Of a stretch of DNA of 31,188 nt, positions 1 to 31,188 are shown one piece after another (the stretch's first letter is position 1; every line of letters starts with the position of its first letter). This stretch comes from Rhodothermales bacterium. Its GTDB lineage: Bacteria; Bacteroidota; Rhodothermia; Rhodothermales; DATGCC01. The position numbers were made by a program, and so were the translations under genes. The stretch lies in NCBI GenBank assembly GCA_035312345.1, contig DATGCC010000534.1, positions 1 to 31,188 on the forward strand, in the 5' to 3' direction. The notes under the pieces were generated by a model. It did not search any database. It worked only from the letters and a program-made list of their open reading frames with translations, and was not told where the DNA came from.

Positions 1-2
1 AT

Positions 3-1091
3 GATTACACCGAGTTGCTTCCGCTGGTCCATGATGGCGTGAAAAGTCGGGCCTCCCAACGCCTACTGGCAAAAGACCGGAATGTCTACCTGACCATTGA
101 TGCACGCCTGCAAAAGCGCGTGGCCGATGTCATCCATGACCGGGTCCGGGCCGACCCAAACCTGCGGGGTCGCTTCATCTCGGCGGCGGTGCTGGATGTA
201 GCCACGGGCGATGTGCTGGCTTCCGTAACGTATCCCCTCCCAGACAGCGTCGCCGATTACCTCAATCCAGCCTATTTCGACCGGGCCGCCTATGCAACCA
301 GAGCGCCGGGCTCCACTTTCAAGCTGGCAACAGCGATGGCGGGCTACCGCACACTGGGCGACAACGTGGACACCTGGACCACCAACACCGTGCCCGGCGT
401 GCTGCTACCGTTGGCAATTGAGCAATCCAATAACGCCTACTTCAGTGCCCTCGCCTATGAAGCGGGACCCGACGCCATGCTAGATGTGATTGAAACGTTT
501 GGCTTCACCGTGTGGCGTGATGGGCTGACCCGTGCGCAAAAGCTGACGCGGCTGCGGCGTGACCTCAACGACCGTGCACAGACGGGCTTCGGACAGGGCG
601 AGTTGGCTGGCAGTCCCTTGTTGGTAGCCCGCCTCGCCGCTACCGTCGCCAACGATGGCAAGATGCCGCCCATCAACTGGCTCCGCGACCAGGGCGAGCC
701 ACCCAGCGCTGCTGTGTCTGTTATCACGCCAGCGCAAGCCCGCCGCCTCGGGGCCTACATGCGGCAGGTCGTTGTTGGATCGCGTGGCACGGCCCGACGC
801 ACGTTGGGCAACCACGGCTTAGCCATTGCAGGCAAGACAGGCACCGCCGAGCAAATTGGGCAGAGCCGCCGACGGGTCAACAATGCGTGGTTTACGGGCT
901 TTGCGCCGTATCGCGAGGTACCAAACGGCGCGCCTCAGATTGCCGTAGCGGTGCTGATCGAAGCCAAACCCACGGACCGGGGCGGGCAAAAGCTGGGCGG
1001 CGGCAGCGATGCCGCGCCTATCGCCGGATCGATTTTCGATGAGGCGGTCGGGTTGGGCATCATTCGCCGGGCTATTCCCTCCCTGCGATGA
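3..1091 (+). CDS. Penicillin-binding protein, transpeptidase domain (PbpA/class B-like); 5'-truncated by the window edge
   Basis: The frame is open from base 3 (DYTELLPLVHDG...). All three active-site motifs are present: SxxK (STFK, 312-323), SxN (SNN, 426-434) and KTG (834-842). The segments GFGQGEL...PL.VAR and NAWFTGFAP...IAVAVLIE are typical of class B PBPs. Confidence 0.92.
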   Translation, partial: DYTELLPLVHDGVKSRASQRLLAKDRNVYLTIDARLQKRVADVIHDRVRADPNLRGRFISAAVLDVATGDVLASVTYPLPDSVADYLNPAYFDRAAYATRAPGSTFKLATAMAGYRTLGDNVDTWTTNTVPGVLLPLAIEQSNNAYFSALAYEAGPDAMLDVIETFGFTVWRDGLTRAQKLTRLRRDLNDRAQTGFGQGELAGSPLLVARLAATVANDGKMPPINWLRDQGEPPSAAVSVITPAQARRLGAYMRQVVVGSRGTARRTLGNHGLAIAGKTGTAEQIGQSRRRVNNAWFTGFAPYREVPNGAPQIAVAVLIEAKPTDRGGQKLGGGSDAAPIAGSIFDEAVGLGIIRRAIPSLR

Positions 1092-1139
1092 TCTTGTTTT
1101 TGTATTATAGGCTGATTCGATCCTTGATTGTGCATACGC

Positions 1140-2642
1140 ATGTCCCCCTCTGATATCGACTCGCAATCCCGCATAGATCAAGCGCTGGCACGCCTGCACG
1201 AAGCGCTGACACCCTATGTGGCCGATGCTATGCAGGAGACTTTCGGTGAGGCATGGGCACAGGCGGCTCAGGAAGGACTTCGCGATCCCTATTTGCAACA
1301 GAAATCATGGGACCTAGAAGCCCTGCTGCTCATCATCACCAACAACTGGGCCTCTGCTTTTCAGGGCCGCCTCGGCGAGGTAGGCAAAATCCTCGTCGGC
1401 GAAGTGCGCACCCTTCAACGATCCGAGGCTCTGCTGAACCTCAACGACGCTTATCGCGCCCTCGACACCATGGCACGCCTGCTTCGTCTGCTCGGCGACG
1501 ACGATCGCGCCGACCACGTCCGCAACGAAGCGCTGGCGATGATGCAGCTTCAGTTTCAACAGCCTAGCCCGTCTGCCCCGCCGCCCGAACCCGCCGACAG
1601 TACGATCCCACCTCCTATTCCAGCGAATCCAACTCCAGAGAACAGTGATAACACGCCATCGGCTGATAGCGCAGACGCTGATGCAACCGAGGAGGCATCA
1701 ACAGAGAACGCAGAAGCTGCCAGCAAACAGGAAGAGGCTGATGCTTCGCAACCCAAAGAAACAACCGATGACGACGGGTGGGGTGACGAGGACGAGCCTG
1801 ACGATGAAGATGAGCCTGACAACCGCGAGCGCGGGCCGGGCCTCTTAGAGAAGGCAGGCGGATGGCTACGGGGTATCCGGTCCAGAAAAGCAGACGACCA
1901 TCTGGCTCCGCTGGAGTTGCGGACGCGCCTGCTGGATGCAGTGGAAGACACCCTGGCAGAACACCGTGCCAAACGCCCGCTCCCCTACGACCGGGTGACG
2001 GTGCACATCCTCGCAACAGACCATCGGCTGTATCATCGATACGATGACGCTCTCAAGGAAATCGAGCCGCCCTTCCAGGTTGCTGTGCCCAACCGCCTCC
2101 ACGATGCCGGCTTCGAGCCGCTCCCCACGCTTTCTGTCAAATACGAAATCCACAAAACGGCTCCCAAAAAGCTGGCGGCCGCCTTCGAGAAGTATGGGCC
2201 GGTCTATGTAGAATATGACCGACACCAGGCCAAGCGACAATCCTCGGCGTGGCTCACCGTCGTTACAGGGGAGGCCGAAGAAAGCGAGTACCGTATTCGA
2301 AGCAACCAGCGCTTCAACGTGGGCCGTTTGAAAGAGGTGCGCGAAGGCAGCTATGGCCACCTCATCCGACGCAACGACATTGCCTTTCTCGGCGATGACA
2401 CCCCCGGCCTGGACGCCGACACCCGCGCCATCAACAACACCGTCTCGCGCAAGCATGCCCGCATCGAATACGACGAAAGCTCCGGCCAGTTTGCGCTACA
2501 CAAAGTCGAGGGCGACACGTTCGTGAGCCGACCCGGACGCGGGGCGCGGGTGCAGGTGCTCTATCAGCCTATCACGCTGGAAGATGGCGACCTGATCTAC
2601 CTCGGTAGCGCCTGCCTCCGCTTCAACACGAGAAAACGGTAA
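1140..2642 (+). CDS. FHA-domain protein: N-terminal Swt1-like HEPN domain, acidic/Pro-rich linker, FhaA/DUF3662-like domain, C-terminal FHA
   Basis: FHA motifs are GR (NVGRLK), SRKH (TVSRKHARI) and LEDGDLIYLG. The N-terminus (ALARLHEALTPYV...WDLEALL...W...F...LG...DAYRALDTMARLL) follows the Swt1-like HEPN pattern. ATG 1140 is preferred over TTG 1128. Confidence 0.85.
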   Translation: MSPSDIDSQSRIDQALARLHEALTPYVADAMQETFGEAWAQAAQEGLRDPYLQQKSWDLEALLLIITNNWASAFQGRLGEVGKILVGEVRTLQRSEALLNLNDAYRALDTMARLLRLLGDDDRADHVRNEALAMMQLQFQQPSPSAPPPEPADSTIPPPIPANPTPENSDNTPSADSADADATEEASTENAEAASKQEEADASQPKETTDDDGWGDEDEPDDEDEPDNRERGPGLLEKAGGWLRGIRSRKADDHLAPLELRTRLLDAVEDTLAEHRAKRPLPYDRVTVHILATDHRLYHRYDDALKEIEPPFQVAVPNRLHDAGFEPLPTLSVKYEIHKTAPKKLAAAFEKYGPVYVEYDRHQAKRQSSAWLTVVTGEAEESEYRIRSNQRFNVGRLKEVREGSYGHLIRRNDIAFLGDDTPGLDADTRAINNTVSRKHARIEYDESSGQFALHKVEGDTFVSRPGRGARVQVLYQPITLEDGDLIYLGSACLRFNTRKR

Positions 2643-2669
2643 AAAGACTGCCGTGCTCAGAGAAAGCCG

Positions 2670-4310
2670 TCAGGGTGCGCCGATGGCCCGTTCCAGCATC
2701 GACTTGTCACCGGTCAATTCCCAGTAGATGAGCGACACCGGGATGACGCCCGCCCGGTTGAAGTCGTCCATGAACGCCCGTAGCTCAAAACGCCCCTCCC
2801 GCTGGCGGGCATATTCGGCGATGAGTTTTTCGATCTCCAACTTGCCGATGACGTAGCTCGTGCCATAGGCCGGTTGCTGCAGGTAGAACTGTTCTTCGTG
2901 CTGGATCGTGCCTCCATCGGCGGGGAGCAAGCCCCAGGGCGTCCACTTTGAGGCAAACTGCGTGGCCTCGTCAAAGGTCATCTCCAGGCCGTGCTGGTAC
3001 AGCCCGCCCAGCCCACGCGCCGCCCGCTGGGCCAGCAGGATCCAGACCAGTTCGCGGGCGCGAGGTCGTTCGTCCAGCAGCCCGGCGTGCATCATCATCT
3101 CTTCCATGCCCGTCGCCATGCCCTCGGCCCGCCCGTCGAAGATGTTGTAGAGCAGCGGCGTGCGACGAATGGGGCTCTCGTGCGGTTCGTCTCGCATCCG
3201 GGCCAGATCGAACCAGTGGTAATGGTGCGTCCGCATCACGATGGGGTCGCGGTAGGTGATCTCAGAGAAGAACCCGCGCAGCCCCTCCGATGGCGTAAAG
3301 CTGCCCATCTGCTCCCGTAGCGCGGCATCCATGTACGGCTTGATCGGGACGATCTCTTCCTCTTCCAGAAACGCCATGTATTCCGTGACAGCCGCATTCA
3401 GCAGGCGGTCGTAGTCTTCGGCATTATCGATCCGAGAGAGCTTTGGCAGATCGCGGTTGCGGTGCTCCTCCAGCCGCAGGGCACTGTGCGCCCGGCTCAA
3501 CTCGCGTTGCATGAGTAGCACCTCCTCCTCCCACGTATAGGGCAGCAGGTGGACCTTCTGAAGGTTCCACGTATAGTTTTCCTTGCCCACACCCGAGGGG
3601 CCTGTCTTTGAGGGAACCTGTGCCTCCAGCCATGCGGCGAACTGTTCAGCGGCCACACTGGCTTCCATCGCCGCAGCCGCCAGATCTGGATGGGTCTCCC
3701 GCACCGACGCCGCAAAAGAAGCAAGCTGCTCGCTTTGCTCGTGGATGCTGCGCGTCCCCGTAACCCACAGGTCGCGGGCATTCCCTGTCAGATTCCGCCG
3801 GGCCTGCTCGAAGACAGCAGCGGCTTTGCGCAGGCGAGCCGCCAGTTGGGAAGCATCTGCATCGGAGAAGGGCCGGGCATAGTTCGGGAGTTCGATAGCG
3901 CCGTGGATGTTTGGCCCTTCGCGCTCTGGCACGTCTGTCGGATAGGGATAGAACCAGACATAAAACGCTGGGTCCCGCGCCCATGGCTTCGTGACACGGT
4001 GATCGAAATCCAGTCCGTTCATCTCGGCCCAGACCAGGTACCAGTCGATCTGCTGAGCAATGGGCCACCCGGTAGTGCCGATGGCGGCTAGGCGACGCTG
4101 CCAATCGGCAAGGTTGCGGTGCTGCCGGGCCATCGCCTCGGCGGTATAATCAGGCACACCGTCAATCATCTCTGGGGCATGAAAGGCCCGCCAGTCAAAA
4201 AACAGATCGACGAGGTCATCGTACGTCGTCGCTTGCTGCGCGCTTACATCGACAGTAAGGATAGAGCAGGCTACCAGAGTGACAAAGCAGAGACAGGAAC
4301 GCGGTGTCAT
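2670..4310 (-). CDS. Secreted DUF885-like protein
   Basis: It has a signal peptide (VSA|Q). EGMATGMEE and SYVIGKLEIEKL...F.LRAF.D resemble the conserved C-terminal DUF885 motifs. Confidence 0.7.
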   Translation of the reverse strand: MTPRSCLCFVTLVACSILTVDVSAQQATTYDDLVDLFFDWRAFHAPEMIDGVPDYTAEAMARQHRNLADWQRRLAAIGTTGWPIAQQIDWYLVWAEMNGLDFDHRVTKPWARDPAFYVWFYPYPTDVPEREGPNIHGAIELPNYARPFSDADASQLAARLRKAAAVFEQARRNLTGNARDLWVTGTRSIHEQSEQLASFAASVRETHPDLAAAAMEASVAAEQFAAWLEAQVPSKTGPSGVGKENYTWNLQKVHLLPYTWEEEVLLMQRELSRAHSALRLEEHRNRDLPKLSRIDNAEDYDRLLNAAVTEYMAFLEEEEIVPIKPYMDAALREQMGSFTPSEGLRGFFSEITYRDPIVMRTHHYHWFDLARMRDEPHESPIRRTPLLYNIFDGRAEGMATGMEEMMMHAGLLDERPRARELVWILLAQRAARGLGGLYQHGLEMTFDEATQFASKWTPWGLLPADGGTIQHEEQFYLQQPAYGTSYVIGKLEIEKLIAEYARQREGRFELRAFMDDFNRAGVIPVSLIYWELTGDKSMLERAIGAP

Positions 4311-4313
4311 AGT

Positions 4314-4389
4314 AAGAGGCGAGATGGATAATGGATAAGCCTGTTCAAGCTACAGACCAAGTGTGCGACAGACTACCACTTCGCCTCTT
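4314..4389. repeat. Intergenic inverted repeat with an internal heptamer tandem
   Basis: AAGAGGCGA (4314-4322) and TCGCCTCTT (4381-4389) form a perfect 9-bp inverted pair, extendable to about 14 bp with two non-Watson-Crick positions. ATGGATA occurs twice in tandem at 4324-4337. Confidence 0.6.
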
Positions 4390-5546
4390 CAAGCGCAATA
4401 TCGCTGCGCCGATGCCGCCAAAATCCGGGCTAGATCCACGAGCGAGTCGATATCGACCCATTCTTCGCGGGTGTGCAACCCGGCTCCGATGGGACCCACC
4501 ACCACCGTCTCAACGCCTGCCTCGGCCAGCAGCGCGGCATCCGTCCAGAAGGTCTGCCCGGCGATGGGCGGAGCATGCCCCAGCACGTCGGTAGCCGCTT
4601 CCAGCGTGGCGCGGACAATGCCGACCTCGGGAGCCACCTCGAACGGCTCACGCACCGCCATGATTTTCTGGCTGGCACGAAACGTCGGATCATCGGCAGC
4701 GAGGGTATCGAGAAGGGTCTGGATCTCAGCGGCGACATCTTGCGAGGTTTCGCCCGGGATGGTGCGACGCTCCACCTGTGCCCGGCAGCGGGCAGCATAG
4801 ACACTCCACTCGGTGCCGCCTACAATACGGCCCACATGCAGCGACGGGGGACCTGTCAACGGATGGCCTTCTCGGGCGCGTAATTGCTGCTCCAACGTAT
4901 CCAGTTCGGCGAGGAAACGGCCCATACGCATGTTCGCGTCGCGGCCTTCGTCGGGGCGGCTACCGTGGGCAGCGCGGCCTTCCGTCTCAACTTCGATCCA
5001 GACAAAACCTTTGTGCGCCAGCGCCAGCTTCATGTCCGTCGGCTCGGTGACAATGGCGCCATCGACCGTGTGGTGCTGGATCACATCTGCTGTGCCGATG
5101 CTGGCAAATTCTTCGTCGGCAACGGCAGCGATGAGCACATCACCAGCGAGTTGCGCCCCCGCCTGCTGCAAGGCTTTCACGGCAGCGATGCAGGCGGCGA
5201 GGCTGCCCTTCATGTCCTGCGCACCCCGCCCATAGAGTTTCCCGTCGCGGATATTCGCCGAAAACGGCTCTTCCATGCCTTCCACGCCGACGGTGTCCAT
5301 GTGTGCGTTGAGCATCAGCGAGCGCCCGCCGCCGCTACCGCGCCACGTCCCAACGACGCTGGGTCGCCCCGGCTCCGTCTCGTGAACATCTACGTGCAAA
5401 TCCATCGAGCGCAGGGTGTCAGCCACATATGCAGCGATGTCTGCCTCGCCTGCCCCCGTCGGCGTACACAGCGGGTTGGTCGAGTCGATCTGCACCAGAT
5501 CAGTCAGGATGCGCACGAGGTCGGCCCGGTCAATCGTGATCTCCAT
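4389..5546 (-). CDS. M20 family metallo-amidohydrolase (ArgE/DapE-like deacylase)
   Basis: Motifs include LNAHMDTV, GRGAQDMKG, ADEE, EPT, GRAAHGS and the C-terminal GLHTREE. The start is set at MEITID (5546); the ORF-track extension to 5648 looks non-coding. Confidence 0.9.
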   Translation of the reverse strand: MEITIDRADLVRILTDLVQIDSTNPLCTPTGAGEADIAAYVADTLRSMDLHVDVHETEPGRPSVVGTWRGSGGGRSLMLNAHMDTVGVEGMEEPFSANIRDGKLYGRGAQDMKGSLAACIAAVKALQQAGAQLAGDVLIAAVADEEFASIGTADVIQHHTVDGAIVTEPTDMKLALAHKGFVWIEVETEGRAAHGSRPDEGRDANMRMGRFLAELDTLEQQLRAREGHPLTGPPSLHVGRIVGGTEWSVYAARCRAQVERRTIPGETSQDVAAEIQTLLDTLAADDPTFRASQKIMAVREPFEVAPEVGIVRATLEAATDVLGHAPPIAGQTFWTDAALLAEAGVETVVVGPIGAGLHTREEWVDIDSLVDLARILAASAQRYCA

Positions 5547-5680
5547 GTCTTTCGCTGGCTCGTTTAATCTGTCGATGCTGTAAAGTACGACGCGGCGCAT
5601 CCAGACACAGCGGATATTTCGCTGCGCTTTTCCTACCTTGTCAGGCAAGCCATCAATAGCTCACAAAACTGGAGAACGCC

Positions 5681-6481
5681 ATGCGCACATCCCTCTTCCT
5701 GTTTCTTCTGCTGGTGATGCCATTCACGACGGCCTGTTCTCAGAAAGCAGTGGACGAGCGCATGGAAACCTCGCCGCGTCATCAAGAATGGGTGACCATT
5801 GAACATGGTGATCGTGCCGTGGAGGCCTTTCTCGTCTACCCCGAAGTGTCGGAATCCGTACCTGCCATCATTGTGATCCACGAAAACCGGGGCCTCAACG
5901 ACTGGGTGCGCAGTGTCGCTGACCGGCTGGCGGAAGAAGGCTACCTCGCCATTGCCCCTGACCTGCTCTCTGGGATGGGTCCTGGCGGTGGCAAAACCAG
6001 CGACTTCCCCGACACCGACGCCGCCCGCGAAGCCCTCTACAACCTCCCGCCCGACCAGATCACCGCCGACCTCCACGCTGTGGCGAACTATGTAAAAGCC
6101 CTGCCCGCCGCCAACGGCACCATTGCGGTAGCGGGATTTTGCTGGGGCGGCTCGCAATCCTTCCGCTTTGCCACCAACGAACCCGACCTGAGCGCGGCCT
6201 ACATTTTCTATGGCACGGCCCCCGATGATGCCATCGACCTGGCCCGCATCAATGCGCCTGTCTACGGCTTCTACGGTGGCAATGATGCGCGGGTCAACGC
6301 GACCATCCCTGATACCGAAACGCTGATGGCCGAGGCCGACAAAACCTACGAGCCCGTCATCTACGAAGGAGCCGGACATGGCTTCATGCGCGCAGGCGTA
6401 GCCGACGATGCCTCAGAGGCCAACCAGCAGGCCCACGCCGACGCCTGGGAACGCTGGTTGGATCTGCTGGAGGAGCTTTGA
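5681..6481 (+). CDS. Dienelactone hydrolase family protein, probable lipoprotein
   Basis: Motifs are HENRGL, the nucleophile GFCWGG and HGF. A hydrophobic N-terminus ends in a lipobox-like TAC. Confidence 0.9.
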   Translation: MRTSLFLFLLLVMPFTTACSQKAVDERMETSPRHQEWVTIEHGDRAVEAFLVYPEVSESVPAIIVIHENRGLNDWVRSVADRLAEEGYLAIAPDLLSGMGPGGGKTSDFPDTDAAREALYNLPPDQITADLHAVANYVKALPAANGTIAVAGFCWGGSQSFRFATNEPDLSAAYIFYGTAPDDAIDLARINAPVYGFYGGNDARVNATIPDTETLMAEADKTYEPVIYEGAGHGFMRAGVADDASEANQQAHADAWERWLDLLEEL

Positions 6482-6550
6482 TTTTTTGACAATGGATAAC
6501 TTCTTATCCGTCGCCCCACCTCTCGCCTTTCGCCCTTTTACGACCTCTGT

Positions 6551-7780
6551 ATGATCAACCAGACCACTACTTCCATTGCTTCTGCTGAAACCATCCGTGC
6601 TCATTTCCCGGCGCTGCAACGACACCACGGCGGTTTTCCCGTGGCCTACTTCGACGGCCCTGGTGGCACGCAGGTGCCCCGTGCCGTAGGCGAGGCGATG
6701 ACGGACTACCTCTATCACCACAACGCCAACACCCACTGGGCCTACCCCACCAGCGCCGAAACCGATGCGATCATCGACGATGCCCGGCAGGCACTGGCGG
6801 ACTTCCTAAACGCGGCTCCGAATGAGATTGCTTTCGGGGCGAATATGACAACGCTGACGTTTCACCTCGCCCGCGCCCTGGGCCGCCGCCTCGGCCCCGG
6901 CGATGAGATCGTCGTCACCGAACTGGACCACCACGCCAACGTCGCGCCGTGGCATGCGCTGGCGAAAGAGCGCGGCGTGGCGATCCACACGGTGCGGATG
7001 GACACGGCTACGGGCCAACTCAACACCGCCAACCTCGAAAGCCTGATCGGTCCTCGCACCCGGCTGCTTGCCATCGGGGCCGCGTCGAATGCACTAGGCA
7101 CCATCAACGACCTGGCTCATGCTACCGAGGTGGCTCATGCGGCGGGCGCGCTCGTCTTCGTGGACGCCGTCCATTACGCCCCGCACGCCCTTGTGGATGT
7201 GCAGGCCCTCGACTGCGATTTTCTGGCGTGCTCAGCCTACAAATTCTACGGCCCGCATATCGGCATCCTCTACGGAAGGCATGACCTGCTGGCTGATTTG
7301 GACGTGCCCAAACTCCTGCCAGCACCCGATTACGCACCGGATCGCATTGAGACGGGCACGCAGAACCACGAAGGCATGACCGGAGCCGCTGCCGCTGTTG
7401 ATTTCCTTGCCAGCATGGCCGAAGGCGACACGCGGCGCGCTCGCCTGCAAGCAGCCTTTGCTATTCTCCATGAACGCGGTGCCGCACTGATTACGGACCT
7501 CTGGGACGGCCTCTCTGCCCTTGACGGGGTTACCTGCTACGGCGTGCCACCAGATGCCGCCCGTACGCCCACGATAGCCTTTACCGTAGACGGCCTTTCC
7601 TCTGAATCCGTCACCCGGAAAATAGCCTCACGCGGCGTCTTCACCTCCCACGGCGATTTCTACGCCGCGACGGTTGTGAAGCGTCTGGGCGTCGAGGGGT
7701 TGGTCCGCGCCGGATGTGCCTGCTATACGACGCCGGAGGAAGTGGAACGGTTGGTGGATGGCGTGCGTGCCCTTCTCTAA
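6551..7780 (+). CDS. Cysteine desulfurase-like PLP enzyme (aminotransferase class V, VC1184-type subfamily)
   Basis: Motifs include YFDGPGGTQVP, DHHAN, VDAVHYAPH and the PLP lysine in SAYKFYGPH. HGDFYA sits where SufS has GHHCA. Confidence 0.88.
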   Translation: MINQTTTSIASAETIRAHFPALQRHHGGFPVAYFDGPGGTQVPRAVGEAMTDYLYHHNANTHWAYPTSAETDAIIDDARQALADFLNAAPNEIAFGANMTTLTFHLARALGRRLGPGDEIVVTELDHHANVAPWHALAKERGVAIHTVRMDTATGQLNTANLESLIGPRTRLLAIGAASNALGTINDLAHATEVAHAAGALVFVDAVHYAPHALVDVQALDCDFLACSAYKFYGPHIGILYGRHDLLADLDVPKLLPAPDYAPDRIETGTQNHEGMTGAAAAVDFLASMAEGDTRRARLQAAFAILHERGAALITDLWDGLSALDGVTCYGVPPDAARTPTIAFTVDGLSSESVTRKIASRGVFTSHGDFYAATVVKRLGVEGLVRAGCACYTTPEEVERLVDGVRALL

Positions 7781-7808
7781 GCCATGCCCATCAAAAGCCA
7801 CCACCCCC

Positions 7809-8189
7809 ATGATGCCCATCCAAACCCCTGATGCCCCAACTCCGGCGGGCCATTACAGCCAGGCCATCGTGTACAACGGTATGGTCTACGTGGCGGGCCA
7901 ACTGCCTATCGACCCGAACAACCGCGAGCAACCTGTCGGCCCCATCGAAGCGCAGACGGAGCAGGCATTGCGCAACGTCGAGGCTATTCTAAAGGCGGCA
8001 GGTAGCAACCTCAGCCAGGTCGTGCAGATGACGATTTACATCTCCGACATCAGCCTGTGGAGCCGCGTCAATACGACCTACGCGCAGGTGCTGGGCGACC
8101 ATCGACCCGCCCGCGCCATCGTCCCCACCCGCGATCTGCACTACGGCTATCAGATCGAGATCCAGGCCATCGCCGCTGTTGCCAGTTGA
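7809..8189 (+). CDS. ridA: RidA/YjgF family enamine/imine deaminase
   Basis: Motifs are GHYSQA, GQLPIDP, RPARAIV (catalytic Arg) and IEIQAIA. The start is set at ATG 7809, 28 bp after the upstream stop, giving 126 aa. Confidence 0.9.
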   Translation: MMPIQTPDAPTPAGHYSQAIVYNGMVYVAGQLPIDPNNREQPVGPIEAQTEQALRNVEAILKAAGSNLSQVVQMTIYISDISLWSRVNTTYAQVLGDHRPARAIVPTRDLHYGYQIEIQAIAAVAS

Positions 8190-8204
8190 TGGGATTGAGC
8201 CTCT

Positions 8205-9224
8205 CTACGGACGACGTTCAGATGCATTCGAGGAATCCGATAGCACCGCGGGTACTTCTTTTCCAACGGCTGGACCTATCAGATCGATGCGATCCGTCCA
8301 GACGCCGCCAGAGAAGTCGGTGGGCAACTTTGCAAGACGCTTGGGATCATCGAAGCCCTGCGAAAAGCCCTCGCCCTGGTAATCGCCTATCATGAAGACG
8401 CGGGAGCCGACCGCCTCCATCCGCTGGAGGAAACGATCCGGCCAACCCCAGAGCCACGGTGCATAGTTGGCCGGAACCATCACCACGCTACGTTCGCATT
8501 GGGAGGAAACATAGCCCGTCCAGCCGAGGGCTGCGTAGCGGATCAGACACTGCTTGAGCCGACGCCGCCAGATCGTCCGGATGCGTGGTAGCCGCTCTCG
8601 GATCACGCTGACGCCAACCCCACCGCCATAGACCATAATTTGCTCCTGGCGCTCGGGCGAAAGCTCCGCCAATCGATCAGCAAGCAACGCGCCTTCGCTG
8701 GCATCCCCACCTTTCACATCGATGAGGAAGGAACGGTCTGGAAAGGTATGGAGCACTTCTTCCATCGAAGGCATCAGTCCTACGCCCCGCCCGCGAAACG
8801 GGTACGTCTGCCCGCCATCTGCCGTGTAGCCATAGCCGATGTCGAGTGTCTGAAGGCTGTCCAGGGCAAACTCGCGGGTGACACCGGAGCTTTCTGTGCG
8901 GCAATCCACCGTCCAGTCGTGAAAGACAGCAAAGCGGTCGTCGGTGGTGCGATGCACATCGAATTCGACGACATCGGCCCCATAGTCGAACGCCGCCTGC
9001 ATGGAGGGAATCGTGTTTTCGAGATACTCATGTGGCGTCGGCAGCATCCGCGCCGCCGTGCATGTTTCTCCGGTGAGCCCTTCGCGGCTGAAGTCTTGCG
9101 CGACGCCACGGTGTGCGAGCAGAACGGGTTCCGCACCGACTGGATCGGTCAGATGAGATGTGTTGTTCAGATAAACGAAAGCCACAAAAGCAGCAACTAG
9201 GACGGCTCCTACCTTCTTGGTCAT
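8205..9224 (-). CDS. Glycerophosphodiester phosphodiesterase (GDPD) family protein
   Basis: It has an N-terminal hydrophobic anchor and the motifs LAHRG, ENT, EFDVH.T.D and IDVK. Confidence 0.88.
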   Translation of the reverse strand: MTKKVGAVLVAAFVAFVYLNNTSHLTDPVGAEPVLLAHRGVAQDFSREGLTGETCTAARMLPTPHEYLENTIPSMQAAFDYGADVVEFDVHRTTDDRFAVFHDWTVDCRTESSGVTREFALDSLQTLDIGYGYTADGGQTYPFRGRGVGLMPSMEEVLHTFPDRSFLIDVKGGDASEGALLADRLAELSPERQEQIMVYGGGVGVSVIRERLPRIRTIWRRRLKQCLIRYAALGWTGYVSSQCERSVVMVPANYAPWLWGWPDRFLQRMEAVGSRVFMIGDYQGEGFSQGFDDPKRLAKLPTDFSGGVWTDRIDLIGPAVGKEVPAVLSDSSNASERRP

Positions 9225-9413
9225 ACAGGATGTGTGCTGTGTTTATACGATACACCTTAACCACCGAGGGCCAGGGGCTCTTCGCACGTTCAACGCATCC
9301 TTCGTAGTAAGCGTTACAAGGAAAAACGGACCCGCTCTATCTACGCAAAATAAGGCCTCCCGCCGATGCACCGCACGGCCAACCTCGACAAACCCTAGTG
9401 TCCTAGTTGCTTC

Positions 9414-9824
9414 TCAATCCAACACCAGGGGCCCCGAAAAAATCGTTTCATCATGCGCCTTAACAATCACCAGATCCCCTTCTTGTGGTTCATCAAGGGG
9501 CACATTTTGTCTAAGGGAAAATCGGTTTGATCGGTTCTTCTCTGATGGAATGGTATAAATCTTTGTCTCTCCGACGAAAACATCCAGCGGGATATGTTGA
9601 TAGGAAGGATTCAATTCAAAAACACACCCAATGCGCGTGCCTTTTCTCTTCCCACATTCCAACTCAACTTTTCCACGACCGACGCCTTCATTGAAAGGAA
9701 ACTTTACTTCGTAATCCCACACGATGCTTTCACCAAATACAAAAAACACAAAGACTATCGCCCCAACAACCCATACCCATGATGGTACCATAGAAAGCGT
9801 GTTCAAGATGTCTGCAACCTCCAT
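9414..9824 (-). CDS. Hypothetical protein with one N-terminal transmembrane helix
   Basis: This 136-aa ORF has a purine-rich RBS (GAAAGGAAGGG) upstream and a hydrophobic WVWVVGAIVFVFFVFG segment. I recognise no family. Confidence 0.7.
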   Translation of the reverse strand: MEVADILNTLSMVPSWVWVVGAIVFVFFVFGESIVWDYEVKFPFNEGVGRGKVELECGKRKGTRIGCVFELNPSYQHIPLDVFVGETKIYTIPSEKNRSNRFSLRQNVPLDEPQEGDLVIVKAHDETIFSGPLVLD

Positions 9825-9849
9825 TATTCCCTTCCTTTCATAAACGTAT

Positions 9850-9874
9850 CGGCATACCTTGCGTGGGTATACCG
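9850..9874 (-). terminator. Possible hairpin terminator after the VOC gene
   Basis: The minus strand reads CGGTATACC-cacgcaa-GGTATGCCG, a 9-bp stem with one G:U pair, 4 nt after the stop. The U-tract is weak. Confidence 0.3.
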
Positions 9875-9878
9875 CCCC

Positions 9879-10259
9879 TTATCGCTCATGGGGTTCAAAT
9901 AATTCAACAGGATTCCCAGAGGGGTCTTCGAGCAAGATCTGCTTGCCACCATTACCGGAAACTATCTCGTTGCGGAAGTTTGCTCCCTGCTCTTTCAGTT
10001 GCTTCACCTTGGCAGCCAAATCCTCGACCTCAACCTGAATCCGGTTCCAGCCTCCCGGCTCAGGATTCGTGCCATCGGGCATCGCTTGCCCGGCTCCGCC
10101 TGCACCCGGCACATTCAGTAGCAAACGAAGGGCACCATACTGAAGAGCAGCAAATCCTGGTGCTGGGTGCATGAGTACTTCGAAACCCAACAGCTTCTCG
10201 TAAAAGTCAATGGCTACATCAACATCATTGACGATGTATCGAACACGGACACTGCTCAT
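9879..10259 (-). CDS. VOC/glyoxalase family protein
   Basis: Motifs are VRYIVNDVDVAIDFY...LGF and GGKQILLEDPSGNPVELFE. The start is set at MSSVRV (10259). Confidence 0.9.
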   Translation of the reverse strand: MSSVRVRYIVNDVDVAIDFYEKLLGFEVLMHPAPGFAALQYGALRLLLNVPGAGGAGQAMPDGTNPEPGGWNRIQVEVEDLAAKVKQLKEQGANFRNEIVSGNGGKQILLEDPSGNPVELFEPHER

Positions 10260-10352
10260 ATCACGCTTGTTTAAGTTAGCATTGGACCTCATAACGCAAA
10301 AGCTTCGCCGCCGTTCGAGGCTGACTCGATCAATGGCATCGCAAAATAGGCG

Positions 10353-10553
10353 TCATACCGTCCGCTTGCCATCAACGTAGAGTGGGGTCGGTGAACGCAT
10401 AAGCCCTCCCTTGCCCGTGGCAACAGGAAACGCGGCAGAGCAGTTGGTACAGACCCAGGCCAGAATCCAGCCAGGATTTGCCGCCTGGGTTGTCACGTTC
10501 TGCTCCAAGACCAGTGCTTGCGAGCAAAGGGGGCATGGGGGTTTGTTCTTCAT
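10353..10553 (-). CDS. Small 66-aa putative zinc-ribbon protein (CPLC ... CTNC)
   Basis: It has two CxxC motifs and a GAGG 5 nt before ATG 10553. The ORF track extends the frame to 10661. Confidence 0.55.
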   Translation of the reverse strand: MKNKPPCPLCSQALVLEQNVTTQAANPGWILAWVCTNCSAAFPVATGKGGLMRSPTPLYVDGKRTV

Positions 10554-10768
10554 GGGCACCTCTTCGGATTCACCGGACTTGTCAGCACTGACGATCCACA
10601 AGTAACCGACGGGCTTATCAAGCGTTTTGCTCAACATAGCACCCAACAGACATGACCGCAACGCTATTCAGGAAAACGACTTCGGCGTCTACCCTGATAG
10701 CCTTTGTGCGCTTCAACGGAGTAAAACAACATAATGCTCGGCTGCCCCACAAGAGGTAGCGAACGATT

Positions 10769-13723
10769 CTACTGCGTTTGTTCAATGCGGAAACGGTACT
10801 GGCCTGATCCTACTTCATAGATGATACGATTGCCCTCCACGCCCACACGTTTGACGGATGCCGCCTGATCGGCCACCACGGCCCTGCTGCCCTCTACCAC
10901 CGTGATGAGTTCCGGGCTTGGTGCAGGAATATAGACCCACCCCGTGGCATTCGGCGGCACCCGCACTTCAAGTTCCAGGCCTGCCGTCGTTTGCCGCCAG
11001 GCCGTAGCGACAGTGCCTCGGATGCTTTCGTAGGAGACTGCCACCTGATCAAGCGCGGCTGGAATGGCGGGTCGGAAGGCGATTTTTCGGTAGCCCGGTT
11101 CCAGAGGCTGCATACCTGCCAGGTCCTCATACATCCACTGGACAATGGTACCGAAGAAGTGGTGATTACGCGAACGCGATGTGGCCTCCCAGAACTCGCC
11201 CAGGCCCGTCCACTCTAGCTCGTCGATCCAGTAGCCCCAGCTCGGATAGTCGGTCTGCGTTGCCACGGCAAGCGCGACATCGGCGTACCCGGCCTCGGTG
11301 AGCACTGGGAGCACATAGCGGGCTCCCAGGATGCCCACATACGCGTTGTCGCCCCGTTGGCCTGTGATATCGTCCACCAGTCTGGCAGCCAGGTCATCGC
11401 GCAGATGGTCAGGGGCCAGATCGAACGCAAGAGGTAACACCTGCGCCGTATGGGTAAAAGGGCTCGATGTCGTATCGCGGTAGATGCCATCGTCATGCAA
11501 AAAACGGGCATTGAAGTCCGTGCGAATCCGTTCGAAAAGTGCGTCGTAGCGTTCAGCATCAGCAGGCTTGCCGAGCACACGGGCCACCTCGGCAGCGATC
11601 TGCGCAAAGTGCGCGTAGTAGGCCGTGGATGCCAGGGCAATATTGGTCGGCGTGCCCTCTGGGGGATCCCAGTCGCCCAGCCCCGCCGTGAGGGTATAGG
11701 CATAGGCATCGCCATCTTGGTCCGTCCATTGTGGGATCCATTCATCCAGGTACCTCTGCATGGCCGGGTAGGTTTGCTCCAGGGCACGCACATCGCCGTA
11801 ACGCCTGTAGGTCTCCCATGGGATGATGAACCAGAATGCGTCCCACGCCGGCGTCGCTCCGCAACAGTCCTCTGGCTTGAACGCGGGCTTCCCCCAATAG
11901 CCATAGTTCTCATTGCTCGGTGCCAGATGTGGCACTTCGCCCTCGTCGGTCTGCGCGTCGACCATGTCGCGGAACAGCTTCGTGTTGAGTCGCTCGGTGT
12001 CAAACAGGATAGCTGCCGTTCCCACCGTGAGTTGCGCGTCTCCCGTCCAGGCATTTTTCTCGTAGATCGGGGTATCGGTGATGATGCCGTGCGCGTTGCT
12101 TTCCACGGCCCACCGGGTGTTGCGGTGGATCCTGTCGAGTAGCCCCCCGTCTGCCTCGAAGATCGACGTCGCCTCAAAACCAGTCCGCACCTGTTCGATG
12201 GCTTCAACCTCTACTGTTACTGCTTCAGGGAGCGGCTGACCGTCGGGACTGCTGACTTGGACGTACCGGAAGCCTTTGTATGAGAAGCGGGGCGTCCACT
12301 GTTCACTGCCGGAACCCCGAGCGACGTAATAATCGGTTTGCAGTTGACCACCCACCAGCGCAAAGCCGGTCTCGTCGCTGGCCCGCCCGAGACTGTCCAG
12401 CTTCTCGCTATAAAACACCTCGACGGGGGTGCCCACGGGGGCCTCGACCCGGATGCGCGCCCACCCGGTGAGGTTTTGTCCTACATCGTACACGAACACG
12501 CCCGGCGTCGGCTCTGTCCTCGTGCCAGGACCGCGGGTGTCCACAACCCGAATTGGCTCATGTGCCTGTGCCCACACGGCACCCGCCGGCGCGTCTACGA
12601 CCCGCACGGTCGGCCAACCCGATGCATTGAAGCCCGGCTCGTTCCAGCCATGAATCTCGCGCCGGGCATCATAGGTCTCGCCGAGGTAGTAGCTGTCGTA
12701 TCGGGTCGGCCCATCGACACTCACCTTCCAGGAGCCGTCTGAGACGACGACCTCCTCCGTGCTATCGGCGTAGGTAATGTGTAGCTGGAGCCGGAGACGC
12801 GGTGTGGCCCGCCACTCGGCCTGGTCCCAGCCCCAATCCCACGTCCGCGTTGCGCTGTCGTACTGCCCGGATCCCAGTGCTGTGGCGACGACGTTTTCTC
12901 CCTGCCCCAGCAGGCTCGTGACATCATAGGTGGTGTAATAGACCGTCTCGTTGTAGTCCGTGAAGCCGGGATCGAGCACGCTGTCCGAGACCCGGGTGCC
13001 GTTGATGGTCAAATCGTTGTATCCAAGTCCCGTCGCATAGACGCGCGCCTGGGTGATGGGCTTTGTGACTTCAAAGGACGTGCGTAGCATGGGGACCGCT
13101 CTGATCGCCCGGCAGACCCCCTGGTTGTTGGGCACCACGTTGGGGAAAAAGCCCTCAGCAGGCCAGCGTGGTGGTCTGCAAAACTCCCCAGACGCCTGGA
13201 TCCCGGCATCGTCCGCCTCGCCTTCCTCGGGCGTGAGCCGTTCCATCAACCGCTCGGGGCCAGCAATCCAGTTACCCTGCCACAAGTCAGGATCGAGGAG
13301 TGCCATTTCAAACCAGGTCGGCTGCGACGTGCTCTGGATGCCTCTCGTCGTTTGCACGCGAACTGACCAGTAATAGCGGGTCCGAGACACCAGTGCAGGG
13401 CCTGCATACACGATCCAGGGATCACTGGACTGAACCTCCCCGGAATTCCACACGTCTGCCTGGTTTTCGCTCAAAAGCGCTGGGTGAGAAGCCACCAGCA
13501 CCCGGAACGACTGCTGCATCACACCGCGCGCCTCACTTTCGAGCACCCACGACAACCTGGGGTAAGGATCGTGAAGGCCAAGCGGCTCGGAGGCAGCATT
13601 GGTTTCCAGTTGAACGATAGAGAAATCCTCGGAGGACGTGACGGGAATCTGTGCACAGGCGGTGGCCGCTCCCAGTAGCACCGAAATCAGGAGGGTAAGA
13701 AGACGTATGCTGTTCTCTTTCAT
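10769..13723 (-). CDS. Secreted glycoside hydrolase family 78 (alpha-L-rhamnosidase-like)
   Basis: Motifs include PRLSW, TRYYWSVRV, ARVYATGLG, LDPG.TDY...V.Y.TYDVT, D.GQNLTGW, FSYKGFRYVQ, TDTP.YEKNAWTGD, LGDW, EFWE...SRNHHFFG and GTVATAW. The start is set at MKENS (13723); 13747 is an alternative. Confidence 0.92.
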   Translation of the reverse strand: MKENSIRLLTLLISVLLGAATACAQIPVTSSEDFSIVQLETNAASEPLGLHDPYPRLSWVLESEARGVMQQSFRVLVASHPALLSENQADVWNSGEVQSSDPWIVYAGPALVSRTRYYWSVRVQTTRGIQSTSQPTWFEMALLDPDLWQGNWIAGPERLMERLTPEEGEADDAGIQASGEFCRPPRWPAEGFFPNVVPNNQGVCRAIRAVPMLRTSFEVTKPITQARVYATGLGYNDLTINGTRVSDSVLDPGFTDYNETVYYTTYDVTSLLGQGENVVATALGSGQYDSATRTWDWGWDQAEWRATPRLRLQLHITYADSTEEVVVSDGSWKVSVDGPTRYDSYYLGETYDARREIHGWNEPGFNASGWPTVRVVDAPAGAVWAQAHEPIRVVDTRGPGTRTEPTPGVFVYDVGQNLTGWARIRVEAPVGTPVEVFYSEKLDSLGRASDETGFALVGGQLQTDYYVARGSGSEQWTPRFSYKGFRYVQVSSPDGQPLPEAVTVEVEAIEQVRTGFEATSIFEADGGLLDRIHRNTRWAVESNAHGIITDTPIYEKNAWTGDAQLTVGTAAILFDTERLNTKLFRDMVDAQTDEGEVPHLAPSNENYGYWGKPAFKPEDCCGATPAWDAFWFIIPWETYRRYGDVRALEQTYPAMQRYLDEWIPQWTDQDGDAYAYTLTAGLGDWDPPEGTPTNIALASTAYYAHFAQIAAEVARVLGKPADAERYDALFERIRTDFNARFLHDDGIYRDTTSSPFTHTAQVLPLAFDLAPDHLRDDLAARLVDDITGQRGDNAYVGILGARYVLPVLTEAGYADVALAVATQTDYPSWGYWIDELEWTGLGEFWEATSRSRNHHFFGTIVQWMYEDLAGMQPLEPGYRKIAFRPAIPAALDQVAVSYESIRGTVATAWRQTTAGLELEVRVPPNATGWVYIPAPSPELITVVEGSRAVVADQAASVKRVGVEGNRIIYEVGSGQYRFRIEQTQ

Positions 13724-13885
13724 CAGATGAGCTTTTGCCATTGACATCGATCAAATGGCACTGGTTGGCATGTTTGGATTCACAAATCTGTGGTTTTGTA
13801 CGAGCCTGGAAACCGGTGAAGCGTACTCCTCTTGTAAAAGCAGGCAGGCCCGTCTGTCTGGTCAGCATGCGCCGGTGAAGGGCCA

Positions 13886-14818
13886 TCATGGCTCTATGCC
13901 CAGGGTTCGATACAACCAGTCTTGGGCGAGTGTAGCCCAGCCGTGGGCTGGCGAATCTTCTGACAAGGCATACCCATGCCCTCCCTGTTCAAACAGATGA
14001 AGCTCAGCGGCAACGCCGTGCTCTTTGAGGGCGATGTAGAAGGCGGTACTATTAAACGGATGAACAACGTCATCATCACTGGCATGCACCAGAAAGGTCG
14101 GCGGCGTCTGATCATTGACGCGCAAATGGTTTGAGAACCGTTGACGCTGGTCTTCTGTGGGCTGCTCTCCAAGCAGTCCTCTTTGTGATCCGTGGTGCGT
14201 GTAGTCATCCATCATCGTGACCACCGGATACACTAATACCATGAAACCCGGACGGTGACTGAGATCCTGGTGGTCTCCTTTACCGCTGGAGAAATCCTCG
14301 GTGAAGTGGGTGCCAATGGTCGACGCTAGATGCCCTCCCGCAGAGAACCCCAGGATACCAACTTTGTCTGGTGCGATATGCCATGCCTGGGCACGACTGC
14401 GCATCAGGCGTAACGCCTGCTGTGCATCCTGGAGCGGCACCGGGTAGTGCCCATTCGGCAAGCGGTACTTCAATACCCCAACCGTAAAACCCATCTCAGT
14501 GAGCCACTCGGCAATAGCCGAACCCTCATGGTCCAGACACACAACCGAATACCCACCCCCCGGAACGACTAACACCGCAGCCCCAAGAGCCGCCGTCGAG
14601 TCAGGGTGATAGACGGTAAGCGACGCCTCCGTGATATTCCCGACGCAAAAGTCCCTGGTCTCGGGGCCTGATAGTCCACTGTGGTCTGGTGACCCATCGG
14701 GCCACAATAACAGGGTCTCCTGAGCAACAGCACAGGGAATCTTGCTCCCCAACAACACCAGCACAACAAATGCGGCGAGCCAGCATGGGGACCAGATCGG
14801 GAGACGGAATGCCATCAT
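13886..14818 (-). CDS. Secreted alpha/beta-hydrolase (acetyl/feruloyl esterase-like)
   Basis: It has a signal peptide (AVA|Q) and the motifs PGGGY, GFSAGGHLA, PPTFLVHASDD (Asp) and GGHGY (His). Confidence 0.88.
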   Translation of the reverse strand: MMAFRLPIWSPCWLAAFVVLVLLGSKIPCAVAQETLLLWPDGSPDHSGLSGPETRDFCVGNITEASLTVYHPDSTAALGAAVLVVPGGGYSVVCLDHEGSAIAEWLTEMGFTVGVLKYRLPNGHYPVPLQDAQQALRLMRSRAQAWHIAPDKVGILGFSAGGHLASTIGTHFTEDFSSGKGDHQDLSHRPGFMVLVYPVVTMMDDYTHHGSQRGLLGEQPTEDQRQRFSNHLRVNDQTPPTFLVHASDDDVVHPFNSTAFYIALKEHGVAAELHLFEQGGHGYALSEDSPAHGWATLAQDWLYRTLGIEP

Positions 14819-14997
14819 ACGTTAAGGGGCCAGATGCATAGGTGAGATTGGGCGAGACGCCATGGTGTGTCCACAGTGCATACCTAACGGTCAGGTCTCA
14901 GACAAAAAGGACTGCCTCGCTTAAACGACAGAGTACGCAAAACCGCTGCGCAGAGCAAGGGAGCCCCGAAGCGAAACTGCCCGGAAATCACCAATCT

Positions 14998-15049
14998 CAC
15001 ACGTCTCCTTGCCTGTTTCTGAGATGTGTGCTACAACCCAAACCGTAGC
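14998..15049. repeat. Two adjacent hairpins in a divergent intergenic region
   Basis: CACACGTCTC-N13-GAGATGTGTG (14998-15030, one G:U) is followed directly by GCTAC-N10-GTAGC (15030-15049). Confidence 0.45.
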
Positions 15050-15145
15050 GACAGTTATTGCATTACACCCCAGGATTTGGTACGATGGACCGGACCGAGA
15101 AAAACCAGGACCTTGCCCTATGTACCACCAATCCTAGACTAAACC

Positions 15146-16378
15146 ATGGGACCACGTTTGTCTACAACCTTCATTTTGATTGCACTGGCGGCCATGGTGG
15201 GATCAGGGAAACTCTACGCACAAACGGAATCTTTCACCGTCGTCGTCGATGAGCCGGTCAATGGGGCCGTCGAACTGGACCCCGCCTTGCCTGCCGATGG
15301 GAAATACCCGGCCGGGACGGATGTCACGGTGACCGCTACACCGGATGCCGGCTATGTGCTCGATAGCGGCTATTATTCGGTCCCCGGGCGTTGGGGAGCC
15401 ATGTACCACGAGTCGATGACGCCCCAATTCGAAGTCACCATCGACCAAGACAAGCATATCGGCGCGTCGTTTATCGAACCCTCCATGGTGGATCACATCG
15501 ACGTCACCCAGGATGTCGTTTATGCCCAACCTGGTGTTAAACCGCTCAAATACGACGTTTTCTCGCCCAAAGGCGCTGCCAACCTGCCCTGCCTCATCAT
15601 CATACACGGCGGCGGATGGTCCACCAATACCGAGGACATCATGCGCGGCCTGGCCCGCGAGCTAACCCGAGGCGGGCAGTTCGTGGTCTTCAGCATCGAT
15701 TACCGCTGGGCCGGGAAGCTTGACGGCGATGCGACCAACAATACGATGGCCAACCTCATTGAGGATGTCTTTGGCGCTATCGCGCACATCATGGAGCATG
15801 CCGCCGCGTATGGCGGCGACCCTACCCGCATTGGGTTGACCGGGGACAGTGCGGGTGGTCACCTGTCGGCGGCAGCATCCCTCATGCCCAACATGATCGG
15901 CGATGGGGGGTTCGGCAAAACGCCGGGCGTTTTCGAGTTTATGCCGTCCTACCTCCCTGAGGACAAATCGCTCGAACAGGTACGGGCTGATATGATGGCT
16001 TCCATCCAGGCTGCCGCGCCTAGCTATGGCGTATTCGGTGGCAACCTGCTGAATCACTTTTCCGAAGACCCTGCTGCCGACGACACGTGGAAAGACGCCA
16101 TTGCGCCCCTCAGCCACATTCCCAATGCCTCCGAGCGGGCCGTGCCGCAGTATCTCACGCGGGGCACCCAGGATCCTCTCATTACAGATGAGGCGGTAAG
16201 CACTTTTATGGATGCCCTCGTAGCGGCTGGTCAGCGGGTCGAATACGTGCAGGTGGGCGGGGCCTCCCACGCGTTCTTCGACTGGAAGCCGGACGCAAGA
16301 ACCAAAGCTACGTTTGCCCAATACGGCGTCTATCACGCGGCCCAGATGAAGGATTTCTTCGTGTCGGTCTTGTACTAA
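15146..16378 (+). CDS. Secreted HSL-type alpha/beta-hydrolase with an N-terminal InlB B-repeat-like domain
   Basis: It has a signal peptide (LYA|Q). The repeat-like segment is GKYPAGTDVTVTATPDAGY. Catalytic motifs are HGGGW, GDSAGGHL, GTQDPLI and ASHAFF. Confidence 0.85.
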   Translation: MGPRLSTTFILIALAAMVGSGKLYAQTESFTVVVDEPVNGAVELDPALPADGKYPAGTDVTVTATPDAGYVLDSGYYSVPGRWGAMYHESMTPQFEVTIDQDKHIGASFIEPSMVDHIDVTQDVVYAQPGVKPLKYDVFSPKGAANLPCLIIIHGGGWSTNTEDIMRGLARELTRGGQFVVFSIDYRWAGKLDGDATNNTMANLIEDVFGAIAHIMEHAAAYGGDPTRIGLTGDSAGGHLSAAASLMPNMIGDGGFGKTPGVFEFMPSYLPEDKSLEQVRADMMASIQAAAPSYGVFGGNLLNHFSEDPAADDTWKDAIAPLSHIPNASERAVPQYLTRGTQDPLITDEAVSTFMDALVAAGQRVEYVQVGGASHAFFDWKPDARTKATFAQYGVYHAAQMKDFFVSVLY

Positions 16379-16390
16379 ACGAGAAACCGT

Positions 16391-17305
16391 TTACTGGCAC
16401 AGGGTGGGATCCGACTTGACGTAATAGCTCTTGTAGTTGCTCGCCTCGGGATCCATGCAGCCCACCAGATTCAGCAGCTCAACTTTGCGGAAATCAAGCG
16501 GGTGTCCCTCGCTCTGAAGCGCGATATACCCCTCCCGTAGTAGTGTGCCGTCCGGCGGCTTAACGGCTGGGTCGTAGTTCTCTACCGCCCCCCCCCCGAT
16601 CTGTGGCTGGGTATACTGCAAGACCGTATCTCCCTCGACGATGTGCGTGATGAGCGAGTCCCCCAACACGATGACCTCGGCCCGGACCCACTGGTCCCCG
16701 TCGTAGGTCTCGGAGGTGGAATTGATGCAATGCGTGGGGTCGAGTTGGCCTTCGTAGACGATGTTCGTGCCCGGTGAGCACATATTGCCTGTCGAGCGAG
16801 GCTCGCCATCGCCAAGGCCGCCGAGGAACTGCATTTCTACGGAGATGGGCCAGTCCTGATCGCGCGGCATCGTCCGTGGGTCCAGTGTGTGCAACATGAC
16901 CCCACTGTTTCGCAGAGCCCAACTCGGGGCTCCCGGCTGCTGCTCGCCTACGAAGCGATACTCGACGACGAGGTGGTAGTGCGAGAAAGGCTGTTTGTAG
17001 TAAAGGTGCCCAAACTGGTTGTTGAAGTCGTCATAGCCATCGTAGCGGACCTTCATTATGCCATCCTCGACGCGGAAGGTGTTCTCCCAGTTTACCCCTA
17101 CGTCGTGGTGGTTGATCTTGACGATCCAGTCATCAATGTCCTGCCCATTGAAGAGCGAAATCCACTCCTGCTCTTCCATTTCTGCCGCTTGCTGGATGTG
17201 ACCGCATCCCATACCTGCCAGTAGCAATACAGGAACGAGGAGCCATCGAGCAACCACCTGGGTAAACCTATGGAGGCAAGTCATATGGAAATTAGTGGTG
17301 GACAT
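16391..17305 (-). CDS. DUF1080 (3-keto-glycoside hydrolase-like) lipoprotein
   Basis: Motifs are WISLFNGQD, NSGV, E.QFLG, G.W...EV.V and GYIALQSEGHPLDFRKVEL. The lipobox-like segment is GMGC. ATG 17287 is an alternative start. Confidence 0.88.
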   Translation of the reverse strand: MSTTNFHMTCLHRFTQVVARWLLVPVLLLAGMGCGHIQQAAEMEEQEWISLFNGQDIDDWIVKINHHDVGVNWENTFRVEDGIMKVRYDGYDDFNNQFGHLYYKQPFSHYHLVVEYRFVGEQQPGAPSWALRNSGVMLHTLDPRTMPRDQDWPISVEMQFLGGLGDGEPRSTGNMCSPGTNIVYEGQLDPTHCINSTSETYDGDQWVRAEVIVLGDSLITHIVEGDTVLQYTQPQIGGGAVENYDPAVKPPDGTLLREGYIALQSEGHPLDFRKVELLNLVGCMDPEASNYKSYYVKSDPTLCQ

Positions 17306-17846
17306 AACATTGGACGGGGTTGATGAGCGGGTGATGTTATGCTTCCTCTTTACGACCCGTCCCCACGGATAAACGCGCTATCCATACTCAGGGCAGGACG
17401 CCTGAAAGCATAATGATTGTACAAACTAATGTAGACACTTTCCTTTGAACGAGGCAAGACCGTCTCGCCCATCGGCGGCTCCAATGGGTTTCATGCGGCG
17501 TTCCGCCTCTCACGCTCAACAAAACCTTATCCTGGGTCAGCAAGGCTCGATTACTATGTGGCTTTCTTGTTGCCGAACAGTTGCTGAAACGTTAATCCCG
17601 GCCCTCCCTCATAGTGCACTTCCAGGTTATAGAGGCTTTCTATTTCAGAATGACCCATCCCCCACGTGGCACCGTTAATCCAACTACAGTGTTATCTGGA
17701 CCGTTTCAAGGGATCATTTATGCAACGTCGGGTCTGACGATACTGGTTTTCCAATGTGTAAAAACTTTGGTATCCTGGGTGGGGCATACACCCCTTCCCT
17801 GAAAGAGCGACGGTCTGCTCAAAGAGCTATTTAGAAGAGTATTGCC

Positions 17847-18719
17847 ATGTCGGATGCGCTTGTAATACGCAATATGACCCGTACTGAGGTAGACGAGCTC
17901 GTTGCCTGGGCTGCACGCGAGGGTTGGAATCCTGGCCTTCATGATGCCGAGGTATTCTGGGCCACGGATCCAGAAGCTTTCATCGCAGCGGATCTGGAGG
18001 GCGAGTTGATTGGCGGCGGAGCCATCACCTCCTACCATGGCGAATTTGGCTTTATGGGTTTCTTTATCGTCCGGCCCGAATACCGCGGCCAGGGTTTAGG
18101 CAATACGCTCTGGCACGCCCGCCGCGACCGGCTTCTGAAACGGCTGCGCCCAGGCGCGAGCATCGGTCTGGACGGCGTCTTTGAGATGCAGGATTATTAT
18201 GCCACGGGTGGTTTCGCCTTCTCTCATCGCAACATGCGTTTCCGGGCCGAGATACCGGATCGCCCCGTGACCTCGCCGGATGACGACAAAAACATCATTC
18301 TGCTGGACACCCTACCGCTCGACCAGATACTCGACTACGACCGCACCTGCTTTCCCGCCTTGCGGCCAACCTTCCTGCAAAAGTGGATATCGCAACCCGA
18401 TGCGCTTGCCCTTGGGTACCAGCGCGATGGGAGGCTGAGCGGATATGGCGTGGTGCGGCGCTGCAGAGAAGGGTGCAAGATCGGCCCCCTGTTCGCTGAT
18501 GATGCCCTGGCGGCCCAGGCCCTTTACATGCACCTGGCAGGGTTCGCCGCTGGTGGCTCCCTGTTTCTCGATGTCCCGGAGAGCAACCCCGCTGCCATCG
18601 AACTTGTGCAGCAACACCAGATGCTTGAAGTCTTCGGCTGCGCGCGGATGTACCTGGGGCCGCCGCCCGATCTGGCGCATGAGCGGATCTTCGGCGTCAC
18701 GACCTTCGAACTGGGCTGA
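17847..18719 (+). CDS. GNAT family N-acetyltransferase (two-domain, YitH-like)
   Basis: It has the acetyl-CoA motif VRPEYRGQGLG, EGWNPG, and a second domain with GYGVVRRCREGCKIGPLFAD...DVPE.N. Confidence 0.88.
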   Translation: MSDALVIRNMTRTEVDELVAWAAREGWNPGLHDAEVFWATDPEAFIAADLEGELIGGGAITSYHGEFGFMGFFIVRPEYRGQGLGNTLWHARRDRLLKRLRPGASIGLDGVFEMQDYYATGGFAFSHRNMRFRAEIPDRPVTSPDDDKNIILLDTLPLDQILDYDRTCFPALRPTFLQKWISQPDALALGYQRDGRLSGYGVVRRCREGCKIGPLFADDALAAQALYMHLAGFAAGGSLFLDVPESNPAAIELVQQHQMLEVFGCARMYLGPPPDLAHERIFGVTTFELG

Positions 18720-19627
18720 TGGCTGAACGCGACCTCATCGGTTATGGTGGCAACCCACCCCATCCGCGATGGCCGGGTGAGGCGCGCGTTGCCGTTCAAT
18801 TTGTGCTCAACATAGAGGAGGGCGCAGAATCATCTATCCTCCATGGGGATGCCCAGTCAGAGGCGTATCTGCACGAGTTGCCGGGCCGCCCACCACGTAG
18901 GGGAGAACGCGACTGGAGCGTCGAGGGCATGTATGAATACGGCTCGCGAGCAGGTGTATGGCGTATCCTGGAACTCTTCAACGCCCGCAACCTTCCACTC
19001 ACCGCCTTCGCTGTCGGCCGAGCCCTAGAACTCAATCCAGGCATCGGTCGTGCGCTTAGTGCTACCGGTCACGAGGTTGCCGGACATGGCTACCGTTGGG
19101 TGGACTATCGCGACATGCCTGAAGACGAAGAGCGACGTCATATCCGTCTTACCTTCGAGATCATCGAGCGAATTTGTGGCACCCCTCCTGTAGGTTGGTA
19201 TACCGGGAGGGTCAGTCAACATACACGCCATCTGTTACGTGAACACGGTGAATTACTTTACCTTTCTGACGCCTACAACGACGACCTTCCTTATTGGCTC
19301 GATGGATCGCCTCCGCACCTGGTGATTCCGTACACCCTGGTTAACAATGATGTCCGCTTTTTGCTGCCGAACGGTTTTTCTTCTGGGGAGGATTTCTTCC
19401 AGTTGCTGAAGGACGCTTTCGACCTCCTGTGGCAAGAAGGCGCACACCGTCCGAAGATGATGAGCGTCGGTCTACATGGGCGAATCAGCGGGCATCCTGC
19501 GCGCGCGATGGCGTTGGCACGCTTTCTCGACTACGTGCAAGGTCACGAGACCGTGTGGATCTGCCGACGAGAAGACATTGCCAGACACTGGATGGCCGAA
19601 CATCCCGCTGAGACGCTGAGGATATAA
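18719..19627 (+). CDS. puuE: PuuE-type allantoinase (polysaccharide deacetylase/NodB fold)
   Basis: Motifs are RDLIGYG...WP..ARVAVQFVLN.EEG.E, YEYGSRAG, HGYRW.DY, GWYTGR, DAYNDDLPYW and KMMSVGLH.R.SG.P.R. Its start overlaps the GNAT stop (TGATG). Confidence 0.85.
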   Translation: MAERDLIGYGGNPPHPRWPGEARVAVQFVLNIEEGAESSILHGDAQSEAYLHELPGRPPRRGERDWSVEGMYEYGSRAGVWRILELFNARNLPLTAFAVGRALELNPGIGRALSATGHEVAGHGYRWVDYRDMPEDEERRHIRLTFEIIERICGTPPVGWYTGRVSQHTRHLLREHGELLYLSDAYNDDLPYWLDGSPPHLVIPYTLVNNDVRFLLPNGFSSGEDFFQLLKDAFDLLWQEGAHRPKMMSVGLHGRISGHPARAMALARFLDYVQGHETVWICRREDIARHWMAEHPAETLRI

Positions 19628-19690
19628 AGAATAGAAACTGCCTGGTAAAATGATTGGGGCCTGCACGCGGCTCGTTTCTGTCCATCAACA

Positions 19691-20185
19691 CTACCTGCTC
19701 TTCGTCGAGCGGCAGAGTCGTTGCCAGAGCCAATACCCCGCGCCTCCAATGATAGGAGCGGTCACTAAGCCTGGGAAATACCCACCCGCGGCGATGGCTA
19801 GAAGCGGATGCGCAATGCCATTGACCATTCCAGCAATGGCGAGGAACCAGGCCGTAAAATACGCGGCGGGTCGCGCCGACCGCACCCCCGGCACCGAGGC
19901 GACCCAGATCCCAATCCACGCCAAGTTGAAGACAACGAAGAAGGAAAAGGGCATCGCTGGCAGACCAAGTAGCGCCCCCAGCCGCTCGGGAAAACCCGTC
20001 GCTGCCTCCTCAACAAAATGAGCCCCCTGAATCCCGAGGGTGAGTGCCAACGCACGGGCGGCGGCGCGGCGCTCTGCCATCTTCTCGAAAGGCGACTGCC
20101 GGTTGCGAGCAAGGCCCAGGGCTGCAAGTGCTACGAGACCGAGAACAAGTAAACTGGGCAGGTTGCTCAGGATAGAATCTTGCAT
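19691..20185 (-). CDS. HXXEE-domain integral membrane protein
   Basis: HFVEE lies within a protein with 4-5 hydrophobic helices, along with N..W, N...H and GGYFPGL.TA. The start is set at MQDSIL (20185). Confidence 0.75.
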   Translation of the reverse strand: MQDSILSNLPSLLVLGLVALAALGLARNRQSPFEKMAERRAAARALALTLGIQGAHFVEEAATGFPERLGALLGLPAMPFSFFVVFNLAWIGIWVASVPGVRSARPAAYFTAWFLAIAGMVNGIAHPLLAIAAGGYFPGLVTAPIIGGAGYWLWQRLCRSTKSR

Positions 20186-20243
20186 GCCTACACGGTGGGC
20201 AGTATGGTAAGGAAGCCGGTCTGCGACGACGTTCAGCCTACTG

Positions 20244-20627
20244 CTACAGCACCCAGAACGCATCCTCGAAGTGCTCGATCTCCGGCTCTTGACCGCCCTG
20301 TAGTACAATGCTGATCACGTCAAAGCGGCAGGGGGAGCCTTCCAGCTTGCGTTCGTAGAGATAAGCTTTCGCAGCGCGGATCAGATGACGCTTTTTCTCC
20401 TCGGTGACGGCCTCTTCCGGGCGGCCAAAGCCCAGCCCCGTGCGCGTCTTGACCTCGGTAAAAATCAGTTCGCCACCCTGCTCATACTGCGCCGCCGGTT
20501 TAAAACAGACCAGATCCACCTCGGCATGCTCGAAGCGATAGTTGCGCTCCAGGATGGTGTAGCCCTGCGCCTCCAGGTAGGCCGCCGCAATGGCCTCGCC
20601 CTGGTCACCGATGTGCTTGGTGGACAT
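20244..20627 (-). CDS. yraN: YraN (UPF0102) family predicted endonuclease
   Basis: Motifs are G..GE..A..YLE..GY.ILERNYR, EVDL, EVKTR, P.EAVT..K and RFDV. Confidence 0.93.
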   Translation of the reverse strand: MSTKHIGDQGEAIAAAYLEAQGYTILERNYRFEHAEVDLVCFKPAAQYEQGGELIFTEVKTRTGLGFGRPEEAVTEEKKRHLIRAAKAYLYERKLEGSPCRFDVISIVLQGGQEPEIEHFEDAFWVL

Positions 20628-20722
20628 TTCTGGGTATGGGTGGTTGGGAAGTTGGCGGGGATGAGAGAAGCGTGTTTGCGAAGAAAGGCCCTATCCCCAT
20701 CCTCCCACACTCACTCACGTTG

Positions 20723-21340
20723 CTATTCCGGGCCGCCCTGCATCGATTCGGCGAGGGCGATGAACTGCTTCATCATCGGGATGTTGCGCTTTTGTACAAA
20801 CGGCAGTAGCGATTGGAAGAAGCCATCGAAGACTTCCATCAGTTCCATCAAGTTTTCGATGCGCTCACAGAACTGCTGGTCTTCCGGGCTGAGATCACCG
20901 CAGGCGACATCCTGGTTGTCCGTCAGCACGTCACGCACGTCCTGGAGTTGCTGCGTGATTGGCGCGATCTCGCGGCGCTCCCGCTCACGGATAATCTGCG
21001 CGGTGATGTGCCACACATCTTTCTCAGCCACATAAAAATCTTTCCGCGATCCGGCCTGATGCACCTTGCGGACGAGGTTCCAGTTGACCAGCGAGTGCAG
21101 GTTCATGTTGGCGTTGCCCCGGCTGATCTGCAAGCGCTCCATGATGGCGTCAGTGTCGAGCGGGTCCTCGGCGACGTAGAGCAGGGCGTGGATCTGTGCC
21201 ATGGTGCGGTTGATGCCCCAGGTCGAGGCCATCTCACCCCAGAAGAGAATAAACCGGTCGAGCGCTTCGTGATACTGCTCGCTGACAGCACTGGCTGCCG
21301 CTTCCGTCGTTGCCTCCGTGGTATCGTGTTTATCGGCCAT
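20723..21340 (-). CDS. GbsR/MarR-family transcriptional regulator
   Basis: Motifs are FILFWGEMASTWGINRTMAQIHALL, ISRGNANMNL..LV.W.LV and RKDFY.AEKDVW. The start is set at MADKH (21340). Confidence 0.88.
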   Translation of the reverse strand: MADKHDTTEATTEAAASAVSEQYHEALDRFILFWGEMASTWGINRTMAQIHALLYVAEDPLDTDAIMERLQISRGNANMNLHSLVNWNLVRKVHQAGSRKDFYVAEKDVWHITAQIIRERERREIAPITQQLQDVRDVLTDNQDVACGDLSPEDQQFCERIENLMELMEVFDGFFQSLLPFVQKRNIPMMKQFIALAESMQGGPE

Positions 21341-21552
21341 CGCGGGCGTTGAGGAATCAAACAATCCGAACCATTGCGGGTATGACCTGTGCTGTTCCGT
21401 CCGGTTCCAGCTTCGGTATAAAAAGGAGCCTGCGCTTCTATGATACCAGGAGCCTGGGAAAGAAGAAAATGCCTGCATGCTCCCCTCTTTCTCTTAAAAA
21501 GAGCGTAGATTTATAGCCTTTCAGCCTCTTAGACTCTCATTCTCTCCTCAAC

Positions 21553-22365
21553 GTGTCTTCGCTACTCACCCTCACCACTGATTTCGGCACCCGCGATGCC
21601 TATGTCGCCGCGATGAAGGGGACGATCCTGTCGATTCACCCCGACGTGCGCTTTATCGACATTTCTCACGAAATTACGCCGCAGGACGTGATGGAAGCTG
21701 CGTTCGTGCTGAGCGAGGCGGTGCCCTATTTCCCGGAGGAAACCCTGCACCTCGTCGTGGTTGACCCCGGCGTCGGCACCACACGCCGCCCGGTAGCCTT
21801 GCGGCATGGCGGACATACGTTCGTCGGACCGGACAACGGCCTCTTCGCGTTGCTGCTGGATGGCGAGCCACCGGATGAACTCGTCGTGCTGGATCGATCT
21901 GCGTTCTGGCGCACCTCCGACATCAGCGACACCTTCCATGGTCGAGATGTGTTTGCCCCTGTCGCCGCGCACCTGGCTGCCGGACGTGCGCTCAACGACA
22001 TTGGCACCCCCATCGAGTCGCTGAAACCGTTGCACTGGGCGCTGCCCATCGACGACGACCAGGGCGTGCAAGGCTGGGTAGTGCATGTGGACCGGTTTGG
22101 CAACTGCATCACCAACATTCCGCGCCCGCTCTTCGAGCGCCAGCGCGATGGACGCCCGCTTAAGTGTTTCGTCGGCAACGCGATCCTTGAAGGAGTCCAC
22201 ACGACCTATGGCGATACCGAGGCCGGCGAGCCACTGCTGCTCTTCGGCAGCAGCAACTTCCTGGAGATCGCCGTCAACACCGGGAACGCATCGAACCTGC
22301 TCGACATTCGTAAGGGCACACCGGTTAATGTCCTGTTTAAAGACGTCGAACCTAAGAGCCTATGA
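21553..22365 (+). CDS. SAM hydroxide adenosyltransferase (DUF62; fluorinase/chlorinase superfamily)
   Basis: Motifs are TLTTDFG..D.YV..MKG, VVDPGVGT.R, TFHGRDVFAP, HVDRFGNCITN and LEIAVN.G. It has a GTG start. Confidence 0.92.
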   Translation: MSSLLTLTTDFGTRDAYVAAMKGTILSIHPDVRFIDISHEITPQDVMEAAFVLSEAVPYFPEETLHLVVVDPGVGTTRRPVALRHGGHTFVGPDNGLFALLLDGEPPDELVVLDRSAFWRTSDISDTFHGRDVFAPVAAHLAAGRALNDIGTPIESLKPLHWALPIDDDQGVQGWVVHVDRFGNCITNIPRPLFERQRDGRPLKCFVGNAILEGVHTTYGDTEAGEPLLLFGSSNFLEIAVNTGNASNLLDIRKGTPVNVLFKDVEPKSL

Positions 22366-22439
22366 ATCTAAGGGCCTGAGAGACTAAGAAAGAAAAAGCG
22401 CTGTCTTACCTTCTCGTAATCTCCCAGACTCATAGGCTC
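22356..22439. repeat. Intergenic inverted repeat plus degenerate tandem units
   Basis: GAGCCTATGA (22356-22365) and TCATAGGCTC (22430-22439) form a perfect 10-bp inverted pair. CTAAG units recur with a 16-bp period. CTCCCAGAC occurs twice (22421-22429, 22436-22444). Confidence 0.55.
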
Positions 22440-22448
22440 CCAGACAAA

Positions 22449-23762
22449 ATGCCTGAATCCATCGATCCTCGTCGCGAAGCCCTGCTGGCGCATCTGCAAA
22501 GCGTCTACCTGCTGGCGCGTGTGCTGGCGCAAGATGAGGACCGAGCGACGCAGTTGGTAGAGGACACCTACACGCAGGCCTTCGTGATGCTGCCGCCCCA
22601 CCAGGACGACGACGAGGCCAAGCACGCCCTCCTCCAGTTGCTCACCCAGATCCATCAAGAGCAAACGGCCCTCTACACCGATGGCGATGCGTCTGCCGCC
22701 GTCGTTGACGAGACGCTGCAATCTGTACGTCGTCATCTGGCCGAGGAAATCACGACCCGCACGCTGCCCGTCGTCCTCTCGACCCTTCCGCATCAGCAGC
22801 GCCTCGTGTTGCTGTTGTGCGAAGTGGAAGGCTTTAGCTGCACCGAGGCGGCTCCCTTGCTCCACCTTGATGAAGCGGTCGCCTGCGACGCCCTGACCCA
22901 GGCGCGATCTACACTGAAAAACGATTTCAGGAGTGAGCTAACCAAACGGGAGCAAAACCTGGTTGCCACGAGCCTGCCCAAAGGATGGCTGGGAGGAGCT
23001 CTGAAACAGGCTTTCAGTACGACGTTTGGCACGGTCCCTGCCGCCATACGCTCGACGCTGCTCGAAGCCCAGGTTGCAAAACCAGTAGTGGCTGAGACAC
23101 CGGAGGAAAACAACGCCCCCTTGCCGCCTGAAGATGGCTCGGAAGCCGACCACCTGCCGCGTCTGCCTATACCGCGCGTCCGCACGCTGCCGAAGCCTGA
23201 ACCCAAAGGCCTCTCGCCCGCGATACGGCGCGGGCTGCTGGTGACGCTGCTTATCATTGTCGTCGGGCTGACGGGGTATTTTGCCTCGCGGTCGGTGGAA
23301 GAAACGCCTGAAACCAACCTCATCACCCTCTCGGTAAAGCAGGCTGAAGACCTCACTGCCACCTTTCCCACAAGCAGCCTGCGGCAGGCCGAGGAATACG
23401 TCCGAGGCAATCTAGGCCAGCGCATGACGCTCCCCACCATCGACGGGGCCACCCTCACAGGCGTAGGTGTCCGCAAACCGGCACCCGACGTATCCGTCCC
23501 GGCGTTTTTCTATCAGGATGAACGCGAGGCGGGGCAAACGCTGGTGCTCTACGTGTACAACTACGCCCTGCTGAACCAGTTTGAGGACCGCCTCTCCCTC
23601 GAACCTGATATCCTGCGCCAGATTCAGGAAGAGCAACGCTTCGACCTGCACGACCTCGGTGAACGGCAGGTGCTCGTCTGGCGCAACCGCGATGATATTT
23701 ATGTGGCCGTCACCCCCGGCGACGCCGAGACCCTGCGCCACCGCATCCTTTTCCCTTCTTGA
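22449..23762 (+). CDS. Degenerate ECF sigma-like domain fused to a transmembrane anti-sigma-like domain
   Basis: There is a region-2-like stretch (VYLLARVLAQDEDRATQLVEDTYTQAF) and a region-4-like stretch (LPHQQRLVLLLCEVEGFSCTEAAPLL). A single TM helix (GLLVTLLIIVVGLTGYF) follows. The C-terminal domain (LPTIDGATLTGVG...VLVW.N.DDIYVAVT) resembles extracytoplasmic anti-sigma domains. Confidence 0.7.
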   Translation: MPESIDPRREALLAHLQSVYLLARVLAQDEDRATQLVEDTYTQAFVMLPPHQDDDEAKHALLQLLTQIHQEQTALYTDGDASAAVVDETLQSVRRHLAEEITTRTLPVVLSTLPHQQRLVLLLCEVEGFSCTEAAPLLHLDEAVACDALTQARSTLKNDFRSELTKREQNLVATSLPKGWLGGALKQAFSTTFGTVPAAIRSTLLEAQVAKPVVAETPEENNAPLPPEDGSEADHLPRLPIPRVRTLPKPEPKGLSPAIRRGLLVTLLIIVVGLTGYFASRSVEETPETNLITLSVKQAEDLTATFPTSSLRQAEEYVRGNLGQRMTLPTIDGATLTGVGVRKPAPDVSVPAFFYQDEREAGQTLVLYVYNYALLNQFEDRLSLEPDILRQIQEEQRFDLHDLGERQVLVWRNRDDIYVAVTPGDAETLRHRILFPS

Positions 23763-23776
23763 GTCTAGCTGCTTCC

Positions 23777-24397
23777 TCAGGCAGCCTGCAAAACAGCCTC
23801 AGCAGAAACGATCTGCACCCCGGCCTCCCGCATTTCGTCCCAGGCACGGGCAAGCGAACCCTGCGTATCGATCCCACGTACCGCCTCTTCTACGACGTAC
23901 ACCTCAAAGCCCAGCCTTTTCCCATCAAGCGCTGACCATTTGACACAGAAATCCGTTGCCAGCCCGACCAGATAAAGTGTATCGATAGAACGTTCGCGGA
24001 GGTAGCCTGCCAGCCCGGTGGGGGTCTTTTGATCGTTCTCAAAAAAGGCTGAGTATGAATCGATGGTGCGGCGGAAGCCTTTGCGCAGGATGAGTTCGGC
24101 GCGATCCTGATGCAAGGCAGGATGAAATGCGGCTCCCCTGGTACCTTGAACACAATGATCCGGCCATAAGACCTGCTCGCCATAGGCCAAATCGACGGTG
24201 TCGTAGGGCTGTCTGTCAGCATGGGAAGACGCAAACGAGTGATGCCCTTGCGGATGCCAGTCCTGCGTCAGAATCACATGCTCGAAGGAGGAAGCCAAAC
24301 CATTGACGTGTGGAATGATCGCATCGCCATCGGGTACGGCCAGCGAGCCGCCTGGGCAAAAATCGTTCTGGACGTCAATGACGAGAAGGGCCTTCAT
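23777..24397 (-). CDS. pncA: Nicotinamidase/pyrazinamidase
   Basis: Motifs are ALLVIDVQNDFCPGGSL, TQDWHP..H.SF, LWPDHCVQG, RKG....DSYSAF and GLATDFCV. The start is set at MKALL (24397). Confidence 0.95.
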   Translation of the reverse strand: MKALLVIDVQNDFCPGGSLAVPDGDAIIPHVNGLASSFEHVILTQDWHPQGHHSFASSHADRQPYDTVDLAYGEQVLWPDHCVQGTRGAAFHPALHQDRAELILRKGFRRTIDSYSAFFENDQKTPTGLAGYLRERSIDTLYLVGLATDFCVKWSALDGKRLGFEVYVVEEAVRGIDTQGSLARAWDEMREAGVQIVSAEAVLQAA

Positions 24398-24478
24398 GGT
24401 GAATGGGCGGGAATGTGTTTGATGAGCCTGTGTGCTTTCCCTACGCCCCAACGCCCATCCTGTTTTCTGAGAACTGCT

Positions 24479-25567
24479 TTACAACGACAACACAAGACCA
24501 CCGCCCACTTCAAAGCCAGAGAAATCGCCGAAGGTGTAGATGAAGCGGGATTGCAGCCGTACCGAGGGCGATACGGCTACTTCTGGCAGGAGCCCTGCAT
24601 CGAACAGCGACGCTTTCTCGAAGAGGCTGGTCTCGTCATAGAGACGCGCCTGCCCGAGAAGCCCCACCCACACCATGTTGCCTAATGCTTGCCGATATGC
24701 CAGGCGAATCAGCCCCTGCGCCGGAAGCGTCCGCAACGCCTCGTCGGTGCCACCGGCTCCGGCAGGCAGGCTGCTCTCCGACTGGCCCCGGTAGCGCCCT
24801 ACCACACGTAACTCGTTGACCCCGAAGTATGTCAGCACCTGTCCTGTCGCTACCAGGCGATCGCCTACAGCGAAGACTTCTTCCTCGCCTAACTTGTCGC
24901 TGGTGTACGTTGTGTAGGTTACATCAGCAGAGAGGTTGGTGGTAGGAGCAGCTTTGATGTCCAGACCGCCGGTAATGATAATTTCATCGCCAGGATCATA
25001 ATCTTCTGGCATCTCGGCAAGGGGTCGATAGGCCCCCTTGTACTGGTAGGAAGCCCCCAGCCCCAGCACCACAGTTTCGCTCATCGGAAATGCCCAGACG
25101 AACCCCGGTGCCACATTGAATCCCTGCCCGAAGCCAGGAATACGAAAATCATAGAAATGCTGGCTCAGCAGCAGCGAGGTCTGGAATTCTTGTTCCGTGA
25201 GTTCGCGTTTGCCACTGGGCAGGTTGGCACCGAGGCTCAGCACGAGGCTGCTCGATCCAATCTTCTGCAAGAAGCTCAGGCCCGCCTGCACATCGCTGAC
25301 GCCACTGAGGCTTTCGAGATTATCACCCGTGGCAGACGCCTGCCCGGCTTGCAGGCTGAAGGCTACTTTTTGACCGATCGGCACCAGGATGGAAACCGGC
25401 ACGCTGACTTCAGAGACCTGAAGGCTATCCCTCTCATACGTCTGATATAGCGCATTGACGGAGACCCGTATGGGCTGCCGCTGGCTCGACAGGTACATAC
25501 TTCCCTCCTGGGCGAAGCTCGGTAGCGTCAGCCCCAACAAAAGCAAGATGAACAGCGTCCGTTTCAA
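24479..25567 (-). CDS. Putative outer-membrane beta-barrel protein (COG4313/Phenol_MetA_deg-like)
   Basis: It has a signal peptide (SFA|Q), alternating amphipathic strands and the LSG.SD...G and GANLPSG segments. It starts with TTG after a strong SD. Confidence 0.65.
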   Translation of the reverse strand: MKRTLFILLLLGLTLPSFAQEGSMYLSSQRQPIRVSVNALYQTYERDSLQVSEVSVPVSILVPIGQKVAFSLQAGQASATGDNLESLSGVSDVQAGLSFLQKIGSSSLVLSLGANLPSGKRELTEQEFQTSLLLSQHFYDFRIPGFGQGFNVAPGFVWAFPMSETVVLGLGASYQYKGAYRPLAEMPEDYDPGDEIIITGGLDIKAAPTTNLSADVTYTTYTSDKLGEEEVFAVGDRLVATGQVLTYFGVNELRVVGRYRGQSESSLPAGAGGTDEALRTLPAQGLIRLAYRQALGNMVWVGLLGQARLYDETSLFEKASLFDAGLLPEVAVSPSVRLQSRFIYTFGDFSGFEVGGGLVLSL

Positions 25568-25569
25568 AA

Positions 25570-25577
25570 CTCCTCCT
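25570..25577 (-). promoter_or_regulatory. Shine-Dalgarno sequence for the barrel gene
   Basis: The minus strand reads AGGAGGAG between the stop at 25582 and TTG 25567. Confidence 0.7.
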
Positions 25578-25581
25578 GTAT

Positions 25582-28500
25582 TTATCGTAGCAAAAGCATC
25601 TTGCGCGACGCCGTGAAGCCATCCGCTTGCAGGCGGTAGATGTAAACGCCACTGGCAACCGACTGCCCTGCCTCATCACGCCCATCCCAGCGGACTTCGT
25701 AGGTCCCACTCGTCTGATCGGACTGTACCAGCGTGCGTATTCGCTGCCCGAGCACGTTGAAGATGACAAGCTCGACGGTACTCTGCACGTTGAGGCTGTA
25801 GCGGATGACCGTTTCGGGATTGAATGGGTTGGGATAGTTGCCTTCCAGGGCGTACTCCGTCGGCACGAGCGAGACGCCCTCACTTTCTGCCTCGGCAAAC
25901 GCCTTGGTGCCTATGACGACGCGCAGGTGCCGCACGGGCTGATCCCTGGACAACGTCAGGCTCAAGACGCCCTCCGAGGCAGGCAGCACACGTCCCTCAT
26001 CCAGATCGATCACATACCGCTCGAAACCCTCTGGACGCACGCCGTGCTCCATCAGTCCTACCTGTACCGGGATAGTCCGCGTCTGCACATGCTTCAGCGA
26101 CGATACATCGAGTTCGAGATCCCAGGTACCGCCCTGTTCTGTCAATGGCTTGAAGGCGCTGGCATAGGCGTTGCCCTCTTGCATCACACGCAAGCGTACA
26201 GCGGATCCGATGCCCGGTGGTTCTGGCCAGTCGAGCATATCCCATCCCGTCCGCGCCGCTTCGGCAAAACCGATGAAGTTCTGCGTGTCGTGCAGATCCT
26301 GCTCCGGCACGTCGGCGCGGATTTGAAGCATATAGCTGGCTTCCGCAAACAAGGGATTCGCCTCTGCCTGCTTCCCCGCACTCTCCGAGGCAATGGGCGG
26401 CACCGCGAGCGTGACCGGCGTTGCGTCCGGGTTGAAGACGAAATACCCATCCCAGGGTCGTATCTGTGATACACCCATCTGATAATCGGTGCCATCGAAG
26501 AAATATGGCCCCTGCACGGCACTGCTGTTGCCGACACCACTCCAGTCCACGGGAAACAGGAACGGGTCGCCGATCTGGTTCCAGCCAGGCTCCAGCGTGA
26601 TCTCGAAAGGCGACTCCAGGTTGCGAGAGACGCCATTCTCGACATCGAAGCCTTCGCCGGTGTTCGTCACAAGCCACGCTGCGATGCCCGCATTTTGGAA
26701 GCTGGACGTACCCTCATACTCCTGATACATTTCAGCCGTCGCATTCCACCGAGACATCCGCCAGACACTAGGATCCAGGGGCCCATAATCGTCAGTAAAC
26801 TGGGCCGCTACGCTGGGATCGTCCAGCGCCAGCGGAAACGACACCATCCGGTAGGCCTCCGGGGTGAGCACAAAATCGGAGCGGGTTTCCTGTGGACTGA
26901 GCGACGCGACACGAACGCGCAGTTGGAGCGGCTCGCTCGGCGTAGAGAAGGTTATCGTTTCCCCACCGAGATCAAACTCGGCATAATACTGCACCCCGCG
27001 AGGCGTCACGTAGGAGGCAGGAACCTGCCCCTCCACCGTCCCCCCACTGGCTACCAGCGGCGTCGATGCATAGGCCTGCTCTCCCCCTCGCCGGTAGAAC
27101 AACTGCCCGCTGGCGCTCTGCAAATCCGTTGGTACCTGGAAGCCAAGCTGGGTAGGCGTATTGGTATCTACGGTAGCAGGTGACTCATGCTGCACCTCCA
27201 TGCCATTGCCAGAGAGGGCAATGTTGCGTTGCGGCGTGTCTGGGTCGTCGCTCTCGATTCGCAATATCGCGGTCTTGGCTCCTGCGGTTCCTGGACTGAA
27301 GGTGAGGTTCAGGGTGCGTGTTGCGTCGGGGGCCAGCGTTGAGGCGCTGGCATCTTCTATCTGAAAAGCATTCGCATTGGCTCCGCCTATCGTCAGACCC
27401 GAAAGACTCAGGTCGGCATTGCCTATGTTGGTGAGTACGAATGGCAAAGCGGCTGTACGCCCCACCGTGACCGTGCCGAATTCGACTTGCCCGGCTTGCA
27501 GCATGAGGTCAGGTTCGAGGCCGCGCCCCGTCAGCGAGACGGTTACTCCCGCTAGCGGTCCATCCACAGGCCCCTCGTTTCCGGGGATCAGGTCATCAAT
27601 GTCCAGAATGGCAGCCTGCTCGCCGCCTGTGGGCCTAAATGTCACCGTGAGGGTTTGACTCACCCCGGCTGCCATGGTCAGCGTGCCTTGTGGATCTACG
27701 GTAAAAGCATCCTCACCACTTACCACCACTTCAAGATCGACAGGATCAGCACAGGTGTGACCTACGATGACTTCCTGCATGGCGACCTCTCCCACCCGCA
27801 CGTCCCCGAAGGGTAGGCTATTCTCGGAGACCTGAATAGCACAATTGCTCGTCCCCATGAGCGCAATATCAAGCACAGGTTCATCGGGGTCGTTGCTCAG
27901 AATGCGCAAGGTGGCCGTCTGCGGACCATCCTCTGTGGGCGTAAAGGTCACTTCGAGATTAAACGATCCGTCTGGAGCCACCACACGCGCCCCACCCATT
28001 GCCGTAACCTCAAACTGACCACTCCCCCCGATGATTGGTGTGTCGGAGATCTGTAAATCGCTGTTGCCAAGATTGCGCACTGTTACCTGCCGGATGACGG
28101 GCGTGCCCACCGCTACCGTCCCAAAGTTCAGGCTTCTGTTTTGGACCACAATGTTGGGAGCCACTGCTTCTCCCTGCAAAACGAGCGCGATGGGTTCTAT
28201 CTCACTCTCGATGAGCACCGCAGCGTCTGCCGAACCCGTTGCCTGGGGAGCATAGGTGAAGGTAATCGTTTGCCGCTCGCCGGAAGGAAGCACAAAAGCC
28301 TCGGGGGTAGCGCTGAAGCTGCCGGTGTCATCCTCAAAGATGCCTACCGACATATTCAGCGGGAATTGTTCGGTATTCTCTACCGCATACTCATAGGTGG
28401 CTTCCTCGCCGACCACAACGATACCGAAATCTATAACCTCTGGTTCGGCTGGCACTTCGCCCTCGCCTGCCAGGGGCACGCCTACAACGGGAGCGTTAGG

Positions 28501-29562
28501 ATCGTTGCTGGTGATGCGCACGTTGGCTTCCAGGATGCCCTCCTCAAGCGGCTCGAACGTTACAGGCAGCACAACAGACTCGGCGGGATCTAGCACATAG
28601 CCCGATGTGGGCACGCCGAAGGAGGCCGCATCCATTCCCGTCACCTCAACCTCTACCACAAGATCTGCCGTCCCGATGTTGGTGATGGTCAGGTTTTCAA
28701 CGGCACTATTCCCGATCAGCACCGGGTCGAAGTCGAGAGACAGGGGGTCCACGTCGATAATAGGAAGCGGCTGTGGGATGCCTTCGCCTGAGAGTTCTAT
28801 TCTGTTATCAATGGGCAGGCTTGCTTTTGAAGAGATCACTTCTGAGACAATGACCAGGTCATCCACAAAGGAACCAACGGACTGCGGCTGAAAGGATACC
28901 TGAATGGTGGTACCTGCTCCCGGTGTCAGGACAAATCCGGCCGGCGTGCTGGTAGAAAAAGGCGATAGGGACCCCTCGACAAAGATATCATCGATAAAAA
29001 GATCAAGGTTGATTTCGTTCACAATCTCCAGACTCATCGTCGTCGTCGTGCCTACGATCCTTGGTCCAAAATCGAGTGGGTTGGCTGACGCGGAAAAACT
29101 CGATATCCCTGTCCCGCTAAGGGGCACCATGGTAAGGTCAGCCGCTTCATTTTTGGGTGCGGCACTACCCAGATTCCACTCTACAACCAGGTTGTCTGAG
29201 AGACGCCCCAGTGCTGCAGGGTCGAAGTAGACCGTGAAGGACAACGACTCTCCCTCGCTCAAAAAGCAGGGAAACATACCCCCCATACATTGGGAAGTAT
29301 CAACAATTACAAAGAACGATGACGAATTGCCTTCTACGAAAACATTTTCTATCAAATCCCCCGCAGAGTCATTGGCCGTGATGGTACCCAGAACATTATC
29401 GCCATTCCCAATCCGTTCCAGCCCAAAGGTGATGGGGTTGGGCGTCACTGTAATGCCCTGGGCAGTGGCAACGGAGACAAAGCCTATCGTGAGCAGCAAT
29501 GCCCCCAACAGCTTGCTCAAGCGCGATGCATGATGTGTGACACGTACAACGAGCATGGTCAT
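25582..29562 (-). CDS. Large secreted protein with seven ASH/choice-of-anchor-D Ig-like repeats, an unknown central module and a C-terminal T9SS/FlgD-Ig sorting domain
   Basis: It has a signal peptide (ATA|Q). Repeats follow the pattern P..LDFG.V.VG......I.N.G..DL...V.F.P...G...A.L.I.SND......L.G.G. The CTD is YALEGNYPNPFNPET.IRY...GQRIRTLV...WDGRD..G..VASGVY.YRL...RKMLLLR. Confidence 0.9.
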   Translation of the reverse strand: MTMLVVRVTHHASRLSKLLGALLLTIGFVSVATAQGITVTPNPITFGLERIGNGDNVLGTITANDSAGDLIENVFVEGNSSSFFVIVDTSQCMGGMFPCFLSEGESLSFTVYFDPAALGRLSDNLVVEWNLGSAAPKNEAADLTMVPLSGTGISSFSASANPLDFGPRIVGTTTTMSLEIVNEINLDLFIDDIFVEGSLSPFSTSTPAGFVLTPGAGTTIQVSFQPQSVGSFVDDLVIVSEVISSKASLPIDNRIELSGEGIPQPLPIIDVDPLSLDFDPVLIGNSAVENLTITNIGTADLVVEVEVTGMDAASFGVPTSGYVLDPAESVVLPVTFEPLEEGILEANVRITSNDPNAPVVGVPLAGEGEVPAEPEVIDFGIVVVGEEATYEYAVENTEQFPLNMSVGIFEDDTGSFSATPEAFVLPSGERQTITFTYAPQATGSADAAVLIESEIEPIALVLQGEAVAPNIVVQNRSLNFGTVAVGTPVIRQVTVRNLGNSDLQISDTPIIGGSGQFEVTAMGGARVVAPDGSFNLEVTFTPTEDGPQTATLRILSNDPDEPVLDIALMGTSNCAIQVSENSLPFGDVRVGEVAMQEVIVGHTCADPVDLEVVVSGEDAFTVDPQGTLTMAAGVSQTLTVTFRPTGGEQAAILDIDDLIPGNEGPVDGPLAGVTVSLTGRGLEPDLMLQAGQVEFGTVTVGRTAALPFVLTNIGNADLSLSGLTIGGANANAFQIEDASASTLAPDATRTLNLTFSPGTAGAKTAILRIESDDPDTPQRNIALSGNGMEVQHESPATVDTNTPTQLGFQVPTDLQSASGQLFYRRGGEQAYASTPLVASGGTVEGQVPASYVTPRGVQYYAEFDLGGETITFSTPSEPLQLRVRVASLSPQETRSDFVLTPEAYRMVSFPLALDDPSVAAQFTDDYGPLDPSVWRMSRWNATAEMYQEYEGTSSFQNAGIAAWLVTNTGEGFDVENGVSRNLESPFEITLEPGWNQIGDPFLFPVDWSGVGNSSAVQGPYFFDGTDYQMGVSQIRPWDGYFVFNPDATPVTLAVPPIASESAGKQAEANPLFAEASYMLQIRADVPEQDLHDTQNFIGFAEAARTGWDMLDWPEPPGIGSAVRLRVMQEGNAYASAFKPLTEQGGTWDLELDVSSLKHVQTRTIPVQVGLMEHGVRPEGFERYVIDLDEGRVLPASEGVLSLTLSRDQPVRHLRVVIGTKAFAEAESEGVSLVPTEYALEGNYPNPFNPETVIRYSLNVQSTVELVIFNVLGQRIRTLVQSDQTSGTYEVRWDGRDEAGQSVASGVYIYRLQADGFTASRKMLLLR
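27199..29457 (-). repeat. Seven tandem ASH-like domains of about 100-115 aa (protein-level repeat)
   Basis: Approximate residue ranges are 36-153, 155-262, 266-369, 370-467, 468-572, 574-682 and 684-788. Each begins near an F(G/D) motif and ends in L.G.G/L.G.A-like residues. Confidence 0.8.
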
Positions 29563-29604
29563 TACGGATTAACGATGAAACGCTTCCTGGTGCAATAGCT
29601 CTGC

Positions 29605-30960
29605 CTATTGATTCCCGGAGCGCGTCGGCGGGTCGGGAGGATCGGGGAGGCCCACTGCACACGCCCCTTCCAAACAGGCATCAGCAGGCCGCCGCTGCCC
29701 GGTGCCCGGCAAAAGCCCGGCCTCCAGGTTGGTGTTGAGATTGTTCAAGAGATTAGTCATCGGGCTGGCCCCAAAGGCAGGCACCAGTCCCGGCGTCGGA
29801 TCGGCCTGGAAGGCTGACGTGAGCGCGGTATTCAGGGTGCCGCCTGCCAGCGCCATGCCTTCGTTTTCCTCGGCTTTGTCCTGCGCAAGCCGAAAGTTCG
29901 GATCATGGATAGTGGCCTGCCGATAGTAGGTGGCCGCCTCGCCAAACACGCCCGCATCTTCGCTTTCGAGGCCCCGGCTATAGGCCAGAAACGCTTGCAA
30001 GTTTTGTGTCGGGATACGCTCAATGCGCTGGCGTTCTTCAGGAGTCGGCTCGATACCCATGCGGGCAAGCACATCGAAGACGAGTCTTTTCTCAAGCGCC
30101 ATGAAGCGGCTCAGGCCGTCGGACTGGGGATCGAGGTCGTTGCGCTGCTCGTTTTCCCAGAGGGCTGCGTCGAGCCGCAGGTTGTCGCCCGGCAGCACAT
30201 TGTAGACGCCGCCCACGAGCCGTCCTGCGCCTACGAGGCAGCCCATACGCGGGGCCGTCGCCGGATCGAAACCCTCGCTGGCAGAGAGGCGCATCTCATC
30301 CAGCAGATCCTGCAAACGTGCCCGTTCTACGAGTTCCAGGCCCTCTACCTGGCTCAGGTCGATGCTGATGAGTTCGGCCATGCCGCGCCCGAGGGGCGCA
30401 TAGCGCGATTCGTCGCCCTGGTAATCCAGCGGGTACACGGCCACCTGGTCGGTTGCCGGGGGTGTAGAACATAGTTCACTGCCCTGCGCCTGCAACCGCG
30501 CCTCTTCGGCGAGGCGAGCCTGCACCTCTTGCTCCCGAATCTGGCGCACAACCCACACATAGCGCCCCGCCATCAACTTGCGATAGGGCGAGAGGCGTGA
30601 CACTTCGGGGTATTCGGCGTAGAGCCGGAGGGCTGTCTCTCGCTTGCCCAGCACCTCGTTCGTCAGCCCGAGGTGGTAGAGCGTCTTGGGATCGTCGGGG
30701 TCGCGGCTGAACGCTGCTTCCAGCCGGTCGCTCGCCTGCCCATAGTTGGACGTACGCAGGTTGATGATGCCGAGGTCGCGCAACGCATCGGCGTCATTGG
30801 GATTGAGCGCGATTTGCTCTTCCAGCCGGGCGATGGTGTCGGCATAGTCCGCTTCGTCCTGGAGGAGCCGGGGCTGCGTTGCACATCCTCCTGCCACGAA
30901 GCCTACAAGGAGCACCACGCACAACGTCCACGACAAAGTAAAACGCGAGCAACCAAACAT
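29605..30960 (-). CDS. Lipoprotein with TPR repeats and a CsgG/HfaB (TolB-N/LpoB-like fold) domain
   Basis: The lipobox is AGGC after a hydrophobic stretch from ATG 30960. TPRs include NPNDADALRDLG and DPDDPKTLYHLG. The domain reads VAVYPL...LGRGMAELISIDLS.V..L.LVER..L..LL.EM.L...G...GA..LV.G. A C-terminal TPR ends in DPNF..A. Confidence 0.85.
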   Translation of the reverse strand: MFGCSRFTLSWTLCVVLLVGFVAGGCATQPRLLQDEADYADTIARLEEQIALNPNDADALRDLGIINLRTSNYGQASDRLEAAFSRDPDDPKTLYHLGLTNEVLGKRETALRLYAEYPEVSRLSPYRKLMAGRYVWVVRQIREQEVQARLAEEARLQAQGSELCSTPPATDQVAVYPLDYQGDESRYAPLGRGMAELISIDLSQVEGLELVERARLQDLLDEMRLSASEGFDPATAPRMGCLVGAGRLVGGVYNVLPGDNLRLDAALWENEQRNDLDPQSDGLSRFMALEKRLVFDVLARMGIEPTPEERQRIERIPTQNLQAFLAYSRGLESEDAGVFGEAATYYRQATIHDPNFRLAQDKAEENEGMALAGGTLNTALTSAFQADPTPGLVPAFGASPMTNLLNNLNTNLEAGLLPGTGQRRPADACLEGACAVGLPDPPDPPTRSGNQ

Positions 30961-31083
30961 GCGTTTGAGGATCTGGTTAGGACAGAGATGGGCAGAGCGG
31001 AAGAGCCATGTAGCACGCATCGTCCAATATAGACAATTTACGACGTGATGTGTAATGCAGAAACAGGACAATTCCCACATGAA

Positions 31084-31120
31084 ACAAGTGGGACAACTTT
31101 TGCAAAATCGTCCCACTTGT
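31084..31120. promoter_or_regulatory. Perfect 11-bp inverted repeat (candidate operator) containing a sigma54-like -24/-12 element
   Basis: The sequence is ACAAGTGGGAC-N15-GTCCCACTTGT with a central TTTTGCAAAA palindrome. The plus strand TGGGACAACTTTTGCA (31089-31104) has GG-N10-GC spacing. Confidence 0.55.
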
Positions 31121-31188
31121 AAATGCTTTAGCATATCCTCTGCATGCAGCTTAGGGCAGCGAGCCGCCGCTTGACTTGCCGTCCTGGC

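What the first reader, a model, noticed from the sequence alone, without database searches (positions are those of the whole stretch)
1140..1562. Catalytically dead Swt1-like HEPN domain fused to an FhaA-like phospho-threonine reader
Seen: the N-terminal ~140 aa match the Swt1-like HEPN pattern I recall from DUF499-type defence ATPases (AL..L...L.P(F/Y)V...G..W; WD..ALL...W...F...LG; DAYRALD...RLL). The RNase motif RxxxxH (typically RNxWAH) is replaced by EVRTLQRSE (1401-1427), with no His. Known: HEPN domains dimerise and act as RNases in toxin-antitoxin and anti-phage systems. Inference: a defence-derived domain was repurposed as a dimerisation or ligand-binding module on a cell-wall phospho-signalling adaptor, or acts as a decoy. 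I do not know this architecture from characterised proteins.
Basis: partly seen in the sequence, partly recalled or inferred. Interest (0 to 1): 0.75.

Follow-up and report, generated by a model that had tools for sequence, protein, structure and literature searches.

The report
Motif-less HEPN on a cell-wall FHA adaptor
This Rhodothermales gene, the last in a cell-wall synthesis and protein-kinase operon, encodes a phosphothreonine-binding adaptor whose N-terminal RNase-type (HEPN) domain has lost its catalytic histidine but is still conserved, while sister lineages keep the intact motif or lack the domain.

Summary
Window 1140-2642 (+) encodes a 500-aa protein. Residues 14-118 match Pfam HEPN_Swt1 at 58 bits (cut-off 27.5), and the RNxWAH block is replaced by EVRTLQRSEAL, with no His. 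An FHA domain closes the protein (Z up to 12.3 to solved FHA domains). A middle domain has an FhaA_N-like fold that sequence profiles do not detect.

The interpretation needs correction. The gene always follows a fused RodA-PBP synthase in operons with PP2C phosphatase and Ser/Thr kinases. It is an order-restricted (Rhodothermales) counterpart of mycobacterial FhaA. Most members of the family keep an intact Rx4H (RKRWAH or RNxxAH). Only the window's subclade lost it, probably once. Other lineages lack the HEPN domain altogether. So the domain was recruited in an active-looking form and inactivated later.

The dead domain is not decaying. Its dN/dS is 0.09, and every conserved core position outside the catalytic block is kept. 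A homodimer prediction passes (0.44 against a best control of 0.00) through the former motif helices.

Best reading: a non-catalytic dimerisation or binding module on a phospho-dependent cell-wall scaffold. It is a new variant of known kinds and of moderate interest. No paper naming both FhaA and HEPN was found.

The parts
3..1091 (+). 3' part (transpeptidase domain) of a fused CarboxypepD_reg-RodA/FtsW-class B PBP gene. The contig starts inside the gene.
   Evidence: PF00905 Transpeptidase at 125 bits. The 5' part lies on own-genome contig C42. Full-length 1223-1282-aa fusions sit directly upstream in all relatives.
1140..2642 (+). HEPN(motif-less)-linker-FhaA_N-like-FHA gene, 500 aa, last gene of the operon. 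It lies 48 bp after the PBP stop codon, and the next gene is convergent.
   Evidence: No promoter-like or terminator-like site in the gap.
1179..1493 (+). Swt1-like HEPN domain (residues 14-118 by Pfam; helical domain 8-139 in the model).
   Evidence: PF18731 at 58.4 bits, cut-off 27.5. Helices 8-45, 59-94, 101-117 and 121-139 at pLDDT about 85-90. Structural matches of residues 4-157 to HEPN_Swt1 clusters.
1401..1433 (+). Degenerate catalytic block, E88-L98 (EVRTLQRSEAL), in place of ELRxxRNxWAHQ. It contains no His.
   Evidence: Alignments to about 150 HEPN_Swt1 proteins. The stretch is hypervariable within the dead clade.
1575..1889 (+). Acidic, Pro/Ser/Thr-rich disordered linker (residues 146-250).
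   Evidence: pLDDT 25-49. dN/dS 0.36 against about 0.1 in the domains. Length varies among homologues.
1896..2225 (+). Alpha/beta middle domain (residues 253-362) with an FhaA_N-like fold.
   Evidence: Domain model pLDDT 91.7. Best AFDB Swiss-Prot match is M. tuberculosis FhaA residues 23-129, probability 0.92, TM 0.47. AFDB cluster matches are the N-terminal parts of FHA proteins, TM 0.76-0.80. 2LC0 scores Z 4.6. There is no sequence-profile hit.
2235..2633 (+). FHA domain (residues 366-498). Phosphothreonine-binding G395-R396 (nt 2322-2327) and S436-x-x-H439 (nt 2445-2456) are conserved. A family-specific insert of about 40 aa lies between them.
   Evidence: PF00498. Z 10-12 to solved FHA domains. 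Residue conservation.

Best explanation
The gene encodes an FhaA-type scaffold of a Ser/Thr-kinase-controlled peptidoglycan synthesis module. Shown: it is the last gene of an operon that holds a PP2C phosphatase, one to three Ser/Thr kinases and a fused RodA-PBP synthase. It has a C-terminal FHA domain with the phosphate-contacting Arg, Ser and His intact. An FhaA_N-like alpha/beta domain directly precedes the FHA domain. An N-terminal Swt1-like HEPN domain is joined through a disordered acidic linker of about 105 aa. Shown: in this subclade the HEPN domain has lost the catalytic His (and the Asn and Gln) of the Rx4H RNase motif, but it keeps the rest of the fold under purifying selection. Sister lineages keep the motif or lack the domain. 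Inferred: the FHA domain docks on phosphothreonines written by the operon's kinases and erased by the PP2C. The motif-less HEPN domain no longer cuts RNA. It still forms the usual HEPN homodimer through the helices that once carried the active site, so the adaptor is bivalent and can bridge two phosphorylated partners or two synthase complexes. The conserved cleft residues E88, R106, D109 and R113 may also still bind a nucleic acid or nucleotide ligand.
For: Domain calls: HEPN_Swt1 58.4 bits and FHA 26.5 bits. FHA fold Z up to 12.3, and FhaA's own FHA Z 10.8. Middle-domain model pLDDT 91.7, with FhaA 23-129 as best match among reviewed proteins, and FhaA_N clusters nearest in the atlas. Operon: PP2C, 3 kinases, RodA-PBP, then this gene; the same logic. 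The PBP gene lies directly upstream in all 25 loci. In the own genome, a kinase Sel1/TPR tail and the RodA part are on contig C42. Motif loss: all 7 clade members lack the His. Only the N, H, Q and F of RNxWAHQxxF are lost among the canonically conserved columns. Selection: window against P0002, dN/dS is 0.09 for HEPN, 0.12 for the middle domain, 0.08 for FHA and 0.36 for the linker. Dimer: ipSAE 0.44 against a best control of 0.00. That mark was reached by 21 of 30 proteins solved as pairs of one chain and 0 of 23 solved as single chains. The interface is residues 80-91, 102-113 and 128-139, including the invariant E80, E88, R106, D109 and R113. No PADLOC or defence context. FhaA is described as a two-domain tethering scaffold in the equivalent mycobacterial operon (PMC11898655).
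Against: No experiment exists; loss of activity is inferred from the motif alone. The dimer is a prediction that may partly reflect memory of solved HEPN dimers. HEPN-less versions of the same gene exist (own-genome contig C702, G106, G263-265), so the domain is dispensable for the core adaptor function in some lineages. The middle domain's link to FhaA_N is only at fold level (TM 0.47, Z 4.6 to the solved or reviewed FhaA). The phosphorylated partner is unknown. The canonical FHA Asn is not conserved, and a 40-aa insert sits in the FHA domain.
Confidence: 0.55

Rival explanations
1. The motif-less HEPN domain is a non-catalytic RNA- or nucleotide-binding sensor rather than (or besides) a dimeriser. 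It would couple the cell-wall adaptor to an RNA or nucleotide signal, as proposed for the inactive HEPN of eukaryotic Swt1.
For: Canonically conserved polar residues lining the former active-site cleft (E88, R106, D109, R113, R/K83) remain invariant or nearly so in the dead clade. PMC3710099 argues that inactive HEPN versions act as nucleic-acid-binding domains and lists Swt1 itself as inactive.
Against: No binding data exist. The loop that replaces the motif is hypervariable among clade members (RTLQRSEA, LTRREQDM, LAFRRRPT, RALRNQDA, RALHTQGT), which is unexpected for a specific ligand site. The same conserved residues lie in the predicted dimer interface, so dimerisation alone may explain their conservation.
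Confidence: 0.2
2. The domain is a relic on its way to being lost. After inactivation it has no function of its own, and the HEPN-less genes show the end state.
For: HEPN-less forms of the gene occupy the same operon position in the own bin (C702), G106 and G263-265. The catalytic block is degenerate and variable.
Against: dN/dS of 0.09 in the HEPN domain equals that of the FHA and middle domains and is four-fold below the linker. The domain is 52-61% identical across clade members, which is as conserved as or more conserved than the middle domain. All core positions are kept. There are no frameshifts or stops in 7 members.
Confidence: 0.1
3. The domain is still an RNase that uses substitute residues (for example R90/R94 with another general acid or base).
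For: Some HEPN families lacking R or H keep activity through other residues (PMC3710099). An Arg can be aligned at the catalytic Arg position in most clade members (R90 in the window).
Against: No His or other conserved candidate is shared by the clade in or near the motif. The Asn and Gln of the motif are lost as well. The block differs in every member, unlike an active site.
Confidence: 0.05
4. The protein is a decoy or anti-defence/defence component derived from a HEPN toxin.
For: HEPN_Swt1 domains mostly occur in defence-type proteins (DUF499 ATPases, RNase III fusions, STAND NTPases).
Against: There are no PADLOC hits. The gene order is strictly conserved behind a peptidoglycan synthase with kinases and phosphatase in all loci. 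No neighbouring restriction, toxin-antitoxin or mobile-element genes are present. The own genome (87% complete) has no other HEPN_Swt1 gene to decoy for.
Confidence: 0.03

Closest known systems
FhaA (Rv0020c) of Mycobacterium tuberculosis and the fhaA-fhaB-pstP-rodA-pbpA-pknA-pknB operon
   Same: Both have a C-terminal FHA domain with phosphothreonine-binding residues, a small alpha/beta domain of FhaA_N-like fold, and a long disordered linker. Both are encoded with RodA, a class B PBP, a PP2C phosphatase and Ser/Thr kinases. FhaA is viewed as a tethering scaffold (PMC11898655).
   Different: This protein has an extra N-terminal HEPN_Swt1 domain. Its disordered linker lies between HEPN and the FhaA_N-like domain, not between FhaA_N and FHA, which are contiguous here. 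No sequence-profile match to PF12401 was found. Here RodA and PBP are fused into one protein. The host is a diderm of the order Rhodothermales, not an actinobacterium.
Intact-motif HEPN-FhaA_N-like-FHA proteins of other Rhodothermales and metagenomes (P0021, P0080, P0132, G070 gene; more distantly P0031 with a Pfam-detectable FhaA_N)
   Same: Same three-domain architecture and same position after RodA-PBP in PP2C/kinase operons.
   Different: They keep Rx4H (RKRWAH, RNxxAH) and are therefore candidate RNases. The window's clade has lost the His.
Swt1-like HEPN family (Pfam PF18731; Ava_2192/DUF499 ATPases, eukaryotic Swt1)
   Same: Clear profile membership and the same conserved core. Eukaryotic Swt1 is a precedent for an inactive HEPN kept as a binding module (PMC3710099).
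   Different: Typical bacterial members are active-motif domains in defence-type proteins. Among 138 close representatives only 4 carry FHA.
KEN domains of Ire1 and RNase L (HEPN superfamily RNases fused to kinase modules)
   Same: A HEPN-type domain is wired to Ser/Thr phospho-signalling, and dimerisation is central to its function (established knowledge; PMC3710099 classifies KEN as HEPN).
   Different: KEN is fused directly to a kinase domain and is catalytically active. Here the link runs through an FHA reader in a kinase operon, and the window's copy lacks the catalytic His. This is an analogy, not homology beyond the superfamily.
SEDS-bPBP chimeric synthases flanked by Ser/Thr kinase and phosphatase genes
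   Same: The upstream gene is such a chimera, as described across bacteria including a Bacteroidota example (PMC12516126).
   Different: That survey does not mention FHA or HEPN partners.

Membership tests
HEPN_Swt1 (PF18731) | Profile match above the curated gathering score | tested here: met
   58.4 bits against 27.5, profile positions 1-114 of 115. Also 60.6 bits in the genome scan.
HEPN_Swt1 (PF18731) | Rx4-6H catalytic motif (RNxWAH in this family) | tested here: not met
   No His in the block. Asn and Gln are also lost. The same holds in all 7 members of the subclade. The family is described as only 'partly conserved' for this motif (PMC3710099), so membership stands but activity does not.
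HEPN_Swt1 (PF18731) | All-alpha HEPN fold | tested here: met
   Predicted helices 8-45, 59-94, 101-117 and 121-139 at high pLDDT. Residues 4-157 align structurally to three HEPN_Swt1 clusters in the atlas. No solved HEPN_Swt1 structure is detectable by sequence. No domain-only PDB fold search was possible.
HEPN_Swt1 (PF18731) | Homodimer through the motif-bearing helices | tested here: met
   In silico only: score 0.44 against a best control of 0.00, a mark reached by 21 of 30 proteins solved as pairs of one chain and 0 of 23 solved as single chains.
FhaA (Rv0020c-type adaptor) | C-terminal FHA domain with phosphothreonine-binding Arg, Ser and His | tested here: met
   PF00498. Z 10.8 to 3oun, the FhaA FHA domain. 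GR and SxxH are invariant in the family.
FhaA (Rv0020c-type adaptor) | FhaA_N (PF12401) globular domain | tested here: inconclusive
   Sequence evidence is negative: no Pfam hit at E up to 10 in 24 members, and hhalign probability 0.07. Fold evidence is supportive: best Swiss-Prot model is FhaA 23-129 (probability 0.92, TM 0.47); AFDB clusters of FHA and FhaA_N proteins; 2LC0 at Z 4.6 and E 0.15; atlas leads.
FhaA (Rv0020c-type adaptor) | Encoded with RodA, a bPBP, a PP2C phosphatase and Ser/Thr kinases | tested here: met
   In the window itself only the PBP end is visible because the contig starts there.
FhaA (Rv0020c-type adaptor) | Long unstructured linker between the N-terminal domain and FHA | tested here: not met
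   The FhaA_N-like domain (253-362) and FHA (366-498) are contiguous. The 105-aa disordered linker lies between HEPN and the middle domain.
HEPN defence or toxin systems (DUF499-type, HEPN-MNT and the like) | Defence-island or toxin-antitoxin gene context, or matches to defence models | tested here: not met
   No PADLOC match. The context is a conserved cell-wall operon.

The most novel reading that the evidence does not exclude
The HEPN-FhaA_N-like-FHA family as a whole would be a bacterial counterpart of the Ire1/RNase L logic. In the intact-motif members, kinase-written phosphothreonines would recruit and dimerise a HEPN RNase at the peptidoglycan synthase, coupling cell-wall status to RNA cleavage. 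The window's protein would be the pseudo-enzyme derivative that keeps the assembly or RNA-binding role without cleavage.
Probability: 0.2. Interest if true: 0.8.

Novelty: new variant of a known kind. Interest (0 to 1): 0.5.

Why it matters
FHA adaptors such as FhaA are central but poorly understood organisers of kinase-controlled cell-wall growth, and they have been studied almost only in Actinobacteria. This work shows an order-wide counterpart in Rhodothermales, a diderm lineage. It is tied to a fused RodA-PBP synthase and carries an RNase-type HEPN domain in three natural states: intact motif, motif lost under purifying selection, and domain absent. That series is a ready-made comparative experiment on what a HEPN domain contributes to a cell-wall scaffold. 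It also documents a housekeeping recruitment of a domain otherwise typical of defence systems. The specific window copy is the inactivated form, so its own interest is moderate.

Tried and rejected
- NCBIfam and PADLOC scans of the protein found nothing useful.
- The full-length fold searches were swamped by FHA matches and said nothing on the other domains.
- A profile of the middle domain against PDB sequences and Pfam gave only noise.
- hhalign of the middle domain against the FhaA_N region of P0031 showed no similarity.
- A homologue search with the C-terminal part of P0031, meant to collect canonical FhaA_N proteins, returned only the query.
- The search for related loci with the broad alignment failed for lack of conserved stretches. 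With the narrow alignment it gave one named genome, a Rhodothermales MAG.
- A profile of 138 HEPN_Swt1 proteins found no solved structure.
- No paper holds both 'FhaA' and 'HEPN'.
- The decoy reading and the active-toxin reading were considered and rejected on context and motif evidence.
- P0003, P0007 and L020 looked HEPN-less, but they sit at contig edges, so I did not count them as true losses.
- Whether contigs C702 and C988 belong to the same organism as the window could not be settled.
- No RNA genes lie in the window.

Full report
**The gene and the observation**

The finding lies in one ORF, window 1128/1140-2642 on the + strand. The ATG at 1140 gives a 500-aa protein (P0001). Its closest homologue (83% identity) starts at the same place.

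Pfam places a Swt1-like HEPN domain (PF18731) on residues 14-118. It scores 58.4 bits against a gathering score of 27.5 and covers 114 of 115 profile positions. An FHA domain (PF00498, 26.5 bits against 20.7) lies on residues 428-489.

Nt 1401-1427 do encode EVRTLQRSE (E88-E96). A search of 1.84 billion representative proteins with residues 1-145 gave 302 hits at E up to 0.001. Aligned, the canonical members read ELRxxRNxWAHQxxFxxDDxYRALDS. The window protein reads EVRTLQRSEALLNLNDAYRALDT, with no histidine and 2-3 fewer residues.

**The dead state is shared by a clade and limited to the catalytic block**

Only six relatives of the whole protein exist in a 5.8-billion-protein collection. All that cover the region lack the His: RREQDMP, FRRRPTP, LRNQDAP, and RALHTQG in a further genome.

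I compared the columns that are at least 70% conserved in canonical HEPN_Swt1. The dead clade keeps essentially all of them: A15, L19, L23, P25, V27, G36, W39, D58, L62, L63, W70, F74, L78, G79, V86, E88, R106, L108, D109, R113, L114, L115. It has lost only the Asn, His, Gln and Phe of RNxWAHQxxF.

Nei-Gojobori dN/dS between the window gene and its 83%-identical relative:

| Region | dN/dS |
|---|---|
| HEPN domain | 0.09 |
| Middle domain | 0.12 |
| FHA domain | 0.08 |
| Disordered linker | 0.36 |

Deeper pairs show the HEPN domain as conserved as the other domains. So the domain has lost its catalytic signature but is not drifting.

**The rest of the protein**

The AlphaFold model shows four parts:
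- a helical domain, residues 8-139;
- a disordered acidic Pro/Ser/Thr-rich linker, residues 145-250;
- an alpha/beta domain, residues 257-361;
- a beta sandwich, residues 369-497.

The sandwich is an FHA fold beyond doubt. It scores Z up to 12.3, and Z 10.8 to the FHA domain of mycobacterial FhaA. The phosphate-binding G395-R396 and S436-x-x-H439 are invariant in the family. The canonical Asn is not conserved, and an insert of about 40 aa separates the two loops.

The middle domain has no sequence-profile match to anything, including FhaA_N. Folded alone on a 24-sequence alignment it gives a confident model (pLDDT 91.7, pTM 0.83).
- Among 550,000 reviewed proteins, its best structural match is M. 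tuberculosis FhaA residues 23-129, the FhaA N-terminal domain (probability 0.92, TM 0.47).
- In AlphaFold DB clusters, its best matches are the regions N-terminal to FHA in FHA proteins (TM 0.76-0.80, E 4.8e-4), plus entries named FhaA N-terminal domain.
- The solved NMR structure 2LC0 appears at Foldseek rank 3 (E 0.15) and at VIA Z 4.6 over the whole domain.
- The protein atlas independently points to FhaA_N clusters.

I read this as an FhaA_N-like fold. It is supported at fold level only.

**Genomic context**

The window contig starts inside the upstream gene, whose visible part is a class B PBP transpeptidase. In relatives, that gene is a 1223-1282-aa fusion of a CarboxypepD_reg-like region, RodA/FtsW and the PBP. 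It is preceded by a PP2C phosphatase and one to three Ser/Thr kinases.

In a complete genome of the same order, the co-directional gene order is: kinase-WD40, a sigma-54-type AAA+ protein, an SLT/LysM transglycosylase, an FHA protein, PP2C, RodA-PBP, then HEPN-middle-FHA. The PBP end lies directly upstream on the same strand in all 25 loci examined.

In the window's own genome, the RodA part and the Sel1/TPR tail of a kinase are on contig C42. The 48-bp gap before the gene has no promoter-like or terminator-like site, and the next gene is convergent. There is no defence signature. This is the gene content of the actinobacterial fhaA-fhaB-pstP-rodA-pbpA-pknA-pknB operon (PMC11898655). SEDS-bPBP chimeras flanked by kinase and phosphatase genes have been described, without mention of FHA or HEPN partners (PMC12516126).

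The same architecture exists with an intact motif.
- P0021 (RNKKAH), P0080 and P0132 (RKRWAH), P0020 (RNLWAH) and P0019 (RNAWAH) share the middle and/or FHA domains and the operon position.
- A more distant protein, P0031, has HEPN_Swt1, a Pfam-detectable FhaA_N and FHA. It sits in a PP2C, kinase, FHA, [this type], small FHA, RodA, PBP operon.

The one named relative is a Rhodothermales MAG. A survey of 285 genomes of the window's order found 12 with HEPN, middle and FHA domains in one ORF. Nine of them carry E(V/I)RK(R/K)WAHQ, a valid Rx4H. Only the window's genome and two others are motif-less. Five further genomes, and a second contig of the window's own bin, have the middle and FHA domains without HEPN. 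For one of those genomes (L020) the gene starts at a contig edge.

Two trees bear on the history:
- On a tree of the shared middle+FHA region, the RKRWAH proteins form one clade (100/100). The dead and HEPN-less forms lie outside it, unresolved.
- On a HEPN tree built without the motif columns, the dead proteins are monophyletic (90/75). They sit inside a 99/98 clade with the three RNxxAH proteins.

The most economical history is therefore as follows. An active-looking HEPN_Swt1 domain joined the adaptor early in this order. It was inactivated once in the window's lineage. It was lost outright in others.

The middle domain was found only within the order among 401 genomes sampled from the phylum. 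Only 4 of 138 close HEPN_Swt1 representatives carry FHA. No atlas cluster of 50 or more members has the fusion. No paper holding both FhaA and HEPN was found.

**How it most likely works**

These parts are shown: the domain set, the conserved FHA binding residues, the operon, the motif loss and the purifying selection.

These parts are inferred. The FHA domain reads phosphothreonines made by the operon's kinases and removed by its PP2C, as FhaA does. The HEPN domain, no longer a nuclease, serves as a dimerisation module.

A homodimer prediction of residues 1-145 passed: score 0.44, best of three controls 0.00. That mark was reached by 21 of 30 proteins solved as pairs of one chain and 0 of 23 solved as single chains. 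The interface uses residues 80-91, 102-113 and 128-139. These are the helices flanking the former motif, and they include the invariant E80, E88, R106, D109 and R113. This is the usual HEPN dimer geometry, so the pass may partly reflect likeness to solved dimers.

A dimeric adaptor with two FHA heads on long flexible linkers could bridge two phosphorylated partners or two synthases. Retained binding of RNA or a nucleotide in the conserved cleft is a live alternative or addition (PMC3710099 on inactive HEPN domains). A relic, a residual nuclease and a decoy are each unlikely, for the reasons given under the rival explanations. The own genome (87% complete) has no second HEPN_Swt1 gene, so a pseudo-enzyme regulating an active paralogue is not supported.

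**Verdict**

The protein is a member of HEPN_Swt1 by profile, without the catalytic motif. It is FhaA-like by FHA domain, operon and fold, but not by sequence profile or linker placement. It is a new variant of known kinds: a cell-wall FHA adaptor carrying a HEPN domain, here in its inactivated state. The family as a whole, with its intact, dead and absent states, is more interesting than this single copy.

Noticed in passing
window 3-1091, with own-genome contig C42 (L033): The upstream gene is a fusion of about 1220 aa: a CarboxypepD_reg-like region, RodA/FtsW and a class B PBP. It is split here by a contig break. This fusion is present in all relatives of the order that were examined.
   Followed up: partly
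own-genome contigs C988 (L037) and C702 (L030 2675-3529): There is a second, parallel operon in the same genome bin: FHA protein (382 aa), PP2C, Ser/Thr kinase, RodA-PBP fusion, and a 284-aa middle+FHA protein with no HEPN domain. No other genome searched has both versions, so true paralogy against a mixed bin remains open.
   Followed up: partly
L007 7003-8796 (protein P0031): A 597-aa protein from an unrelated metagenome has an unknown 160-aa N-terminal region, an intact HEPN_Swt1, a Pfam-detectable FhaA_N and FHA. It sits in a classic PP2C, kinase, FHA, FhaA-like, FhaB-like, RodA, PBP operon next to CHAT/Trypco2 genes. The HEPN-FhaA fusion may have arisen more than once or spread beyond one order.
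   Followed up: partly
window 2322-2456 (residues 395-439): The FHA domain of this family has an insert of about 40 aa with low model confidence between the Gly-Arg and Ser-x-x-His loops. It also lacks the canonical Asn. Its peptide specificity may be unusual.
   Followed up: no
window 9000-10800: This stretch is low in G+C (0.495 against about 0.60). It has only small ORFs (for example a 137-aa ORF at 9879-10292 on the minus strand) and no tRNA or Rfam match.
   Followed up: partly
L004 12360-20332: In the metagenomic relative that carries P0021, a contractile injection system gene set (Pvc16_N, sheath, gp19-like tube, CIS_tube, VgrG-like) starts about 2 kb downstream of the operon.
   Followed up: no

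Follow-up and report, generated by a model that had tools for sequence, protein, structure and literature searches.

A single-pass membrane protein of Rhodothermales that looks like a fused and degenerated sigma/anti-sigma pair

A protein of a Rhodothermales bacterium (GCA_035312345.1) begins like an ECF sigma factor and ends in a domain on the far side of the inner membrane, which raises the question of whether its sigma-like part still acts as a sigma factor and, if it does not, what has kept it in place. The gene (P0001) occupies positions 22449 to 23762 on the plus strand of the window, the 31,188-nucleotide stretch of DNA analyzed here. A preliminary description of the locus had proposed a membrane-tethered sigma mimic that would act as an anti-anti-sigma factor or an RNA polymerase (RNAP) decoy. 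Comparison with its relatives suggests that the 437-amino-acid product is a pseudo-sigma/anti-sigma-derived single-pass membrane protein, in which a sigma/anti-sigma pair has apparently been fused and has then degenerated.

The reading frame is genuine. It runs without interruption from a sigma2/sigma4-like module through further helices, a Pro/Glu-rich linker, and a transmembrane (TM) helix into an extracytoplasmic domain, as the preliminary description had stated. More than 130 representatives of clusters, drawn from independent assemblies, have the same unbroken frame, which excludes an assembly error, or a frameshift or stop codon joining two genes, as its source. Matches to the family occur in 36 of the 41 genomes of the order Rhodothermales; the annotation is that of a hypothetical protein, except for one relative whose source labels it "RNA polymerase sigma factor."

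Immediately upstream and co-directional lies a gene for a SAM hydroxide adenosyltransferase (DUF62; positions 21553 to 22365, plus strand), and a DUF62 gene occupies this place, on the same strand and at spacings from an overlap to a gap of 236 nt, in all 13 of the Rhodothermales loci that we detailed. Because DUF62 enzymes have lately been described as (R)-SAM hydrolases that repair epimerized SAM (10.1101/2025.08.29.672840; PMC12120602), this association may be positional rather than functional. Further upstream is a divergent gene for a MarR-family regulator (20723 to 21478, minus strand), which is conserved in close relatives, and downstream the transcription unit ends at a convergent gene of the isochorismatase family (nicotinamidase-like; 23777 to 24451, minus strand). 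The conserved neighborhood of the Rhodothermales loci contains no sigma or anti-sigma gene. A promoter and terminator scan of positions 21300 to 24000 returned nothing above chance, and an octamer repeat that precedes the start codon, at first sight a possible regulatory site, proved to recur between genes throughout the genome.

The N-terminal module is homologous to domains sigma2 and sigma4 of ECF sigma factors. A profile built from 20 family members matched Mycobacterium tuberculosis SigE with an E value of 2.3e-13 across sigma2 and sigma4, and it matched Bartonella RpoE (E value, 5e-12) and SigH (1.5e-11) across both domains as well, with a weaker match to PhyR (5.7e-6). When the predicted structure of the N-terminal part was used in a Foldseek search, the top matches were all ECF sigma factors at a probability of 1.0. 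The match to the sigma fold is a clear one. We took the boundaries of the segments from alignments and from AF2 models built on family alignments (pLDDT of 82.7 for the N-terminal 222 residues of P0001). The sigma2-like domain (22470 to 22682; residues ~8 to 78) has kept its fold of four helices (residues ~7 to 76) and is neutral to acidic. It is followed by an acidic sigma2-sigma4 linker (22683 to 22772; residues 79 to 108) that does not have the basic, RRRKR-type start of canonical ECF sigma factors and is modeled as one long helix at residues 82 to 112, and then by a three-helix sigma4-like helix-turn-helix domain (22773 to 22943; residues 109 to 165, with helices at 115 to 162).

In scans with individual sigma models, the module falls below Sigma70_r2 and all other curated cut-offs. 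The best Pfam match of P0001 is PhyR_sigma-like, at 24 to 26 bits, just below the GA threshold of 27; its sigma4-like domain matches Sigma70_r4_2 at 21.9 to 23.5 bits (GA, 25.7), and Sigma70_r2 has no match in it. TIGR02937 reached 18.4 bits against a cut-off of 42.9, and many NCBIfam ECF models matched residues 13 to 165 with E values of 1e-10 to 1e-3, all far below their cut-offs. Within the 20-member family, 9 proteins are matched by PhyR_sigma-like and 1 by Sigma70_r2 (E value, 0.04). At least 16 loci of the same genome exceed the Sigma70_r2 cut-off, and the P0001 frame is not among them.

What has been lost became clear when the 20 family members were aligned with 11 canonical ECF sigma factors of the same genome, an alignment that bore out the erosion of the DAED, N...D..R, and GTVKSRL.RAR motifs reported earlier. 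In P0001, the canonical A-E-D-L-v-Q-E-t-F reads A33-T34-Q35-L-V-E38-D39-T-Y41, the N...D..R of region 2.4 reads Q67...E71..A74, and G-T-V-K-S-R-L-x-R-A-R reads A143-V-A-C-D-A-L-T-Q-A-R153. The region 2.2 Gln, present in 11 of 11 canonical ECF sigma factors, is found in 1 of 20 family members (18 have Glu, as at E38), and the Asp preceding it is found in 10 of 11 and 1 of 20, respectively. The Asn and Arg of region 2.4, which are Q67 and A74 in P0001, occur in 10 and 11 of the 11 canonical proteins and in none of the 20 members. A wider count over 132 representatives of the long form, clustered at 50% identity, recovered the canonical Gln in 6, the Asn in 0, and the Arg in 4, never more than one of them together. 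The region 2.3 Trp, also reported as absent, is indeed replaced in P0001 (A60) but is retained in 63 of the 132 representatives; its loss is specific to the P0001 sublineage, whereas the loss of the Gln, Asn, and Arg is family-wide. Orthologs thus do not retain the canonical residues; the degeneration extends to the whole family and is not local decay.

Charge has changed along with the residues. Average net charge falls from +4.5 in canonical ECF sigma factors to -0.8 in the family for region 2.3-2.4 and from +4.3 to -0.05 (range, -3 to +3; n = 20) for the sigma4.2 recognition helix, where the alignment register is uncertain by 1 to 2 residues and the charge result is independent of register. 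In most members the whole core is acidic, and in the recognition helix the buried positions are fixed among orthologs while the surface positions vary. The family-wide loss of residues and of positive charge makes it well supported, in keeping with the preliminary description, that the protein is not a promoter-recognizing sigma factor, and it points to a loss of both RNAP and DNA binding. Counted against a full loss of sigma activity are the region 2.2 L-V-E-x-T-Y helix, which is conserved in the family, and one recognition-helix Arg, which is kept in about 44% of members; given these, an unusual sigma activity is still conceivable.

At the other end of the protein, the TM helix and periplasmic domain form its most conserved part (pLDDT of 85.7 and pTM of 0.77 for residues 262 to 437). 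The single TM helix (23232 to 23300; residues ~262 to 284, modeled at about 263 to 281) is flanked by basic residues on its N-terminal side and acidic residues on its C-terminal side, which by the positive-inside rule predicts an N-in, C-out topology. The alpha/beta domain that follows (23301 to 23759; residues 285 to 437) has no assigned Pfam family, no PDB sequence match, and no sequence match to MucB_RseB. Structural comparison points weakly to that family nonetheless: Foldseek matched the domain to RseB/MucB (E value, 2.7e-3; probability, 1.0), and in an all-against-all structural search the C-terminal domains of MucB and RseB ranked first, with Z scores of 6.8 and 6.6 over 92 to 94 residues, under the caution line of 8. 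RseB and MucB regulate the sigmaE/AlgU pathway from the periplasm; RseB is a soluble protein of two domains, and only the small C-terminal one superposes on the periplasmic domain of the family. In the ESM Atlas, proteins of Balneolota and Ignavibacteriota, about 280 to 290 amino acids long, have the same fold, and a Planctomycetota zf-HC2 cluster gave a structural match (TM score, 0.70). An exhaustive profile search with the domain returned 360 clusters, and when 121 genomes of the class were scanned, it turned up outside Rhodothermales as well; a word-indexed search for short relatives returned hypothetical proteins only, none with zf-HC2. The domain behaves like those that serve anti-sigma-type proteins for sensing or binding.

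The relationship to anti-sigma factors is most direct in a sister order, where two genomes of one genus (g51; loci L038 and L039) carry the parts as an unfused pair of genes. The downstream gene encodes a single-pass protein of 280 to 289 amino acids whose TM helix and periplasmic domain are homologous to those of the family (E value of ~1e-30 with the family C-domain profile) and which is a bona fide zf-HC2 anti-sigma factor (HLAGCRNC; 36 to 47 bits against a GA of 22.2). It overlaps by 23 to 56 nt an upstream gene for a canonical ECF sigma factor that scores 68 to 70 bits on Sigma70_r2 and 60 to 66 bits on Sigma70_r4_2 and has the motifs DLVQETY, AWLFRILKNNFINRYRRRKR, and GTVRSRLHRGRKLL. On the family N-domain profile these two sigma factors reach 74 bits, compared with at most 41 bits for the ECF sigma factors of the window genome, and they share with the family an LC[DE]xEG motif in sigma4; among the proteins that we found, they are the closest canonical relatives of the module. 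The order of parts (sigma, anti-sigma domain [ASD], TM helix, periplasmic domain) is identical in the pair and in P0001. The pair differs from the Rhodothermales gene in consisting of two overlapping genes, in having a canonical sigma factor and the H-x3-C-x2-C motif, and in lacking a DUF62 neighbor. Other members of the class have an anti-sigma-like protein without an adjacent sigma gene. Because the re-evolution of a canonical sigma factor from a degenerate form is implausible, we infer that the canonical pair came first and the fusion followed. The earlier claim that a sigma module is joined to an anti-sigma part is supported by the TM/periplasmic homology to the sister-order zf-HC2 protein.

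Between the sigma4-like domain and the membrane, the trace of the anti-sigma factor is fainter. Three helices (22944 to 23084; residues 166 to 212), with conserved E168, L171, W180, L185, and P197, sit where an ASD would be expected, and they include, within modeled helices at residues 166 to 210, the segment VPAAIRSTLL (residues 195 to 204) that had been described as anti-sigma-like. That description holds for position, but the similarity is weak: an hhalign comparison with the sister-order ASD was collinear without being significant (E value, 0.026; probability, 1.9%). We therefore dropped the argument from sequence for ASD homology and base this ancestry on position, and we regard the helices as a probable ASD remnant. 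None of the 20 family members is matched by zf-HC2, and the H-x3-C-x2-C zinc motif is absent from residues 166 to 212 of P0001. A predicted complex of residues 1 to 165 with residues 166 to 222 scored 0.18 against a mark of 0.32, a result that carries no weight for or against docking in cis. The helices lead into the Pro/Glu-rich cytoplasmic linker (23085 to 23222; residues 213 to 258).

The sigma-like module is not present in every member of the family. Among about 170 representatives with a complete C-domain, 132 have the module, 35 have a Pro/Glu-rich tail only, and a few have a long N-terminal region that no longer matches it; the N-terminal regions of P0129 and P0160 have degenerated further. 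In a C-domain tree rooted by midpoint only, the long forms surround a single clade (SH-aLRT, 93) to which 34 of the 35 short forms belong. Genus g21 has a minimal form of 197 to 198 amino acids, independent of that clade, with a cytoplasmic tail of 15 to 22 residues and with long forms as its closest relatives (46 to 50% identity). In the complete genome at locus L019, the two halves lie in different frames. We considered whether short relatives (L013 to L018) might be unfused anti-sigma factors beside separate sigma factors, and excluded this, as their tails are Pro/Glu-rich or near absent and they have neither an ASD nor a neighboring sigma gene. Within the order, the gene has survived at least two losses of its cytoplasmic module. 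The protein therefore works without the module in several lineages, and the core function must reside in the TM and periplasmic part, with the module as an accessory.

Where the module is present, it is under purifying selection, at least in the P0001 lineage. We estimated dN/dS between the window gene and two orthologs, L022 (87% amino acid identity) and L023 (73%); dS relative to L023 is near saturation, which makes L022 the safer comparison. Values were 0.13 to 0.22 for the sigma2-like domain and 0.09 to 0.13 for the sigma4-like domain (0.09 to 0.22 for the module), 0.10 to 0.28 for the post-sigma4 helices, 0.27 to 0.33 for the fast-evolving Pro/Glu linker, and 0.04 to 0.12 for the periplasmic domain, with 0.05 to 0.09 for the DUF62 neighbor as a control. 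Ala, Leu, Val, Tyr, and Pro, residues of the kind found in protein cores, account for most of the best-conserved positions in the module, and what selection preserves appears to be mainly the fold.

We consider it somewhat probable that the protein is a fused ECF sigma/ZAS anti-sigma pair whose sigma half is now dead but preserved, as an accessory to the TM/periplasmic core. In the Rhodothermales lineage, a canonical gene pair for an ECF sigma factor and a zinc-finger (ZAS) anti-sigma factor would have come to encode a single polypeptide. From then on, the sigma part would have retained its two-domain helical fold while losing the core-binding Gln-Glu/Asp of region 2.2 and the features needed to bind DNA (the Asn and Arg of region 2.4 and the basic character of the tail and of the sigma4.2 recognition helix), and the ASD would have lost its zinc motif. 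The result would be an N-in single-pass inner-membrane protein whose constant part is the TM helix and the periplasmic binding-type domain, with the latter, in our working model, doing the main envelope job of binding a ligand or partner. The pseudo-sigma and the ASD remnant may pack in cis as a self-contained fold, in effect a frozen sigma/anti-sigma complex, and this cytoplasmic unit may be kept as an accessory module for protein interaction, stability, or turnover and not for transcriptional output.

Proteins with parts of this design are known. Sigma/anti-sigma hybrids have been described in IutY of Pseudomonas putida (ECF243, released by Prc/RseP) and in ECF48, ECF52, and ECF53, which have a zinc finger and TM helices; PhyR is a described case of sigma mimicry (PMC8999054, PMC7826278). 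IutY and the actinobacterial ECF48/ECF52/ECF53 proteins (e.g., SCO4117) resemble the Rhodothermales family in combining ECF sigma2-sigma4, an anti-sigma segment, a TM segment, and an extracytoplasmic domain in one chain (PMC8999054). However, the IutY/ECF52 hybrids keep a canonical sigma factor that is released by proteolysis, whereas the Rhodothermales family has lost the sigma residues and basic surfaces; ECF52-type proteins likewise keep the zinc finger, whereas here the zinc motif is gone, and sister clades do without the module. The sigma-like domain of PhyR, from the alphaproteobacterial general stress response (ECF15 system), offers the other likeness, a sigma2/sigma4 fold of ECF descent that has given up its sigma activity. 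PhyR is soluble, fused to a receiver, switched by phosphorylation, and binds NepR, whereas the Rhodothermales protein is tethered to the membrane, fused to its own former anti-sigma factor, and has no receiver. Since the family profile lies closer to true ECF sigma factors than to PhyR, its origin was independent of PhyR.

The alternative nearest to the preliminary description is PhyR-like mimicry, in which the periplasmic domain controls a tethered pseudo-sigma that titrates an anti-sigma factor or, as a decoy, occupies the RNAP core. In its favor, selection maintains the degenerate sigma-like domain, PhyR_sigma-like is the best Pfam match of P0001, and at least one canonical ECF sigma factor of the genome (contig C353) has no obvious adjacent anti-sigma gene. 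Yet the protein has no receiver domain or other switch (Response_reg has no match in P0001), and searches for a mimicry partner came back empty: the genome, which is 87% complete, yielded neither NepR (PF18557), for which a Caulobacter control was positive, nor any free protein closely paralogous to the module (best match, 36% identity, a generic ECF level). The conserved neighborhood, free of sigma and anti-sigma genes, the dispensability of the module in whole clades, and an ASD remnant of its own that would be expected to fill the anti-sigma-binding groove also speak against it, and we regard this possibility as unlikely. A version that owes nothing to PhyR, in which the pseudo-sigma would be an active tethered mimic and it or its cis anti-sigma remnant would capture a free anti-sigma factor, a free ECF sigma factor, or the RNAP core depending on the state of the periplasmic domain, strikes us as quite unlikely; if it were true, a sigma/anti-sigma fusion would have given rise to a partner switch made of one protein and independent of phosphorylation.

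The module could also be a functionless relic on its way out, with only the TM and periplasmic part of consequence. It has been lost repeatedly or has decayed further in several lineages, a frameshift separates the halves at L019, and it evolves about two to three times faster than the periplasmic domain. Against this, its dN/dS in the P0001 lineage is lower than that of the linker beside it and much lower than expected under neutrality, its AF2 model is confident, and it is present in 132 of about 170 complete representatives, which together leave the idea of a relic improbable. Least credible, and in our view also improbable, is a functional, highly divergent ECF sigma factor of the IutY/ECF52 type, anchored at the membrane through its anti-sigma part, released by regulated proteolysis, and then active at an unusual promoter: although the architecture fits the described hybrids (PMC8999054), the module is under purifying selection, and one relative carries a sigma factor annotation, the whole family lacks the canonical residues for core and DNA binding, its two DNA-binding segments have either no net charge or an acidic one, the recognition-helix surface varies among orthologs where conserved promoter recognition would fix it, every curated sigma model fails to accept the module, and orthologs function without it.

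A literature search for membrane-anchored pseudo-sigma factors or Rhodothermales sigma fusions returned nothing specific, and we found no description of a fused hybrid with a conserved pseudo-sigma half or of this Rhodothermales family. If the fused-pair reading is right, living genomes seemingly display a series from an unfused canonical pair through a fused degenerate form to forms without the module, an example of how signaling modules are exapted or discarded. For annotation, the family calls for caution, as counts of ECF sigma factors in Rhodothermales could include pseudo-sigma proteins. It would also be a rare case of a "dead" sigma domain still preserved by selection, and a natural system in which to ask what use a sigma fold has once DNA and polymerase binding are gone.

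Arrays of two to five tandem copies of an 8-nt unit, YTAGNCTC (for example, CTTAGACTC, ATAGGCTC, and CCAGACTC), lie in intergenic spacers shortly 5' of start codons, and two such repeats fall within the window, at 21504-21535 and 22420-22445. They are spread across the genome from which the window derives (353 sites, including sites on contigs C4, C8, C30, C100, and C212), and a 1.65-Mb sample contained 62 of them, compared with 4 to 11 in shuffled versions. Both ortholog loci L022 and L023 retain the repeats at the locus of the sigma-like gene under study (22449-23762, + strand). We consider them a candidate repeat element, leader, or spacer feature. Two further window genes, one encoding a UPF0102/YraN-like small protein (20244-20627, - strand) and the other a 362-amino-acid exported protein with a signal-peptide-like N terminus and no Pfam family (24479-25567, - strand), are ordinary neighbors; the latter gene is part of an envelope operon.

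The closest match in this genome to the canonical ECF sigma factor of the sister order is itself a canonical ECF sigma factor, of 225 amino acids (36% identity; contig C353, 4432-5109, + strand; positions 1327-2004 of locus L046). No co-directional anti-sigma gene lies 3' of it at this locus, where the gene that follows is in convergent orientation and resembles a methyltransferase gene. Elsewhere in the class, other families encode 275- to 306-amino-acid proteins in which an anti-sigma-domain-like N terminus lacking cysteine is followed by a transmembrane helix and the periplasmic domain of the window gene. None of the genes for these proteins adjoins a sigma gene; upstream lies either an RluA-like pseudouridine synthase (L040 and L044) or a TPR protein (L041 and L045). 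These proteins appear to be anti-sigma-like orphans that occur in two distinct conserved contexts.

Within the order, the ortholog in one complete, high-GC genome (L019; G013:C1:2612000-2618200) occupies two reading frames (ORFs 2391-4040 and 2521-3876, both - strand), with the sigma-like half separated from the transmembrane/periplasmic half by a frame shift within the Pro-rich linker. The gene may genuinely be split, it may be a pseudogene, or the shift may reflect a sequencing error. A 316-amino-acid variant from Rhodothermales family f4 (L043; G003:C2:13400-19400, ORF 2423-3373, + strand), encoded 3' of the DUF62 gene, has only an HTH-like remnant (…LGFSTQEMADCLNVKEATILRFL…) in its N-terminal region, which gave no Pfam matches, and may represent an intermediate stage in module decay. 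Relatives lacking the sigma-like module (for example, P0068, P0085, P0111, P0124, P0136, and P0142, from L014 to L018) share a conserved hydrophobic N terminus, MLLxAAxDP..., followed by a proline-rich acidic tail with repeated LPSYPR-like motifs, which suggests that in these short forms the cytoplasmic role has been taken over by short linear motifs.

Follow-up and report, generated by a model that had tools for sequence, protein, structure and literature searches.

The three co-oriented genes at positions 24479-30960 of the window (the whole 31,188-nucleotide stretch analysed here, which is an entire contig) appear, from their sequences and gene context, to form the outer-membrane half of a conserved module that spans the envelope. 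As read from its predicted components, this module joins a type IX secretion system (T9SS) surface protein, an outer-membrane barrel, two periplasmic scaffolds, and a membrane kinase, and it probably serves to hold, or to report on, the surface protein. Genomic context and predicted folds are consistent with a platform in the outer membrane on which a T9SS surface protein docks, or through which it is sensed, and which is connected to a signalling enzyme of the inner membrane; we regard this reading as about evenly poised between right and wrong. The module was not found described in open-access text on PEGA, CsgG, kinases, and the outer membrane, or on CsgG-like proteins together with type IX secretion.

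Gene organization

All three genes lie on the minus strand and encode, in 5′ to 3′ order, a TPR/CsgG-like lipoprotein (29605-30960), a large T9SS cargo protein (25582-29562), and the barrel (24479-25567). The lipoprotein and cargo genes are separated by 42 nt, and 14 nt separate the cargo stop codon (25582-25584) from the start of the barrel gene, a TTG at 25567 that is preceded at a distance of 4 nt by the Shine-Dalgarno sequence AGGAGG (25572-25577, minus strand). The longest open reading frame for the lipoprotein extends to 31134; we placed the start at the ATG at 30960 because the lipobox and the N-termini of homologues align there. The preliminary description had noted an exported trio with these gaps, a strong Shine-Dalgarno sequence on the last gene, and an upstream palindrome, all of which were found. 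Its further claim that the trio is a self-contained operon did not hold. Only 228 nt lie between the lipoprotein start and the contig end, and the final 38 nt of the window (31151-31188, minus strand) close a further gene, cut by the contig end, of which 11 codons and the TAA remain. The encoded peptide, QDGKSSGGSLP*, is identical at 10 of 11 residues to the C-terminus of a 370-aa TPR/CsgG-like protein on another contig of the same MAG (C393), identifying the truncated gene as a paralogue of the lipoprotein gene. With these 38 nt belonging to another gene upstream, the trio is the distal portion of a larger cluster, comprising at least six genes, that the contig end interrupts.

Contig C393 carries the probable counterpart of the missing part. 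Its bases 1-98 align with window positions 31089-31188 at 86% identity, and at this level of identity in the overlap it may represent a co-assembled strain rather than the literal continuation of the window; a Logan contig of run X1 continues for 1179 nt beyond the window end. Going upstream on C393, the gene order is paralogue 1 (the 370-aa protein; L051:61-1173, minus strand; CsgG, 42.8 bits), a Ser/Thr kinase with a PEGA ectodomain (Pkinase, 169.9 bits; two PEGA domains; one transmembrane segment at 375-402), and a PP2C phosphatase (56.8 bits). FHA proteins are present in related loci; on C393, whose sequence stops a short way beyond the PP2C gene on its upstream side, none was seen. The datasets listed as containing the stretch itself are all DNA contigs from soil and sediment metagenomes, with no RNA dataset among them. 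The isochorismatase gene downstream of the barrel (23777-24397) was considered as a fourth member and rejected, as it does not recur among the gene clusters common to barrel loci.

A perfect 9+9 palindrome, AAGTGGGAC-N15-GTCCCACTT (31086-31118), lies in the interval that separates the upstream paralogue from the lipoprotein gene; it has a chance expectation of 0 and occurs only once in the MAG. In RNA form, it is extended to a predicted 17-pair hairpin (−25.4 kcal/mol, z = −5.7), 35 nt of which are identical on the diverged contig C393. A proper U-tract is absent 3′ of the hairpin, which may be a candidate attenuator, terminator, or operator. Downstream of it, TACACA-17-TATATT (31026-31054, minus strand) resembles a sigma-70 promoter as a consensus match only (9/12), and with five such sites found in the region against 2.9 expected, the evidence for a promoter is weak.

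The TPR/CsgG-like lipoprotein and its paralogue

The lipoprotein (lipoprotein 2; 451 aa, minus strand) carries its lipobox cysteine at position 26 and comprises an N-terminal TPR region (about 30607-30861), a CsgG/LpoB-like α/β domain (30025-30468, from profile matches), a second, C-terminal TPR region (about 29887-29997), and a Pro-rich tail that ends in a conserved LPxPPxPP motif. The earlier assignment as a TPR/CsgG-like protein thus stands, with TPR repeats and a CsgG match that, at 21.2 bits, just exceeds the cut-off of 20.8. Among 25 aligned central domains, the Pfam CsgG model is matched by 23 (best, 7e-13), LpoB by 12, FlgO by eight, and TolB_N by two. The nearest ESM Atlas clusters are likewise TPR and CsgG proteins (score 0.99); a profile search with the full lipoprotein returned TPR proteins only, and one with the CsgG-like domain returned nothing meaningful. 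The second TPR/CsgG-like protein of the cluster is usually a soluble periplasmic paralogue encoded upstream, of which the window holds only the 3′ end.

The CsgG match spans only profile positions ∼7-99 of 210, in a domain of about 150 aa, both in the window protein and in those relatives with reported coverage. Because the match is limited to these positions, the sequence points to a periplasmic α/β domain of the LpoB/FlgO/TolB-N type, with no sign of the CsgG channel, and the suggestion that the CsgG fold might act here as a secretion channel gains no support from it. CsgF (PF10614) and curlin repeats (PF07012) were not found in the 87%-complete MAG, in a search for which an E. coli control was positive, in agreement with the initial remark that no curli genes are present; on these negative results and the partial CsgG match, a curli system was rejected.

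The outer-membrane barrel

The product of the last gene (362 aa, minus strand, TTG start) has a signal peptide and 16-18 predicted strands and belongs to an unnamed family without a Pfam match at E≤0.1. AlphaFold2 models it as a closed all-β barrel (pLDDT 82), as anticipated in the preliminary description. Exported envelope proteins were also correctly predicted for all three genes, and no enzyme family is matched in any of the three, consistent with the lack of a recognisable catalytic motif. The mature chain starts about 10 residues ahead of strand 1, and neither POTRA nor any further periplasmic domain is present in the protein; an Omp85/TpsB translocator was rejected for want of POTRA domains in front of the barrel. 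Scanned across the MAG, the PorP_SprF model (PF11751) matches a different locus (C823) and not the barrel gene. In structural comparison, the Z margin by which ordinary porins are exceeded amounts to no more than about 3-4 units, and shape alone is no guide to function; PelB, by its Z against the barrel, is not distinct from other 16-strand barrels.

The most conserved segments outside the strands are residues 117-150, which include a helix, and 178-194. Each follows an even-numbered strand, and by this parity both are probably periplasmic turns. If they are, they leave little conserved surface for an extracellular partner, which would be awkward for docking from outside. A complex prediction for the conserved C-terminal part of the cargo (pre-CTD module plus sorting domain) with the barrel scored 0.00 in a run made without controls, a result that counts neither for nor against their contact.

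The T9SS cargo protein

The cargo protein (1326 aa, minus strand) begins with a putative signal peptide (29458-29562), read by eye from the translation as a hydrophobic N-terminus ending in ATAQG. It is followed by a head of seven ASH/choice-of-anchor D Ig-like repeats (27193-29457, residues about 36-790; NF012200, 298.8 bits in seven stretches), a conserved module of 420-450 aa with three β domains (25843-27192, residues 791-1240), and a T9SS type A C-terminal sorting domain (CTD; 25585-25842; TIGR04183, 38.1 bits, cut-off 23), so that the original description as a T9SS cargo with seven ASH repeats was accurate. At the C-terminus, Pfam gives FlgD_ig at 38.3 bits and Por_Secre_tail at 22.6, under its cut-off of 27; the type B model CHU_C, at 17.2 bits, is also under its cut-off of 27, and type A is the class that passes its threshold.

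Across orthologous clusters, the C-terminal ∼540 aa (the 420-aa module and the CTD) are conserved and only the N-terminal head varies, being a β-propeller, TIG plus MAM domains, Sortilin/BNR repeats, or absent. The proposal of variable passenger genes is therefore right for the head and wrong for the rest, as the module and CTD are conserved like the barrel and lie nearly always beside it. A constant module and CTD with varying heads has, in its domain order, the layout of a base-anchored surface protein. The module matches no Pfam or NCBIfam family, and a PDB sequence search with it found nothing; it is recognized by the motifs YxMxSxPL, WRxFRW, GWNQIGNPF, and PWxGYFV, and its AlphaFold2 model is confident (pLDDT 90.5, pTM 0.88). 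Relatives number 11,713 cluster representatives at E≤1e-3 and 3,181 at E≤1e-30, and in the full-length matches that were checked the module ends about 87-96 aa short of the C-terminus. The module, with more than 11,000 sequence clusters and no Pfam entry, sets its carriers apart as a class of T9SS cargo in their own right.

The MAG encodes T9SS components, including PorU (NF033707, 963.5 bits, over the cut-off) and SprA (SprA_N, 302.5 bits), and about 50 CTD-bearing ORFs, but contains only two matches to the module, the better of them adjoining the barrel. In one rival reading, the barrel would be a translocator or usher, with the TPR/CsgG-like proteins as chaperones replacing POTRA domains, in a dedicated route of export, insertion, or chaperoning that would operate alongside or instead of the T9SS. 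We consider such a route unlikely, since the cargo retains a scoring type A CTD in a MAG with PorU and SprA, the barrel lacks POTRA and any other periplasmic domain, and the Z margin over ordinary porins is small.

Conservation of the gene cluster

In a sample of 301 genomes of the phylum, the barrel occurs in 19. All 18 of the other barrel loci examined carry a CsgG-like gene, 12 carry a cargo with the conserved module (which is missing from the cluster in the remaining six), nine a kinase, and five a CHASE2 cyclase. The lipoprotein and barrel are thus a conserved pair, as had been proposed, and of the two functions offered for the operon, surface assembly or sensing, the second is favoured by the presence of an inner-membrane signalling enzyme in 14 of these 18 loci. 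Of the 19 barrel genomes, 18 have the pre-CTD module and one, G213, does not; conversely, 26 genomes in the phylum sample match the module strongly, and eight of these are without the barrel family.

A second set of loci was collected with the cargo module alone and comprises 79 named GTDB loci from Rhodothermales, Ignavibacteria, KSB1, Calditrichota, and others. The barrel is present on the same strand in 67 of them. Where the module is well flanked (at least 8 kb upstream and 1.7 kb downstream; 39 loci), the barrel accompanies it in 38, a CsgG-like gene in 37, and a kinase in 28. Such synteny in dozens of genomes rules out chance adjacency. In summary, the barrel gene always occurs with one or two TPR/CsgG-like genes and usually with a module-bearing cargo and a signalling enzyme, the kinase being accompanied by PP2C and FHA proteins.

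A sister subfamily of clusters has a CHASE2 adenylate/guanylate cyclase in place of the PEGA kinase. The same cluster contains, in two subfamilies, two unrelated signalling enzymes that both carry a periplasmic sensor domain, and the swap constitutes a natural experiment that points to a signalling role. Distant gene contexts show the same pattern, one of them beside the T6SS genes DotU/IcmF/TagF. Because some clusters (L023, L027, and L033) are without a kinase, signalling may be an accessory and not the central role of the system.

The arrangement of the smaller loci has to be weighed against these regularities. One locus is a stand-alone trio of lipoprotein, ASH cargo, and barrel (L054), and another consists of lipoprotein and barrel only (L053); together with the promoter-like site and hairpin ahead of the lipoprotein gene, they would suit a self-contained three-gene surface-assembly operon in which a lipoprotein-barrel core takes arbitrary passengers between its genes. 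We find this very hard to credit when a further gene is cut by the contig end, the passenger carries the same 420-aa module throughout, and most loci also include kinase or cyclase genes. Similarly improbable is an exporter of a polymer or other non-protein substrate, in which a CsgG/PelC-like lipoprotein ring would sit under a 16-strand barrel with the TPR shifted onto the lipoprotein, as a variant of PelBC. No polysaccharide synthesis gene is present in window positions 13886-31188, on C393, or in the clusters common to the 19 barrel loci, the genes that do co-travel encode protein cargo and signalling enzymes, and PelB is unremarkable in the structural comparison.

A sensor of the envelope itself deserves more weight, although we still think it rather unlikely. 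Here, the barrel and the CsgG-like/TPR pair would report damage to, or the composition of, the outer membrane to the kinase or cyclase, and the cargo would be an output or a bystander. Kinase/PP2C/FHA or CHASE2 cyclase genes in 14 of 18 barrel loci agree with this, as do the probably periplasmic location of the conserved barrel segments and the combination of a lipidated protein with a soluble paralogue, which parallels TagQ and TagR (PMC13713981); moreover, the lipoprotein gene directly abuts the barrel gene, with no cargo between them, in loci L029-L034 and L053. On the other hand, the cargo module is tied more closely to the barrel than the kinase is (38 against 28 of the 39 well-flanked loci), only 14 nt separate the cargo and barrel genes at the window locus, and the conserved part of the cargo is its C-terminal base and not its head.

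A proposed envelope-spanning platform

For the platform reading favoured here, the following model can be proposed. The two CsgG-like/TPR proteins would lie beneath the outer membrane on the conserved periplasmic turns of the barrel, much as the PelC ring lies on PelB. The cargo would exit through the T9SS, and once its CTD is removed, the base module would be the cell-proximal C-terminal end and would make the cargo the cognate surface partner of the barrel, whether by docking there or by being sensed through the barrel, with the seven ASH repeats projecting outward as a rod. By way of the periplasmic scaffold, the state of the platform could then reach the kinase at its PEGA ectodomain and, from there, cytoplasmic FHA/PP2C targets, in a manner comparable to TagQ/TagR feeding PpkA.

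A more specific version, which we put forward tentatively and hold to be possible rather than likely, is that the 420-aa module is a docking foot by which T9SS proteins with swappable heads plug into a barrel/CsgG-like platform hard-wired to a kinase or cyclase. Heads of this kind would include Ig rods, propellers, and possibly peptidase S8 and LRR domains. If true, the arrangement would represent a new device of the FCB group and neighbouring phyla for outside-in signalling across the envelope, reporting the contacts, or the presence, of a surface protein. As a defined set of components found together in several phyla, the module bears on two wider questions, namely the retention of T9SS proteins on the cell surface outside the Bacteroidia and the relay of information from the surface to eukaryote-like kinases in diderms.

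Comparison with known systems

The curli channel CsgG (type VIII secretion) resembles the window protein in being a lipoprotein, and the Pfam CsgG model matches the N-terminal α/β part. Unlike in CsgG, there is no sign of the membrane-spanning hairpins, and a separate barrel gene supplies the membrane part. A T9SS cargo that takes part in signalling has a precedent in Porphyromonas gingivalis, where PorA is also the ligand of an inner-membrane sensor kinase in the PorY/PorX system (PMC12152298). PorA, however, signals in the periplasm through its CTD to a histidine kinase, without a dedicated barrel or CsgG-like proteins.

The exopolysaccharide exporter PelBC (PMC12141448) shares with the module a small α/β lipoprotein under the outer membrane, TPR repeats, and, by prediction, a barrel of roughly 16 strands. 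It differs in that the TPR of the module is fused to the lipoprotein and not to the barrel, and in that the module has protein cargo and signalling partners and no pel-type synthesis genes. By analogy, the PelC ring on the periplasmic rim could nonetheless be the best structural guide to the contact between the CsgG-like proteins and the barrel.

For the cargo and barrel, the closest parallel is provided by PorP-PorE-PG1035 of P. gingivalis and SprF-SprB of F. johnsoniae, in which a PorP/SprF-like barrel (with PorE) anchors T9SS proteins with type B CTDs (PMC9143113). In both cases, a T9SS cargo gene adjoins a gene for a dedicated barrel, the set includes a periplasmic, outer-membrane-associated TPR protein, and the proposed role is retention of the cargo on the cell surface. 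In the module, by contrast, the barrel is unmatched by PorP_SprF, the CTD is of type A and not type B, the partners are CsgG/LpoB-like and not PorE, a conserved 420-aa module precedes the CTD, and a kinase or cyclase is attached.

For the signalling half, the module can be likened by its layout to the threonine phosphorylation pathway of the P. aeruginosa H1-T6SS, in which TagQ/TagR (with TagS/T) act with PpkA, PppA, and Fha1 (PMC13713981). The window is without T6SS genes, and the module differs in the PEGA ectodomain of its kinase, in its barrel and T9SS cargo, and in the CHASE2 cyclase of the sister subfamily. Common to both are an outer-membrane lipoprotein with a soluble periplasmic partner, a single-pass Hanks-type kinase, and PP2C and FHA proteins, and one distant homologous cluster lies beside T6SS genes.

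Extent of the locus

ORF calling places three genes on the minus strand at 24479–30960 of the window, which is one entire contig of a soil-metagenome MAG (1,009 contigs, 87% complete): a TPR/CsgG-like lipoprotein (29605–30960), a 1326-residue T9SS cargo (25582–29562), and a 362-residue barrel protein (24479–25567). The intergenic gaps are 42 nt (lipoprotein/cargo) and 14 nt (cargo/barrel). ATG at 30960 is the preferred lipoprotein start because it yields a lipobox (…VAGG-C) and an N-terminus that aligns with the lipoprotein N-termini of homologues. Inspection of the sequence locates AGGAGG on the minus strand, 4 nt upstream of the TTG start of the barrel gene. A palindrome at 31086–31118 (chance expectation 0) occurs once in the MAG and folds as RNA into a 17-pair hairpin (−25.4 kcal/mol, z = −5.7).

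The minus strand from 31188 to 31151 reads …QDGKSSGGSLP followed by a stop codon. In the closest complete genome (G036, locus L022), another gene precedes that of the lipoprotein; used as a query against the MAG, it retrieved a second contig, C393 (locus L051). Its minus strand encodes a 370-residue TPR/CsgG-like protein (paralogue 1) with an ordinary signal peptide, no lipobox Cys, and the C-terminus …QGGKSSGGSLP; a 710-residue Hanks-type Ser/Thr kinase with one transmembrane segment (375–402) followed by PEGA domains; and, as the third gene, a PP2C phosphatase. Positions 1–98 of C393 are 86% identical to window positions 31089–31188, the hairpin portion being identical, and C393 is thus either the continuation of the window or the same locus in a co-assembled strain. 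A probable break point of the assembly, between two co-occurring strains, is the inverted repeat. Independently of C393, a Logan contig from what is probably the source run spans 30265–31188 and continues 1,179 nt farther. ORFs, RNA folding, and domain models reproduce the three co-oriented genes, gaps, AGGAGG, and palindrome of the preliminary description. Its three-gene operon must be corrected, because C393 and the Logan contig show that the contig end truncates a cluster of at least six genes, of which the three form the distal half.

Downstream of the barrel gene, after 81 nt without a terminator-like site, comes an isochorismatase/nicotinamidase-family gene (23777–24397, minus strand). 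It does not recur among the gene clusters common to barrel loci; one further locus, L054, also has an isochorismatase gene, a few kb from its copy of the cluster. A 437-residue protein encoded at 22449–23762 (plus strand) weakly matches both the PhyR sigma-like domain and sigma-70 region 4.

The cargo combines a conserved base with a variable head

The cargo contains seven choice-of-anchor D/ASH repeats (298.8 bits; Pfam/NCBIfam) and a type A T9SS C-terminal sorting domain (CTD; TIGR04183, 38.1 bits vs a cut-off of 23). As the MAG encodes PorU (963 bits) and SprA (302 bits), this CTD is expected to be functional. Once exported and relieved of its CTD, the mature protein would end in residues 791–1240, next to the cell, with the ASH rod directed away from it. 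Set beside these T9SS genes, a reading of the cluster as a dedicated translocation or chaperone route is quite improbable.

No Pfam or NCBIfam model matches residues 791–1240, hereafter the base module. A profile built from 15 copies retrieved 11,713 cluster representatives at E ≤ 1e-3 (3,181 of them at E ≤ 1e-30) from 1.84 billion proteins. In the full-length matches that were checked, the module ends ∼87–96 residues from the C-terminus, directly before a CTD-sized tail, and is preceded by anything from nothing to >5,000 residues. A scan of GTDB genomes with the module alone gave 79 named loci (from the best 80 of 404), with MAG labels of Rhodothermales, Rubricoccaceae, Ignavibacteria, KSB1, Calditrichota, and others; these loci represent the best-scoring fifth of the relatives of the module, and linkage may be looser across the wider family. 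HMM searches of six-frame ORFs placed a barrel on the module's strand in 67 of the 79. Where at least 8 kb upstream and at least 1.7 kb downstream were available (n = 39), a barrel accompanied the module in 38 loci, a CsgG-like gene in 37, and a kinase in 28. Two gene orders occur: …CsgG-CsgG-cargo-barrel, the window's type (44 loci), and …CsgG-CsgG-barrel-cargo (23 loci). The MAG has ∼50 CTD-bearing ORFs, only two of which match the module, and 18 of 19 barrel genomes contain it, arguing for a specific link between module and barrel. Within the phylum sample, the barrel family is missing from 8 of 26 genomes with strong module matches.

The cargo had been considered a possible variable passenger. 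This description fits its head, which across orthologous clusters consists of ASH repeats, beta-propellers, TIG and MAM domains, Sortilin/BNR repeats, or almost nothing (619 or 795 residues in total), but not its base, a fixed component beside the barrel in all but one of the 39 loci; because heads differ while the base stays at the barrel, the cargo does not qualify as a free passenger. The base module of this T9SS partner is therefore fixed, very widespread, and unannotated, and it predicts the barrel. Convergent or in tandem, a second cargo with the same module adjoins the same barrel in L022 (G036:C1, 14173–18069, minus strand), L024, L026, L082, and L083, and hence one platform may serve more than one surface protein. 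Three giant proteins of 3,000–4,000 residues (P0117, P0129, and P0203) contain 18–20 tandem copies of only the first ∼60 module positions, which suggests that the FN3-like first subdomain also serves as a stand-alone repeat.

The signalling enzyme is interchangeable

The barrel family has ∼100 homologues in a large protein collection, every one labelled hypothetical, and is carried by 19 of 301 genomes in an even sample of the phylum. Around each match, 18 kb was fetched and compared by tblastn and ORF clustering. All 18 other true barrel loci include a CsgG-like gene, 12 a CTD protein sharing cargo residues 791–1240 (25–44% identity), and nine a kinase. Subfamily A has the order [FHA]-PP2C-kinase(PEGA)-paralogue 1-lipoprotein-[cargo]-barrel. 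Subfamily B (L034–L039, from genomes G233, G109, G061, G161, G065, and G289; also L056:63–2243 and L057:2654–4807) has the order haem-binding protein (PF14376), TPR/CsgG-like protein, cargo, barrel, short CsgG-like protein (∼250 residues), 832-residue exported protein without clear family, and CHASE2 adenylate/guanylate cyclase. It lacks a Ser/Thr kinase, in whose stead stands the membrane protein with CHASE2 and cyclase domains, present in five of the six loci L034–L039. The gene set is thus conserved, co-oriented, and tightly spaced, and the kinase–cyclase swap between subfamilies, newly brought out here, makes the signalling enzyme interchangeable.

More distant contexts comprise a lipoprotein-barrel pair, a stand-alone lipoprotein-ASH cargo-barrel trio, a permuted cargo-barrel-lipoprotein order, and a kinase-CsgG-CsgG-cargo-barrel-kinase block adjoining T6SS genes. 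A distant copy of the gene cluster in L055 (ERZ25073157 contig_21) has two kinases, a Phenol_MetA_deg-family barrel, and the T6SS genes DotU, IcmF, and TagF at its flanks. The lipoprotein-barrel pair speaks for, and the constancy of the base module against, a pure envelope-state sensor with a co-regulated cargo, a reading that is unlikely overall.

Predicted structures of the components

No Pfam or NCBIfam family matches the barrel protein, which AlphaFold2 models as a closed beta-barrel (pLDDT 82.4) without a periplasmic domain. Its best VIA-align matches are 16-strand barrels, led by CdiB (20.7, 3.1, 283) and followed by a BamA model (19.4), FhaC (18.3), PgaA (17.9), PelB (17.7), and porins (16–17), with Foldseek TM ≤ 0.53; such matches define a size class, not a family. 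The best-conserved non-strand segments, 117–150 (which includes a short helix) and 178–194, follow even-numbered strands (DSSP), and if the N-terminus is periplasmic they would be turns on the periplasmic side or a plug entering from there. The 34-residue segment 117–150 (window about 25118–25219; invariant P117, E127, T130, G147, and G149), the family's most conserved stretch, is possibly a periplasmic docking site or plug. Loop 261–283, long, variable, and of low confidence, seems to behave as expected of an external loop.

The base module is modelled from a 67-sequence alignment as three beta domains (pLDDT 90.5, pTM 0.88). The fold matches listed were taken up by its first domain, and none was listed for the other two. 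ESM Atlas matches to the whole shape (TM 0.59–0.84) are uncharacterised proteins with T9SS tails from Fidelibacterota, Bacteroidota, Ignavibacteriota, and Armatimonadota, whose clusters also contain peptidase S8, LRR, Glug, or PATR families.

Besides TPR repeats, the lipoprotein gives a borderline match to CsgG (21.2 bits vs a cut-off of 20.8), its central domain lying in the CsgG/LpoB/FlgO/TolB-N neighbourhood; 23 of 25 relatives match CsgG (best E 7e-13). Wherever coverage was printed, only profile positions ∼7–99 of 210 are matched, which points to the periplasmic alpha/beta part only, with no sign of the CsgG membrane hairpins. Behind a low-complexity linker, a conserved proline-rich stretch, LPxPPxPP (window 29605–29650; consensus of their alignment, A3), forms the C-terminal tail of the TPR/CsgG-like proteins.

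Proposed mechanism and comparison with known systems

From gene context and predicted structure, we propose a T9SS-partnered platform wired to a kinase or cyclase, a reading that we give an even chance of being right as a whole. The lipidated and soluble TPR/CsgG-like proteins would assemble beneath the barrel, on its periplasmic side, the T9SS cargo would be the surface partner through its base module, and the platform would signal to the kinase through its PEGA ectodomain or to the cyclase through its CHASE2 domain. No description of the kinase/CsgG-like/barrel/T9SS cargo combination was found in open-access full text.

Three known systems were considered and rejected. The cluster is not a curli system: CsgG is matched only in part, and neither CsgF nor curlin turned up in the MAG (87% complete), in line with the absence of curli genes noted in the preliminary description. 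The barrel has no PorP/SprF profile match and the cargo CTD is not type B; nor does the barrel have the POTRA domain of an Omp85/TpsB protein.

PelC on PelB (PMC12141448) offers a structural analogy for TPR/CsgG-like proteins on a barrel. No polysaccharide genes accompany the barrel in the window cluster, on C393, or among the gene clusters common to barrel loci, and a PelBC-like exporter of a non-protein substrate is, despite this analogy, highly improbable. Within the proposed platform, the cargo as surface partner has a functional analogy in PorP/PorE holding type B cargo (PMC9143113), and the step from platform to kinase a signalling analogy in TagQ/TagR acting on PpkA (PMC13713981); a T9SS cargo that acts as ligand of a kinase is already known from PorA-PorY (PMC12152298). 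Although family membership is demonstrated in neither, the gene cluster would, by analogy, work most like a PorP/PorE anchor combined with a TagQR-PpkA input.
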